From the NCBI GenBank assembly GCA_029250385.1, contig JAQXFJ010000217.1, positions 1-27,657 of the forward strand: a stretch of DNA of 27,657 nucleotides, in the 5' to 3' direction. Shown here piece after piece: positions 1-27,657 of this stretch. The DNA is from Candidatus Poseidoniaceae archaeon. Lineage in GTDB: Archaea; Thermoplasmatota; Poseidoniia; Poseidoniales; Poseidoniaceae. The position numbers were made by a program, and so were the translations under genes. Positions within the stretch are counted from its first letter, which is position 1; the number at the start of each line of letters is the position of its first letter. The notes beneath the pieces were generated by a model. The model did not search any database and was not told where the DNA came from. It saw only the letters and a program-made list of their open reading frames with translations.

Positions 1-26
1 CCCTGTTTGGTCGGAGGATTACCTCT

Positions 27-101
27 GCGAGCGTAGTGTAGTGGTTATCACCGAGCGTTGCCAACGCTTGAACCCGGGTTCGAGTCCCGGCGCTCGCACC
101 A
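27..101 (+). tRNA. tRNA-Gly(GCC), CCA genomically encoded
   Basis: Acceptor stem GCGAGCG (27-33) pairs with CGCTCGC (91-97). Anticodon stem GAGCG/CGCTT encloses loop TTGCCAA (GCC at 60-62). T-arm GGTTCGAGTCC, discriminator A98 (archaeal-type for Gly), CCA at 99-101. Confidence 0.98.
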
Positions 102-103
102 AA

Positions 104-110
104 TTTTTTT
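104..110 (+). terminator. oligo-T tract, probable archaeal terminator of the tRNA
   Basis: T7 run 2 nt after the tRNA CCA. Confidence 0.55.
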
Positions 111-122
111 CACCAACTCCAG

Positions 123-139
123 AAAAGTAACATTTAACC
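123..139 (+). promoter_or_regulatory. putative BRE/TATA for alba
   Basis: AAAAG purine run followed by TTTAACC (133-139), about 32-38 bp upstream of ATG 171. The same TTTAACC lies at 7725-7731, a similar distance upstream of rdgB. Confidence 0.4.
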
Positions 140-170
140 GTTGAACGTGTATAGAAGGATAGGGTTGAGC

Positions 171-494
171 ATGACAGAGCGACGAACTATTTTCATCGGG
201 AAGAAGCCATTACACGCGTACGTAAGAGCAGTTGTAATGGCTATGGAATCAGGAGATCGCAACTTGGAACTGGTTGCTAGAGGCGCAACGATTGGTCGAG
301 CAGTCGATGTTGCAGAAATTTGTCGAAGACGCAATGGAATAATCGCTCAGGGGCTGCCAGAAGAAGTTGTTATCGGAGAATTAACTTGTGAAAGCGAAGT
401 CATTCCTACTGACGAAGGTCGAGATAGAACTGTCAGCGTTCTTAGAATTGAGTTAGATGGGCACGGCGATGTTCCTGCCCAAGAAGAAGAATAG
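171..494 (+). CDS. albA: Alba (Sac10b-family) DNA/RNA-binding protein, 107 aa
   Basis: IFIGKKPLHAYVRAV...ARGATIGRAVDVAEI...DEGRDRTVSVLRIEL matches the Alba signature (IGKKP..NYV, ARG..I.KAVD..E). ATG 171 preferred over TTG 141. Confidence 0.9.
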   Translation: MTERRTIFIGKKPLHAYVRAVVMAMESGDRNLELVARGATIGRAVDVAEICRRRNGIIAQGLPEEVVIGELTCESEVIPTDEGRDRTVSVLRIELDGHGDVPAQEEE

Positions 495-854
495 CTACAA
501 CAATAATCTAATTCTTCTTTCAATTTCATTTGCAGTTTGCTCAAAAACCTCAAATTGTTGCCCAACAGGATCTTCTAATTCCCAATCCTCATCAATCTTA
601 ATCACAGGGCAATGGACTCCACATCCCATAGAAATTACTTTGTCAAATTTATCAACATTGAAGTTATCCAGACTTTTTGGCTTTACTTTTGTGGTATCAA
701 TACCTCGGTTTTGTAAGACTGTTATGGCATGCTTAGATACTGCTTTAGCAGGATGGGTTCCTGCAGACTCTGCTTTATGTCCAAGCGATATCGCAATCCC
801 TTCAGCCATCTGAGAGCGGCAAGAATTCCCAACGCAAACAAATAAGATACGCAT
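495..854 (-). CDS. arsC: arsenate reductase ArsC / LMW-PTP family, 119 aa
   Basis: P-loop CVGNSCRSQMAEG, SAGT, MGCGVHCP resolving-cysteine pair and WELEDP. Confidence 0.85.
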   Translation of the reverse strand: MRILFVCVGNSCRSQMAEGIAISLGHKAESAGTHPAKAVSKHAITVLQNRGIDTTKVKPKSLDNFNVDKFDKVISMGCGVHCPVIKIDEDWELEDPVGQQFEVFEQTANEIERRIRLLL

Positions 855-940
855 GTGTTGTTGTCAAATTGATGATATTTAATTTATTTCTAAGTAGAAT
901 AATGCCACAGTTAACAAGTATGAATAATCTCGAATTACAT

Positions 941-1309
941 ATGAGCAATACTTGGCAAGACTTGCAAAGTATTTTCATCTATGGTGTGATTTTTGCCCTG
1001 CTATTTACTTTACATATCATTTTTGCAGCCGCTAATCTAGAACTTCTGTTTCGCATTGTCGCCATAATGCTAAGCATGATGATCTTTTTTTGTGGGTCAT
1101 GTCTGGTATATCTCGAGAAATCAAAGGTACGATATTCCTCTTTGTACAATATTGGGATGATTGTTTCTTGCCCTCTGGCCATTGGTTTAGGTTGGGCATA
1201 CGGCGGGATGTCAACTTCGGTAAGTATGGTACTATTTCCGATGATAACTCTAATTATTCATTACACCATAAAGAAAATTTTCTTTGGTCGCACCTATGGG
1301 TTGAAGTAG
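941..1309 (+). CDS. hypothetical membrane protein (about 4 TM)
   Basis: Hydrophobic ORF with about four TM stretches. Start uncertain (in-frame ATGs at 902, 920, 941; track uses 869). No family recognised. Confidence 0.6.
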   Translation: MSNTWQDLQSIFIYGVIFALLFTLHIIFAAANLELLFRIVAIMLSMMIFFCGSCLVYLEKSKVRYSSLYNIGMIVSCPLAIGLGWAYGGMSTSVSMVLFPMITLIIHYTIKKIFFGRTYGLK

Positions 1310-1329
1310 GACTATTATTTGTAAATGCC

Positions 1330-2337
1330 ATGGCCGATTCACCGGTATCTACACACAACCCCAACTCTGCTGCACCATCAGATGATGCTTCACCGCAACA
1401 ACAGAAGCAAATGGAAAGCGCTTATGCTAACATGAAGCGTAAAATGTCAATGCAAGAAATTGGTAGAAAAATCAAACACAAAGTGATGGTTTTATCTGGC
1501 AAAGGCGGCGTTGGTAAATCAACTGTTGCAACAGGCTTAGCACTTTCACTAGCTCAAGAAGGTCACTCTGTGGGCATATTAGATATTGACATCACGGGTC
1601 CAAATGTACCAAAGATGATGGGACTTGACCGCAAGAGATTGCATGTTGAACAAGGCAGAATACATCCAGCTCAAGGCCACCTTGGAGTTAAGGTCATATC
1701 GATGGCTTTCCTACTAGAAGATGAAGACACCCCTGTAGTTTGGCGAGGGCCGATAAAACTGGGTGCTATTCAACAATTTATTGGTGATGTTGAGTGGGGT
1801 GAACTTGACTATCTAGTCATCGATTTCCCACCGGGTACCTCTGACGAACCACTTACAGTAGCACAATCATTACCTGATATTGACGGTATGGTTATTGTCA
1901 CAACACCTCAAGATGTGGCACTACTCGATAGTCGTAAATCGATTACCTTCTCTGAATCATTGAAAGTTCCAGTTTTGGGCGTTGTTGAGAACATGAGTGG
2001 CTACACTATATCTGGAAAAACTTCGCCTGATAATGATATTGAAATCGCTGGCCCAGGGGGTAAAAAGCACAAAGCTACAGCTGACTCTGATGGTAATTTC
2101 AACGTGACGCTAGATATCTTCAAACAGGGTGGCGGAAAATCAACTGCAGAAGAGTTTGGTGTACCATTTTTGGGTTCATTACCTTTTGATCCTGGTTTCG
2201 TTAGAGGCGGAGATGATGGAGTACATCGCATTGTTAGCGAACCTGAAGGGGCTTCAGCGATTGCGTTTGCCAAGGTGGTGGAAGCGATAAAATCTCAAAT
2301 CGGGTCATCAGAAAGTCAAGGACTGGAAATTATCTGA
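1330..2337 (+). CDS. mrp: Mrp/ApbC/Nbp35-family P-loop ATPase, cysteine-free variant, 335 aa
   Basis: SGKGGVGKST, DIDITGPNVP, VVWRGP, DYLVIDFPPGTSD, VTTPQDVALLD and GVVENMS motifs. ATG 1330 chosen because the upstream extension overlaps the previous gene. Confidence 0.93.
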   Translation: MADSPVSTHNPNSAAPSDDASPQQQKQMESAYANMKRKMSMQEIGRKIKHKVMVLSGKGGVGKSTVATGLALSLAQEGHSVGILDIDITGPNVPKMMGLDRKRLHVEQGRIHPAQGHLGVKVISMAFLLEDEDTPVVWRGPIKLGAIQQFIGDVEWGELDYLVIDFPPGTSDEPLTVAQSLPDIDGMVIVTTPQDVALLDSRKSITFSESLKVPVLGVVENMSGYTISGKTSPDNDIEIAGPGGKKHKATADSDGNFNVTLDIFKQGGGKSTAEEFGVPFLGSLPFDPGFVRGGDDGVHRIVSEPEGASAIAFAKVVEAIKSQIGSSESQGLEII

Positions 2338-2346
2338 GGTGGGATA

Positions 2347-2697
2347 ATGTCAGATGTTCCAGATTTAACACGGCTTGAAAGACGTGATACAGATATGAAA
2401 TTGACTTACGCTGATGGTGGCGAATTTACGGTAACTTATGATGACTTGAAGCACGCTTGCCCTTGTGCAAAATGTGCACCGCTGCGCAATGATGACGGCA
2501 ATAGTAAAACCCTAAGGAGACAAATAGAAGCAATGGCGCCTGAGAAACCTCAGGTGCGCCCGGTAGGGAAATACGCCTTAGGTTTTGAATGGAAAAACGG
2601 ATGCTCAAGTGGTATTTATCGCTTTGAGCGAATATGGGCTTTGGCTAATAATCAAGATCCAGATAACGGCAAACCCTATGTGCACGGAGCATGGTAA
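2347..2697 (+). CDS. DUF971 / GBBH-like N-terminal domain protein, 116 aa
   Basis: CPCAKC (2458-2475) and VGKYALGFEWKNGCSSGIY, matching the DUF971 pattern VG.YA..i.w.dGh..GIY. SD GAGGTG overlaps the mrp stop. Confidence 0.8.
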   Translation: MSDVPDLTRLERRDTDMKLTYADGGEFTVTYDDLKHACPCAKCAPLRNDDGNSKTLRRQIEAMAPEKPQVRPVGKYALGFEWKNGCSSGIYRFERIWALANNQDPDNGKPYVHGAW

Positions 2698-2780
2698 AGC
2701 CACTAAATGACTTAACAGGCCATAAAACGGCGAGGGTTTGATGTATAGTTGGGCGACCGGTAAATTGGAAGGAACCTATT

Positions 2781-4859
2781 ATGCAGGGAGTTTACCTCAC
2801 TTGGATGATTAGTGCGTTAGCTCTAGGTGTGCTATTACTACCAGTGTTCAAACCCAAATGGATGGAGTTAAAACTAACTACATTTGTTGACTTCTTTCGT
2901 AGATATTGGATTCATATTTTGATTCTATTCATGATCTACAACGCCAAGGATGGATTAGATGAAATTGATAGAATCTTGATGGCCTCAACAGGACTAGATA
3001 TGACGCCTTGGATATATGCCATTGAAGGTAATCTAGTTTTACATGTGCAGCAATATTTTGAAGCGGAATGGCTTACCATAACTCTAACTCATTTTTACGT
3101 TGCAGGGTTCATGTTCATTTGTTATGTTTCAGTATTCTACTTCGCTTACTTCGATGACCGTTGGATGGCTGATAGAATTACTCTAACTATTGCCTGGGTC
3201 TACATCCTAGCCATCCCATTTTACTTGTTCTTCAATGTCCGGGTAACCGGTTCTTATATTCCAGAAATGAAGACTTTAGCCTACTCATTGAATCCAGAAA
3301 TAGCGGATTGGTTCAGGAGAATCGACCCATTTACTAACTGCATGCCGTCGTTACATATCGGCATTCCATACGCCGTTTGGCTATGTATGAAACGTTTTGA
3401 CCATGATGACCGATGGGAATTATATCGCAAGATTGTATTTGCTTATGTTATGTTGACTGCCTTTACCATTATTTATTTGGGAATACACTGGATTTTGGAT
3501 ATTGCAGGGGGAATGATAATTGCCTCAATTGCGGTTAATCTTGCGGATAAAACCTCAAAGCCGATATGGAGCATATTGGATGAGAGAACAATTAATTCTC
3601 GCCTTGTCACAGTTCTTACCAATCCTAAAAAAGCATACAAAATAGTTTCACAAAAGGTTGCTAAATCCGCTAAATCTTTCCTAAAGCCCACTTCCAGAGA
3701 GACAGGCATTATGGCTGTCATTTTGGTAATAATTGTGGCTTCAGTTATCACCTGGGATTTGACACATCAATCACTTTCAGCCAAAGGTGTTGAGGCTCCA
3801 GAAGGAGCTAGTGGCGCAGATGGATGGCTAGCGACCTTAGATAATACCTCTGAATTTGGTGCTGTTCTAAAATTATATGATTTATCAGAACTCGATAAAG
3901 ATGGCATAGAAGTAATTCAACCTAACTTATCGGTTAATTCGATATACCATATTTCAGGTGATAAATTAGTAATGGCTAATGCCACAGATCTGTATGTGAT
4001 TGATGTGACTTCGCCGGAGGAAATATTCTATCAAAAGTCAATTAATGGCATTGAACAAATAGAGATGTGTGACTTAGGTGAATACTATGTGCTACTCACC
4101 TTAGAAGACGGGGCATTGTCTGCAGAGAACCTCGATGGAGAGGCAATTGATCTTTCAATAGATGTCAACAATATCTCTTATGTAAATTGCCAAGGAAATG
4201 ATTTTGCTTACCTTTCAGAAAACTATCCGGACAAGGTTTTCATGAGTAATCTTGAGTTGTCTGGCGCCCTATCCTATCAAATAAATGCTTCAGCAGAAGA
4301 AGAGGTTGAGCAAGTTTTAGCCGATTGGGATACACCAGTTGATATTCAGAATGCCACAATTACCAACATCGTATTTGACAAATCTCACTTACTGGTAAGT
4401 GTCAATGTTTCATCAGTAGATAGAATTGTCTTAGTTGATAGAGAGTCTACGGACTATCGTCTGCTTGGTGACGGTAAATATTCGTCATATGACCCATCAA
4501 TCCGCGACGGTATCGTTGCATGGGCGATGAAAGATCACTTAAATCCATCAAGTCCGATTGAAGAATACTTTGATGGAGAAATATTCTACATGGAAATTGC
4601 TGATAATTTTACCCATGTACTTACCGCAGATGAGGTGGACCAGTGGGGCCCAATAGTTTTGGAAGACCATTTGGTATACTTTGAAGAGTCCAATGATGGG
4701 GTAATAATCCAAGTTCATACTTGGGAGCCTGAGTTAAAGTCATATTCGAATATAATTTTACAATCAGGTTCTGTAATTGGTATCATGCTCGTATTTGCTT
4801 ACATAAATCAAAGGCAAACAGAAATAAAAAATAGTAAATTCCAGTCAGAAGAGGAATAG
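2781..4859 (+). CDS. PAP2_3 / Aur1 (IPC-synthase-like) membrane phosphatase or phosphotransferase fused to an extracellular beta-propeller-like domain, 692 aa
   Basis: Multi-TM N-terminus with NCMPSLHIG and IYLGIHWILD catalytic motifs. About 330-aa acidic beta-rich region with YDPSIRDGIVAW and DQWGPIVLEDHLVY repeats. C-terminal TM helix. Confidence 0.75.
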   Translation: MQGVYLTWMISALALGVLLLPVFKPKWMELKLTTFVDFFRRYWIHILILFMIYNAKDGLDEIDRILMASTGLDMTPWIYAIEGNLVLHVQQYFEAEWLTITLTHFYVAGFMFICYVSVFYFAYFDDRWMADRITLTIAWVYILAIPFYLFFNVRVTGSYIPEMKTLAYSLNPEIADWFRRIDPFTNCMPSLHIGIPYAVWLCMKRFDHDDRWELYRKIVFAYVMLTAFTIIYLGIHWILDIAGGMIIASIAVNLADKTSKPIWSILDERTINSRLVTVLTNPKKAYKIVSQKVAKSAKSFLKPTSRETGIMAVILVIIVASVITWDLTHQSLSAKGVEAPEGASGADGWLATLDNTSEFGAVLKLYDLSELDKDGIEVIQPNLSVNSIYHISGDKLVMANATDLYVIDVTSPEEIFYQKSINGIEQIEMCDLGEYYVLLTLEDGALSAENLDGEAIDLSIDVNNISYVNCQGNDFAYLSENYPDKVFMSNLELSGALSYQINASAEEEVEQVLADWDTPVDIQNATITNIVFDKSHLLVSVNVSSVDRIVLVDRESTDYRLLGDGKYSSYDPSIRDGIVAWAMKDHLNPSSPIEEYFDGEIFYMEIADNFTHVLTADEVDQWGPIVLEDHLVYFEESNDGVIIQVHTWEPELKSYSNIILQSGSVIGIMLVFAYINQRQTEIKNSKFQSEEE

Positions 4860-4860
4860 A

Positions 4861-5979
4861 TTATTTCTTGATACTTAGCATTCTTTCAAGCGCTAGTAAT
4901 GACCCTTCTTCAACAGATTTGGATACACTAATTTGATTCGGTACTTCTCCATCAATAATTCGTTCTAATACATCCATTAAGTAGGCAGGATGAATCATGT
5001 ACATTGTGGAACAAGGACAGACTTTATCATCGAGACATTCAATTATTTTATCAGGATTAGATTCTGCTAACCTAGCAACCATGTTTATTTCAGTGCCAAT
5101 GGCTATTTTTGCGCCTGTGGGCTGTTGTTCAACATAATTTTTGATAAATTGTGTAGAACCATTTGCATCACTGACTTCGACAGTCTCTTTGGGGCATTCG
5201 GGATGGACAACGACAAGTCCATCTGGGTGTCTGTCACGAAATTCTTCTACCTGCTCAACAGTGAACCTTTTGTGCACTGAACAAAAGCCGTGCCATAGAA
5301 TTATTTTGGCATCATTAAGACTCGAATCAGCGCCGATTTTCGGTATCCATGTTGGCATCATTTGTTCACTTATTCCCATCTTTATTCCTGTGTTGCGGCC
5401 AAGGTGTTGATCTGGGAAGAATAACACTGTTCCGTTTGGGCCAGCACGATCAAAGGCCCAATTTAGTATTCCAGTTGCATTGGATGATGTGCAAACTATT
5501 CCACCATGACGTCCAACGAAATCTTTCAAGTCAGCACTACTATTCATGTAGGTTACTGGAATAAGATATGATTTTCCATCAGTGGGGATCTCTCCAGGAG
5601 CAGTTCTATCGATGGGATCGCCAAGTTTTGTTTCAGCTAAAATCTCGGCCCATGCCTCTTCAACATCAACTAATGTTGCCATGTCTGCCATTGAGCACCC
5701 TGCCCTTAAATTTGGGAGAATTACATGTTGTTGTTCATTTGTCAATATGTCAGCAGATTCTGCCATAAAATGAACTCCACAAAATACAATGTATTTGGCA
5801 GTTGAATCTGCGGCTTTTTGACTTAGCATAAAGGAATCACCGATAAAATCAGCGTGCATAACTATGCTGTCTCTCTGGTAGTGATGGCCTAAAATCATCA
5901 AGTCTGAACCGAGTTGTTTCCTTAGTTCAGTAATTCTCTCAGCAATTGCTTGCTCCTCAGGGGAAAGAGAGGTGTCCAT
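4861..5979 (-). CDS. nadA: quinolinate synthase NadA, 372 aa
   Basis: ILGHHYQ, FCGVHFMAE, AGCSMAD, YMNSSA, CTSSNA, PDQHLG, GFCSVH, VHPEC, GTEINM, CPCSTM; three [4Fe-4S] cysteines present. ATG 5979 preferred. Confidence 0.96.
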   Translation of the reverse strand: MDTSLSPEEQAIAERITELRKQLGSDLMILGHHYQRDSIVMHADFIGDSFMLSQKAADSTAKYIVFCGVHFMAESADILTNEQQHVILPNLRAGCSMADMATLVDVEEAWAEILAETKLGDPIDRTAPGEIPTDGKSYLIPVTYMNSSADLKDFVGRHGGIVCTSSNATGILNWAFDRAGPNGTVLFFPDQHLGRNTGIKMGISEQMMPTWIPKIGADSSLNDAKIILWHGFCSVHKRFTVEQVEEFRDRHPDGLVVVHPECPKETVEVSDANGSTQFIKNYVEQQPTGAKIAIGTEINMVARLAESNPDKIIECLDDKVCPCSTMYMIHPAYLMDVLERIIDGEVPNQISVSKSVEEGSLLALERMLSIKK

Positions 5980-6099
5980 GAAATCTATGGAGCACATTGG
6001 CAGGGTAATCGTCATATGCCTCATGATAGCCAACAGTTATCCCTTTTTCAACAATTGTGAGTGCGTGATATACATAAGTAAGGGCATTGAGCGGGACTC

Positions 6100-6783
6100 A
6101 TGGTCTTCCAACCGGAGTTGCGCTTGCACTTGGGAGCTGAGGCTGAAGTGTGGTCTGGGACGTGGATGGGTCGGCCTGCAATCAAGAAGATGCGTCGTAA
6201 TAGGGCATGGCGTCACCCAGATATTGAACGCCGCCTTGGCTACCGAAGGATGCTTAGTGAAGTTCGTATTTTAATCAGGATTCACAATACGGGGATGCCA
6301 GTTCCTGCAGTATGGGATGTTGATTTAGATAATGGCCGAATAATAATGCAAAAAATGCAAGGAAAACCATTAATTGAGGTGTTACGAGATGAAGACTCGA
6401 ATTCTGAGTTTATCAAAACAGCACTAGAAAATTCGGGAAAGGCGGTTAGGATGTTGCACAGGATGGCAATCACTCATGGGGACCTATCGACCAACAATAT
6501 TTTAATCGACGAGAACGCCAATGCATACTTAATTGATTTTGGCCTGTCGGCAGTAGAATATGAAGTTGAACGGTTTGGTATTGACTTACATGTAATGGAT
6601 GAGATACTTGGGGCATCTCACCCAAATATTGCCAATGGTATTGAGAATTTCATTAATGGATATTTACAGTGGGATGGTAATCAAGGGCCATTAACGGAAC
6701 TTTCTGGTGGTACACCGCCGACTGCAAAAGCAGTGTTGAAACGTTTAGATGATGTACGTTCAAGGGTTAGGTATCACGGATGA
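6100..6783 (+). CDS. bud32: KEOPS kinase/ATPase Bud32 (stand-alone), 227 aa
   Basis: GAEAEV, K.R..RAWRHP, E..IL, HGDLSTNNIL, IDFGL, and the DL.V and RGRY-like (RVRYHG) C-terminal motifs. Confidence 0.92.
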   Translation: MVFQPELRLHLGAEAEVWSGTWMGRPAIKKMRRNRAWRHPDIERRLGYRRMLSEVRILIRIHNTGMPVPAVWDVDLDNGRIIMQKMQGKPLIEVLRDEDSNSEFIKTALENSGKAVRMLHRMAITHGDLSTNNILIDENANAYLIDFGLSAVEYEVERFGIDLHVMDEILGASHPNIANGIENFINGYLQWDGNQGPLTELSGGTPPTAKAVLKRLDDVRSRVRYHG

Positions 6784-6784
6784 T

Positions 6785-7198
6785 TTAACCGACTAACAAA
6801 CGCATTTCTTCTACACTTCTTAATTCCGACAAATAAATCTGTTCGATAGCATCTCGAAGGTCTTCTTCAGCATTGTCTTCGATTAACTCAATTAGTTCTG
6901 CATAAACTTCTGCAGCTTTTATTTCGGTTTCCAGTGAATAATTTAACATTTCCAAGTAGTCATTAGTGTGAGTTATTGGGTGCGAGTTTCTTTCTGTCAC
7001 TGGTATCCCACCAAGCTGTACAATTGCCTTTCTGACTATGTCTGCGTGTTGGATAGACTCAGTCATTTCTACGTTAAACATCGGAGACAACTGTAATCTG
7101 TGTATTCCTTTGATGTTCGCTGCGTAATGCGCATACATGTTACTGGCTCTTAGTTCCCAACTTAGGGCGATATTCATCTTATTTATCAGGTCACTCAT
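6785..7198 (-). CDS. ferritin-like (bacterioferritin-related) four-helix protein, 137 aa
   Basis: ELRASNMY, EMTESIQHAD, QLGGIP, LETEIKAAEVY and a final E-rich helix. Confidence 0.8.
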   Translation of the reverse strand: MSDLINKMNIALSWELRASNMYAHYAANIKGIHRLQLSPMFNVEMTESIQHADIVRKAIVQLGGIPVTERNSHPITHTNDYLEMLNYSLETEIKAAEVYAELIELIEDNAEEDLRDAIEQIYLSELRSVEEMRLLVG

Positions 7199-7209
7199 TG
7201 TCTCAACTC

Positions 7210-7225
7210 TTTAGGGTGCACTAAA
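7210..7225. promoter_or_regulatory. candidate DtxR/MntR-family operator TTTAG-N6-CTAAA
   Basis: TTTAGGGTGCACTAAA (6 of 8 positions self-complementary), 12-27 bp upstream of the ferritin-like start codon. Confidence 0.5.
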
Positions 7226-7289
7226 CTTTTCCGTGGCTCCGTACACGGATATACCTATGATTCTGCATTAATAAACTAATGTAGTGATT

Positions 7290-7676
7290 TTAGATATTTT
7301 CCATTCGTTCGCCAATTTCCCATCCGAGAAATGCTCCGATTATGCAGACTGAAAAAGTTAGCATGATGTATGCCAGAGCGGTAAAATGTTCGTCAGTTTT
7401 AATCAATTTCATAGTTTCTACTGAAAATGTTGACATTGTGGTAAATGCTCCAAGTAGTCCAGTGCTAAAAAATAGCATTAACTCTTCTGATGAACCTCGG
7501 TTTACGGCATAGACTGTAATCGCTCCAAGTAATACAGAACCAAGTGCATTAACAATAAATGTCGACCATGGAAAGTCTGTAGAATCAAGTAACTGCCCTA
7601 CTGCGAAACGTAATGCGGCCCCGATGGCACCGCCCAAAGATACAATTGCAATATGTTGAAGCATGATTTTTTCCAA
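7290..7676 (-). CDS. crcB: fluoride channel CrcB/Fluc
   Basis: GGAIGAALR, NALGS and TGLLGAFTTMSTFSVE motifs. Start TTG 7676 or ATG 7664. Confidence 0.93.
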   Translation of the reverse strand: MEKIMLQHIAIVSLGGAIGAALRFAVGQLLDSTDFPWSTFIVNALGSVLLGAITVYAVNRGSSEELMLFFSTGLLGAFTTMSTFSVETMKLIKTDEHFTALAYIMLTFSVCIIGAFLGWEIGERMENI

Positions 7677-7766
7677 TCTCGTTGTAGTGTTAAATTATCC
7701 GTTGATATTACTTTGAATTTAGGGTTTAACCGATAGACATGATAACTCGACGGTCGTAGCACTGTC

Positions 7767-8435
7767 ATGAGCAATACCGTTTGGTTTTTGACTGGTAATC
7801 AAGGGAAGTTGGCTGAGGCAGAACATCATTTGAAACAAATAGGTTACTCAGTGAGGCAATTAATCGTTGATCAAGAATTGGTTTATGAACCGCAGGCTGA
7901 AAACTTAGTTACCGTGGCGAAATCAAAAATCAATCAAGCACTGAACTTTATTCCAAGTGATTTTAGTGATGGAGATATGATTTTAGTAGAGGATGCAGGA
8001 TTGTTTGTTGATGCTCTCCATGGCTTTCCCGGGGTTTACTCATCCTTCGTTCATTCAACTATTGGTAATTCTGGAATGCTAAGGTTACTATCTCATCTTA
8101 ATTCAGCAGATCCAGTTTCATCGGCTAATTTACGGTCTGCCCACTTTAAGGCAATTGCCGCTTTGTGGAAAAGTGATGAAGTTATTATTGGCGAGGGGAT
8201 TTGTCCAGGGCATATCTCACTGGAGGCAATGGAAGGTAATGGATTTGGATATGATCCAATTTTTATTCCATACGATTTAGATGCAGAATTAAACCCGCTA
8301 AGTCCTGGTAATTACGGAGAGTTTAGTACACATGGGAAAACATTCGGTGGTGTAGACTCTGAAATCAAACAAAAGTTCAGTCACAGAACTAAGGCTTTAA
8401 TCGACTTATTCAACCAAATGCCATCAGCATCATAA
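7767..8435 (+). CDS. rdgB: non-canonical purine NTP pyrophosphatase (RdgB/HAM1), 222 aa
   Basis: TGNQGKLAE, EDAGLFVDALHGFPGVYS, GFGYDPIF and SHR motifs. Confidence 0.93.
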   Translation: MSNTVWFLTGNQGKLAEAEHHLKQIGYSVRQLIVDQELVYEPQAENLVTVAKSKINQALNFIPSDFSDGDMILVEDAGLFVDALHGFPGVYSSFVHSTIGNSGMLRLLSHLNSADPVSSANLRSAHFKAIAALWKSDEVIIGEGICPGHISLEAMEGNGFGYDPIFIPYDLDAELNPLSPGNYGEFSTHGKTFGGVDSEIKQKFSHRTKALIDLFNQMPSAS

Positions 8436-8465
8436 ATTAGAACCAATTGGAATGAGACGAGGGAC

Positions 8466-9374
8466 ATGGGATTTCTGCGAACAATGTGTGGGCTTGTTGC
8501 CCTTAGTGCAGGTTTGTTTTATCTAACATCTGCCTCGAGTTTATCAGACGATGGGAAATGGATTTTGATTGGCTTGACCTTCGCCTCAGCCAGTACATGG
8601 GTGCTTATCGGCAGCAGTCCTGTGAATGCGCAAAGTCATAATTTAGTAGTTCAAGATGACGCAGAAGATTTAGTTCTAAGCGATGATTTGGCTGAAGCAG
8701 AATCATCTGAATCAGATATACCTCAGCCCGTCAAACAAGAAGAAAGGCTAGACGGAGTGTCCTTGAAACAACGGAAGTTAGCAAAAATAAAAGCAGCAAA
8801 AGTTGAAGCAGAGACAACTCAACAAGATGGTGAAGAACTTACTGAAGTTCAAGTGTCTGTTGAAAATATACATCAAGCAGATGAGTATGTAGTTGAGGTC
8901 AGCCCTGAATCAGTTGAAGATGCAGATATAGAACTAACAGTATCCAACCGTCGAGTACAACATCAAGTAATTAGGGAACGTATAGAAAAGCGAAGAAGAA
9001 ACCAACTTGCTGAAATCCGTGCATCTACTGTAAAAATGTGGGAACAACACAACGAAGGAGAGGATCTTGTTGGTGTTTTACAAAACCCCAATCATGGCCA
9101 AAATATCTTGGAAGAACCGCTTAAACCACAGGCTGGACATGTCTACGGTGCCACATTTATCAGATTGGATGAAACCAGTATTTTGAAATTGAGAACACCG
9201 TTAGATTCTGGGTTTGAAGAGGTAGAAAAGAAAGTAAAACTACCTGAACTACCTAGTCCTGTTGGAATGCCCTTGCCACCACTACCAGATGGCTCCATGC
9301 CATTACCACCGTTACCTAACCCCAATGCTAGTGATGCCTTAGCAGCACTAAAAATGCAAATGGATGAGGATTGA
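8466..9374 (+). CDS. hypothetical protein: two N-terminal TMs, acidic/coiled-coil middle, Pro-rich C-terminus, 302 aa
   Basis: Long ORF with typical composition; no family recognised. Confidence 0.75.
   Translation: MGFLRTMCGLVALSAGLFYLTSASSLSDDGKWILIGLTFASASTWVLIGSSPVNAQSHNLVVQDDAEDLVLSDDLAEAESSESDIPQPVKQEERLDGVSLKQRKLAKIKAAKVEAETTQQDGEELTEVQVSVENIHQADEYVVEVSPESVEDADIELTVSNRRVQHQVIRERIEKRRRNQLAEIRASTVKMWEQHNEGEDLVGVLQNPNHGQNILEEPLKPQAGHVYGATFIRLDETSILKLRTPLDSGFEEVEKKVKLPELPSPVGMPLPPLPDGSMPLPPLPNPNASDALAALKMQMDED
9267..9317 (+). repeat. two-copy MPLPPLP tandem repeat (30-bp period)
   Basis: ATGCCCTTGCCACCACTACCA (9267-9287) and ATGCCATTACCACCGTTACCT (9297-9317), separated by codons for DGS. 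Confidence 0.7.
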
Positions 9375-9378
9375 GATA

Positions 9379-10092
9379 ATGGTTGAAAGCCATTCTAAGG
9401 TAGTAGACAACAACCTAAAATTGGCTCTACTCGGGTTTACGCTTGCTGCAATAGCGCCAACAATTTCTGTTGTGACAGGATTTGTTTACCAAGCTGGACT
9501 GTTGGCAATAATTGTATTTTTTATCACCAAAATTTGGATGTTTGGCCTTCCAGCATTTTGGCATTTAATCGTTGAAAAGAGACCCGTATCATACTCAACT
9601 GCTAATTCAGGGGGTTGGAAAATTTCCGGTTTGCTGGGTGTTTCAATGTGTGTGGTTATTTTTGCTGCTTATTTTTTGCTTGGTGAAAAATTATTGAGTT
9701 CAAGTGATTTAAAATCCATTCTAGAGCCAGTAGGATTAACCAATAAAAAGATATTTTTTGTTGCAATAATTTATTGGATATTTGTTAATTCAGTCCTTGA
9801 AGAATATCTTTTCAGATGGTTCTTGACGACTAAATTAGAACAACTTATTGGTGGTTATTGGCTACCGATTATTATCTCTGCTTTGATTTTTACAATTCAT
9901 CATACTATTGCCTTATCATATTTCATCAGTCCGTTAGGTAACTTCCTTTGTTCACTTGGATTATTCATAGGTGGAATAATTTTTTCTTGGCTCTACATGA
10001 CTACGAGAAGCATTTGGATCCCGTGGCTTGCTCACGCGATGTGTGATGTGGCAGTATTTTCGATTGCTTGGCATTTAGTGATTGGATTTTGA
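9379..10092 (+). CDS. CPBP/Abi (type II CAAX) intramembrane protease, 237 aa
   Basis: NSVLEEYLFRW (EExxxR), FTIHH and AHAMCD motifs in a multi-TM protein. Start ATG 9379 (or 9364). Confidence 0.88.
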   Translation: MVESHSKVVDNNLKLALLGFTLAAIAPTISVVTGFVYQAGLLAIIVFFITKIWMFGLPAFWHLIVEKRPVSYSTANSGGWKISGLLGVSMCVVIFAAYFLLGEKLLSSSDLKSILEPVGLTNKKIFFVAIIYWIFVNSVLEEYLFRWFLTTKLEQLIGGYWLPIIISALIFTIHHTIALSYFISPLGNFLCSLGLFIGGIIFSWLYMTTRSIWIPWLAHAMCDVAVFSIAWHLVIGF

Positions 10093-10093
10093 A

Positions 10094-10936
10094 TCAACTA
10101 TCACGCCAATTTGGCTTAGTTCTTGCCATGAATGACTTAACGCCCTCCACCTTGTCATCACTATCGAATAACTTGGCAAATTCGTCTGCTTCTATTGCTA
10201 CACCTTCATCTAATGAATTATTCAACGAAGCTCTGATCGTTCTTTTGGCTGCTTTGGCAATGAATACTGATTTACTAGCAATCACATTCGCCATAGTCAT
10301 GGTAATGTCATATAATTCTTCATTAGCACAGACTTGGTTAATCAGCCCAATTTTTTCTGCTTCTTCAGCACTAATCATCTCACCTGTCATAATCAATTCG
10401 AGGGTTTTTCCATAACCGATTAACTTACTCAATCGTTGTGTTGCTCCATATCCAGGTATCAATCCCAAATTTATCTCAGGGGTGCCAAACTTAGACCGCT
10501 TCGAGGCGATTCTAATGTCGCATGAACAAGCGACTTCACAGCCTCCGCCCAAGGCAAATCCATCAATCATAGCAATGCTTGGTTTGGTTAAATTCCAAAT
10601 TGCCTCCACCGCATTATCGGTAAATTTTATTTTGGCAGCCTTGGAATCCATATCGACAAATTCAGAAATATCTGCGCCTGCAACAAAGGCGTTTGGTTTA
10701 GGTCGCTTCCCTTCAGTGGGTTGTAATGGTTTTGCTCCAGTAATTACAACACACCTTATACTGGTATCTGCTTCTGCCCAATCGCAGAAATTTTTCAGTG
10801 CATCCATCACTTCAGAATTGAGGGCGTTCAATTTATTTGGCCGATTTATGGTTGCTAATGCGATAAAACCGTTAAGTTCTTCCTCGCTTACTGCTACCTG
10901 TTCAATTGATAAAACATTGGATATAGGGGCGTCCAT
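10094..10936 (-). CDS. enoyl-CoA hydratase (crotonase), 280 aa
   Basis: INRPNKLNALN, AFVAGADI, GFALGGGCE and PEINLGLIPGYGATQRL; both catalytic Glu present. ATG 10936; the track's extension overlaps the ABC gene. Confidence 0.92.
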   Translation of the reverse strand: MDAPISNVLSIEQVAVSEEELNGFIALATINRPNKLNALNSEVMDALKNFCDWAEADTSIRCVVITGAKPLQPTEGKRPKPNAFVAGADISEFVDMDSKAAKIKFTDNAVEAIWNLTKPSIAMIDGFALGGGCEVACSCDIRIASKRSKFGTPEINLGLIPGYGATQRLSKLIGYGKTLELIMTGEMISAEEAEKIGLINQVCANEELYDITMTMANVIASKSVFIAKAAKRTIRASLNNSLDEGVAIEADEFAKLFDSDDKVEGVKSFMARTKPNWRDS

Positions 10937-11021
10937 AACCTTGCCAAGGCAATCACCTTGAAGATTTATTCTATTATGGTTTAATCCAATATTACATAGA
11001 ATAGGACATTTTAGAACAAAT

Positions 11022-11798
11022 ATGAGTGAAACCGCTCCTTTGGTAAAAGCATTAGATATGGCCAAAAAATATGGCGACTTTATTGCCCTCCATCCGTTGA
11101 ATGTTGAAGTCCATTCAGGTGAATTTTTTGGGGTTTTTGGACCGAATGGGGCAGGTAAGTCGACTTTCATAAAATTGCTAACCGGTCAATTGAAACCAAG
11201 TAAAGGGCGAATTGAGGTCTTGGGGATCAATGCGATTAAACACCCCCAAAAGGTGAAAGCGAATATTGGTATTGTTCCTGAGTCTGAATCGCCTCCATCG
11301 TATCTAACACCAGTAGAGTTTTTGCAATTTGTTGCAAAACTTAGAGATTTAGACGAGGTAGATGCCAAGGTAGAATACTGGATGGAATGGTTTGGCCTTG
11401 AGGATAAGCGTAATACTATGTGTAAAGATTTGTCAAAGGGTCAGCGGCAAAAGGTTATGTTAGCATCTGCTTTTATCCACAAACCAAAGTTGCTATTTTT
11501 AGACGAGCCATTTGCCAATTTAGATCCGATTTACCAGCGCAAATGCCGTGAGTGGCTATTATCTCATGTTAAAGATGGAGGGACAATATTTCTGTGCTCG
11601 CACGTACTTGAAATGGCAGAGAGAATGTGTAATCGAATGGCGATAATTAACGATGGCAAGGTTTTGGCAGCAGGCACTGTTAGGGGCTTAAAGCAAAATG
11701 TTGAGGAGACACTTGAAGATGTTTTCATTCGATTAGTTGGGCGTTCTATTGAAGATGTTGAAAGTTCCCCATCAGATGCTGAAAATGAAGAGGAATAG
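11022..11798 (+). CDS. ABC transporter ATP-binding protein (ABC-2/CcmA-like), 258 aa
   Basis: Walker A GPNGAGKST, signature LSKGQRQK, Walker B LFLDEP and H-loop CSH. Confidence 0.95.
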   Translation: MSETAPLVKALDMAKKYGDFIALHPLNVEVHSGEFFGVFGPNGAGKSTFIKLLTGQLKPSKGRIEVLGINAIKHPQKVKANIGIVPESESPPSYLTPVEFLQFVAKLRDLDEVDAKVEYWMEWFGLEDKRNTMCKDLSKGQRQKVMLASAFIHKPKLLFLDEPFANLDPIYQRKCREWLLSHVKDGGTIFLCSHVLEMAERMCNRMAIINDGKVLAAGTVRGLKQNVEETLEDVFIRLVGRSIEDVESSPSDAENEEE

Positions 11799-11800
11799 TA

Positions 11801-13498
11801 ATGTCTGGTGCATCTATTTCTTCAACAAATTGGAGTGATACTAGAGATGACAATATTTCAGAGGAGAGTCTGGGTACAAGTTCTGAAGGAAAAAAATTAC
11901 TCACTCCCCTTAGGGGCGTGTCAGCTTTTTTGGCAACGTTCAAAGTAATGTACAAAGAAGAATTTCGTAAAAATGTAGAATTCGCGAAGGCTAGGCAAAT
12001 GGTGCTATTCCCGTTACTACTTGCCCTAGTTACTATGGTCTCCACCATTGGTTTGCAATTTCTAGTTGGTGATTCTGCTGCACAAACTAGTGAGACTAGC
12101 GTTAATAGTTTCACTTGGCAAGAGTTACGTTTTGGGCTTCACCTACCGTTATTGATGTTTAGTCTCGGAATGGGCACATTTGCTTTCATGGGCCGGGATG
12201 CTCTAGTGAGAAGGACTGCATCAAAGAATCATTTATTGGCTTCTCCCGCGTTACAGCCGCTGCCTAATTCAATGGCACACTTTGCTTATTTTGTTAAAGA
12301 CTTGGTGTTTTATGTTATGTTGATTTTATCACCAATCATCTTAGGAATGGGCCTTGGCAAGGGATTAGACACATTGTTCGGTATAACAACTCCGCTGGAA
12401 TACACCAGTTTGCCTTGGACTTGGTTTGCCATGGTAGTCACTTTAGCCCAAGGATTGGTTCTTTCATTTTTGGCATCAGCATTGTGGATGCGAGGTAGAC
12501 CTTTCACTATCTTTGGCCCCCTCTCAGTAATTTTATTTGGCATAATTGTTGGAGTTGGTGCGATTGATATTGAGTTTATTCTCATAGGATTGCAAATTCA
12601 AACTGAAAAGAATGCGTTAATCGGCTTTATTGGATTTGTTTCATGCATTGGACTGGGTTATTTTTCATCGATGCTAATAATTGACGATTTTGATGTAAGC
12701 GTTGTAGAAAAGGGGGATTTATTTCGGCCAATGTATGGCAGACTCTCCTTTTTGGGCCGTGGGGAAATAAGGATAATAGTCGCCAAAGAATTTGTTGATT
12801 TATTCCGCTCAGGCTCAATAAAAAAGATGATTGTATCTTACACAATACCGCTTGCAGTGCTACTGGGGATGGCTTGGCTAATCGATTTTGCTGAGGCGCC
12901 AATCCCGATTAATTTATTGTCGTATGCGCCGTTTTTGGGCTTTTTTGGTTTCAATTTCTACTCTTGGCTGACAATACTTGATTCCCCGGAATTCATGAAC
13001 GGTTTGCCGGTTAAAGTGCCCCAGCTAATACGAGCTAAAGTACTGGTATACTTCATAATCACTTCTTGGATATCATTGATATTCATCATCTTGATGGCCT
13101 GGCGTTTAGATGAATGGACATCTCTACCCACAAGCATAATAGTAATGTTTGCCAACTCGATTTACATTGTCGCTTTAACTGCATTTTTGATGGGCTTAAG
13201 GCCTAACAAAGCCATCTTTGATGCATCAATTATGATCTGGTTTTGGATCGGCACAGTATTACCTCTACTCGGCTTATTCTTGTTGTCGTTTACTCAGGGT
13301 GATGTCTCACTGTATGGTAACTGGTGGGAGAGGGCTTCAGAGGATGGATTAGCTGCAACCGCTTCGATGTATGATGAAGGCATGGTTAGGCAAGGATACG
13401 TTGGTATGCTGTCGATATCTGCATTCTTATTATTTGCTTCAGCAGTTCTTTGGAAATTGATGGATAGACGATGGGGCGCAGCAGAATTCGATAACTAA
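11801..13498 (+). CDS. ABC exporter membrane subunit (about 12-14 TM), 565 aa
   Basis: Polytopic protein 2 bp downstream of the ABC ATPase. Two-lobed organisation (YKEEFRK... and VAKEFVDLFR... lead-ins). Confidence 0.7.
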   Translation: MSGASISSTNWSDTRDDNISEESLGTSSEGKKLLTPLRGVSAFLATFKVMYKEEFRKNVEFAKARQMVLFPLLLALVTMVSTIGLQFLVGDSAAQTSETSVNSFTWQELRFGLHLPLLMFSLGMGTFAFMGRDALVRRTASKNHLLASPALQPLPNSMAHFAYFVKDLVFYVMLILSPIILGMGLGKGLDTLFGITTPLEYTSLPWTWFAMVVTLAQGLVLSFLASALWMRGRPFTIFGPLSVILFGIIVGVGAIDIEFILIGLQIQTEKNALIGFIGFVSCIGLGYFSSMLIIDDFDVSVVEKGDLFRPMYGRLSFLGRGEIRIIVAKEFVDLFRSGSIKKMIVSYTIPLAVLLGMAWLIDFAEAPIPINLLSYAPFLGFFGFNFYSWLTILDSPEFMNGLPVKVPQLIRAKVLVYFIITSWISLIFIILMAWRLDEWTSLPTSIIVMFANSIYIVALTAFLMGLRPNKAIFDASIMIWFWIGTVLPLLGLFLLSFTQGDVSLYGNWWERASEDGLAATASMYDEGMVRQGYVGMLSISAFLLFASAVLWKLMDRRWGAAEFDN

Positions 13499-13570
13499 TT
13501 CATATTGAGTGCGACTTCATGCATGTTGAATAATAGGTACTTTCATGAAGTGCCAACACCACCACCTGTC

Positions 13571-14125
13571 ATGGGAAAAGTGGTTGCCGTGTGCGGGATG
13601 CCGGGTTCAGGCAAAGGCGAGTTCGCTAAGATTATTGCTGATCAAGACGTGCCAGTTAGGTCGATGGGAGACATGGTAAGAGCAGAGGTTTCCCTAAGAG
13701 GTCTTGACCCAAGTCCTAACATATTTGGCGAAGTGGCTGCGGATTTAAGAGCTAAACATGGTGAAGAAGTTCTTGCAGTACGCCTTGCAGACGAAGTAGA
13801 TAGTTTACTTCTAACTCACGCAGTAGTGCTCATTGAGGGGATGCGCGGCACAGCCGAATTTGAAATATTCTCGAACAGGTGGCAAGTGGATTTTAGCAGT
13901 ATGGCAATAGTAGCGTCGAAAGACATCAGATTCGCAAGAACTCAATCCCGGGGTCGCTCTGAAGATGGCAATTACGCACAATTTGAAACCCGTGAAAAAC
14001 GCGAGGCGGGATGGGGTTTGATGGACCTCATCAATACGGCTGATTTCACTATAAAAAACGAAAGTAGTCTTGAGGATCTAACCTACCAATCACAAATTTG
14101 GTTGTCTGGCCTTTCAGAAAATTGA
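13571..14125 (+). CDS. UPF0200 / dephospho-CoA-kinase-like nucleotide kinase, 184 aa
   Basis: VAVCGMPGSGKGE, SMGDMVR, IEGMRG, RGRSED, E..WG and AD..I.NE motifs. Substrate not established. Confidence 0.8.
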   Translation: MGKVVAVCGMPGSGKGEFAKIIADQDVPVRSMGDMVRAEVSLRGLDPSPNIFGEVAADLRAKHGEEVLAVRLADEVDSLLLTHAVVLIEGMRGTAEFEIFSNRWQVDFSSMAIVASKDIRFARTQSRGRSEDGNYAQFETREKREAGWGLMDLINTADFTIKNESSLEDLTYQSQIWLSGLSEN

Positions 14126-14195
14126 TTTTGGGACCCTCATTTAATTACTAGTGCGGCCATTTCATACAGTGTTTTCACCGAAGAGTTATAGTTGT

Positions 14196-14221
14196 CCGAT
14201 GCGTGTCATAGAATGCATCGG
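14196..14221. promoter_or_regulatory. inverted repeat CCGATGC-N12-GCATCGG upstream of the pilus operon
   Basis: Perfect 7-bp arms (14196-14202, 14215-14221) between a TTATA element (14186-14190) and the G-rich SD of the ATPase. Confidence 0.4.
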
Positions 14222-14235
14222 CGGGGGGTAATGGT

Positions 14236-15768
14236 ATGGCAAGGAAACGTGGAAAGCGCGGCGGCGGCGGAAAACGGCAGCGCGCACAGCAACGCGCACA
14301 ATACGATGAGTTGGACAAATATCCAGTAATGCCTCCGCACGCATTCGCTAGAGTAGTTCGTGATAAACAGACTCTGAATATCATTTACCAGATTATCGAA
14401 CCTCCTATGACCAAGAAAGAAGAGCAGTATCGTGATGAAATATTAGACATATTTATCCGTTCTCTAACTGCTAATATTGAAGAAATCGATGCTGACCCAG
14501 AAGCTTATTTGAGGACTGCAATGGACAAGGTAATCAAATCTTACGGGATGAAGATTAACAAGAAATCCAAATCTAAGATTTTTTATTATCTGCGCCGCGA
14601 CCTGATTGGTTACGGCGAGATGGATGTTTTGATGAATGACGCCAACGTCGAGGATATTTCTTGTGATGGAACCAATGTGCCGATTTTTGCATATCATCGA
14701 AAATTTGAATCCGTAGAAACTACATGTCTTTGGCCAGATGATCACTCACTAGAATCATATGTCATCAAATTAGCACAACGGTGCGGCAAGCACATCTCCG
14801 TTGCGGATCCACTACTGGATGCGACGCTTATGGACGGTTCTCGAATTGTCATGAAACTTGGTCACGAAGTCTCAACCAGAGGTTCCTCGTTCTGTATTAG
14901 AAGATTCAAAGAAGATCCTTTCTCTCCAGCGGATATTATTGCTTTCCGTACAATGTCATCACTCATGGTTGCGTATCTATGGATAGGGTTTCAAAATGAA
15001 GTTCCAATGCTGTTTGTCGGCGGTACCGCTTCTGGAAAGACAACAACTCTTAACGCAATGTGCATATTTATCCCGTGGCAAATGAAAATTGTCTCTATTG
15101 AATCTACCAGAGAAGTAAACATACCTCAACCTAATTGGGTTCCTGGTCTTACAAGGCAAGGTTTTGGTGGAGAATCTACCGAAGGCGTGATTGGGGAGTT
15201 CGAACTGCTCAAAGCTGCATTGAGAGAGCGGCCCGAATACATCATTGTCGGAGAAATTCGTGGTGCTGAAGCATATGTTCTGTTTCAAGCAATGGCTACT
15301 GGTCACTGTGCTTATTCTACAGTGCACGCAGACTCTGTTCCCTCACTCGTTCACCGTCTTGAAAACAAACCAATCGACATTCCTCGTGTTCTATTACCGG
15401 CTCTTGAAGCATGTTGTATTCAAATTCAAACTAGGATTAACGGCAAGCGTGTAAGACGAACTAAGCAACTTGTAGAGATTGTCGGTATAGATCCTAATTC
15501 ACTGGAAGTTATCACCAATGAAGTGTTTAGATGGGATGTTACTTCAGATGACTTTGTCTTCAGTGGAAAGTCATATGTCTTAGAGAAGATAATGGTTAAA
15601 TTAAATTATTCACAAGATGATATGCGCAGAGAATTAAGAACTAGGAAAAGAATTCTAGAATGGATGGTTCTGAATGATATAAGAAAAGCAGATCAAGTAT
15701 CTCAAATCGTTACAGAATACTACGTTCGTCCGAATGAGATTCTTGCTCGTGTTGACGGTTTGCGTTGA
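14236..15768 (+). CDS. type II/IV secretion (type IV pilus) assembly ATPase, FlaI/TadA/VirB11 family, 510 aa
   Basis: EDISCDG, LMDGSR, GGTASGKTT, SIESTRE, LRERPEYIIVGEIRGAEA, AMATGH and STVHA motifs. Confidence 0.95.
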   Translation: MARKRGKRGGGGKRQRAQQRAQYDELDKYPVMPPHAFARVVRDKQTLNIIYQIIEPPMTKKEEQYRDEILDIFIRSLTANIEEIDADPEAYLRTAMDKVIKSYGMKINKKSKSKIFYYLRRDLIGYGEMDVLMNDANVEDISCDGTNVPIFAYHRKFESVETTCLWPDDHSLESYVIKLAQRCGKHISVADPLLDATLMDGSRIVMKLGHEVSTRGSSFCIRRFKEDPFSPADIIAFRTMSSLMVAYLWIGFQNEVPMLFVGGTASGKTTTLNAMCIFIPWQMKIVSIESTREVNIPQPNWVPGLTRQGFGGESTEGVIGEFELLKAALRERPEYIIVGEIRGAEAYVLFQAMATGHCAYSTVHADSVPSLVHRLENKPIDIPRVLLPALEACCIQIQTRINGKRVRRTKQLVEIVGIDPNSLEVITNEVFRWDVTSDDFVFSGKSYVLEKIMVKLNYSQDDMRRELRTRKRILEWMVLNDIRKADQVSQIVTEYYVRPNEILARVDGLR

Positions 15769-15783
15769 TAGGGGGATACAAGT

Positions 15784-16803
15784 ATGGAACTTACTGCATG
15801 GCAAAGATTCTGCAATAGAATCCTCGGAAGAGTGTTGAAGAAACGCGCCCGCAGAGATGCCAAACTGTCAGAGAATCTGATAAAGGGCTCCATGGGAATT
15901 ATGCCCGAAGTATATCTCTCAACAGTAATTTTCACTTCGATAGCTATCGCTGTTGTATGTTGGGGGATTGTAGGGATTTTCTTTTTGCCTGAAATAGGGG
16001 TAATTGCCTTTTGGGAGAGCCTTCAAGATCCAGCAACAGTTAACGCATGTTTAGATTGGGAATACTGGGAACCAGAATTAATTGATAAATCCAAACCAGG
16101 AAACGGGTGTCCAGATTATGCAACGCGAATATTCCCTCCACCGCTAAAATTGTTAATTCTAGTTCTTGGCGGTGCAATCATTCCATATGCAGGTTTCTTG
16201 CTTGTTAGAGGCGGTGCAAAAAGAGAAGCAGACAGACGAGGCGCTCAAATCGAAAAGTACCTACCATATGCAGCATCATACACTGCAGCAATGTCTGCAG
16301 CAAATGCAACCCCAGCCAAAATATTCCGTTCATTAGCAATGAATAAAGACATTTACGGAGATGTTTCAGAAGACGCCGGATTAATTTACCGAGATGTTAC
16401 CCTTTTGGGTTATGACTTAATTACCGCGATTAAGATGAGTGTTGATAGAGCAGCATCAATTTGGTTGACTGAGTTTTTCCAAGGTATGGTTGGAACCTTA
16501 TCTTCGGGAGGTTATCTCAAGTTGTATTTCCTTAATCGTGCCGAACACTATATGCGTGAAAACCGCACTAGGCTACAACAATTCCTTGAATCAATTGCCT
16601 TGTTAGCAGAATCGTATATTGTAGTCGCAGTAGCTATGCCATTGTTCCTTATTGTGATGCTGGTAATTATGTTCTGGGTTTCAGGTTCTGGTGCTCAGAT
16701 GTCTGAAGGGATGCTTTATGGTATCGTTCTAGGATTCATACCAATGATTCATCTGGCATATGCAGTATTAGTCTACACGAGCAGTAAAGATCAAGAAATG
16801 TGA
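15784..16803 (+). CDS. type II secretion system F-family platform protein (TadB/TadC/FlaJ-like) 1, 339 aa
   Basis: GIMPEVY; IEKYLPYA..Y...MSAA; G.DL.TAI; EFFQGMV..L.SGG.L..YF; LALLAESY. Confidence 0.88.
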   Translation: MELTAWQRFCNRILGRVLKKRARRDAKLSENLIKGSMGIMPEVYLSTVIFTSIAIAVVCWGIVGIFFLPEIGVIAFWESLQDPATVNACLDWEYWEPELIDKSKPGNGCPDYATRIFPPPLKLLILVLGGAIIPYAGFLLVRGGAKREADRRGAQIEKYLPYAASYTAAMSAANATPAKIFRSLAMNKDIYGDVSEDAGLIYRDVTLLGYDLITAIKMSVDRAASIWLTEFFQGMVGTLSSGGYLKLYFLNRAEHYMRENRTRLQQFLESIALLAESYIVVAVAMPLFLIVMLVIMFWVSGSGAQMSEGMLYGIVLGFIPMIHLAYAVLVYTSSKDQEM

Positions 16804-16812
16804 GGTGAAAAA

Positions 16813-18426
16813 ATGGCTAGGAAGAAAAAGAAAAAACTAGTTGTTGAACTAGATCTTCCTAAAGATGATAAGACGCTAAAGAACCTGTATATCATCATCT
16901 TTTTCTCAGTAATCTTAGGTTTATCTTCGGGTATTATGTGGGTGACAAATTCGGGATTTATCCCGACTGCAAATGGCGAGCCAATGTTCACCAATGTGTT
17001 TTGTGGAGCTACTGCTCAAGATGATCTGGGTAACGATTATTCTGCAGAATTTAGTGGCAACCTCAAACCAACTTACCAAGCAAATGAATCATGTTCAATA
17101 TTGCAGGATGACGCAGACCATCTAGAGTGGTCAGAAAGTCCATGGGTAAATTTCGTCTCCAAAGCCAAAACGTTTGATGTTCCTGGAATGCCAGAAGAAA
17201 ATAAAGGCACTGTAGTAATCCAACAGCCATTATCTCTCGATTGCACTGTTGAAGCAACAACCCCAACAAATTATACAGTAATCATAAGAGATTCCAATGC
17301 CAATTTGGTGGATTTCTTTGAGGGTAAAACTGGCAAGGCGAGTGACGTTTGTAATATTGAAGTCGACAACATGGAGCCAGATACCCGATATGAAATTGCG
17401 ATATTTTCGCTTGAAGACGGTAAGAGAATCAGTTCAGCCCAATTCGATATGACTGTTGACTTTTATGACGGAATACCAACTAATATGAATAATAAATCAT
17501 TTTGGCTTGGTCCCAAAGTAGAGTTGGGACCTCTTGAATTAAGACCAATGATATTTCTTAACTTCTTTGGCTTAACCTTCTTTTTGCTACTATATCCAGC
17601 ATCTTACTATTGGGAGAAAGTTGAGACAAGGAAAAATGAAATTGAAGCAAAATTCCCTGATTTCCTAAGAGATATGGCGGAGTACTGGAAAGGTGGTCTT
17701 TCTATGACAGTTGCTGTACAGACATTGGTAAAATCAGAGTACGGTGCGCTTAATGATGAAGTAAAGAAGATGTCTGACCAACTAAGTTGGGGAATAAAAT
17801 TTAGCGACGTGATAAAACAATTCTCAGAACGTGTTGGTACTCCTTTGGTTAAGCGTGCTATTACCCTTATTGCAGAAGCGGATAGGGCTGGTGGAAAAAT
17901 CTCTGATATTCTGGTTACTGCTGCCAATGACTCAAGAGAAATCAAATTCTTAGAAGGAGAACGAACGAGGGCTATTGGGTCATACATTGCGGTTATATGG
18001 ACTTCTTATTTCGTGTTCCTAGGGGTAATTACTCTGCTAGGTAAGATATTTATTCCAGCGATTGCAAAATCAAACTCAGGTGATGAAGGGAGCGGAGACT
18101 CTGGTGGGGCAAATATTGGGAACATGACAATAAGGGCAATCGATCCACTCTTTTTCGTCACTGTTTTCTACTACGGCGTCACAATGCAAGCAATCGGTAA
18201 CGGATCTATGGCAGGACTAATGCAAAATGGCAGATTTTCGGCTGGTTTCAAACACTCAGGTATGATGATTGTAGCTGCACTACTTGCCTTTAATTTATTA
18301 GTATTCAGTCCAGACCTAATCGGTGATTCGAGTTATGGATTTGCCCAAGTGATCACTACTTCTGACTCAATGTATACTGTGGGGCTTAATCCTTCAGGTG
18401 GTGCTTTTGTGCCTGCGTCTATTTGA
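16813..18426 (+). CDS. type II secretion system F-family platform protein 2 with a large extracellular insert, 537 aa
   Basis: IEAKFPDFLRDMAEYWKGG, YGALNDEV..MSDQLSWG, F.ERVGTP and AGGKISDIL motifs. About 200-aa soluble insert after TM1. Confidence 0.88.
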   Translation: MARKKKKKLVVELDLPKDDKTLKNLYIIIFFSVILGLSSGIMWVTNSGFIPTANGEPMFTNVFCGATAQDDLGNDYSAEFSGNLKPTYQANESCSILQDDADHLEWSESPWVNFVSKAKTFDVPGMPEENKGTVVIQQPLSLDCTVEATTPTNYTVIIRDSNANLVDFFEGKTGKASDVCNIEVDNMEPDTRYEIAIFSLEDGKRISSAQFDMTVDFYDGIPTNMNNKSFWLGPKVELGPLELRPMIFLNFFGLTFFLLLYPASYYWEKVETRKNEIEAKFPDFLRDMAEYWKGGLSMTVAVQTLVKSEYGALNDEVKKMSDQLSWGIKFSDVIKQFSERVGTPLVKRAITLIAEADRAGGKISDILVTAANDSREIKFLEGERTRAIGSYIAVIWTSYFVFLGVITLLGKIFIPAIAKSNSGDEGSGDSGGANIGNMTIRAIDPLFFVTVFYYGVTMQAIGNGSMAGLMQNGRFSAGFKHSGMMIVAALLAFNLLVFSPDLIGDSSYGFAQVITTSDSMYTVGLNPSGGAFVPASI

Positions 18427-18438
18427 GGAGAGGATTAA

Positions 18439-18879
18439 CTGAAAAGTAGTGAAGAAGGTCAGATTCACATTCTTGAAATGCTGACGTTATTTTGGTTATT
18501 TTTCATGTCGGCCACATTTTTGATAAGAATTGATGTACCGGATTCACGCTCTATAGCCCATGATGCTAGTTTAGAGGCCGCGGGTGAATCAGTCCTGCAG
18601 TATGGTTTGGGATTAGATGCAGAAATAAACGGCGAAAATAGGATTGTTGAGTTACTTGCAGATTCAGATTATAATGGTGCTTGTACACTTCTGCAAGAGG
18701 CACTAATAAACGGTAAACAAGCCAACTGTTGGCTTGCTAAAAATAGTGCAACATCAAACCCTTACGGGCTTGTAGGCAGTTCCTCTGGACCTACTGTGAC
18801 AGTCCATCATTTGGTCACAGTCAATTCAGATGCTTGGACAATTAGTCTAACGCTGTGGAATATAGGCGGTGGTGCCTGA
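18439..18879 (+). CDS. pilin-like protein with class III signal peptide (CTG start), 146 aa
   Basis: Frame is open from CTG 18439 (after TAA 18436), giving KSSEEG|QIHILEMLTLFWLFFMSATFL. GAGGAGAGG SD lies 5 nt upstream. The track starts at ATG 18478. Confidence 0.65.
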   Translation: MKSSEEGQIHILEMLTLFWLFFMSATFLIRIDVPDSRSIAHDASLEAAGESVLQYGLGLDAEINGENRIVELLADSDYNGACTLLQEALINGKQANCWLAKNSATSNPYGLVGSSSGPTVTVHHLVTVNSDAWTISLTLWNIGGGA

Positions 18880-19322
18880 TGCGCCAAACGGTATATCAAA
18901 CAACCAAAGATGATCGAGCTCAAATGCTATTAGCGACCGGGGTAGTACTTCTTCTGTCCTTATTGTCAATGGCTGTTTTTAGTGTAAAAGTTGCAGGTTT
19001 AACATCTGCCCATGAGGCAAATTCAGATTCAGTAATTGAGACTACAAAAGAAGTTATGAACGAACTCCCATCACTCGCCGAAAACCGTACTGAGTTGTGG
19101 ATAAATGGCGGTTTAGACCGGTTAGAGGCTGCAGATATTGCCATGGAGAGTATTCACGACGACCTCCTCCATCATGGAGAGATAAGAGGTGTAGAGGTGA
19201 AGATATTGAATATCACAACATCTGTGGTTAACGCATCATCTATATCGATATCATTAGAATTAGGAGTCACCGATGATTCCTCTACTTTGGAAACCGATTT
19301 CACTTTTGTTATCGCTGCTTAG
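18879..19322 (+). CDS. pilin-like protein with class III signal peptide, 147 aa
   Basis: TGATG overlap with the previous gene. N-terminus ...KDDRA|QMLLATGVVLLLSLLSMAVF (basic-Ala, Gln+1, hydrophobic stretch). Confidence 0.72.
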   Translation: MRQTVYQTTKDDRAQMLLATGVVLLLSLLSMAVFSVKVAGLTSAHEANSDSVIETTKEVMNELPSLAENRTELWINGGLDRLEAADIAMESIHDDLLHHGEIRGVEVKILNITTSVVNASSISISLELGVTDDSSTLETDFTFVIAA

Positions 19323-19977
19323 TTTGCTTCTCATTCCAAGCTATATCCAAGTAATGTTCAATTCTTTCATGGTCGCTACTAACTCGCGAAATATCTACCA
19401 CAGGCCAAGCTGAAATTTTGGAGCGTTCAATAAGGCCATCCTGTATCTTTCTAATTCTGTCAAAATTTGCTATGTAACGATCTGGTCTACGAAAAGAATG
19501 AGCATCTCGAGATTTAATCATTTCCCGGTGCTTATTTTGATCGCTTACAGCCATAATAATCCCAACTGCAATTCCTCCTGAGTCAATCCAATTCCTAATT
19601 AATCTATCACTGGGTATGATGTGCACACCCTCTATCAGCAAATCAATACCTTCGCGCATAGCACGGTTTATTGTTGCCTCTATGCCATTCTCAACAGCCT
19701 GGCAAGTATCTAGCCAATCAAGAACAGGGTCATTAGCTTCGCCGATTGAGAAAGAGGAACGATGCAAAGCTAAGTTTTCAGCATCGATGTCATATGTTCG
19801 AATTATTTCTCGGATAGCGTCTGTTGAGAGAAGTCTAGCAAAGTTACTCTTGGCGGCAATTTTCATTGCAACAGTAGATTTCCCAGTTCCAGTTGCACCG
19901 GCGATAATCAACAGTCTTGGTGGTCGGTTCGCAATCGCTCTGGCCGTGGCATCAGCAAGACCGATTGTTTGAGCCAT
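19309..19977 (-). CDS. 2-phosphoglycerate-kinase-family P-loop kinase, 222 aa
   Basis: IAGATGTGKSTVA, LLSTDAIREIIR, LH.SSF, REGIDLLIEGVHIIP and RY...F..IR.IQ motifs. ATG 19977 preferred over TTG 20001. Confidence 0.8.
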   Translation of the reverse strand: MAQTIGLADATARAIANRPPRLLIIAGATGTGKSTVAMKIAAKSNFARLLSTDAIREIIRTYDIDAENLALHRSSFSIGEANDPVLDWLDTCQAVENGIEATINRAMREGIDLLIEGVHIIPSDRLIRNWIDSGGIAVGIIMAVSDQNKHREMIKSRDAHSFRRPDRYIANFDRIRKIQDGLIERSKISAWPVVDISRVSSDHERIEHYLDIAWNEKQTKQR

Positions 19978-20093
19978 GTGTCTTGTAGGACAATCTGTCA
20001 AATATAGTTATCATGGAAAATCTCTGATATGGGCCAATTGCTAATCTTGATTGGGAGGCGAACACCTTTGAACGGTCACTTCATGGACGGTTT

Positions 20094-21530
20094 ATGAGCG
20101 AAGAAGAGATGTATATCGCAGGCGAGTGGACTAGTTCTGAAAATGGCGATTATAGCGAAGCAATAAACCCCGCAACAGGTGAAACTATTACACGAGTTCC
20201 AAAAGCGTCAGTAAATGATGTAAACCGTTGTGTTTCAGCATCCAGGGATGCTTTAGTTAGTTCTGAATGGAAGAACATTGATCCTGCACAACGAGGTAGA
20301 ATTCTCAATAAAATGGCAGCAGCTACTTATGGTGCAGCAAAAGAATTAGCCCAAATAGAATCTGAAAATAATGGGAAAACCTTTCGTGAAGCTCTATCAG
20401 AAATAAGATATGGTGCATGGACATTAGAGTACTTTGCGGGCCTTTCAGACAAAATTGAAGGCTCAACAATACCAGTTCCAGGTAATCGTCTAAATTACAC
20501 ACTTCGCCAACCACTTGGCGTAACCGCACACATTGTCCCGTGGAATTTCCCTCTCCAACTAGCTCTTCGTTCCATAGCTCCAGCATTAGCCTCCGGCTGT
20601 ACAGTAATCGCTAAGCCTGCATCATGGACTCCACTTTCTCTGTTAGCATGGATGAAGAAAATGGAAGAAGCCGATGTAGGCCTGCCAACTGGTGTTTTGC
20701 AAGTAATAACCGGTTCTGGAGGCTTGATTGGTGACGCTCTTGCAGGACACCCAGGCGTGGATGGAGTGGTACTGACTGGGGGTGTGCCAACAGGTAGGAC
20801 TGTAATGGCAAAAGCTAGTGATAATCTGACACCGGTTACTCTTGAACTTGGAGGGAAGGGGGCCAATATTGTATTCCCAGATGCGAATTTAAAATATGCC
20901 GCTAAAGCAATTTGTTTTGGTATTTTCATGAATGCCGGACAAATGTGCTGGGCAGGTTCTAGATTGATTGTCCATGAAGAGGTTCACGATGAATTAGTAG
21001 ATGCGGTCGTTGCTGAAGTGAGTAAATGGAAGGTCGGGCCAGGAATGGCTGAAGGTGTGCGTATCGGCAGCCTAGTACACACTAGCCACAGGAGTGAAGT
21101 GCTAGAAAAATTAGCTTTGGGTCTCTCTCAAGGCGGCAAGATTGTTTGTGGTGGTAATGCAGTAGATGGAGAAGGTGCTTTTATGGAAGCAACCGTTGTA
21201 ACTGGAATTGGAGCAGATAACTCATTATTCAATGATGAATTATTTGGCCCGGTTCTATCTGTAACCAAATTTTCGACAGAAGCAGAGGCATTAGAACTTG
21301 CTAATCATTCTGATTTTGGTTTACTAAATGGGATTTGGACCAACAATCTAAGCCGAGCTCACAAACTCGCTAGAGATTTAGAATCAGGAATGATTTCAAT
21401 TAATGAATACCCAATTACCTTCCCACAAACTGCGTTTACTGGATGGAAGAAATCTGGTATTGGAATAGAGCAAAGCAAGGATGCTCTAAGATTCTACACC
21501 AAGGTAAAGAATGTTAACATCAAACTTTGA
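20094..21530 (+). CDS. NAD(P)-dependent aldehyde dehydrogenase, 478 aa
   Basis: PWNFP, KPAS, LELGGK (catalytic Glu), NAGQMC (catalytic Cys), ELFGP and K.SGIG motifs. Confidence 0.95.
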   Translation: MSEEEMYIAGEWTSSENGDYSEAINPATGETITRVPKASVNDVNRCVSASRDALVSSEWKNIDPAQRGRILNKMAAATYGAAKELAQIESENNGKTFREALSEIRYGAWTLEYFAGLSDKIEGSTIPVPGNRLNYTLRQPLGVTAHIVPWNFPLQLALRSIAPALASGCTVIAKPASWTPLSLLAWMKKMEEADVGLPTGVLQVITGSGGLIGDALAGHPGVDGVVLTGGVPTGRTVMAKASDNLTPVTLELGGKGANIVFPDANLKYAAKAICFGIFMNAGQMCWAGSRLIVHEEVHDELVDAVVAEVSKWKVGPGMAEGVRIGSLVHTSHRSEVLEKLALGLSQGGKIVCGGNAVDGEGAFMEATVVTGIGADNSLFNDELFGPVLSVTKFSTEAEALELANHSDFGLLNGIWTNNLSRAHKLARDLESGMISINEYPITFPQTAFTGWKKSGIGIEQSKDALRFYTKVKNVNIKL

Positions 21531-21539
21531 GGTGAGATT

Positions 21540-22322
21540 ATGAGTGTTTCATTCAGCGATATGGGCCATGGAGTTCGCTTGATTCAGTTTTCTGGCCAGT
21601 CCGCAACACAATCATTTTCAAGAACTTTTTTGCCTAAAATCGCCAAAGCCATAGATGATGGATTAACCAACACAAGCGTTCGGGCAATGGTATTAACGGG
21701 TGAGGGCAAATTTTTCTCTGCTGGTGCAGATATCAACGCCTTTGCTAAGGCAATTGAAGACGGGGATGCTCCTCAATTAATTCGAGATCTTACTGGAGTG
21801 CTCCATCCTTTACTTGTACGAATGCGCCAATCACCTACCATTTGTGTGGCGGCTCTCAACGGCGCATGTGCAGGAGGCGGACTTGGTCTAGCCTTGGCAT
21901 GTGATGTGCGAATTGGCTCACCTAGTGCCAAGATGGCTGCTTCTTACTCTGGCATGGGCCTTTCGCCTGATGGTGGAACAACATGGTTGCTGCCTCGCTT
22001 GGTCGGTGACCAAATCGCAAGACGATTTTTCTTTGAAAATGAAATTTGGTCAGCTGAAAAAGCTAATCAATTAGGGGCAATCGATACTATTGTCGAACAA
22101 GATTCTCTCCTTGATTCTGCTCTAGAAATTGCACTCAAATGGTCCCAGTGGGGTAATCATACCAAAGAGGCAACTAAGCATCTACTAGATGTTCAATCTG
22201 TGCAAGATTTCGAGACTCATCTAAAACATGAACGTACATTGATTGAAGCAGCGGGAACTACTGATGCCTTCAAAGAAGGCGTAACGGCATTTATTGAAAA
22301 GCGTAAACCACACTTTGAGTAA
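21540..22322 (+). CDS. crotonase-fold isomerase, PaaG-like, 260 aa
   Basis: FSAGADI, NGACAGGGLGLALACD and GLSPDGGTTWLLPRLVG. Lacks both crotonase Glu and has Asp at the PaaG catalytic position. Confidence 0.8.
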   Translation: MSVSFSDMGHGVRLIQFSGQSATQSFSRTFLPKIAKAIDDGLTNTSVRAMVLTGEGKFFSAGADINAFAKAIEDGDAPQLIRDLTGVLHPLLVRMRQSPTICVAALNGACAGGGLGLALACDVRIGSPSAKMAASYSGMGLSPDGGTTWLLPRLVGDQIARRFFFENEIWSAEKANQLGAIDTIVEQDSLLDSALEIALKWSQWGNHTKEATKHLLDVQSVQDFETHLKHERTLIEAAGTTDAFKEGVTAFIEKRKPHFE

Positions 22323-23210
22323 TCACTCTGGAAGTTGGCACTCTTCTGCTTCGCCAGAGGACCAATCATAGATTCCCATACTAGTTTTTTTGCCAAGGCG
22401 ACCAGAGGCAACTAGTTTTTCCATTAATGGGTGAGGTGCGTATGAATCATCATCAAATGATTTCTGTAGATTTTTTAGAATATCTCTTCTAACATCCAAT
22501 CCAACTAAATCGGTTAGAGCTAACGGGCCCATCGGGTGTTTGTAACCTAACACCATCGCAGTGTCGATATCTTTTGCGCTTGCAACTCCGTCTGCAAGCA
22601 TTCGAATTGCCTCATTTCCTAACACAACTCCTAATCTAGATGTAGCGAATCCTGGAATGTTATTTACTAAAATTGTGGTTTTATTCATTTGCATACCTGC
22701 TTGTTGAGCGATTTCAATAGTCTTCTGTGAACATAAATCGTGTCTAACTAACTCTAACAATTTCATTATCGGTACGGGATTAAAAAAATGCATACCGATG
22801 ACTCTTTCTGGACATCCTGAGGCAGTGGCTAAATCGGCAATTGAAAGAGATGATGTGTTAGTTGCTAGTATGCAACTTTGATTGGTGTATTTTCCTAGTT
22901 GCTCAAAGATTTGAGATTTTAATTTTGGAATCTCTGGTACTGCTTCAATAACTAAATCAGCTTGTTTTACCGCTGCTTTCATATCGGTAAATTGGGTTAT
23001 GTTTTGTGACCAATCTTGTTTTTGTTGCTGAGTTGTTTTCCCTCTTGCAATCCCCTTTTCCCAAAATGAATCAATAGTTTTCATACCCTTTTCTAAGCTC
23101 TCTGGAAAAGCATCAAACAGGTTAGTTTGCCATCCACTTTGAGCACAAACCTGGGCAATACCTGCCCCCATTGTTCCAGCGCCAATAACAGTCACGGTCT
23201 TAATCGACAT
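22323..23210 (-). CDS. 3-hydroxyacyl-CoA dehydrogenase (PaaH/Hbd-like), 295 aa
   Basis: GAGTMGAGIAQ, EAVPE, ATNTSSLSI, GMHFFNP, GYKHPMGPL and GRLGKK motifs. Confidence 0.94.
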   Translation of the reverse strand: MSIKTVTVIGAGTMGAGIAQVCAQSGWQTNLFDAFPESLEKGMKTIDSFWEKGIARGKTTQQQKQDWSQNITQFTDMKAAVKQADLVIEAVPEIPKLKSQIFEQLGKYTNQSCILATNTSSLSIADLATASGCPERVIGMHFFNPVPIMKLLELVRHDLCSQKTIEIAQQAGMQMNKTTILVNNIPGFATSRLGVVLGNEAIRMLADGVASAKDIDTAMVLGYKHPMGPLALTDLVGLDVRRDILKNLQKSFDDDSYAPHPLMEKLVASGRLGKKTSMGIYDWSSGEAEECQLPE

Positions 23211-23232
23211 GGTCAACCCAGTAGGTTAAACT

Positions 23233-24156
23233 TCATGATGCTTGCTTGTCGTTTTTGCTTTTTGACTGAGCGATAAAAACTCCACCTGTGATAAGAACGA
23301 AAGCAAACGCCAATGACAATCCAAGTTTTTCGTCAAGCAATAGATATCCTCCCAAGATTCCAAACGGCGGGACTAGATAAACATACAAAGCACTCATCGA
23401 GGCACCTATTTTGATTATACCATCAGCGAACCACACATACGCAACAACGGTAGAAAAGATTGCTAGAAACACTATTCCAATCCAGCCATCTGGACTTGGC
23501 CAAATAAATCCTTGTGTAACAGTTTCAACAGCCATTATCGGGGTCAATAATATCAGACCCGCTACAGATGACCAGACGGTTAATTCTAGCGGATTTAATG
23601 GCTTAGTGGAATTTTGTTTAGGTTCAGTCATGGTTTTCTTCATTAAAATCGTGTTACAAGCCCATGCAAGGGCTGCACCTGCAATCAGCAAGTCCCCAAT
23701 AGCACGATCCACAAAGTCTATGTCCACATTGGGTGAGTAGTAAAATAATATTCCAACTCCGGTAATTCCCATTAATAATCCAGTGATTAAATTCCGATGC
23801 ATACTTTCCTTAAGGAATATAACTGCTAATATTGCAGTAAAAATAGGATTGAAGGTAATCATGAGTGAAGCATCACCAGCTGCGGTATATTGCATTCCAA
23901 ACATGAAGAATGCTTGATAGACACAAGTTGAGAAAAACCCGATCAGAAATAATATCTTCCACTCTGATTTATTTGGAAACATCCACTGCCTTGAAAATTT
24001 AAGATAAGCCAAAAAGCAGAATGTGGCTATGATATAACGAATCCAAGCGGCGGTAAAAGGTAGAACATCATTGGCTACAACTCTGCCTGCCGGCCAACCA
24101 AATCCCCATATTACTGCAACTGTAAACAATTTTAAGTGAGTTGCTAAATTACTCAT
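23233..24156 (-). CDS. EamA/DMT-family transporter, 307 aa
   Basis: Ten TMs in two repeats; IWG..W, G.QYT.AG.AS, PIFTA.LA..FL.E and LLDEKL motifs. Confidence 0.9.
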   Translation of the reverse strand: MSNLATHLKLFTVAVIWGFGWPAGRVVANDVLPFTAAWIRYIIATFCFLAYLKFSRQWMFPNKSEWKILFLIGFFSTCVYQAFFMFGMQYTAAGDASLMITFNPIFTAILAVIFLKESMHRNLITGLLMGITGVGILFYYSPNVDIDFVDRAIGDLLIAGAALAWACNTILMKKTMTEPKQNSTKPLNPLELTVWSSVAGLILLTPIMAVETVTQGFIWPSPDGWIGIVFLAIFSTVVAYVWFADGIIKIGASMSALYVYLVPPFGILGGYLLLDEKLGLSLAFAFVLITGGVFIAQSKSKNDKQAS

Positions 24157-24710
24157 TCAAACCGCTCCAAACCTAATTGGAGCATTCTTGATCGAGGTAA
24201 GCCTATTTCTGGTAATCCTTTCGCCGGAGCATACATCTTGAGTCCTTCGATGCGCGAGACGTATAAGCCATAACTAGCCATGTCTCCTAGATTGAACGGG
24301 GTTTCTAGTCCCAAATCTGTCAGCGCTTGACAGGCTTTTTCACTGTAGATGGGGTACAGGTTAGTGGAAAAATGCATCCATTCAGAAATTCGCTGAGTGT
24401 CTATTTCGTCAATAGTAAGCAAATGTTCTAGCAGGGCCACATCCGGGTAAGAAACAGTTCGAATAATCATTTCAATCTCATTGACTATTTCTTCTGGGAA
24501 GGCAAAGGGCTTTCGGTTTGACCATTCTTCTGCGACCTGAATGTGTTCCATAGATGCCTTGTCTTGTATGGCAAACAAAGTTTTGGAGTAATCTTCGTCA
24601 TCGATACTATCAGCGACTAAAGTGGGTAATTGTTCATAGAAATTTTCACATCTTTCGACGTTGATACCGTACAGCGAGACTGGGATCATTTGACCACCGT
24701 AAAGATTCAA
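24153..24710 (-). CDS. hypothetical protein, possibly a degenerate HhH-like fold, 178-185 aa
   Basis: 4-bp overlaps with boxB (TTG 24710) and eamA (ATGA). Alternative ATG 24689 has a GGTGG SD. Motif ISEWMHFSTNLYPIYSEKACQAL. Confidence 0.7.
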   Translation of the reverse strand: MNLYGGQMIPVSLYGINVERCENFYEQLPTLVADSIDDEDYSKTLFAIQDKASMEHIQVAEEWSNRKPFAFPEEIVNEIEMIIRTVSYPDVALLEHLLTIDEIDTQRISEWMHFSTNLYPIYSEKACQALTDLGLETPFNLGDMASYGLYVSRIEGLKMYAPAKGLPEIGLPRSRMLQLGLERFE

Positions 24711-25867
24711 GCGCTGGCGCCAATGCCAGAGTCGATTTGTCTTGTAGACATTGGTTTGTTAGCAATCCACTCTTGATTGAACAATTCTTTGAGGTCTATT
24801 TCGTCTTGTTTCCTAGGCATTACTTCGTGCAGATAAGCTTGCCAATCGTCGTCGTTGCCTTGGAAAGGAGTTCCGTCCACGTTGAAGTTGCTGCCTTTGG
24901 CTGCCCCGATGTCGCGGTTAAAGTTTTCATGAGGAACATACAGTTTCTCGACACCCTCTGGTAAGTAGCCACAAAGTTTCTCAACTTCTCTGACAATCTC
25001 ATCATGGTAATGTCCACGGCCTTCTTCATTGAGTACTTCTTTGTTAACTTCAATTCCAGCATCTTGTTTTTTACGTTCGTCCCAGCGTCCTTTGACTCCC
25101 CACACGTATGCCCAATGAGCAGATGATGAAGCATCGACACCAAACAGGTCGTGAGCGGTTGATACCCACTTGTTGATGTATCTCTGAAGCATGTCTAGCG
25201 GTATGACACCAGCCTTGATGATTCTCCTAAGGCCATTGGAACCAGTTCCCAAGTGGAATGATTCTTCTTTGAGCATTGGTCCCATTGAAGCAGCAAGTGG
25301 TTTGAATGCAGAAGTCGATAGCATTCCGAGTTGAAATTTACCGTCACGGTCAACAAACATAGTGTAACAAAAGAAGTCGAGCCAGTGAGGCATTGGGCGA
25401 TTGAAAGCACCAAGTAATCGGTCGCCATCTTGCGCATTTCTTTCTAACAGTTTTTGCGCCTCTCTACGTCCTTGCTGGCCAAAATAGGTCATCAATAGGT
25501 AGGCCATTTGCCATCCATGTCGCTGTTCTTCAGCCATGATTCTAGCAGCAGCATATCGGTCGTAATCAGTGGGTGCTGATGTGAGTAGATGTCTTTGTTG
25601 TTCAACAGATGCAAATTCTGTGTCACCCTGAACAGTGATCATTGCAATTAGCGCATCTCGCATACTTTGGTGTGGTACCTGGAGTGCTCTTTCCCACTTA
25701 GCTCGGCCTTCATAGTCGCCAAATTCGATTACATCTCCAGCTCGCTCCCAGTCAAACAGTACTGAGAGTTCAAAGTCTCCTAGCCAATCAGGGTTGAATC
25801 CAACTCTTTGTTGCCAATCGCCAAAATTTGTTATCCATTCATCCCAAGTGTTTGGTAGGTTGTCCAT
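24707..25867 (-). CDS. boxB: BoxB-like di-iron acyl-CoA epoxidase (PaaA/PaaC/BoxB ferritin-like family), 386 aa
   Basis: QGDTEFASVEQQRHL, EEQRH, LL..YFG..GR.EA..LLER, WLDFF.YT.FVDRDGKFQL, S.F.PLA and MLKEESFH, collinear with BoxB motifs as I recall them. SD GGGGTG precedes ATG 25867. Confidence 0.88.
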   Translation of the reverse strand: MDNLPNTWDEWITNFGDWQQRVGFNPDWLGDFELSVLFDWERAGDVIEFGDYEGRAKWERALQVPHQSMRDALIAMITVQGDTEFASVEQQRHLLTSAPTDYDRYAAARIMAEEQRHGWQMAYLLMTYFGQQGRREAQKLLERNAQDGDRLLGAFNRPMPHWLDFFCYTMFVDRDGKFQLGMLSTSAFKPLAASMGPMLKEESFHLGTGSNGLRRIIKAGVIPLDMLQRYINKWVSTAHDLFGVDASSSAHWAYVWGVKGRWDERKKQDAGIEVNKEVLNEEGRGHYHDEIVREVEKLCGYLPEGVEKLYVPHENFNRDIGAAKGSNFNVDGTPFQGNDDDWQAYLHEVMPRKQDEIDLKELFNQEWIANKPMSTRQIDSGIGASA

Positions 25868-25903
25868 ACACACCCCAGGAGTGGGTCTTGCTTATTGTCT
25901 TTG

Positions 25904-25915
25904 CGAACATGTTCG
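25904..25915. promoter_or_regulatory. perfect 12-bp palindrome CGAACATGTTCG, candidate operator
   Basis: Exact self-complementarity, in the 53-bp gap between the HTH gene and boxB, 37-48 bp upstream of the boxB ATG. Confidence 0.55.
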
Positions 25916-25920
25916 TATTT

Positions 25921-26532
25921 CTATATAATTTCGTCATAAAATGTGTCCACTATTTTACTTTCGATAGCATGAAGCATAACTGAGATTGTAGATTTGGAGG
26001 AACTGGTAATTTCAGCCAACTGGGTGATTGAAATTTCTCTAGGTATGTTCCAATATCCTTTGCGTTTGGCCAATTCAAAAATCTGTGTTTGTCTTGTAGT
26101 TAGTAGCTTATCATTGCTTGAGCGAGTTGACTTCAAACGCATCGGTATCTCGTCTGAATTTATTTCCTCGATTAATTGTTTAGCTTGACTGGGAGAACAC
26201 TGTATTGTCCAGTCAGCCCATCCATCTATCACTTCAAAAGGAGTTCTTGGGACCACACCAACAACGCGCAAGGCTTTGATAAATCCACCACCTCCACTGG
26301 CTATTGTCACTGTAGCCTTGTTAACGTCAAGTAAATTGACGGACTCCACGCCAGATAAATGCTCTAATTGGTTTAGTAATAGTTCATCAGTACTAATTTG
26401 AGCTGTCCCTCTCCCCTTGCCAAGAGGCATGGTTTCGATTATCTGCAATGTGGATGATGGACTTTCACGAGTAGCTTCGCCAGCCCAATGTCCATCCGGT
26501 AATCGAACTTCAATTCTTACCACTTGGGACAT
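25921..26532 (-). CDS. Bat-like (HTH_10) archaeal transcription regulator, 203 aa
   Basis: C-terminal LTTRQ.QI..LA...GYWNIPREISITQLAE...SSKSTIS..L..IESKI matches HTH_10. ATG 26532 avoids overlap with glpX (alternative 26559). Confidence 0.88.
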   Translation of the reverse strand: MSQVVRIEVRLPDGHWAGEATRESPSSTLQIIETMPLGKGRGTAQISTDELLLNQLEHLSGVESVNLLDVNKATVTIASGGGGFIKALRVVGVVPRTPFEVIDGWADWTIQCSPSQAKQLIEEINSDEIPMRLKSTRSSNDKLLTTRQTQIFELAKRKGYWNIPREISITQLAEITSSSKSTISVMLHAIESKIVDTFYDEII

Positions 26533-26536
26533 ATAA

Positions 26537-27493
26537 TCACTTTTTGTGAATACGGTCATGCCTTGTCAAAGTGCCTGCTTGTACGTCAATTAGTTCTGCA
26601 TAGGTGTGCATATCGCCGTTTTCAAAAATTTTCACACCCGGTAGGTAGCCATCACAAACTCCAGAGGCGACAAAAATCGCGTCATCTGAGCGACATAAAT
26701 CTTTAGCATCCCAAAGCCTGGTTAAATCATCATCTATCATTTGTTCGGCACGCGCTTCTTCTTCATCAGATCTAAACACTAATCGCCCTTCAAAAACACC
26801 ACCGATTCCGCGTAGTGCAGTGGCAGTGATTACTCCTTCAGGTGCAGCTCCAATTCCCAGTAACATGTCATGTTCACCATCTGGTCTTGCAGCCCAAAGT
26901 GCAGCCGAGATGTCACCGTCTCCAAGTAGGTGGAGTTGTGCTCCAACTTGTTTAATCTCCTTGAATAAGTCAGTATGGCGCTTTCTATCAAGTGCAATAA
27001 TACGAACTTCTTCAATTGGTTTGTCTAGCACAGATGCGACTTGTTCGATGTTGTATGCAACCCCTGCATCAAGATTAATGTGGCCTTCCATTTCTGGCCC
27101 TGCGGCAATTTTGTCCATGTAGCAATCAGGAGCGTGGAGCAGAGTGCCTCTTGGTGCTGCTGCTAGAACTGCAATTGAATTTGGTAAGTTATCTGCACAA
27201 TTATTTGTACATTCTAGCGGGTCGACAGCTATGTCGATAGCCGGTACTAGTGGGTTGCCTATTTCTGAACCAAGTTGTTCACCGATAAAGAGCATCGGCG
27301 CTTCGTCCCTTTCACCTTCACCAATGGCGACTCGACCATCGAATGGGACTTTGTCAAACGTACTGCGCATTGCTTCTACAGCCGCATCATCAGCAGCCAT
27401 TTTGTCGCCTTTACCGCGCCATTTTGCACTTGCTATTGCGGCCATGTCCACGGCGTCGAGAAAGTGGTCAGATAGGTCCGATACTGTGCCCAT
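26537..27493 (-). CDS. glpX: class II fructose-1,6-bisphosphatase GlpX, 318 aa
   Basis: GKGDKMAADDAAVEAMR, GEGERDEAPML, DIAVDPLE, DR.RH, DGD and GIGAAPEGVITA motifs. Confidence 0.93.
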   Translation of the reverse strand: MGTVSDLSDHFLDAVDMAAIASAKWRGKGDKMAADDAAVEAMRSTFDKVPFDGRVAIGEGERDEAPMLFIGEQLGSEIGNPLVPAIDIAVDPLECTNNCADNLPNSIAVLAAAPRGTLLHAPDCYMDKIAAGPEMEGHINLDAGVAYNIEQVASVLDKPIEEVRIIALDRKRHTDLFKEIKQVGAQLHLLGDGDISAALWAARPDGEHDMLLGIGAAPEGVITATALRGIGGVFEGRLVFRSDEEEARAEQMIDDDLTRLWDAKDLCRSDDAIFVASGVCDGYLPGVKIFENGDMHTYAELIDVQAGTLTRHDRIHKK

Positions 27494-27541
27494 GTACCAC
27501 TATGGTAATGACCATCCAATGAATGATGCGGTCGGTTTATA

Positions 27542-27657
27542 TCAACCAAATTTCAATTTTTCAATTATTCTCACATCACAAATTTCAGTATTAGGGTACT
27601 GTCCCGTAGAATCTTTTTCAAATGATTTTATCATATCTAGGGCACATAATAGACCCG
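27542..27657 (-). CDS. moaC: MoaC (cyclic pyranopterin monophosphate synthase), 3' fragment only
   Basis: Manual translation from 27655 gives GLLCALDMIKSFEKDSTGQYPNTEICDVRIIEKLKFG*, matching the archaeal MoaC tail (L...DM.K..EKD..GQYP.T.I..I.V..K). Absent from the ORF track. Confidence 0.8.
   Translation of the reverse strand, partial: GLLCALDMIKSFEKDSTGQYPNTEICDVRIIEKLKFG

Follow-up and report, generated by a model that had tools for sequence, protein, structure and literature searches.

The locus described here raises the question of what an Mrp/NBP35-type ATPase may do when it contains no cysteine with which to hold an iron-sulphur cluster. The gene lies in a window of 27,657 nt, by which we mean the whole stretch of DNA analysed, from a member of the Poseidoniales (Marine Group II, MGII), archaea that are widespread in the marine plankton. 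[quoted passage not shown] Translation of the gene gave 335 residues with no internal stop and no cysteine, and the product matched PF10609 (NUBPL/ParA iron-transfer P-loop NTPase) at 298 bits against a Pfam cut-off of 27.1. It thus has the Walker A motif, the PF10609 domain and the fold of the family, and lacks the CXXC after ENMS. Cysteine accounts for 0.98% of residues in the long ORFs of the window, a frequency at which 335 residues would be free of cysteine with P ~0.04 on composition alone; the zero count is by composition only mildly unusual, and it is the loss of the family-defining CxxC that matters.

Table 1. Features of the mrp locus (window coordinates; A1, family alignment of 122 sequences on which the invariant columns are based)
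Feature	Position	Strand	Basis or remark
mrp gene, 335-aa cysteine-free Mrp/NBP35-type P-loop ATPase	1330-2337	+	stop codon 2335-2337; translation, PF10609, AF2 model, Foldseek
Conserved N-terminal peptide M-[AS]-[DE]-S-P-[VI]-[ST]-[TH]-H	1330-1359	+	common to f1 and f3 orthologues
Deviant Walker A, S56-GKGGVGKST-65, signature Lys58	1495-1524	+	G57, K58, G59, G60, G62 and K63 invariant in A1
Walker A'/switch I, D85-I-D87-ITGPN	1582-1605	+	D85, D87 and G90 invariant in A1
Walker B region, L159-DYLVIDFPPGTSD172	1804-1845	+	D165, P167, P168, G169 and D172 invariant in A1
E220-NMS block, just before the CxxC loop in canonical members	1987-1998	+	E220, N221 and M222 invariant in A1; aligned to Cfd1, AF2382 and ApbC
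Residues 224-261, 38 residues in place of the CxxC loop of 11	1999-2112	+	alignment with canonical Thermoplasmatota Mrps; DSSP on AF2 model
C-terminal tail G331-LEII335, predicted contact with first DUF971 strand	2320-2334	+	confident interface residues in complex prediction
GGTGGG, resembling a Shine-Dalgarno element, between mrp stop and DUF971 ATG (9-nt spacer)	2338-2343	+	sequence
DUF971 (GBBH-like_N) gene, 116 aa, candidate partner	2347-2697	+	PF06155, 57.6 bits

The nucleotide-binding motifs are complete (Table 1), and a further motif, W138-RGP, is also intact and likewise invariant in A1. The AF2 model (pLDDT 88.8; below 50 at residues 1-6 and 12-16, the N-terminal peptide being modelled with low confidence) gave as best Foldseek matches ApbC (8zkc), AF2382 of A. 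fulgidus (2ph1), Cfd1 (6g2g) and Tk-mmHypB (5aun), the first three with E-values of 1e-24 to 1e-21. The fold and the ATPase motifs are common to the protein and the canonical carriers ApbC, AF2382 and Cfd1, together with MrpORP, at 35-38% structure-based identity; in contrast to them, it has neither the CxxC nor any other cysteine, and carries a 38-residue beta insert instead. It scored below the NCBIfam equivalog cut-offs for ApbC (NF008669, 206.6 against 348) and MrpORP (NF041136, 321 against 450), and below those for the cell-division protein MinD (minD_arch, 70.5 against 201.75; minD_bact, 51.1 against 212.9). The C-terminal tail, [GS]LEII, is invariant in the Poseidoniaceae (f1), and a similar hydrophobic tail (VRI[ST], LRII) is present in the Thalassarchaeaceae (f3). 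The protein is an intact, expressed and selectively maintained nucleotide-dependent P-loop ATPase of the dimer type.

The insert lies between E220-NMS and D262-IFKQGGG, where canonical relatives have 11 residues including the CxxC, and the distance from ENMS to the GGG block is 43 as compared with 16 in those relatives. DSSP assigned to it a predicted four-strand beta-meander (225-230, 236-240, 246-250 and 256-261), modelled with average pLDDT values of 88-96 in 10-residue blocks, and the segment bears a weak resemblance to Big_6 (22.8 bits, under the cut-off). Its length and pattern are kept across Poseidoniales orthologues, and between f1 and f3 it is 43% identical as against 78% for the core. 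Since the CxxC loop is replaced and no cysteine is left, the protein cannot bridge a [4Fe-4S] cluster through cysteines. The initial annotation, which described a 335-residue Mrp/Nbp35 ATPase with zero cysteines, intact ATPase motifs, no CxxC after ENMS and hence no canonical cluster ligation, was therefore borne out by the translation, by PF10609, by the 122-sequence alignment and by the insert found in place of the bridging motif.

Its further suggestion of non-cysteine ligands found no support. That the protein itself still binds a cluster or metal at the dimer interface, through such ligands or through an external thiol, is a reading favoured by the site, which is shared with Cfd1 and ApbC, and by plastid HCF101, a published CxxC-less member which binds [4Fe-4S] (PMC2805927). 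HCF101, however, ligates its cluster with other cysteines, of which the present protein has none, and across 29 orthologues no His, Asp, Glu, Met or Cys was invariant within residues 225-261, the only invariant histidines being H50 and H299, both outside the insert. In the absence of any invariant candidate residue, ligation by the insert was rejected, and we regard binding by the ATPase itself as highly improbable. The insert would occupy the place of the bridging cluster on the dimer two-fold of Cfd1-type proteins, and probably serves in contacts between proteins, as a latch of the dimer or a dock for a partner, rather than as a metal site.

An assembly artefact, a product of recent pseudogene-like decay or a mis-called ORF might be suspected, given that the source genome is a fragmented MAG (363 contigs, 75% complete) and that the gene of one relative, G043, is interrupted near residue 296. 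Orthologues of 61-100% identity were, however, found in 36 of 40 relatives, and the CxxC is absent and the insert present in all 29 additional orthologues taken from independent genomes in f1 and f3, as in two cluster representatives of 59% identity taken as a third family, f2; none of the orthologues read from the order retains the CxxC. In a separate survey of 69 further Poseidoniales genomes, each at least 90% complete, the PF10609 match was split at the insert in 67, just as it is in the protein studied here (profile positions 1-181 and 185-245); the match in G064 was cut short, and G041 gave no strong match. No second strong match was found in any of the 69, and with it no canonical paralogue, so that the Mrp is the sole Mrp-like gene in 68 of the 69. 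Both checks proposed in the initial annotation, for a CxxC kept in orthologues and for a canonical paralogue, left it standing. Word-based homologue searches matched only close Poseidoniales relatives. Contigs from RNA libraries of three marine metatranscriptome studies span positions 1338, 1342 or 1377 to 2459-2786, none of the four runs covering sequence upstream of 1335, and 16 of their 19 differences within mrp fall at third codon positions. The gene is thus expressed. With the fold, insert included, predicted at high confidence, the suspicion of artefact, decay or mis-call is effectively refuted.

The mrp-DUF971 junction is bridged by one RNA-library contig each in studies X1 and X3, and two contigs of X2 overlap just past it; at the level of assembled contigs, the two genes may be co-transcribed in one family. 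A spacer of 8-12 nt is kept in 19 of the 20 Poseidoniaceae loci (genus g1) in which both genes were readable, and the DUF971 gene is unlinked from mrp in the Thalassarchaeaceae and in f2, adjacency being confined to the Poseidoniaceae. DUF971 is a single-copy gene in 69 of 70 Poseidoniales genomes, and all 42 sequences compared have its cysteines C38, C40, C43 and C86. The domain has no known biochemical function (PMC7980591; bioRxiv 10.1101/072470). Stand-alone DUF971 proteins of Shewanella and Pseudomonas are functionally linked to Mrp through cofitness (bioRxiv 10.1101/072470). The position of Cys86 is occupied by histidine in solved or bacterial DUF971 proteins (3luu, 2l6n and 2l6p, of which 2l6n also lacks the CxCxxC motif) and in MGIII fusions. 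Because this three-cysteine-plus-histidine form resembles a structural zinc site, four cysteines in the domain need not mean an Fe-S cluster.

A complex of two Mrp, two ATP and two DUF971 chains was predicted with an ipSAE of 0.34, against 0.00 for the best of three controls, and was classed as weak support. Of 80 solved complexes 58 attained the mark used, as did 2 of 110 mismatched pairs, and passing scores of 0.60 or less comprised only 7 of the 80 solved complexes and both passing mismatches. These counts hold only roughly here, since the prediction was made with our own alignments and with a ligand riding along. In the predicted complex, DUF971 would attach by strand pairing between its own N-terminal strand and the conserved LEII tail of the ATPase. 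Since fused relatives have a covalent linker that this contact imitates, it may be model memory.

Those fused relatives suggest another explanation for the missing cysteines. A DUF59-Mrp-DUF971 fusion is found in PVC bacteria and in HCF101, with a CxCxxC motif that is also present in the MGII DUF971 protein (PMC7980591), and likewise in the sister order MGIII; the Mrp ATPase is in these proteins tied to DUF971 and DUF59 modules, as it is here. In contrast to the HCF101 type, the three are separate genes in the present case, with no PF01883 match (DUF59/FSCA) at the N-terminus of the Mrp protein and the DUF971 domain encoded 9 nt downstream, and only DUF971 adjoins mrp. Fission of a fused ancestor could have left an Mrp-DUF971 heterocomplex as the [4Fe-4S] scaffold, the four cysteines of DUF971 having taken over ligation. 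The gene order mirrors the domain order of HCF101, the fourth ligand position is cysteine in all Poseidoniales DUF971 proteins and histidine in relatives, and the complex prediction lends weak support.

The phylogeny, however, speaks against this origin. The MGII Mrp falls in an archaeal/Nbp35-like group typified by ENMSG[FL]xCPxCG, together with CxxC Mrps of ~285 aa from other Thermoplasmatota that are 50-60% identical to it, and lies outside a group with support of 99 that contains the MGIII fusions, the ATPase cores thus standing in different well-supported halves of the tree and stemming from different Mrp lineages. Forcing the two cores together, a grouping named after a first tree had been seen, cost 65 lnL units (p-AU 0.012; AU tests were run on subsets of 60-62 rows from the full set of 123). 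Simple fission of an MGIII-type fusion was therefore rejected as the source of the MGII ATPase core. Nor does the change from histidine to cysteine in DUF971 consistently compensate for the loss of the CxxC, since the MGIII genus g22 has lost both the CxxC and the fourth DUF971 ligand. The lack of linkage in f2 and f3 also counts against a scaffold divided between the two proteins, and we consider it distinctly unlikely.

A further argument comes from the sister clade of the MGII Mrp (SH-aLRT support 98), which consists of unclassified Thermoplasmatota whose proteins carry the same insert and have 0-1 cysteines. Its member G147, a genome 94% complete, encodes a cysteine-free, insert-bearing ATPase and no DUF971, and the CxxC was therefore lost either before the pairing with DUF971 or independently of it. 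No DUF971 gene was found within ~3 kb of other insert-bearing Mrps at 13 loci. An A-type carrier gene (PF01521) lies immediately downstream of the sister-clade mrp in two of the three loci with readable downstream sequence, both from closely related MAGs.

It could also be envisaged that the ATPase, once its cluster site was lost, dropped out of Fe-S trafficking and took on the role of a MinD/ParA-like switch for regulation or positioning. The protein has no cysteine and no conserved metal ligands in its insert, and other carriers (A-type, Nfu) are present which could make an Mrp carrier dispensable. A precedent exists in B. subtilis SalA, an Mrp-family ATPase that acts outside cluster carriage as a transcription regulator and kinase activator (PMC5035731). 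SalA is not a close relative of the protein studied here, which showed no sign of DNA binding or kinase activation. A further point in favour is a divergently oriented gene of the low-molecular-weight phosphatase/ArsC-like type, kept beside mrp in both f1 and f3. However, the core remains close to canonical CxxC carriers of other Thermoplasmatota (~50-60% identity), the ENMS and GGG blocks flanking the former cluster site are still invariant, the genomic partners in both subclades are Fe-S-related, and no DNA-binding or membrane-targeting element was seen in the Mrp. The new function raised by the initial annotation thus survives as a rival, and an unlikely one.

We favour, with about an even chance of being right, the explanation that the Mrp is an ATP-driven adaptor or loader acting on clusters, or metal, bound to distinct small cysteine-bearing proteins, and so would still serve Fe-S protein maturation. 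Its partner in the Poseidoniaceae would be the four-cysteine DUF971 protein, and in the sister clade the A-type carrier encoded directly downstream. This explanation is favoured by the intact motifs and fold of a sole Mrp that is maintained across the order, by the adjacency of mrp and DUF971 in Poseidoniaceae genus g1, the RNA contigs and the order-wide single DUF971 with its four invariant cysteines, and by Mrp-DUF971 fusions and cofitness elsewhere, the sister-clade A-type carrier and the weakly supportive complex prediction. Clusters would be supplied and received by the SUF system, a SufT-like DUF59 protein and Nfu or A-type carriers encoded elsewhere; SufB/D, A-type carriers and Nfu-like domains were found, as was a stand-alone DUF59 gene close to sufD, which in the source genome itself lies on a sufD-bearing contig (G000:C177). 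A mechanistic precedent is offered by Tk-mmHypB (PDB 3vx3, 5aun), an Mrp/MinD-type ATPase that works with a separate small metal-binding protein, HypA, and resembles the Mrp with a TM-score of 0.64 by query and 0.88-0.89 by target at 30% identity. The likeness is one of mechanism, not of membership: in sequence the Mrp is far closer to the Fe-S carriers, and a role as nickel/hydrogenase chaperone was rejected, HypA (PF01155) giving no match above cut-off in five MGII genomes.

Against the adaptor stand G147 without DUF971, the unlinked genes of f2 and f3, the weak complex score, the zinc-like DUF971 site and an A-type carrier adjacency drawn from two loci of closely related MAGs. The need for a partner, one of the three options in the initial annotation, is nonetheless the best supported, because of the operon with the four-cysteine DUF971, the A-type carrier beside the sister-clade gene and the weak complex support; the label of scaffold proved unfounded. 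With the ATPase and a putative ligand-bearing module on separate polypeptides, the locus would offer a natural separation-of-function system.

A more specific proposal, plausible if doubtful, is that the beta insert took the functional place of the bridging cluster and forms a docking platform gated by ATP, so that the Mrp came to load small carriers that are interchangeable (DUF971 in the Poseidoniaceae, an A-type carrier in the Thermoplasmatota of the sister clade), a look-alike insert having arisen or been transferred at this site at least twice, in the archaeal-type Mrp of MGII and Thermoplasmatota and in the DUF59-type Mrp of Marinimicrobia. Were this true, the conserved task of Mrp/NBP35 proteins would be nucleotide-driven handling of partners rather than cluster scaffolding, and MGII would represent a natural separation-of-function variant.

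Four observations are new here: the non-fission origin of the core, the insert-bearing sister clade, a look-alike insert in Marinimicrobia and the commonness of CxxC-less Mrps. The CxxC is missing from ~16-18 of 96 full-length representatives of 50%-identity clusters, five of which have no cysteine at all, and, among the 82 genomic relatives nearest to the sister-clade protein, from 30; CxxC-less and fully cysteine-free Mrps are common in bacteria. Marinimicrobia-type bacteria carry the look-alike insert in a different, DUF59-type Mrp lineage, and, as far as the ATPase core is concerned, an AU test spoke against a single origin of all insert-bearing Mrps (p 0.008), which was rejected. The inserts of the two lineages align well with each other and may reflect segment transfer or convergence, the recurrence suggesting that evolution in oxic marine plankton can arrive at this solution repeatedly.

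The mrp gene is a 335-codon open frame, the translated product of which contains no cysteine and is clearly homologous to Mrp/NBP35 proteins (Pfam PF10609, 298 bits against a cut-off of 27.1). Its closest solved structures are Cfd1 (6g2g), A. fulgidus AF2382/AF_226 (2ph1/3kb1) and ApbC (8zkc), with E values of 1e-52 to 1e-54. The deviant Walker A motif GKGGVGKST with its signature Lys58, D85/D87/G90, WRGP and the Walker B motif D165-FPPGTSD172 were all intact and formed invariant columns in an alignment of 122 family members, confirming the initial annotation of a cysteine-free protein with intact ATPase motifs. The absence of the CxxC after ENMS, also claimed there, was borne out. The HMMER match was always broken at one and the same point, where 38 residues separate ENMS (220-223) from DIFKQGGG (262-269), as opposed to 11, including the CxxC, in canonical proteins. 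On composition alone (Cys frequency 0.98%), a 335-residue protein would lack cysteine with P ~0.04, which is only slightly improbable. The significant point is rather the loss of a family-defining signature, the CxxC being one of the two that define Mrp/NBP35 proteins (PMC6345978). The approximately 15 residues that follow the N-terminal peptide of Mrp were variable and of low complexity.

Of 40 relatives from three families of the order Poseidoniales (Marine Group II, MGII), 36 had an Mrp orthologue, with 61-100% identity, near-identical proteins being annotated as Candidatus Poseidoniales, Poseidoniaceae and Poseidonia. All 29 further orthologues read, from Poseidoniaceae and Thalassarchaeaceae, lacked the CxxC and kept the insert, and a few on the Thalassarchaeaceae side had one cysteine outside the CxxC site. 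An identical loop type was present in two cluster representatives with 59% identity to Mrp, which were taken as the third family. A survey of 69 further Poseidoniales genomes, each at least 90% complete, gave a strong PF10609 match broken into profile positions 1-~181 and ~185-245 in 67; in one (G064) the match stopped at position 143, and another (G041) had no strong match. Thus neither an orthologue retaining the CxxC, among those read in the order, nor a canonical paralogue, in the surveyed genomes, was found. In one single-contig relative (G043:C1:1777267-1778270) the mrp frame was broken near residue 296, with one TGA and the second piece in another frame, which may reflect a frameshift, an error in sequencing or a break specific to that strain.

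Expression was assessed using Logan contigs from four marine metatranscriptome runs, compared over window positions 1000-3000. Three of the four runs yielded contigs of a 98-99% identical strain, starting at 1338, 1342 or 1377 and ending between 2459 and 2786, while no contig in any of the four lay upstream of 1335. One contig in each of the sets X1 and X3 spanned the junction between mrp and the DUF971 gene, and two X2 contigs overlapped just past it; 16 of 19 differences within mrp fell at third codon positions. The limits of coverage coincide with the gene pair, although the contigs are also compatible with separate transcripts, and DNA carry-over is possible. A spacer of 9 nt containing GGTGGG separates the mrp stop from the DUF971 ATG. 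The order LMW-phosphatase/ArsC-like, mrp, PAP2 is conserved within Poseidoniales, with the DUF971 gene lying between mrp and PAP2 in Poseidoniaceae only; the two remaining families have it at another place in the genome. The 146-aa ORF upstream of mrp had no Pfam match and lay outside the contigs covering mrp and DUF971. The proximity of nadA is probably a coincidence.

Features of the mrp locus and of sister-clade loci
Feature	Location	Strand	Remark
LMW phosphatase/ArsC-like gene (CVGNSCRSQMAEG)	window 495-854	-	divergent upstream neighbour of mrp, conserved in Poseidoniaceae and Thalassarchaeaceae
146-aa hydrophobic ORF	window 869-1309	+	ends 20 nt before mrp ATG
mrp	window 1330-2337	+	
N-terminal peptide MADSP[VI][ST][TH]H of Mrp	window 1330-1359		conserved across the order
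DUF971 gene	window 2347-2697	+	116 aa, candidate partner
DUF971 C-terminal tail DPDxGKxYVHGAW	window 2659-2694		(near-)invariant in 42 aligned sequences
PAP2 gene	window 2781-4859		conserved downstream neighbour of mrp
Quinolinate synthase NadA, [4Fe-4S] enzyme	window 4861-6033	-	two genes downstream of the mrp-DUF971 pair
A-type carrier gene, sister clade	L086:3844-4533		starts 4 nt past the end of the mrp frame
A-type carrier gene, sister clade	L085:4149-4610		gap to mrp ~300 nt

An AlphaFold2 model of Mrp, with the family alignment as input (pLDDT 88.8, pTM 0.86), placed four short strands in residues 225-261 (225-230, 236-240, 246-250 and 256-261), where 10-residue block means of pLDDT were 88-96. 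Foldseek searches of the PDB returned ApbC, AF2382 and Cfd1 first, followed by T. kodakarensis HypB of the Mrp/MinD type, with its HypA complexes among the hits; HypA itself was not found in five MGII genomes searched with the PF01155 profile. In Mrp/NBP35 proteins the cluster is bridged by the CxxC loop, which is located at the two-fold axis of the dimer (PMC6345978). By analogy with these relatives, the insert would fill the former cluster site. Together, these data show that the order has a single Mrp-type protein, a cysteine-free ATPase that is intact, maintained and expressed and that carries an ordered insert at that site. Between families the insert is 43% identical, compared with 78% for the core, its length and its Gly/Pro/hydrophobic pattern being kept. 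The initial annotation had also allowed for cluster ligation by Mrp itself via non-Cys residues. This is very unlikely, since in the orthologue alignment of the order none of the insert's His, Asp, Glu or Met residues is invariant.

The sister order, presumably MGIII, encodes a single fused DUF59-Mrp-DUF971 protein. Most of its genera keep ENM[SA]YYHCPECGH and have three Cys and a His at the DUF971 site. Fused proteins of one genus, g22 (loci L068-L074), lack the CxxC (ENMAGFTPPGSDEIFHIFGEGGG), a loss independent of that in MGII, and have lost the fourth DUF971 ligand position as well (PSPGAGAGIY). In maximum-likelihood trees built with the insert columns left out, the MGII Mrps fell within the 'ENMSG[FL]xCPxCG' half of the family, which also includes ordinary CxxC-bearing Mrps of ~285 aa from other Thermoplasmatota, whereas a well-supported branch (99*) set MGIII apart, together with Nitrososphaerota and DUF59-type proteins of bacteria. 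Constraining MGII and MGIII together was 65 log-likelihood units worse (p-AU 0.012; the group was named after the first tree had been seen). Orthology of the MGII Mrp with the ATPase core of the MGIII fusions, despite its Rosetta-stone look, was rejected on these two grounds. The sister of the MGII Mrps (SH-aLRT 98*) is instead a small clade of unclassified Thermoplasmatota (genome G147, 'Mix_sand' MAGs and protein P0128), whose Mrps share this insert and have 0-1 Cys. DUF971 is absent from the G147 genome, which is 94% complete. In two loci of this clade an A-type Fe-S carrier gene (PF01521, C...CGC motif) lies directly 3' of the insert-bearing mrp.

Of 70 genomes of the order, 69 have a single copy of DUF971. 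Every Poseidoniales DUF971 examined has CxCxxC and a fourth Cys in G-C-[SN]-[SA]-G, a position held by His in solved or bacterial DUF971 proteins and in the MGIII fusions. Its C-terminal tail, missing in the Thalassarchaeaceae copies and in L045 and present in the third-family copy L065, may be a docking peptide. A CxxC-less Mrp is already known in plastid HCF101 (PMC2805927), as is a link between Mrp and DUF971 (PMC7980591; bioRxiv 10.1101/072470). A split HCF101, in which DUF971 took over the cluster ligands, is improbable in view of the phylogeny, the lack of DUF971 in G147 and the inconsistent ligand compensation. Prediction of a complex of two Mrp (residues 21-335), two ATP and two DUF971 gave an ipSAE of 0.34 (best of three controls, 0.00), classed as 'weak support'. 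In benchmarking, 58 of 80 solved complexes passed the mark, as did 2 of 110 mismatches, counts that are approximate (own alignments, riding ligand), and 7 of the 80 together with both passing mismatches reached it at an ipSAE of 0.60 or below. Confident predicted contacts joined Mrp 331-335 with DUF971 6-12, 70 and 72. In Poseidoniaceae the C-terminal [GS]LEII of Mrp is invariant; Thalassarchaeaceae have a comparable hydrophobic tail. The predicted contact may in part be model memory, because it resembles the covalent linker of the fused relatives.

Of the options in the initial annotation, a partner is favoured over ligation by Mrp itself. We give an even chance to Mrp still taking part in the maturation of Fe-S proteins, as an adaptor that is driven by ATP and works on clusters carried by small, separate proteins. 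These carriers would be DUF971 in Poseidoniaceae and, in the sister clade, an A-type carrier. The new function also proposed there, such as a SalA-like role for a repurposed Mrp (PMC5035731), appears unlikely. MGII genomes also encode SufB/D, one or two A-type carriers, Nfu-like domains and, near sufD, a stand-alone DUF59 (SufT-like) protein. No description of an insert-bearing, fully cysteine-free stand-alone Mrp appeared in the literature searched, with searches naming neither Poseidoniales, Marine Group II nor the insert. It is new here that the MGII ATPase core is not orthologous to that of the MGIII fusions. Also new are the A-type carrier gene adjoining mrp in the sister clade, the predicted tail-strand interface between Mrp and DUF971, and a look-alike insert in Marinimicrobia.

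CxxC loss extends beyond the order: among the 96 full-length representatives of 50%-identity clusters that are closest to Mrp, about 16-18 lack the motif and five have no cysteine. The CxxC is also missing from 30 of the 82 genomic relatives nearest to the sister-clade Mrp, many of these being Anaerolineae and Acidobacteriota in which a Cys-free ATPase core follows a DUF59 domain. A 38-45-residue insert at the MGII site occurs in DUF59-Mrp proteins of Marinimicrobia-type bacteria (L107, L108, L125, L113, L117 and P0182) and in P0204. This insert and that of MGII align well, both starting G-x-[VA] and ending D-x-x-G-x-[FWY]-x-x-x-[LIV]-[DEH]-[LIV]-F. The bacterial insert-bearing cores form well-supported groups separate from the archaeal ones, and a single clade of all insert-bearing Mrps was rejected (p-AU 0.008); the insert was therefore either gained convergently or transferred as a segment. 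L107, L108 and L125 are from Marinimicrobia/Neomarinimicrobiota, and such an insert is also present in the bacterial proteins L075 and L076.

Follow-up and report, generated by a model that had tools for sequence, protein, structure and literature searches.

A candidate two-subunit, HCF101-like Fe–S delivery ATPase encoded by adjacent mrp and DUF971 genes in Poseidoniaceae

Poseidoniales rank with the most abundant archaea in surface seawater, and for their sole Mrp-type ATPase the textbook mode of cluster binding is impossible. How such an ATPase might handle its cargo is the question raised by the window analyzed here, a stretch of 27,657 nucleotides from a Candidatus Poseidoniaceae archaeon (contig JAQXFJ010000217.1) in which an mrp gene is directly followed by a gene for a DUF971 protein (Table 1). 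The literature has connected DUF971 with HCF101 since 2004, without a known function for the domain. Published work bears out the statement of the initial annotation that plant HCF101 is an Mrp-type ATPase fused to DUF971, and shows HCF101 both in the plastids of Arabidopsis and in Toxoplasma. The best explanation of the locus, to which we give somewhat better than even chances, is that the mrp–DUF971 operon encodes a two-subunit, HCF101-like Fe–S delivery ATPase.

Table 1. Coordinates, strand and basis of the features discussed, in window positions.
Feature	Coordinates	Strand	Basis
mrp, Mrp/NBP35/ApbC-type P-loop ATPase, 335 aa, zero Cys	1330..2337	+	PF10609 at 5e-89
Insert of about 39 residues (224-262) in place of the CxxC loop, between the ENMS and GGG motifs	1999..2115	+	alignment with CxxC-type Mrps
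Shine-Dalgarno-like GAGGTGGG (including GAGGTG), 4 nt upstream of the DUF971 ATG	2336..2343	+	sequence reading
DUF971 (GBBH-like_N) gene, Cys4 variant, 116 aa	2347..2697	+	PF06155 at 2.1e-15
CxCxxC motif, C38, C40 and C43	2458..2475	+	codons 2458-2460, 2464-2466, 2473-2475
C86, fourth ligand position, His in most DUF971 proteins	2602..2604	+	alignment
Apparent bicistronic unit	1338..2786	+	single contigs of marine metatranscriptomes
nadA, quinolinate synthase, [4Fe-4S] enzyme, proposed client	4861..6033	-	PF02445 at 1.6e-92

The Mrp of the window matches PF10609 with 298 bits, and its deviant Walker A (KGGVGKS), switch and Walker B motifs, which are invariant in 31 aligned sequences, are intact; it falls below the NCBIfam equivalog cut-offs for both MrpORP (321 against 450) and ApbC (206.6 against 348). 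The best structural matches of its model are ApbC (8ZKC), Cfd1 (6G2G) and AF2382 (2PH1), and its fold and motifs are those of the ApbC/Mrp/Nbp35/Cfd1 proteins. It differs from them after the ENMS motif, where the CxxC that bridges a cluster across Mrp/NBP35/ApbC dimers is absent and a four-stranded insert is found in its place. The PF10609 alignment is interrupted at model position 181, and AlphaFold2 predicts four beta strands at residues 225–261 with pLDDT values of 82–92. The initial annotation was right that this Mrp is devoid of cysteine, and 72 orthologues have zero or one cysteine each, at non-conserved positions. With the CxxC hairpin swapped for the four-strand insert, there can be no Cys-based ligation of a cluster by the ATPase itself.

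The window genome has a single Mrp and no second, CxxC-bearing one, and 118 of 121 Poseidoniales genomes likewise have one strong match each. Every Poseidoniales Mrp that was read lacks the CxxC and carries the insert, as do the Cys-free Mrps of a related archaeal family (f28), and the Mrp N-terminus is conserved throughout Poseidoniales. In the tree, the window Mrp groups with the CxxC-type Mrps of Thermoplasmatota and with those of f28 (support 99), apart from the clade of fused ATPases of families f4 and f32 (support 95). The ATPase probably descends from an ordinary archaeal Mrp of the CxxC type, the beta insert having taken over at the dimer interface from the hairpin that bears the CxxC.

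The downstream gene encodes a DUF971 protein with four cysteines, as had been proposed. It scores 57.6 bits with PF06155 (cut-off 22.8) over profile positions 2–83 of 85, and it is the only DUF971 protein that a search of the window genome recovered. Its AlphaFold2 model (pLDDT 83.8) has the fold of the solved DUF971 members and is closest to 3LUU (TM 0.71 on target) and to the N-domain of BBOX1. C38, C40, C43 and C86 are its only cysteines, and none of them varies across 12 diverse Poseidoniales sequences. The CxCxxC motif aligns with CPCSDC of BBOX1 and CPCAEC of 3LUU, and the fourth position, described in the initial annotation as usually His, is indeed His in the solved structures 3LUU, 2L6N and 2L6P, in human BBOX1 (His82), and in 90 of 118 complete DUF971 representatives. 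The D-x-H motif is missing from the window protein, which has Cys86 and no Asp two residues upstream. Such an Asp is present in 88 of the 90 His-type representatives, in 1 of the 28 Cys-type ones and in 1 of 119 readable fusions from Chlamydiota; because Asp tracks His and goes missing with Cys, the position acts as a ligand of one and the same site in both types. Cys86 is a variant of the DUF971 site that does not exclude the protein from the PF06155 family, and the switch from His to Cys at this ligand is common, with at least five changes in 71 sequences.

BBOX1 binds Zn at the homologous site, and the numbering of its Zn ligands agrees with the alignment of the window DUF971 to BBOX1. The two domains share a fold and the ligand positions (CxCxxC plus position 82); BBOX1 differs in its His ligand, with Asp two residues before, and in being fused to a 2-oxoglutarate dioxygenase, and we know of no link between its N-domain and Mrp. 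Judged from the alignment, the four cysteines of the window protein correspond to a mononuclear, Zn-type tetrahedral site. This one-metal geometry is a misfit for a [4Fe-4S] cluster unless rearranged. That DUF971 itself ligates an Fe–S cluster is plausible but less likely than not.

The mrp and DUF971 genes form an apparent two-gene operon. The mrp stop codon (TGA, 2335–2337) lies 9 nt from the DUF971 start codon and, as the initial annotation described, is overlapped by the Shine-Dalgarno-like motif (GAGGTG at 2336–2341). The gap measures 8–12 nt in 52 of 53 gene pairs drawn from seven genera of the adjacent-pair family, Poseidoniaceae (f1), and 43 of the 53 retain a GAGG-type motif that overlaps the end of mrp. 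Single metatranscriptome contigs, 98–99% identical to the window, cover 1342–2786 (X1, with adapter sequence at both ends), 1338–2459 (X2) and 1377–2581 (X3); they reach across both genes and end at the outer limits of the pair, and no such cover was found at 900–1330. Within Poseidoniales the two genes are adjacent in f1 only; in families f2 and f3 they are unlinked and lie 127–134 kb apart in two assemblies of one and five contigs. The Cys4 protein itself is widespread: the phylum sample has it in 46 of 47 genomes from f1 and in 23 of 23 from f3, and none of the 19 high-quality genomes in the relatives sample lacks it. The DUF971 gene of f2 and f3 is flanked by an MMPL-type gene and Pus10, a context that gives no hint of its role.

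A functional tie between the two proteins has a precedent in Shewanella and Pseudomonas, where Price et al. (bioRxiv 10.1101/072470) used fitness data to name a stand-alone DUF971 protein an ‘FeS cluster maintenance protein’. As in the window, DUF971 is there a separate small protein functionally tied to Mrp; those proteins (2L6N, 2L6P) differ in having no CxCxxC triad and in keeping the His. We regard it as probable that Mrp and DUF971 are functional partners.

The likeness to HCF101 lies in the order of the modules, Mrp first and DUF971 second, and, for plant HCF101, in the absence of the classical CxxC. The differences are considerable. HCF101 is one DUF59-Mrp-DUF971 polypeptide, whereas the window has two genes, neither of which encodes DUF59 (a stand-alone DUF59 ORF of 105 aa lies on another contig of the window genome). 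Plant HCF101 uses Cys128, Cys347 and Cys419 while the window Mrp has no cysteine at all, and the DUF971 domain of the plant protein is without the Cys motif, in contrast to the Cys4 site of the window protein. True DUF59-Mrp-DUF971 fusions are present in f4, a sister family within the same class; the fused genes have the appearance of a bacterial-type module, set apart and with Nfu adjoining. The ATPases of HCF101-type fusions form the fused clade, whereas that of the window is a Thermoplasmatota-type Mrp lying outside it, which rules out that the pair arose when an HCF101-type gene broke in two. The suggestion of a split HCF101-like system thus survives in the module order, in the f4 fusions and in the tight coupling of the genes, and fails if taken to mean that an HCF101 gene was split or that the ATPase belongs to the fused clade. 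The split pair is a real, new variant of the known Mrp–DUF971 partnership. Some stand-alone DUF971 proteins of the His type group with fused ones; of these, P0174, P0246 and P0155 have no adjoining Mrp, and the contig of P0191 is too short to show its neighbors.

A CxxC-less Mrp together with a Cys4 DUF971, fused or split and adjacent, is also found in Chlamydiota. All 120 chlamydial Mrp–DUF971 fusions lack the CxxC, the 119 that could be read at the metal site are Cys4, and the only cysteines invariant among the 120 are the four of DUF971. Three split pairs have the same combination, encoded by overlapping or near-abutting genes. The chlamydial ATPase differs from that of the window in belonging to an unrelated bacterial lineage (separated with support 100) and in having a degenerate CxxC loop without the beta insert. 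The annotation of the chlamydial proteins goes no further than ‘iron-sulfur cluster carrier protein’ or ‘P-loop NTPase’. Chlamydia-like contigs differ from the window in gene context as well, the mrp–DUF971 unit being followed there immediately by genes for a metal importer of the ZnuA/ABC/DtxR type.

Across fused and adjacent pairs, loss of the CxxC is accompanied without exception by loss of the His ligand. The fourth ligand is His in 21 of 21 readable linked pairs that bear the CxxC (five from f4, one from f32 and 15 from metagenomes; one further CxxC-bearing fusion was left out, its ligand being unreadable), and linked pairs without the CxxC are Cys4 in f1 and Chlamydiota or have no fourth ligand, the latter being two fusions from g24, a genus of f4. 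This co-variation comprises only two to three independent contrasts, with which a sign test is unable to reach significance, and since it was not rejected that the DUF971 proteins of Poseidoniales and Chlamydiota make up a single clade (p-AU 0.75), these two cases may lack independence. In Planctomycetota, whose mrp and DUF971 genes are unlinked, four Cys4 genomes have a CxxC and two a CPDN loop, and the His genomes comprise three with a CxxC, five with CPDN and one with a loop lacking Cys. A general association between CxxC loss and Cys4 in genomes with unlinked genes is not seen there, both types occurring with CxxC and with degenerate loops. The correlated evolution for which the initial annotation proposed a test is seen in linked pairs and not in the unlinked genes of Planctomycetota.

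If the pair is an HCF101-like delivery ATPase, Mrp would serve as a nucleotide switch, and the cargo, a cluster or iron, would be held in trans by a Cys-bearing partner, which would be DUF971 here and perhaps an A-type carrier in f28. All conserved cysteines of the pair are on DUF971, where they make up a Cys4 form of the mononuclear Cys3His site known from DUF971/BBOX1 N-domain folds, and this site, alone or bridged between two DUF971 copies on the ATPase dimer, might hold the cluster or iron. The ATP-loaded Mrp dimer would bind DUF971 much as HypA is bound by the Mrp/MinD-type HypB of Thermococcus kodakarensis, where an ATP-dependent 2:2 complex (PDB 5AUN) creates the cargo site on HypA. Both systems would combine an Mrp/MinD-family ATPase dimer that itself lacks a metal site with a small Cys4 partner; HypA has a fold other than that of DUF971 and carries Ni for hydrogenase, and the analogy is a mechanistic one only. 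We infer the physical interaction between Mrp and DUF971, the identity of the cargo and its position. Whether the DUF971 metal site is functionally linked to cargo handling we hold to be evenly balanced. It is conceivable, if rather unlikely, that the holding of cargo shifted from an Mrp-type ATPase to a separate DUF971 subunit in two unrelated ATPase lineages, those of marine Group II archaea and of Chlamydiota.

Several observations count against the donation of ligands by DUF971. In family f28 an Mrp of the same kind, Cys-free and with the insert, operates without DUF971 (0 of 13 with PF06155, and likewise 0 of 13 with a broad profile), and the gene that follows mrp there encodes an A-type Fe–S carrier in 8 of 13 loci. 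Some Mrp-linked DUF971 proteins, namely 2L6N, 2L6P and the domain of plant HCF101, lack the Cys triad, and in Planctomycetota the CxxC/Cys4 association is missing. The same three facts favor the alternative that DUF971, dispensable in f28 and tied to Mrp even without the triad, is only an adaptor or regulator, its Cys4 being a structural Zn site and a neutral variant of Cys3His, with clusters traveling on other carriers (A-type, Nfu-like or DUF59/SufT-like) or none at all on the Cys-free Mrp. The homology of the window site to that of BBOX1 and 3LUU and the frequent, scattered switches from His to Cys agree with this alternative, as does the presence of an A-type carrier, the stand-alone DUF59 and NifU-like genes in the window genome. 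What it leaves unexplained is that ligand 4 changed exactly in the linked lineages without the CxxC and never in the 21 linked pairs that have it, and that the cysteines of DUF971 are the sole invariant ones in the 120 chlamydial fusions. We judge this alternative a serious one, quite plausible but short of probable.

The pair could instead be a chaperone for a mononuclear metal (Fe, Zn or Ni) of the HypB–HypA kind, in which DUF971 binds one ion whose delivery is controlled by the ATPase. The window Mrp model does match ATPase-type HypB and its HypA complexes, ATPase-type HypB is devoid of a metal site while its partner HypA bears a Cys4 Zn site, a Cys4 geometry suits a single metal ion, and a metal importer lies downstream of mrp–DUF971 in the chlamydia-like contigs. 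We nevertheless find such a chaperone improbable: the ATPase falls among the CxxC-type Mrps of Thermoplasmatota and is nearer to ApbC/Cfd1 (34–38% identity) than to HypB (28–30%), it is the sole Mrp of each genome, DUF971 is cofit with Fe–S maintenance genes, and in f28 an A-type Fe–S carrier takes the place of DUF971. That the adjacency is merely inherited gene order, with products that act independently, would suit the unlinked genes of f2 and f3, with DUF971 there between the MMPL-type gene and Pus10, and is very improbable given the spacing and the motif on the stop codon retained in seven genera, the presence of both genes on single RNA-library contigs, Mrp/DUF971 domain fusions in archaea, bacteria and eukaryotes, and the published cofitness of DUF971.

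Were the Cys4 site of the proposed delivery ATPase to hold cargo, this would be the first biochemical function for DUF971 and hence for the C-terminal domain of HCF101, and carrier models for Mrp/NBP35 would need a second architecture in which the ATPase is a clamp and the ligands are provided in trans. The split pair of the window, the single chain of Chlamydiota, the DUF971-less f28 and the fusions with CxxC and His together make up a comparative panel for the role of DUF971 and of a Cys-free Mrp.

NadA, which the initial annotation put forward as a nearby client candidate, is encoded by a conserved neighbor, nadA being no more than about 3 kb away from mrp in five of five f1 genomes. The gene is convergent to mrp in the window, and its position is weak evidence of a client role. 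In one f3 genome, where the two genes are convergent as they are in the window, nadA lies 82 bp from mrp.

The mrp and DUF971 genes of the window (see the table) together make up a real, expressed and coupled unit, analogous to HCF101 but split in two. The ATPase has no cysteine at all and scores below the NCBIfam equivalog cut-offs for both MrpORP and ApbC; the DUF971 protein has four, C38, C40 and C43 in a CxCxxC motif and C86 within G-C-S-S-G-I-Y. The initial annotation had read a Shine-Dalgarno sequence over the mrp stop, and a GAGGTG motif indeed overlaps the TGA (2335-2337), with the DUF971 ATG 9 nt past the stop. The window's genome, an assembly 75% complete, carries one copy of each gene, and the closest named homologues belong to Candidatus Poseidonia and Poseidoniaceae (marine Group II archaea). 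Four marine metatranscriptome runs gave contigs 98-99% identical to the pair region; single RNA-library contigs span 1338-2459, 1377-2581 and 1342-2786, the last ending in adapter sequence on either side, and none from these runs covers 900-1330. These spans agree with a bicistronic, nearly leaderless mRNA, although assembled RNA-library contigs are not proof of one molecule.

Coding features of the pair and two terminal segments of its products
Feature	Position	Strand	Description
mrp	1330-2337	+	Mrp/NBP35/ApbC-type P-loop ATPase, 335 aa; PF10609, 5e-89
Mrp N-terminal extension	1330-1470		residues 1-47
DUF971 gene	2347-2697	+	116 aa; PF06155 (GBBH-like_N, formerly DUF971), 2.1e-15
DUF971 C-terminal tail	2656-2694		residues 104-116

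Both proteins are near-universal in the order Poseidoniales. Exactly one strong Mrp match was found in 118 of 121 genomes, and all 72 orthologues read lack the usual CxxC and contain an insert, with 0-1 non-conserved cysteine. In the window Mrp this insert comprises 39 residues (224-262), as against ~12 residues after ENMS in CxxC-type Mrps, and is modelled by AlphaFold2 as four beta strands (pLDDT 82-92); the ATPase motifs are invariant across 31 aligned sequences. DUF971 occurs in 38/41 relatives, including 19/19 high-quality genomes, and is Cys4 in every one; in the phylum sample it was present in 46/47 genomes of f1, the family with adjacent genes, and in 23/23 of f3, another Poseidoniales family. 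A gene pair that was not conserved would, according to the initial annotation, have spoken against the two-component carrier reading. Adjacency is kept in 53 f1 pairs from seven genera, with a gap of 8-12 nt in 52 and a GAGG-type motif over the stop codon in 43, but within the order it is limited to f1: f2 and f3 have mrp and DUF971 unlinked, separated by 127-134 kb in two assemblies (1 and 5 contigs), and there DUF971 is flanked by an MMPL-type gene and Pus10. At three f3 loci (L034:2-1824, L029 and L031) the stop codon of the upstream MMPL/RND-type membrane gene touches or overlaps the start of DUF971; Pus10 comes next, and no Fe-S context is apparent. Two relatives depart from the usual arrangement. 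L011 (G014:C144:10175-10522) has an in-frame TGA at about codon 26 of DUF971, perhaps through a sequencing error or because the copy is broken, and in the single-contig genome G041 (C1:1777267-1778570) the Mrp match ends at residue 296 of a 317-aa open frame and the DUF971 match begins ~160 nt after it, not 9 nt, which may reflect a frameshift or local rearrangement.

The fourth cysteine was said to occupy a position that is usually His, and this held. The AlphaFold2 model of DUF971 (pLDDT 83.8) is nearest to 3LUU and the N-domain of human BBOX1; the C86 column is His in the solved structures 3LUU, 2L6N and 2L6P, and D80-E81-H82 of BBOX1 aligns with the same motif, its C38, C40, C43 and H82 presumably being Zn ligands. 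Against 1.84 billion representatives a profile gave 1547 matches, and among the complete sequences in the best 150 of these, 90/118 were Cys3His and 28/118 Cys4. Asp precedes the ligand by two positions in 88/90 His-type representatives versus 1/28 Cys-type representatives and 1/119 readable chlamydial sequences. Asp thus tracks His as expected of a second-shell Asp-His pair, a pattern in favour of residue 86 ligating one and the same metal site whether it is His or Cys. The DUF971 tree requires at least five His/Cys changes, and a single clade of all Cys4 proteins is rejected (p-AU 0.026).

Correlated evolution of CxxC loss with Cys4 DUF971 had been proposed as a check, and in fused or adjacent pairs CxxC loss does go together with departure from His at the fourth ligand. 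In Thermoplasmatota PF06155 was found only in Poseidoniales, the sister family f4 of the same class (7/8 genomes) and one genome of a further family, f32. In f4 and f32 it stands C-terminally in a ~455-470-aa DUF59-Mrp-DUF971 protein, the true HCF101 architecture, under NCBI names that say no more than Poseidoniia archaeon P-loop NTPase. CxxC and Cys3His occur together in five f4 fusions and in the f32 one, and two fusions of one f4 genus (g24) have neither CxxC nor the fourth-ligand His. Scanning metagenomes for DUF971 of the CPCAxC[VRI][DN]E type yielded 80 loci, 16 of them fused or adjacent to Mrp, with CxxC in 16/16 and His in 15/15 readable. Where CxxC is kept, the fourth ligand is therefore His in 21/21 readable linked pairs (5 f4, 1 f32, 15 metagenome); where it is lost, the ligand is Cys in the 53 f1 pairs and in Chlamydiota (120 fusions, 3 split pairs) and absent in g24. 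No discordant pair was found among those tabulated. On the tree, however, this co-variation amounts to only 2-3 independent contrasts, so that a sign test cannot reach significance. With a base rate of Cys at this ligand of ~0.1-0.2 (7/80 in Planctomycetota, 28/118 in the biased representative set), chance departure from His in all three CxxC-less lineages is unlikely, as a rough estimate and not a formal test.

By their sequences, Chlamydiota are a second instance of a CxxC-less Mrp with a Cys4 DUF971. The 120 fusions, some NCBI-named Chlamydiae or Waddliaceae, are 43-53% identical to one representative; CxxC is absent from all 120, and the 119 readable are Cys4. Their only invariant cysteines are the four of DUF971 (ATPase cysteines all reach ≤58%), and the Mrps of split, abutting versions also lack CxxC. 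As Poseidoniales and chlamydial DUF971 are not rejected as one clade (p-AU 0.75), the Cys4 forms may share an origin; their ATPases clearly do not.

Although the initial annotation's split HCF101-like system stands as an analogue, derivation from a broken HCF101 gene is ruled out, because the window Mrp falls outside the fused f4/f32 clade. On the Mrp tree, insert-type Poseidoniales and f28, a further Thermoplasmatota family, are placed among CxxC-type Thermoplasmatota Mrps (support 99), apart from the fused f4/f32, planctomycete and chlamydial clades, and with insert columns dropped the two as one clade are not rejected (p-AU 0.58). The tree points to an archaeal Mrp whose CxxC was lost to the insert and which, in f1, came to precede the DUF971 gene.

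In f28, all 13 genomes encode a single insert-type, CxxC-less Mrp (48-52% identity over residues 31-320), and neither PF06155 nor a broad profile detected DUF971 in any of them. A Cys-free Mrp of this type thus has no need of DUF971. The usual downstream neighbour of f28 Mrp is a small cysteine-bearing Fe-S protein: an A-type carrier gene (PF01521) follows on the same strand at 8/13 loci (L232, L233, L236, L239-L243), in four at 68-110 bp, ~300 bp or ~375 bp and in the other four at ≥1.5 kb. This carrier occupies the place that DUF971 has in f1.

For unlinked genes the association was not seen. In Planctomycetota DUF971 was never within 6 kb of Mrp (80 loci), and the Mrp loop is CxxC in four, CPDN in two and Cys-free in none of the genomes with Cys4 DUF971, as against three, five and one of those with His. 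Many planctomycete Mrps have CPDN for CxxC, the second Cys being lost, and one has no loop Cys (L196, L199-L201, L203, L205, L206, L208); degenerate loops may be commoner than assumed. One planctomycete genome (L230, G384:C58) encodes, besides a stand-alone DUF971, a fusion of DUF971 to a TauD-like dioxygenase with the architecture of BBOX1.

The function of DUF971 has been termed undefined (PMC11838916). Plant HCF101 binds a [4Fe-4S] cluster and requires Cys128, Cys347 and Cys419 (PMC5890173), and its DUF971 has no Cys motif (PMC7980591); stand-alone DUF971 of Shewanella and Pseudomonas (2L6N, 2L6P), to which Price et al. (bioRxiv 10.1101/072470) assigned FeS cluster maintenance on the basis of gene fitness, also lacks the Cys triad. 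The window Mrp cannot hold a cluster through cysteine. The linked-pair co-variation, together with the four DUF971 cysteines being the sole conserved ones in two unrelated lineages, suggests a link between the DUF971 site and cargo handling. That DUF971 literally donates the ligands seems to us plausible but less likely than not, given that f28 works without it, that some Mrp-linked DUF971 lack the Cys triad, that the site geometry is mononuclear, and that Planctomycetota show no association. The likeliest mechanism would be a nucleotide-switch ATPase whose partner in trans bears the cysteines. The top structural matches of the window Mrp are ApbC (8ZKC), Cfd1 (6G2G) and AF2382 (2PH1), followed by HypB (ATPase type) from Thermococcus kodakarensis, both alone and in complex with HypA. 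This HypB is a Mrp/MinD ATPase without a Ni site, which with ATP forms a 2:2 complex with HypA, itself bearing a Cys4 Zn site, and so creates a nanomolar Ni site (PMC7055735). Zn at a site in purified or crystallised protein would not on its own exclude an Fe-S role; IscU structures, for example, have Zn at the cluster site.

NadA had been put forward as a client. The gene lies within ~3 kb of mrp in 5/5 f1 genomes and 82 bp away in one f3 genome, convergent in the latter and in the window and on the same strand in another genome (G045), and was not found in two other f3 and two f28 genomes; such conserved proximity does not make NadA a client.

Several further features were observed. The Mrp N-terminal extension (~20 disordered residues, then a long predicted helix, 22-47) has no Cys, is conserved in the order and takes another form in f28. 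The DUF971 tail, ending P-Y-V-H-G-A-W, is kept in f1 and f2 and absent in f3; it could be a docking peptide, and model confidence there is poor (pLDDT <50 for residues 113-116). Close behind one f4 fusion (L088) lies a NifU/Nfu-domain gene on the same strand (G163:C11:76992-80298 for L088 and the stretch after it). Chlamydial mrp-DUF971 genes lie upstream of a ZnuA/ABC/DtxR-type metal importer: at L253:2643-7026, L254:1241-5474 and the P0222 contig the fused or split unit is directly 5' of a ZnuA / ABC ATPase / ABC-3 permease operon. In chlamydia-like contigs long enough to show it, permease and DtxR-type repressor domain form one protein, and the operon resembles a ytgABCD-like importer; an ATP/ADP translocase is encoded on one of the chlamydial contigs.

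Follow-up and report, generated by a model that had tools for sequence, protein, structure and literature searches.

A compact BoxB-like oxygenase cluster of marine Poseidoniales probably encodes an oxygen-dependent aryl-CoA ring-epoxide pathway without BoxA or BoxC

The DNA analysed here (the window) is a 27,657-nucleotide stretch of contig JAQXFJ010000217.1 from a Candidatus Poseidoniaceae archaeon, a member of marine Group II. Seven of its genes form two convergent operons. ORF listing together with Pfam and NCBIfam scans placed all seven at the coordinates given by an initial annotation made from the letters alone, and confirmed the genes it had listed. The plus strand encodes an NAD(P)-dependent aldehyde dehydrogenase (ALDH; 20094–21530; PF00171, 1.6e-155) and a PaaG-like Asp-type crotonase (21540–22322). 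The minus strand encodes an HTH_10 family transcription regulator (25921–26559, alternative start 26532; PF04967, 5.3e-11), a compact BoxB-like diiron acyl-CoA oxygenase (24707–25867; PF05138, 2e-16), a conserved 178-aa partner (24153–24689), an EamA/DMT family transporter (23233–24156; PF00892, 1.4e-44) and a short 3-hydroxyacyl-CoA dehydrogenase (22323–23216; PF02737 and PF00725). The crotonase stop falls at 22322 and the dehydrogenase ORF runs from 22323, so the convergent genes adjoin with a gap of 0. The oxygenase ORF also opens at a GTG at 25873 and the partner ORF extends to 24710; judged by the length of their homologues (386 aa for the oxygenase, 178 aa for the partner), the likely start codons are the ATGs at 25867 and 24689.

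The oxygenase is of the BoxB type. It shares the ferritin-like diiron fold of BoxB from Aromatoleum (Azoarcus) evansii (3PER/3PM5; TIGR03225; BoxABCD) over its full length, including the C-terminal motifs, is ~39–44% identical to true BoxB proteins, and matches 3PER with an E-value of 2.4e-52. It scores 220 bits against the BoxB model and 41 against that of PaaA in NCBIfam, and 182 versus 31 bits in the PDB search. All six of the iron ligands used by BoxB are kept (E86, E116, H119, D175, E204 and H207). Compared with the benzoyl-pocket residues listed in PMC5489048, the protein also retains the thioester-binding Gln and four of six ring-orienting residues (Q116, T119, S123, F193 and F203 in BoxB numbering), which bears out the original BoxB-like call. 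BoxB orthology, on the other hand, is ruled out by the 220-bit score, set against a cut-off of 499, and by a position in the tree outside the well-supported true-BoxB clade. The oxygenase differs from BoxB in being ~90 residues shorter, with N-terminal and internal deletions, and in five family-specific substitutions adjoining the iron ligands (P121F, G151Q, L154G, A156Q and T210V/I). Such changes could point to another substrate or another reaction.

The neighbouring enzymes belong to the families expected of a beta-oxidation-like lower pathway, such as accompanies BoxABCD. The crotonase at 21540–22322 is a candidate isomerase, as initially proposed: among named solved structures it is closest to E. 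coli PaaG (4FZW_C, 116 bits, second-best overall), and in the alignment it keeps the IPD/SPD-motif Asp but has other residues at the two hydratase Glu positions. Its best NCBIfam models are oxepin_alt (172 bits, cut-off 300) and PaaG (151 bits, cut-off 345). The ALDH is a candidate ring-cleavage semialdehyde dehydrogenase. The dehydrogenase, of the short type at 297 aa, is a candidate for the 3-hydroxyadipyl-CoA dehydrogenase step and best matches PRK09260 (330 bits, cut-off 429). The initial annotation had called the dehydrogenase PaaH-like. Both enzymes are generic members of their families and not PaaH or PaaZ equivalogs: the dehydrogenase scores 222 bits where PaaH requires 669, and no equivalog cut-off of NCBIfam is reached by it, by the ALDH or by either crotonase of the proposed pathway. 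A canonical two-Glu short-chain enoyl-CoA hydratase (10094–10936, minus strand; PF00378, 7.8e-54; best NCBIfam match PRK05809 at 248 bits, PaaF at 197) lies 11 kb away in the window and is a possible, weakly linked hydratase step; a hydratase-type crotonase 38% identical to it follows the dehydrogenase in Thermoplasmatota family f32, with similar ones in f29 and f10.

These genes invite comparison with the phenylacetyl-CoA pathway (PaaABCDE/PaaG/PaaZ/PaaF/PaaH/PaaJ of E. coli; 3PVR, 4FZW), with which the cluster shares the Asp-type crotonase, an ALDH adjoining it as in organisms with a split PaaZ, and the hydratase and 3-hydroxyacyl-CoA dehydrogenase steps. Unlike that pathway, it has a BoxB-like oxygenase, no PaaB, PaaC, PaaD or PaaE among the cluster genes, no MaoC-type hydratase domain in Pfam or NCBIfam scans of those genes, and a dehydrogenase of the short type. 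The initial annotation described the locus as a Box/Paa hybrid. The pairing of a BoxB-type oxygenase with Paa-type enzymes stands, but the lower Box pathway itself already employs Paa-type steps, so the oddity is the absence of BoxA and BoxC rather than any hybrid character. Where BoxABCD has the BoxA reductase and the 550-aa BoxC, neither of which was found, the module has a 270-aa crotonase, ECH-X, and in archaea the 178-aa protein.

ECH-X, the most conserved partner, falls outside the gene set first described, all of whose members are present. Its gene is just past the window on contig C329, the direct continuation of the window, and on genome G054 the two map end to end. ECH-X is a two-glutamate crotonase that retains both hydratase Glu residues in alignment and is 59–71% identical between archaea and bacteria. 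Of 21 MGIIb genomes, 17 have it 59–199 nt upstream of the oxygenase. The two genes also occur together throughout the phylum: among Thermoplasmatota genomes outside Poseidoniales, 28 of the 29 with the oxygenase carry ECH-X, and only five have ECH-X without the oxygenase. Within the window's genome ECH-X is also the top BoxC-like match, at 75 bits, with paralogues at 28 or fewer. A comparable association is seen for the Sulfolobus SSO1313-type small PaaA/BoxB-like proteins (4MUD), members of the oxygenase's superfamily (match 1.2e-18): Thermoplasmatota families f22 and f31 carry ~250-aa homologues of this type ~126 nt from an ECH-X-like crotonase. SSO1313-type proteins are nonetheless much shorter than the oxygenase (235 aa), ~35–40% identical to it over the core only, and branch apart from the Poseidoniales proteins in the tree.

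The 178-aa partner has no family match in Pfam or NCBIfam. In all 20 of the Poseidoniales loci compared, as well as in several further families of Thermoplasmatota, it is the next gene downstream of the oxygenase, and its stop codon overlaps the EamA start. An AlphaFold model built from a 32-sequence alignment (pLDDT 91) is all-helical, and every one of its top structural matches is a DNA glycosylase (3N0U, Z 7.6; 8A5G, Z 6.1; 1PU6, Z 6.1), so the predicted fold appears to resemble that of HhH-GPD DNA glycosylases. No invariant Asp or Lys is present in the 32-sequence alignment.

The transporter and regulator are mainly features of family MGIIa. Loci of MGIIa and f2 carry the EamA gene and MGIIb loci lack it; the MGIIb loci inspected (L047, L048 and probably L056) have in its place, after the dehydrogenase, a ~90-aa hydrophobic ORF that looks PQ-loop-like when its sequence is read by eye. 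The HTH_10 gene is directly upstream of the oxygenase and syntenic in MGIIa (47–50% identity) and in one MGIIb locus. Between regulator and oxygenase lies a perfect 12-bp palindrome, CGAACATGTTCG (25904–25915), a candidate operator. It occurs once in the window and is identical letter for letter, at the same site upstream of the oxygenase, in ~30 other MGIIa loci across five genera.

The core of the cluster is far more widely kept. The initial annotation had named missing synteny among related genomes as grounds for rejecting its reading; the cluster proves syntenic throughout Poseidoniales, and the reading withstands this check. In each of 20 loci drawn from 15 genera the oxygenase, its partner and the dehydrogenase share one direction, and 15 of the 18 untruncated loci have a PaaG-like crotonase close by. 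The ALDH beside the cluster in MGIIa, in genus g15 of MGIIb (64% identity) and in family f32 (53%) is orthologous to that of the window; most MGIIb genomes have another ALDH paralogue in this place (33–37%). Other Thermoplasmatota families have rearranged gene orders and still link the oxygenase to crotonases and the dehydrogenase. Families f29, f32, f33 and f10 place an Asp-type, PaaG-type crotonase after the oxygenase-partner pair and the dehydrogenase close downstream, in varied orders. Given the co-direction in 20 of 20 loci and the recurrence in other Thermoplasmatota families and in ~69 bacterial loci, the arrangement exceeds chance. Judged by tree and distribution, the oxygenase gene is vertically inherited, and 119 of 121 Poseidoniales genomes have one copy of it. 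For a niche catabolic route it is odd to be part of the single-copy core of streamlined genomes, and this counts against the pathway proposed below.

The bacterial loci show that the module is not specific to archaea. Operons of Acidobacteriota and Gemmatimonadota combine the oxygenase with ECH-X, an ALDH and a second crotonase, and subsets add the dehydrogenase, a 3-oxoadipyl-CoA-thiolase-like gene, CoA-transferases and 4-hydroxybenzoyl-CoA-reductase-like genes. Among the ~69 loci, a crotonase is adjacent in 61, a TetR regulator in 51, an ALDH in 28 (36–42% identical to the archaeal enzyme) and a dehydrogenase in 17; the Gemmatimonadota dehydrogenase is orthologous (45–50% identity). The thiolase of nine Gemmatimonadota loci has 3-oxoadipyl-CoA thiolase as its best family (539 bits, cut-off 605). 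In 18–20 Acidobacteriota loci there is a three-subunit 4-hydroxybenzoyl-CoA-reductase-like enzyme, one alpha subunit of which passes the 994.55-bit cut-off with 1022 bits. Genes of Amidohydro_2, a family rich in aromatic-catabolism enzymes, also occur in this context, and TetR-regulated operons are typical of catabolism. Some bacterial homologues are solitary, with no pathway genes nearby, and the HhH-GPD-like partner is entirely absent from the bacterial operons. Because the bacterial oxygenase adjoins reductase-like and thiolase-like genes of this kind, these operons support an aromatic-CoA route, as the earlier annotation had suggested.

No BoxA, BoxC or benzoate-CoA/aryl-CoA ligase was found in the window's genome, and searches for BoxA and AMP-forming ligases in two complete relatives and one further relative returned no BoxA and no dedicated aryl-CoA ligase. 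The sole BoxA-like match is an unlinked FNR-like gene (~70 bits), and a complete MGIIa genome has a single AMP-forming ligase. Searches for an ADP-forming acyl-CoA synthetase and a true indolepyruvate oxidoreductase found none, a two-subunit 2-oxoacid:ferredoxin oxidoreductase gave weak matches, and a family III CoA-transferase is confined to MGIIa. These negatives leave the pathway proposed below without an evident supply of substrate, which counts against it. The window's genome does carry a 4-hydroxybenzoyl-CoA-reductase-like molybdenum enzyme, whose alpha subunit is found in 63 of 63 sampled Poseidoniales genomes; families f29 and f23 have the oxygenase and lack this enzyme. Classically, 4-hydroxybenzoyl-CoA reductase is O2-sensitive and comes from anaerobes. 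In marine metatranscriptome contigs, oxygenase and ALDH show about the highest depth within positions 8000–27657 of the window. Published work counts boxB among highly expressed Group II genes (PMC5069720) and places a 3-hydroxyacyl-CoA dehydrogenase in the top six by transcription of the non-ribosomal genes in Group II genomes (PMC9723583).

Combining these observations, we propose, with a probability of roughly 0.6, that the locus encodes most of an O2-dependent ring-epoxide pathway for an aryl-CoA, most likely of the benzoyl-CoA type, that dispenses with BoxA and BoxC. We infer each chemical step from homology and gene linkage. An aromatic acyl-CoA would be supplied, in some cases perhaps with help from the 4-hydroxybenzoyl-CoA-reductase-like enzyme encoded elsewhere. 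The compact diiron enzyme would epoxidise the ring with electrons from a general ferredoxin or reductase, ECH-X would replace BoxC in hydrolytic ring opening, and the ALDH would oxidise the semialdehyde product. The Asp-type crotonase may then move the double bond, after which a hydratase, the 3-hydroxyacyl-CoA dehydrogenase and an unlinked thiolase would yield succinyl-CoA and acetyl-CoA as in beta-oxidation. The HhH-GPD-like protein may serve as an archaeal accessory partner of the oxygenase and the EamA transporter may import substrate or export product; in MGIIa, the HTH_10 regulator would control the operon through the conserved palindrome. The retained iron ligands and pocket residues, the gene linkage in archaea and bacteria, the distribution of ECH-X, the reductase-like enzyme of the window's genome and the transcript data favour this scheme. 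Besides the missing BoxA and ligase and the core status of the gene, it is weakened by the substitutions beside the iron ligands, the scores under the equivalog cut-offs, the solitary bacterial homologues, the O2 sensitivity of classical 4-hydroxybenzoyl-CoA reductase and the lack of the molybdenum enzyme in f29 and f23.

An unlikely alternative is that the oxygenase epoxidises an arylacetyl-CoA, phenylacetyl-CoA or another, that the cell itself derives from aromatic amino acids. A protein-degrading archaeon would then use this single subunit in place of PaaABCE, with PaaG-, PaaZ-, PaaF- and PaaH-like steps after it. The neighbours match the Paa set by function, and pocket changes such as L154G could fit the extra CH2. 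An internal origin through the weakly matched 2-oxoacid:ferredoxin oxidoreductase would also explain the missing aryl-CoA ligase, the core status and the high expression. However, the oxygenase is far nearer BoxB than PaaA, its thioester-holding Gln and ring-stacking Phe residues are retained, a true indolepyruvate oxidoreductase is absent, and the bacterial operons tie it to 4-hydroxybenzoyl-CoA-reductase-like genes, the product of that reductase being benzoyl-CoA. We also think it rather improbable that the enzyme hydroxylates or desaturates a non-aromatic (aliphatic, alicyclic or heterocyclic) CoA thioester within a beta-oxidation module specialised on some abundant marine compound. Such a module would suit a core, vertically inherited gene with high transcript representation, a highly transcribed dehydrogenase, neighbours from generic beta-oxidation families, the lack of ligase, BoxA and BoxC, and the consistent substitutions beside the iron ligands; yet the oxygenase shares its pocket residues with BoxB, ordinary acyl-CoA beta-oxidation does not require it, and the reductase-like, thiolase-like and Amidohydro_2 genes of its bacterial context point to aromatics. 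Very improbable is a housekeeping or biosynthetic role for oxygenase and partner (tailoring of a benzoyl-derived cofactor or quinone precursor, or of a nucleotide-linked substrate) beside beta-oxidation genes that are neighbours merely through conserved gene order: near-universal single-copy distribution, a partner fold otherwise known from enzymes acting on nucleic acids or nucleosides and a transporter within the operon would fit, but the partner is missing from the TetR-regulated bacterial operons, and linkage to crotonases, dehydrogenase, ALDH and thiolase survives extensive rearrangement over three phyla, which inherited order cannot explain.

The aryl-CoA ring-epoxide pathway thus remains the preferred reading. 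Since soil bacteria carry the same module beside known benzoyl-CoA genes, the archaeal cluster probably encodes an O2-dependent breakdown of aromatic acids.

We read this cluster, with a probability of about 0.6, as a BoxA- and BoxC-independent aryl-CoA epoxide pathway. The window corresponds to contig C347 in a Poseidoniales (MGIIa) genome that is 75% complete. Its plus strand encodes an ALDH (20094-21530) and a PaaG-like crotonase (21540-22322). The minus strand encodes a 3-hydroxyacyl-CoA dehydrogenase (22323-23216), an EamA transporter (23233-24156), a protein without a family match (24153-24710), a PaaA/BoxB-family oxygenase (24707-25873), an HTH_10 regulator (25921-26559) and a GlpX-type fructose bisphosphatase (26537-27493). 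The ORF list together with Pfam and NCBIfam scans upheld every gene call of the initial annotation, and the ORF list upheld the zero gap it had described between the convergent operons, which meet at 22322/22323. Since oxygenase homologues are 386 aa long and those of its unknown partner 178 aa, the likely starts are ATG 25867 and ATG 24689, respectively.

Two further loci lie on the other side of the ALDH gene. A minus-strand P-loop kinase (19309-20001) related to 2-phosphoglycerate kinase, at 122 bits and under its cut-off, is syntenic beside ALDH in MGIIa and several MGIIb genomes, with no evident pathway link. The second locus (14236-19322) is type IV pilus-like and shows order-wide synteny with the cluster; it encodes an ArlJ/FlaJ-like platform protein and contains small ORFs of 133 and 155 aa, both of which the initial annotation had labelled class III signal-peptide genes. 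Metatranscriptome contig depth in one bin of this locus (14560-15215) is among the highest.

The oxygenase scores 220.4 bits on the BoxB model TIGR03225, matching only positions 69-326 of 471, against an equivalog cut-off of 499.1 bits; true BoxB representatives score 672-908 bits. Its closest solved structure is BoxB 3PER (2.4e-52), and residues E86, E116, H119, D175, E204 and H207 align to the six BoxB diiron ligands E120, E150, H153, D211, E240 and H243 (PMC5489048). In the second shell of the benzoyl-CoA pocket, Q116, T119, S123, F193 and F203 (BoxB numbering) are retained, and F206 is replaced by Y solely in MGIIa. A multiple alignment gives the consistent differences of the short family from BoxB as P121F, G151Q, L154G, A156Q and T210V/I, the last found across the whole family. 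Alignment with true BoxB further shows that the entire fold is kept, including C-terminal motifs, and that N-terminal and internal deletions cause the shortness. In a maximum-likelihood tree with no fixed root, true BoxB forms a long-branch clade (support 100/99) with all short forms outside it. In the same tree the Thermoplasmatota sequences branch according to taxonomy, which suggests vertical inheritance within that phylum. The retained ligands, the score below cut-off and the position outside the BoxB clade argue for an enzyme that is probably BoxB-like in chemistry, yet not a BoxB orthologue.

In BoxB systems a BoxA reductase and a BoxC dihydrolase are encoded alongside the oxygenase, whereas the cluster here has neither. 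No BoxA match exceeded the cut-off in the 75%-complete window genome, two complete relatives or one further relative. The window genome likewise gave no match over cut-off for BoxC or benzoate-CoA ligase, and BoxA and BoxC are absent among the annotated genes of two representative bacterial oxygenase operons.

The oxygenase is a stable component of Poseidoniales genomes, being single-copy in 119 of 121 sampled, with all 21 genera covered. Across Thermoplasmatota it occurs in 91 of 301 genomes, spanning all Poseidoniales families and about ten others; no copy was detected in f6, f16 or f19, which are large families, or in f4, an MGIII-like family among those sampled. The initial annotation had looked to synteny in related genomes, and gene order is indeed kept: 20 loci from 15 genera share the invariant order oxygenase, unknown, (EamA, MGIIa only), dehydrogenase. 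For GC-rich loci, where naive ORF calling is unreliable, tblastn mapping and strand-restricted ORFs were used. The PaaG-like crotonase is nearby in 15 of 18 complete Poseidoniales loci. An ALDH orthologue adjoins the cluster in MGIIa, one MGIIb genus and family f32; in most MGIIb genomes another ALDH stands at this position. In families f29, f32, f33 and f10, a PaaG/oxepin-type crotonase and then a dehydrogenase lie downstream of the oxygenase-unknown pair. In two MGIIb loci (L047:7821-8114 and L048:7356-7625), the position after the dehydrogenase, held by EamA in MGIIa, is taken by a hydrophobic ORF of roughly 90 aa. By eye it appears PQ-loop/SemiSWEET-like and, if so, would be a non-orthologous transporter replacement.

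A second crotonase, hereafter ECH-X, accompanies the oxygenase across these lineages. In 17 of 21 MGIIb genomes it precedes the oxygenase by 59-199 nt on the same strand. Outside Poseidoniales, 28 of 29 oxygenase-bearing Thermoplasmatota genomes have ECH-X, and five genomes have ECH-X without the oxygenase; related genomes are not independent observations in this co-occurrence, which involves more than ten families. ECH-X identity between Poseidoniales, f32, Gemmatimonadota and Acidobacteriota is 59-71%, exceeding the conservation of the oxygenase, and both hydratase glutamates are kept. It is also the window genome's best match to the BoxC N-terminal domain, at 75 bits, with other crotonases at 28 bits or less. 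The window genome encodes ECH-X on contig C329, whose start adjoins the end of the window when both are mapped onto the related genome G054; this places ECH-X some 4 kb upstream of the oxygenase and shortly beyond the window. After GlpX come, on C329 (L170:350-4990), MoaE, a 442-aa flavoprotein (NAD_binding_8), ECH-X, a DeoC/LacD-family aldolase and a Rieske alpha subunit. This Rieske ring-hydroxylating oxygenase region may be a second oxygenase module beside the cluster.

The initial annotation had called two further enzymes PaaG-like and PaaH-like. The crotonase at 21540-22322 has E. coli PaaG (4FZW_C) as its second-best match among solved structures. The Asp of the PaaG (I/S)PD motif is the catalytic residue; the crotonase has SPD opposite the IPD of 4FZW_C, with G and S at the hydratase Glu positions. 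Its PaaG-like label stands on this single-Asp motif, the missing Glu pair and the structural match, and falls short on score, at 151 bits on PaaG TIGR02280 against a cut-off of 345. The best family is oxepin_alt (172 bits, cut-off 300), and the protein is below every equivalog cut-off. For the dehydrogenase, the 3-hydroxyacyl-CoA dehydrogenase assignment survives and the PaaH identity does not: the protein scores 222 bits on TIGR02279 (cut-off 669), matches model positions 3-291 of 503, and is 297 aa long, in contrast to the roughly 500-aa architecture of PaaH. The PaaA model gives the oxygenase only 41 bits. A Paa-like role of the cluster on arylacetyl-CoA is unlikely.

Bacterial operons provide a context independent of archaeal synteny. 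In a genome scan, at least about 69 bacterial loci carried the short oxygenase, with identities of 47-55%. The Gemmatimonadota operon comprises TetR, ECH-X, ALDH, thiolase, crotonase, oxygenase, a GDPD-like gene and dehydrogenase; the best family of its thiolase is 3-oxoadipyl-CoA thiolase (539 bits, cut-off 605). The Acidobacteriota operon comprises TetR, ECH-X, (ALDH), oxygenase, (a CoA-transferase pair), crotonase, a three-subunit molybdenum enzyme and Amidohydro_2. One bacterial-operon molybdenum alpha subunit exceeds the 4-hydroxybenzoyl-CoA-reductase cut-off (1022 versus 994.55 bits). These contexts point to benzoyl-CoA-type substrates, and action of the oxygenase on a non-aromatic CoA ester is quite unlikely. 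A few bacterial homologues are solitary (P0126, P0128 and P0130); they had suggested a non-pathway reading, which we rejected because operon contexts dominate the larger genome scan. A housekeeping role is very improbable.

Two accessory genes recur in the bacterial loci. A GDPD-family gene (PF03009) directly follows the oxygenase at L105:9204-9887 and at eight other Gemmatimonadota loci among the matches listed, in the slot that the HhH-GPD-like protein occupies in archaea. Amidohydro_2 (PF04909) lies downstream of the module at L121:15070-15927 and at 34 other bacterial loci among the matches listed. Counterparts at 41-43% identity occur in three non-Poseidoniales Thermoplasmatota loci (L061, L063 and L071); none was found in the window genome.

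A molybdenum enzyme is also encoded by the window genome, unlinked to the cluster. This three-subunit hydroxylase lies on contigs C30 and C239 (L172:3-1927 and L171:3944-6447). The best family of each subunit is 4-hydroxybenzoyl-CoA reductase (TIGR03193/4/5), all below cut-offs: alpha, split across two contig ends, scores 298 and 438 bits (cut-off 994.55), beta 232 bits (cut-off 405) and gamma 173 bits (cut-off 258). An alpha subunit was found in all 63 Poseidoniales genomes sampled, every one below cut-off, with full-length versions scoring 750-835 bits against 994.55. Thiolases number three to five per genome searched. As for the source of the CoA ester, just one AMP-forming ligase is encoded in a complete MGIIa genome. 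ADP-forming acyl-CoA synthetase and indolepyruvate oxidoreductase were not found in the genomes searched, and neither these two nor family III CoA-transferase yields a consistent candidate.

The 178-aa partner encoded directly downstream of the archaeal oxygenase has no Pfam or NCBIfam match, HhH-GPD Pfam included. Folding from the single sequence was unusable (pLDDT 33); a 32-sequence alignment gave a model with pLDDT 91. Foldseek against the PDB found nothing significant for this model, and a profile search against PDB sequences returned only noise. A wide search with VIA-align, which is independent of Foldseek, ranked HhH-GPD enzymes as hits 1-4 and as most full-length matches below, with structural Z of 7.6 (3N0U), 6.1 (8A5G and 1PU6) and 5.5 (3S6I). 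The predicted fold is that of the HhH-GPD DNA glycosylase superfamily. Residues Y41, Y88, P89, H113, F114, L130, G134, Y147 and R175 are invariant among the 32 homologues, and no Asp or Lys is; HhH-GPD glycosylases have a conserved catalytic Asp after the hairpin, joined by a Lys in the lyase type. The partner was not found in bacterial oxygenase operons. Long open frames in GC-rich genomes had suggested an oxygenase-partner fusion, which was discarded because the genes are in different frames; no genome checked contains one. We speculate that the partner serves an accessory or docking role, or catalyses a new reaction of the epoxide.

Transcript data and a conserved upstream element give a view of how the cluster is used. 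Across four marine metatranscriptomes, the oxygenase and ALDH have about the highest contig depth within window positions 8000-27657, contig depth being a poor measure of expression. Published work lists boxB among highly expressed Group II genes (PMC5069720), and the six most transcribed non-ribosomal Group II genes include a 3-hydroxyacyl-CoA dehydrogenase, not tied to the cluster paralogue (PMC9723583). Between regulator and oxygenase, some 40-60 nt before the oxygenase start, lies a perfect 12-bp palindrome, CGAACATGTTCG (25904-25915). It is unique in the window, is kept without change in some 30 further MGIIa loci spanning five genera, and is probably the operator of the adjacent HTH_10 regulator. 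A regulon shared with ALDH is not supported: the half-site upstream of ALDH has three mismatches, and 8 such sites were found against 9.75 expected by chance.

More broadly and more tentatively, the BoxA- and BoxC-independent pathway may represent a third type of CoA-dependent pathway through an aromatic ring epoxide, core and highly expressed in Group II and common to soil Acidobacteriota and Gemmatimonadota. Its parts would be the compact BoxB-like oxygenase, ECH-X as a new ring-opening crotonase and, in archaea, the DNA-glycosylase-fold accessory protein; it would have no dedicated reductase and require no BoxC. The oxygenase family is large, with at least 597 matched stretches in the genome scan, 4472 protein clusters in our first search and at least three phyla. 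We found no characterization of it in the literature searched, only a passing mention of Group II boxB expression. Given this size and breadth, a single biochemical characterization would correct many database entries now labelled "benzoyl-CoA dioxygenase component B" or, in other cases, "PaaI". For enzymology the family poses three questions: whether a minimal BoxB can work without BoxA, whether a small crotonase may substitute for the two-domain BoxC, and how a glycosylase-fold protein may have been recruited into a metabolic operon.

Marine Group II archaea belong to the most abundant surface-ocean heterotrophs and are regarded as consumers of protein and lipid; to our knowledge, no member has been cultured. 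An aromatic-CoA pathway that is both core and expressed would extend this diet to aromatic dissolved organic matter. If the proposal is true, a major sink for dissolved organic matter of the benzoate and hydroxybenzoate type would have been overlooked in Group II.

Follow-up and report, generated by a model that had tools for sequence, protein, structure and literature searches.

The described systems closest to the locus reported here are the Box and Paa routes. BoxC activity is confined to the N-terminal domain of the protein and BoxC has been reported to co-purify with BoxB, which in its classical form does not accept phenylacetyl-CoA (PMC4498308). Seven benzoyl-orienting residues of BoxB have been named (PMC5489048), and the product of BoxD is 3,4-dehydroadipyl-CoA (PMC6449761). 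In PaaG of Thermus thermophilus, the catalytic residue is Asp136, the main-chain amides of Gln61 and Ala105 form the oxyanion hole, and a Tyr80 lid keeps water from the active site; PaaG-type enzymes isomerise cis-3,4-didehydroadipoyl-CoA (PMC7497051). A further crotonase family, NF046063 (H281DRAFT_04594), also lacks the catalytic Glu residues, and its opening of oxepin-CoA has been proposed from fitness data (PMC9007349). Among Archaea, a 2026 survey reported paa pathways in Halobacteria only (PMC13186573).

We analysed positions 1 to 27,657 of contig JAQXFJ010000217.1 from a Candidatus Poseidoniaceae archaeon (assembly GCA_029250385.1), a stretch of 27,657 nucleotides hereafter called the window (Table 1). 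The gene of interest is an ATG-started ORF whose product matches Pfam ECH_1 (E 2e-46) and has the AlphaFold model of a normal crotonase (pLDDT 86.6). It carries the motifs GGGLG (residues 112-116), SYSGMG (135-140), and GLSPDGG (140-146). In alignments with PaaF and other hydratases, the two hydratase Glu sites correspond to G116 and Y136, while D144 aligns with D144 of Escherichia coli PaaG (31% identity) and with Asp136 of the T. thermophilus enzyme (6SLB). Among the 83 distinct orthologues, D144, G116, L88, H89, and E231 are invariant wherever they are covered (80-81 sequences per site), and site 136 is Y or F. The initial annotation had pointed out that this crotonase lacks the hydratase Glu pair and has the Asp of GLSPDGG, and that the other crotonase of the window is of the conventional two-Glu type; the alignments bear out both observations, the two Glu of the latter being visible there. 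The oxyanion-hole sites are A63 and G113; model residues 137-141 have pLDDT below 50, and the backbone contacts are unreadable from the sequence. Structure searches with this protein and with the BoxC relative described below did not separate subfamilies. The best PDB match of the former is the uncharacterised PA4980, and an ESM Atlas search returned generic ECH clusters only. On its own, the protein is an ordinary single-Asp crotonase, and it is the context that counts.

Table 1. Features of the window and of the contig that continues it
Feature	Position	Strand	Basis or context
Two-Glu enoyl-CoA hydratase, possible PaaF-like role	10094..10936	-	adjoins the cluster aldehyde dehydrogenase gene in several family-f3 genomes
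NAD(P)-dependent aldehyde dehydrogenase (ALDH), candidate BoxD-equivalent semialdehyde dehydrogenase	20094..21530	+	9 bp upstream of the single-Asp crotonase gene; below every NCBIfam cut-off
Single-Asp (D144) crotonase, 260 aa, predicted Δ3→Δ2 enoyl-CoA isomerase	21540..22322	+	motifs, alignments, orthologues
3-hydroxyacyl-CoA dehydrogenase, PaaH N-terminal-like	22323..23210	-	abuts the single-Asp crotonase gene tail to tail; 21/21 compared loci
EamA/DMT transporter	23233..24156	-	10/21 compared loci
~180-aa acidic protein, no known family	24153..24710	-	downstream of boxB-like gene, 21/21 Poseidoniales loci; also in G246
Short BoxB-like diiron oxygenase, 386 aa	24707..25867	-	six iron ligands, most BoxB benzoyl-pocket residues
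HTH_10 regulator	25921..26559	-	upstream of boxB-like gene
Window end, joins contig C329 of the same genome	27646..27657		collinear alignment on relative G090
Single-domain BoxC relative, 288 aa	C329:2122-2988 (locus L163)		~2.1 kb past window end, ~3.9 kb from boxB-like gene; contig join via G090

The enzyme had been called a PaaG-type isomerase. The single-Asp type and its conservation near a BoxB-like oxygenase stand; membership in PaaG does not. The protein resembles PaaG in being a single-domain crotonase of about 260 aa with Asp at the same site, and in having an ALDH, a hydratase, and a 3-hydroxyacyl-CoA dehydrogenase encoded nearby. It differs from it in scoring 151 bits against the PaaG model TIGR02280 (cut-off 345), in its invariant His89, and in having Leu for the lid residue Tyr80 in either alignment register (L84 or L88). 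A haloarchaeal crotonase from a paa cluster is also without the YN motif, and Tyr80-type lids may not be universal in PaaG-type enzymes. The best NCBIfam match is NF046063 (alternative oxepin-CoA hydrolase), with 172 bits against a cut-off of 300, and several unnamed families score about equally. Since GLSPDGG, together with an LH motif, is also found in crotonases outside paa clusters, such as Cupriavidus CNE_RS37360, the Asp motif is not diagnostic of PaaG; PDB 4JFC has both motifs as well. The context differs too, the partner oxygenase being BoxB-like. PaaB, PaaC, PaaD, PaaE, and PaaK have no match in the same genome (75% complete), no paaZ was found, PaaK (TIGR02155) is above cut-off in none of 61 relatives, and no second PaaG able to form oxepin-CoA was found in the genomes examined.

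In a tree of 50 sequences, the orthologues make a clade of their own (support 100/99) within the Asp-type group, set apart from the clade of E. coli, Roseateles, and Saprospira PaaG, and among the sequences sampled their closest kin belong to ordinary beta-oxidation clusters. Uniting them with PaaG in the strict sense is rejected (p-AU 0.006), a wider union with PaaG is not (p-AU 0.34), and a union with BoxC is rejected (p-AU 0.011). The enzyme probably works like PaaG, yet fails PaaG membership.

The initial annotation also saw this gene in the place expected for BoxC, as if standing in for it. The first holds for position only, and the second is not supported. The two proteins have only the crotonase fold in common: BoxC has two crotonase domains, about 550 aa, and two active-site Glu, whereas the protein studied here has half that length, lacks the Glu pair, and scores 21 bits against the BoxC model TIGR03222 (cut-off 712). 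A distance of 2.4 kb separates its gene from the boxB-like gene, which is read from the other strand; the neighbour of boxB in many relatives is a BoxC relative. In the present genome the latter is found just past the end of the window. The end of the window contig (C347) and the start of contig C329 are collinear on a single contig of the relative G090, with an overlap of about 9 bp and 94% DNA identity. The notion that there is no BoxC here was dropped because this next contig carries the single-domain relative. Residues E137 and E158 of this protein align with the Glu pair of BoxC and are invariant in 12 orthologues. It is the best TIGR03222 match of the genome (75 bits, E 3e-21), far below the cut-off; the generic hydratase has 21 bits. 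It is 35% identical to Mycetohabitans BoxC over 167 aa, with a common stretch around an invariant Cys, and in the 50-sequence tree, where BoxC sits on a long branch, it forms a clade (100/99) with two BoxC N-domains and crotonases of benzoate-CoA-ligase clusters from Thermus and Haladaptatus.

The association with boxB is recurrent. An orthologue of the BoxC relative is present in 61 of 61 near-complete genomes; its gene lies about 70-230 bp from boxB in 9 of 20 compared loci, is directly upstream of boxB in the second large family of the order, and adjoins short boxB in other Thermoplasmatota. Among bacteria, orthologues (56-60% identity) occur in two genomes that have short boxB. A plain sequence search scores the protein higher against generic hydratases and the uncharacterised Geobacillus GK1992 than against 2W3P. 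The latter is absent among the best 50 structure matches listed, which carries no weight, and a homologue search with a Thermoplasmata sequence returned near-copies only. GK1992 (2PPY) is also the closest solved structure and ranks first in VIA-align (Z 28.3, rmsd 1.9, 222 aligned); many crotonases score equally, and the fold does not tell them apart. A complex of the BoxB-like protein and the BoxC relative was predicted with a score of 0.60, against 0.00 for the best control (partner pLDDT 93; runs agree in 100% of contacts). The pass mark is reached by 51 of 78 solved pairs and 2 of 108 mismatched pairs, and passing scores of 0.60 or less include only 5 of the 78 solved pairs but all 4 passing mismatches. 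The prediction gives weak support to such a complex; the single-Asp crotonase was not part of it, so it does not show which crotonase binds. A version with one domain is plausible, given that BoxC is active in its N-terminal domain only and is recovered together with BoxB on purification. On sequence grounds, we class the protein as a BoxC relative and not as a BoxC member, since it has no second crotonase domain and misses the cut-off.

Two other genes were observed on this contig. One of them, which in each of the two large families immediately precedes the gene of the BoxC relative and reads in the same direction (L163:753-2081; L077:11685-12971), encodes a flavoprotein like the geranylgeranyl-reductase family; it has no NCBIfam match at 1e-8 and has neighbours resembling moaE, moaC, and glpX. 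Two genes downstream of the BoxC relative is the large subunit of a Rieske oxygenase (L163:3941-4990), whose best NCBIfam match, GbcA, is far below cut-off.

The oxygenase itself is about 90 aa shorter than BoxB and scores 220 bits against TIGR03225 (cut-off 499). The six iron ligands are all retained, as are Q116, T119, S123, F193, and F203 among the seven residues that orient the benzoyl group. The remaining two have changed, F206 to Y in its own family and T210 to V or I (Val here), the change at T210 being a PaaA-like state. It also keeps the DTE..S and DR signature of BoxB, which PaaA lacks and which PaaA-like proteins of benzoate-ligase clusters share. These data do not support the suggestion of a phenylacetyl-CoA-like substrate, as the oxygenase pocket has the signature of BoxB and not that of PaaA and the Asp motif occurs outside paa clusters. 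Moreover, the Box route gives 3,4-dehydroadipyl-CoA, the cis form of which is isomerised by PaaG-type enzymes, so a single-Asp enzyme is useful on a benzoyl-CoA route too and alone does not point to phenylacetate. A genus that lost the crotonase gene has kept boxB and the BoxC relative (see below), which also speaks against that substrate.

Our reading, a tentative one that we consider quite possible, is that the enzyme serves a compact Box-type route as Δ3→Δ2 isomerase, acting on cis-3,4-didehydroadipyl-CoA once the ring has been opened. We favour it because D144 corresponds to Asp136 of PaaG, the hydratase Glu are missing, PaaG-type enzymes do this isomerisation, and a BoxC relative is present. 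The short diiron enzyme would convert a benzoyl-type CoA ester to the epoxide, the BoxC relative would open the ring with Glu137 and Glu158, and the ALDH would oxidise the semialdehyde to cis-3,4-didehydroadipyl-CoA. The single-Asp crotonase would then shift the double bond to position 2,3, with D144 moving a proton from C2 to C4 via a thioester enolate held by backbone amides (Δ3-cis to Δ2-trans), and the two-Glu hydratase, the 3-hydroxyacyl-CoA dehydrogenase, and a thiolase may complete the route. Residues, gene content, synteny, trees, and co-occurrence are the observations from which we infer every one of these activities and the substrate. The cluster would resemble the aerobic benzoyl-CoA pathway BoxABCD (Azoarcus evansii; boxCBA locus of Mycetohabitans) in its BoxB-type diiron site and pocket, BoxC-type ring-opening domain, ALDH, and beta-oxidation enzymes. 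It differs from it in the shorter BoxB, the single-domain BoxC, the lack of a BoxA above cut-off and of a benzoate-CoA ligase, the extra separate single-Asp isomerase, and the conserved ~180-aa protein, which has no Pfam or NCBIfam match.

Several observations count against the Box-type reading. No source of benzoyl-CoA was found: benzoate-CoA ligase is above cut-off in none of 61 genomes, and family III CoA-transferases are patchy (17 of 31). Phenylpyruvate, which the universal E1 (21 of 21 genomes) or ferredoxin-type 2-oxoacid oxidoreductases could turn into phenylacetyl-CoA, is a more obvious entry for protein-eating cells. The changes at F206 and T210, the low TIGR03222 score of the BoxC relative and its higher plain-search scores against generic hydratases, the beta-oxidation relatives of the crotonase, and the size of the tree (50 sequences) may be added to these. 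Other searches for aromatic substrates gave little: kynureninase is present in only 1 of 31 genomes, IorA in none of 31, and phenylalanine hydroxylase and HPPD in none of 5 near-complete genomes, which showed no further route for Phe or Tyr. The aromatic ammonia-lyase is probably a histidase, its gene following a urocanase-like gene. Bacterial short boxB genes (reached through representatives) mostly stand alone, and their neighbourhoods hold no substrate clue. BoxA has no match above cut-off in 5 genomes. The best match to its model in all 5 is a CysJ/P450-reductase-like FAD-NADPH module without flavodoxin domain (L226:1420-2703; in the present genome C10, about 6700-7425), a candidate electron donor to the BoxB-like enzyme.

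The distribution of the crotonase gene bears on its role. It lies 1.6-8.4 kb from boxB in 18 of 20 loci, in two families and despite rearrangements, and follows the ALDH gene in most of them. The ALDH of the window has orthologues in 94 of 99 genomes of its own family, and family f3 has a different ALDH at the same place (37% identity, opposite orientation; L063:6147-7598), which suggests replacement in position between families. In the genus g17, the crotonase gene is present in none of 9 genomes. Three contiguous loci of this genus lack it and keep the hydratase, ALDH, dehydrogenase, ~180-aa protein, boxB, and BoxC relative, and a profile search found no substitute of the same type. FadB-like multifunctional enzymes can provide Δ3→Δ2 activity, and g17 genomes have one. 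The gene thus seems dispensable, since g17 lacks it and the FadB-like enzyme there could take over the isomerisation. The orthologue follows the ALDH gene in G246 and G218, far from boxB. G246 and three other Thermoplasmatota have an Asp crotonase from a separate clade next to short boxB; the latter crotonases group with the haloarchaeal paa-cluster crotonase (98/95). The route thus seems to benefit from an Asp isomerase, irrespective of the clade it comes from.

Two other patterns of loss were considered and rejected. An apparent loss in g4 (gene present in 2 of 11) is an assembly artefact, as the contigs stop right after the ALDH gene and one stops inside the crotonase gene; the argument from loss is therefore drawn from g17 alone. 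The ALDH and the crotonase are not a fixed pair that is lost together, since the ALDH is still present in g17 and is a different one in each of the two families.

A rather unlikely alternative repairs the route drawn in the initial annotation. The BoxB-like enzyme would epoxidise phenylacetyl-CoA derived from phenylalanine, the single-Asp crotonase would be a true PaaG that turns the epoxide into oxepin-CoA and later isomerises the C6 intermediate, the BoxC relative would hydrolyse oxepin-CoA, and the ALDH would replace the dehydrogenase half of PaaZ. Searches brought up neither PaaK nor a benzoate ligase; the CoA ester is therefore probably formed by the cell itself, in keeping with phenylpyruvate decarboxylation by E1, and without phenylalanine hydroxylase or HPPD in the near-complete genomes another Phe route is needed. 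The plasmid matches are mostly PaaG proteins, the wider PaaG clade is not rejected, a paa-cluster enzyme groups in the tree with the Asp crotonases that adjoin short boxB in other Thermoplasmatota, and HPPD adjoins boxB in G246. Against this, classical BoxB refuses phenylacetyl-CoA and the pocket signature here is that of BoxB, while the Leu in place of Tyr80, the TIGR02280 score, and the rejection of the strict PaaG clade argue against a true PaaG. The closest annotated plasmid relatives of the BoxC-like partner sit with genes of the benzoate-CoA ligase family. The absence from g17 also disfavours this role, although modestly, as the PaaG step would be obligatory there and the absence reflects one loss event.

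The enzyme might instead act on unsaturated fatty acyl-CoA as a general auxiliary Δ3→Δ2 isomerase, encoded in an acyl-CoA gene neighbourhood and without a specific part in ring degradation, a reading that we likewise find improbable. Its tree neighbours from beta-oxidation clusters, the same GLSPDGG and LH motifs in CNE_RS37360, and the best PDB match to the uncharacterised PA4980 are in line with it, as are the separation from boxB in G246 and G218 and the loss in g17. Against it stand the persistent proximity to boxB across two families and the separate lineages in which short boxB has an Asp crotonase from a different clade as neighbour. Finally, an alternative oxepin-CoA hydrolase forming a split PaaZ with the adjacent ALDH is very improbable: the best HMM match to NF046063, the absence of catalytic Glu, the stand-alone ALDH nearby that the gene follows in most loci, and the motifs of 4JFC speak for it, but the 172 bits are far below 300 and only 21 above the PaaG score, the PaaABCE/PaaG context of that family is absent, its activity is itself proposed from fitness data only, a two-Glu ring-opening candidate is already present, and the genomes examined yielded no further PaaG that could form oxepin-CoA.

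Returning to the compact Box-type reading, the cluster and the BoxC relative together offer candidates for ring attack, ring opening, aldehyde oxidation, isomerisation, hydration, and dehydrogenation. The cluster is near-universal in Poseidoniales: among 201 genomes, the boxB-like gene is found in 196, the BoxC relative in 198, and the single-Asp crotonase in 178. Annotation misses it because every HMM cut-off fails, and we found no published description of it in the literature searched. It is a candidate variant of the Box pathway and, if active, would give the uncultured, protein-eating Marine Group II archaea an oxygen-dependent means to break aromatic rings. Should the less probable hybrid route starting from phenylalanine be the true one, it would amount to an undescribed combination of Box and Paa chemistry, a minimal phenylalanine degradation with a one-subunit BoxB-type epoxidase, a PaaG-like isomerase that is not orthologous to PaaG, and a single-domain BoxC relative as oxepin-CoA hydrolase, across almost the whole of a highly abundant order of marine archaea.

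A few minor observations concern related loci. The g4 assemblies break repeatedly just after the ALDH gene (G030:C7, G126:C8, and G122:C63, loci L237-L239), and this breakpoint may mark a variable or repeated region. In G246, HPPD and a fumarylacetoacetate-hydrolase-like gene adjoin the boxB-like cluster (L200:11147-13566), making an aromatic amino acid island. Two other Thermoplasmatota encode still shorter BoxB-like proteins of about 260-275 aa (L209:4380-5204 and L210:9104-9883), the genes of which adjoin a BoxC relative, or a dehydrogenase and a thiolase. Lastly, Thermus thermophilus plasmid pTF24b (L178) and a Haladaptatus plasmid (L177) carry PaaABCD-like epoxidase genes in clusters that also hold a gene of the benzoate-CoA ligase family and a BoxC relative of one domain. 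The PaaA of these clusters has BoxB-like pocket residues, and they are possibly benzoyl-CoA routes assembled from Paa-type parts.

Follow-up and report, generated by a model that had tools for sequence, protein, structure and literature searches.

Few heterotrophs of the surface ocean are as abundant as the Marine Group II (MGII) archaea; the diet of these archaea has been deduced from genomes alone and, to our knowledge, none of them has been cultured. The window analyzed here, 27,657 nucleotides of contig JAQXFJ010000217.1 from a Candidatus Poseidoniaceae archaeon, holds a gene which a first-pass annotation described as a compact archaeal BoxB-type di-iron epoxidase, and the question raised by the locus is which reaction such a protein would carry out in these organisms. 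The reading favored here, to which we assign a probability of about one half, is that of a predicted catalytically competent class I di-iron carboxylate oxygenase which, within the PaaA/BoxB family, belongs to a separate branch of short proteins in the BoxB clade, without being orthologous to the bacterial benzoyl-CoA 2,3-epoxidase. Most likely, the enzyme is O2-dependent and acts on an aryl-type CoA ester, with both the substrate and the electron donor being putative. A di-iron oxygenase with a putative substrate, which occurs in nearly all of the searched genomes of the order and is present in marine RNA libraries, represents a concrete gap in the picture of the MGII diet.

Gene and protein features

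The oxygenase is encoded by an ORF on the minus strand with an ATG at 25867; the coding part (24710-25867) is followed by a TGA stop codon (24707-24709), and the start methionine is the same in the 386-aa orthologues. The protein belongs to the Pfam family PaaA_PaaC (PF05138), with a match of 60.4 bits over residues 66-265 (gathering threshold 28.5 bits), and HMMER matched it to the BoxB chain 3PER with E=2e-52. The homology to CoA-ester oxygenases extends over the full length and includes the BoxB C-terminal domain. The contrast in length drawn in the first-pass annotation is real, 386 aa as compared with 465-475 aa in proteins passing the BoxB model. The full-length BoxB architecture of approximately 470 aa is thus not present; the archaeal protein is approximately 90 residues shorter than BoxB and lacks the N-terminal segment of approximately 40 aa, two internal inserts and the C-terminal tail. 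The features of the locus are summarized in Table 1.

Table 1. Features of the oxygenase locus (positions refer to the window)
Feature	Position	Strand	Basis and remarks
Short BoxB-like di-iron oxygenase	24707..25867	-	386 aa + stop; PF05138, TIGR03225 and 3PER matches
Ligand E84 codon	25616-25618	-	
Ligand E114 codon	25526-25528	-	
Ligand H117 codon	25517-25519	-	
Ligand D173 codon	25349-25351	-	
Ligand E202 codon	25262-25264	-	
Ligand H205 codon	25253-25255	-	
U178, all-helical, 178 aa, OGG2/HhH-GPD-like fold	24153..24689	-	Gene calls in relatives, synteny, model
EamA/DMT transporter	23233..24156	-	EamA 152 bits; in MGIIa and f2 loci only, absent from MGIIb
3-Hydroxyacyl-CoA dehydrogenase	22323..23216	-	3HCDH_N, 3HCDH; PRK09260 330 bits, PaaH 222 bits, both below cut-off
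Crotonase	21540..22322	+	NF046063 172 bits vs 300, TIGR02280 151 vs 345; beside the cluster, conserved
Aldehyde dehydrogenase, generic class	20094..21530	+	Best models BADH and StyD-like
HTH_10 regulator, directly upstream of the oxygenase	25921..26559	-	HTH_10 42.6 bits

Fold and family placement

The AlphaFold model of the oxygenase (pLDDT 94.3) has a predicted BoxB-like fold. The top 11 Foldseek matches were all BoxB chains (E 5e-22, TM 0.77-0.86), followed in order by SSO1313, PaaA and PaaC. The model places the metal ligands on four long helices (E84 on residues 67-97, E114 and H117 on 101-128, D173 on 162-183, E202 and H205 on 189-219), and the two E/D...ExxH motifs on paired long helices are those of a class I di-iron carboxylate oxygenase.

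Compared with the BoxB equivalog model TIGR03225 (curated cut-off 499.1 bits), the oxygenase scored 220.5 bits over profile positions 69-326 of 471 and its MGIIb orthologue 219 bits, whereas two true BoxB proteins used as controls scored 908.5 and 672.2 bits. The PaaA equivalog model TIGR02156 yielded 41.3 bits (cut-off 280). In the tree, canonical BoxB grouped with the short types (100/100) to the exclusion of the SSO1313-like and PaaA-like sequences. Inside this superclade canonical BoxB was a nested clade of its own (100/99) and the Poseidoniales proteins formed a separate clade (99/94), which mirrors the split between MGIIa and MGIIb; the oxygenase is therefore located in the short-type branch and outside the canonical BoxB clade, the deeper order being subject to long-branch caveats. 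The designation 'BoxB-type' given in the first-pass annotation is thus justified with regard to the fold and the grouping with BoxB, but does not extend to identity with the BoxB equivalog.

Di-iron site

The di-iron ligands of BoxB named in the literature are E120, E150, H153, D211, E240 and H243 (PMC5489048). In the HMMER alignment with 3PER, these positions correspond to E84, E114, H117, D173, E202 and H205 of the oxygenase, in the same order and with the same spacing (E-30-E-x2-H and D-29-E-x2-H), and the four motifs quoted previously (GDTE, EEQRH, VDRDG and EESFH) are all present. All six ligands were invariant in an alignment of 18 sequences with 31-84% identity to the query, and were kept in 19/19 rows of a second alignment to which PaaA-like and SSO1313-like proteins had been added; judged from these alignments, the conservation of the ligands is far beyond chance. 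The complete ligand set in BoxB order that had been proposed for this protein was thereby confirmed.

The motif differences from BoxB that the first-pass annotation had pointed out (TEF vs TEP, EEQRH vs EEGRH, EESFH vs EEAHH) agree with 3PER, and the changes beside the ligands are P121F, G151Q, T210V, A241S and H242F (BoxB numbering). The two residues which mark canonical BoxB, P121 (adjoining ligand E120) and T210 (adjoining D211, and the ring-orienting residue of BoxB), are replaced by F85 and V172 in the oxygenase. Position 121 is F and position 210 is V, I or L in all archaeal short-type and SSO1313-like rows, and in these alignments P121 and T210 are restricted to proteins of canonical BoxB architecture. 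Since BoxB-specific positions adjacent to the ligands differ, an altered substrate specificity, as had been suspected, is plausible. Residues Q116, T119, S123, F193 and F203 of BoxB are retained in the archaeal protein. However, the PaaA-like outgroup sequences have the benzoyl-contacting residues Q116, T119, S123 and F193 as well; these residues are conserved superfamily-wide and therefore uninformative on benzoyl-CoA, and were rejected as proof of a benzoyl-CoA substrate.

Membership in PF05138 and the loss of the ligands in one distant short-type relative (Myxococcota) would be in line with a non-catalytic, PaaC-like structural subunit or with an iron-storage ferritin-like protein. Grouping with PaaC or with another ferritin-like family was the result that the first-pass annotation had named as speaking against its own proposal, and the oxygenase was found to group with BoxB instead. 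An identity of this kind was rejected as extremely improbable, because the archaeal proteins all retain the six ligands unchanged, without the degeneration seen in PaaC-like subunits, and because no other PF05138 member was found in the genome; there is thus no PaaC among the proteins found and no catalytic partner for such a subunit to support. In the fold search, moreover, PaaC came out much lower than BoxB.

The U178 partner

The gene for U178 probably starts with the ATG at 24689, 17 nt past the oxygenase stop codon; a TTG start at 24710, overlapping the stop codon, is unlikely, as the 178-aa genes in relatives begin at the downstream ATG. U178 yielded no Pfam match, and a Foldseek search against the PDB gave nothing significant. 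Its model (pLDDT 86) gave an OGG-like lead in exhaustive VIA-align and Atlas searches only, with a Z score of 8.1 over 157 residues to the Tm1821 OGG (several glycosylases were listed; a Z score of 8 is common for helical proteins) and a TM score of 0.68 to an OGG-fold cluster. The complex prediction for the oxygenase and U178 scored 0.00, which speaks neither for nor against binding.

No other linkage in the phylum is as well conserved as that between the oxygenase and U178. Together with the HhH-GPD/OGG2-like fold, this pairing would suit an oxygenase which, like the di-iron tRNA hydroxylase MiaE, acts with its OGG-fold partner on a nucleotide or nucleic-acid base and has no part in CoA catabolism. 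This is considered very unlikely: the full-length homology of the oxygenase is to CoA-ester oxygenases, the Z score is of a common size for a helical protein, U178 contains no invariant lysine, and the linkage with CoA enzymes recurs across loci.

Locus organization

The arrangement oxygenase-U178-3-hydroxyacyl-CoA dehydrogenase, with a crotonase and an aldehyde dehydrogenase, was found in 10/10 Poseidoniales loci. In all Poseidoniales loci examined, U178 is followed by the dehydrogenase, directly in MGIIb and after the EamA transporter in MGIIa and f2. The HTH_10 regulator was detected in MGIIa loci only (in a query-based comparison); a crotonase occupies the same place in MGIIb and f2. The gene order in MGIIb is flavoprotein-ECH2-oxygenase-U178-dehydrogenase, and the flavoprotein, an FAD/NAD(P)-binding protein of approximately 415 aa with a weak NAD_binding_8 match, is encoded first in the operon in most of the MGIIb loci examined. 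An aldehyde dehydrogenase is found at the same position in all Poseidoniales loci, but with only approximately 33-37% identity in the f2 and MGIIb loci, and its orthology between MGIIa and MGIIb is not clear. In the loci of other Thermoplasmatota, U178 was detected in 8/10, the dehydrogenase in 4/10 and a crotonase in 6/10. For the high-GC loci of Thermoplasmatota, a tally of neighbor families was set aside because of unreliable ORF calling. The genes of the bacterial short-type relatives stand alone, with no CoA-pathway genes alongside.

Neither the aldehyde dehydrogenase nor the crotonases reached an equivalog cut-off. The crotonase in the window matched best the models of the PaaG isomerase and of the alternative-type oxepin-CoA hydrolase, without reaching the cut-off of either, and the crotonases in general scored higher with generic, PaaG and oxepin-hydrolase models than with BoxC. 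No specific support was obtained for ECH2 as a 'half BoxC', which scored 75 bits with the BoxC model, its MGIIb orthologue scoring approximately 160 bits with generic hydratase models. The neighbors of the oxygenase could be ordinary beta-oxidation genes.

Partner genes and substrate supply

A canonical BoxB control locus reads BoxC-BoxB-BoxA (control BoxB 908 bits), whereas the archaeal locus contains neither BoxC nor BoxA, and the BoxA and BoxC expected of a BoxB equivalog, usually as adjacent genes, were not found in the genome either. In the genome of origin and four relatives more than 90% complete, no BoxA equivalog was found above cut-off (generic FNR-like matches only), and no benzoate-CoA ligase or PaaK equivalog was found; for BoxC, the genome of origin gave generic crotonase matches only, and none of the five genomes yielded an equivalog above cut-off. 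A supply of aryl-CoA through indolepyruvate:ferredoxin oxidoreductase (IOR) was rejected, no IOR equivalog being found in the five genomes. The one MGIIa relative searched for AMP-binding ligases yielded a single match. AMP-binding and thiolase genes were located in 12 genomes, none of them within 15 kb of the oxygenase, and a linked CoA ligase or thiolase was rejected as well.

These results bear on the possibility of a functional BoxB, that is, a benzoyl-CoA 2,3-epoxidase belonging to a pared-down archaeal version of the Box pathway. In it, a single-domain crotonase would replace BoxC, the role of BoxD would fall to the aldehyde dehydrogenase and that of BoxA to a general ferredoxin or flavoprotein. 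BoxB is the closest characterized relative in sequence and fold, the ligands are kept along with Q116, T119, S123, F193 and F203, and the enzyme classes encoded nearby suit ring hydrolysis, aldehyde oxidation and the oxidation of 3-hydroxyadipyl-CoA. We nevertheless regard it as doubtful, considering the score below the equivalog cut-off and the position outside the canonical clade, the replacement of P121 and T210, the absence of BoxA, BoxC and benzoate-CoA ligase equivalogs from the matches in five genomes, and the poorer fit of the crotonases to BoxC than to other models. Because an equivalog score, a place in the canonical clade and the partner genes are all missing and the benzoyl contacts are uninformative, the labels 'epoxidase' and 'benzoyl-CoA' remain inferences for the favored short-branch oxygenase.

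Distribution and expression

The oxygenase is present in 196/201 Poseidoniales genomes, comprising 24/24 genera and 59/61 high-quality genomes, with a single location of the gene in nearly all of them; it was also found in other Thermoplasmatota. The Poseidoniales genomes are streamlined (1.3-2.1 Mb), and the oxygenase is a core gene there. Marine metatranscriptome contigs cover the oxygenase gene and span its junction with U178. In a Red Sea metatranscriptome, an MGII 'boxB' was listed among the highly expressed genes (PMC5069720); apart from this passing use of the name, the selected literature on MGII genomics and transcription contains no mention of the oxygenase.

A core gene in genomes of this size suggests a common substrate, and the oxidation of a non-aromatic acyl-CoA was considered, i.e., hydroxylation, desaturation or epoxidation of an aliphatic, branched or alicyclic ester as an O2-dependent side entry to beta-oxidation. 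MGII archaea are thought to use beta-oxidation for lipids. The conserved neighbors are of generic beta-oxidation types (a PaaF-like crotonase and the 3-hydroxyacyl-CoA dehydrogenase), genes for the activation of aromatic acids were not found in the five genomes, and the state of the active site (F121, V/I210) is that of the uncharacterized SSO1313-like proteins and not that of BoxB. Both characterized members of the family, however, attack aromatic rings, the aromatic pocket residues F155, F165, F166 and Y168 are kept, and an aldehyde dehydrogenase with a PaaG/oxepin-hydrolase-like crotonase suits ring opening better than plain beta-oxidation. A non-aromatic substrate is thus judged unlikely.

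Proposed function

As an oxygenase of the short BoxB branch, the protein would bind an acyl-CoA thioester, which is most likely of the aromatic, benzoyl type. It would consume O2 and two electrons, the latter supplied by a donor that is not BoxA (the flavoprotein of approximately 415 aa is a candidate), and would insert one oxygen atom by ring epoxidation or hydroxylation. The product may then be opened or hydrated by the neighboring crotonases, oxidized by the aldehyde dehydrogenase and passed by the 3-hydroxyacyl-CoA dehydrogenase into steps of the beta-oxidation type, with U178 as a putative accessory protein.

A more speculative proposal, which we put forward as improbable but worth stating, is that the short oxygenase, U178 and the flavoprotein constitute an undescribed aryl-/acyl-CoA oxygenase system. 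It would represent an older state from which bacterial BoxAB/BoxC arose by insertions and the recruitment of partners, and would serve MGII as a core O2-dependent route to aromatic dissolved organic matter. If aromatic CoA esters are indeed attacked, MGII would have a share in the turnover of aromatic dissolved organic matter by a pathway built differently from bacterial Box and Paa. Enzymologists would find in it a BoxB-type scaffold of reduced size, whose partners differ and whose residues next to the metal site are changed; being small, with a high-confidence model and many natural variants, the protein is directly testable by expression and assay.

Comparison with known systems

BoxB of Azoarcus/Aromatoleum evansii (3PER, 3PM5, 3Q1G; TIGR03225) has its fold in common with the oxygenase, including the C-terminal domain, at approximately 30-33% identity over the structural alignment. 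PaaA of the E. coli PaaABCDE complex (3PW1, 3PVR; TIGR02156) shares the PF05138 family and the ligand pattern, but with a TM score of only about 0.5; in its pathway, PaaG/oxepin hydrolase and PaaH resemble the crotonase and the dehydrogenase next to the oxygenase. SSO1313 of Sulfolobus solfataricus (4MUD; uncharacterized, 71 bits to the query) is archaeal, has intact ligands, carries F121 and V/I210 as the short BoxB-like proteins do, and branches off just outside the clade of short types and BoxB. It consists of the four-helix core only (235 aa; its relatives in Thermoplasmatota have roughly 256-281 aa), without the BoxB-type C-terminal domain.

Classification and features

The protein encoded by the oxygenase gene (P0001, 386 aa) is intact and belongs to a distinct short subfamily of BoxB-like di-iron oxygenases; it is not a BoxB orthologue. 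The active BoxB-type epoxidase proposed in the first-pass annotation is partly supported. Coordinates are listed in the table below. The listed ATG, a Met shared by the 386-aa orthologues, is the probable start, with a GTG two codons upstream as a possible alternative.

Coordinates of the oxygenase gene, its neighbors and related features
Feature	Sequence	Coordinates	Strand	Length	Remarks
Short BoxB-like oxygenase	window	24707-25867	minus	386 aa	ATG 25867, TGA 24707-24709
U178 (downstream gene)	window	24153-24689	minus	178 aa	ATG 24689
Aldehyde dehydrogenase (ALDH)	window	20094-21530
3' part of HTH_10 gene and spacer upstream of oxygenase start	window	25888-26143			uncovered by RNA contigs
Flavoprotein and ECH2 crotonase	L005	165-3260			contig C329 of the window's genome
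Rieske oxygenase alpha subunit	L009	3198-4250	minus	350 aa	MGIIa relative
Bacterial short-type homologue	L015	7267-9137

The motifs GDTE, EEQRH, VDRDG and EESFH were all found. A HMMER alignment with 3PER, a BoxB chain of solved structure (E = 2.3e-52), places E84, E114, H117, D173, E202 and H205 on E120, E150, H153, D211, E240 and H243, the ligands of both irons in BoxB (PMC5489048), and the spacing equals that of BoxB (30 residues from the first to the bridging Glu, 29 from the Asp to the last Glu). All six residues were invariant in 18 aligned sequences with 31-84% identity to the oxygenase, and every row of a further, 19-row alignment including PaaA-like proteins and relatives of SSO1313, a PaaA/BoxB-like protein of Sulfolobus solfataricus, retained them. 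In the AlphaFold2 model (mean pLDDT 94.3), built from the 18-sequence alignment, the ligands are predicted to sit on four long helices. The original observation of a BoxB-type di-iron protein with a complete ligand set was thereby confirmed; the residue differences from BoxB and the shortness (386 aa versus 465-475 aa) that it reported were likewise correct. P0189, a short-type relative of 367 aa from a Myxococcota MAG, has degenerate ligand positions and would be a PaaC-like inactive derivative inside the BoxB clade.

The oxygenase passed the Pfam PaaA_PaaC model (60 bits), but remained below the cut-offs of NCBIfam BoxB TIGR03225 (220.5 bits, cut-off 499.1) and PaaA TIGR02156 (41 bits, cut-off 280). 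On TIGR03225 all short-type proteins tested scored 150-234 bits, and the canonical BoxB controls P0148 and P0153 reached 908 and 672 bits; a member of the P0148 cluster is flanked by a BoxC-type crotonase of 551 aa and a BoxA-type ferredoxin/FNR fusion. A Foldseek search with the predicted model ranked eleven BoxB chains highest (TM by query 0.77-0.86), followed by SSO1313 (4MUD), PaaA and PaaC.

Phylogeny and distribution

In a midpoint-rooted maximum-likelihood tree of 37 proteins, the PaaA-like proteins split off at the root and the SSO1313-like proteins formed the next branch. Every short-type protein and canonical BoxB formed one clade (100/100), in which canonical BoxB was a tight clade (100/99) among the bacterial short-type sequences, not outside them. 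The deep branching order, which involves long branches, is tentative. The Poseidoniales (Marine Group II) proteins were monophyletic (99/94) and divided into the branches MGIIa and MGIIb, which indicates vertical descent.

The window's genome (Poseidoniales, 1.75 Mb) is 75% complete. The gene was present in 196 of 201 Poseidoniales genomes, covering every one of the 24 genera and 59 of the 61 high-quality genomes; nearly all genomes carrying it have it at one place only. It also occurs in several other Thermoplasmatota families. A single further family of the class to which Poseidoniales belong was sampled (genomes of 1.0-1.4 Mb), and none of its eight genomes yielded a PaaA_PaaC family match. 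Rare bacterial short-type relatives occur in MAGs of an unclassified bacterium, Betaproteobacteria and Planctomycetota; those checked were standalone, with no CoA-pathway neighbors. The bacterial homologues at loci L015 to L019 are 47-52% identical, one of them adjoins a TetR regulator, and U178, crotonase and dehydrogenase neighbors are absent there.

Gene neighborhood

The order oxygenase, U178, 3-hydroxyacyl-CoA dehydrogenase was found in ten of ten Poseidoniales loci examined, with a PaaG/oxepin-hydrolase-like crotonase and an aldehyde dehydrogenase alongside. Of ten loci from other Thermoplasmatota, eight showed U178, four the dehydrogenase and six a crotonase. An EamA transporter was confined to MGIIa and family f2 loci, and the HTH_10 regulator was found in MGIIa loci only. 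Across MGIIa, f2 and MGIIb the flanking dehydrogenase is 61-73% and the crotonase 38-58% identical. The ALDH is 72% identical within MGIIa and about 33-37% in f2/MGIIb loci (L026-L035) at the same position, where it looks non-orthologous.

In five of seven MGIIb loci, a flavoprotein (about 415 aa, FAD/NAD(P)-binding, weak NAD_binding_8 match) and ECH2, a generic crotonase, directly precede oxygenase, U178 and dehydrogenase on one strand; the loci listed for this pair, besides L005 of the window's genome, are L026, L028, L029 and L033-L035. ECH2 is 65-82% identical across Poseidoniales. In the window's genome this pair lies on another contig beside a DeoC-type aldolase, and in MGIIa the genes for MoaE, MoaC, GlpX and HTH_10 stand between it and the oxygenase. 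On a 2 Mb contig of an MGIIa relative, the alpha subunit of a Rieske ring-hydroxylating oxygenase is encoded some 6 kb upstream of the short BoxB-like gene, beyond the window's end (best NCBIfam match GbcA-like, 83 bits, far below cut-off).

U178 most likely starts at the listed ATG, 17 nt past the oxygenase stop; a TTG at 24710 overlapping that stop is an unlikely start. The protein had no Pfam match, no conserved Cys or His cluster and no invariant lysine, and is predicted to be all-helical (model pLDDT 86). With this model Foldseek found no match in PDB; VIA-align matched Thermotoga OGG Tm1821 (Z 8.1, 157 residues), with many HhH-GPD glycosylases lower down, and in the Atlas a cluster of OGG fold was matched at TM 0.68. 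The predicted fold is suggestive of OGG2/HhH-GPD DNA glycosylases, yet the similarity lies in the range cautioned about for helical proteins.

Transcription

Contigs of four marine metatranscriptomes covered the oxygenase gene at 95-99% identity, and three contigs bridged its junction with U178; as assembler output from RNA libraries, the contigs may reflect DNA carry-over. In three of the four runs, contig depth along the stretch peaked at the oxygenase gene; the interval ahead of its start (see table) was uncovered in all four. The MGII papers searched contained no mention of the oxygenase; a Red Sea study counts an MGII 'boxB' as highly expressed (PMC5069720).

Proposed function and comparison with BoxB

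In the leading reading, to which we give about an even chance (roughly 0.5), the enzyme oxygenates an aryl-type CoA ester and feeds the neighboring crotonase, ALDH and dehydrogenase steps. One of its two main rivals, true benzoyl-CoA epoxidation, shares with it the BoxB-like ligand set and fold and is unlikely: BoxC and benzoate-CoA ligase equivalogs were not found in the window's own genome, nor BoxA, PaaK and indolepyruvate oxidoreductase equivalogs in this genome and four relatives more than 90% complete. A non-aromatic acyl-CoA substrate, the other main rival, appears rather improbable beside the PaaG/oxepin-hydrolase-like crotonase. None of the accessory enzymes reached an equivalog cut-off. 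No ligase or thiolase occurred within 15 kb of the oxygenase in twelve genomes. The near-complete genome G003, the one MGIIa relative searched, yielded a single AMP-binding (acyl-CoA synthetase-type) match; the MGIIb genome G027 yielded two.

In BoxB the benzoyl moiety is held by Q116, T119, S123, F193, F203/F206 and T210 (PMC5489048). Q116, T119, S123 and F193 are conserved in the PaaA-like outgroup too and are therefore uninformative on substrate. P121 and T210 separate canonical BoxB from all other proteins aligned; these positions are F and V/I/L in the oxygenase and in all archaeal short-type and SSO1313-like proteins aligned. Further changes flanking the ligands are G151Q, A241S and H242F. 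Judged from such replacements beside the ligands, a substrate or regiochemistry different from that of BoxB is plausible.

Compared with BoxB, the oxygenase is shorter at both ends, by about 40 residues at the N-terminus and by the C-terminal tail, and two internal inserts are absent; the C-terminal domain is homologous in both. Since BoxB is nested among short-type bacterial sequences, the short form does not resemble a recently trimmed BoxB, and the long BoxB form would, if anything, be the derived state.
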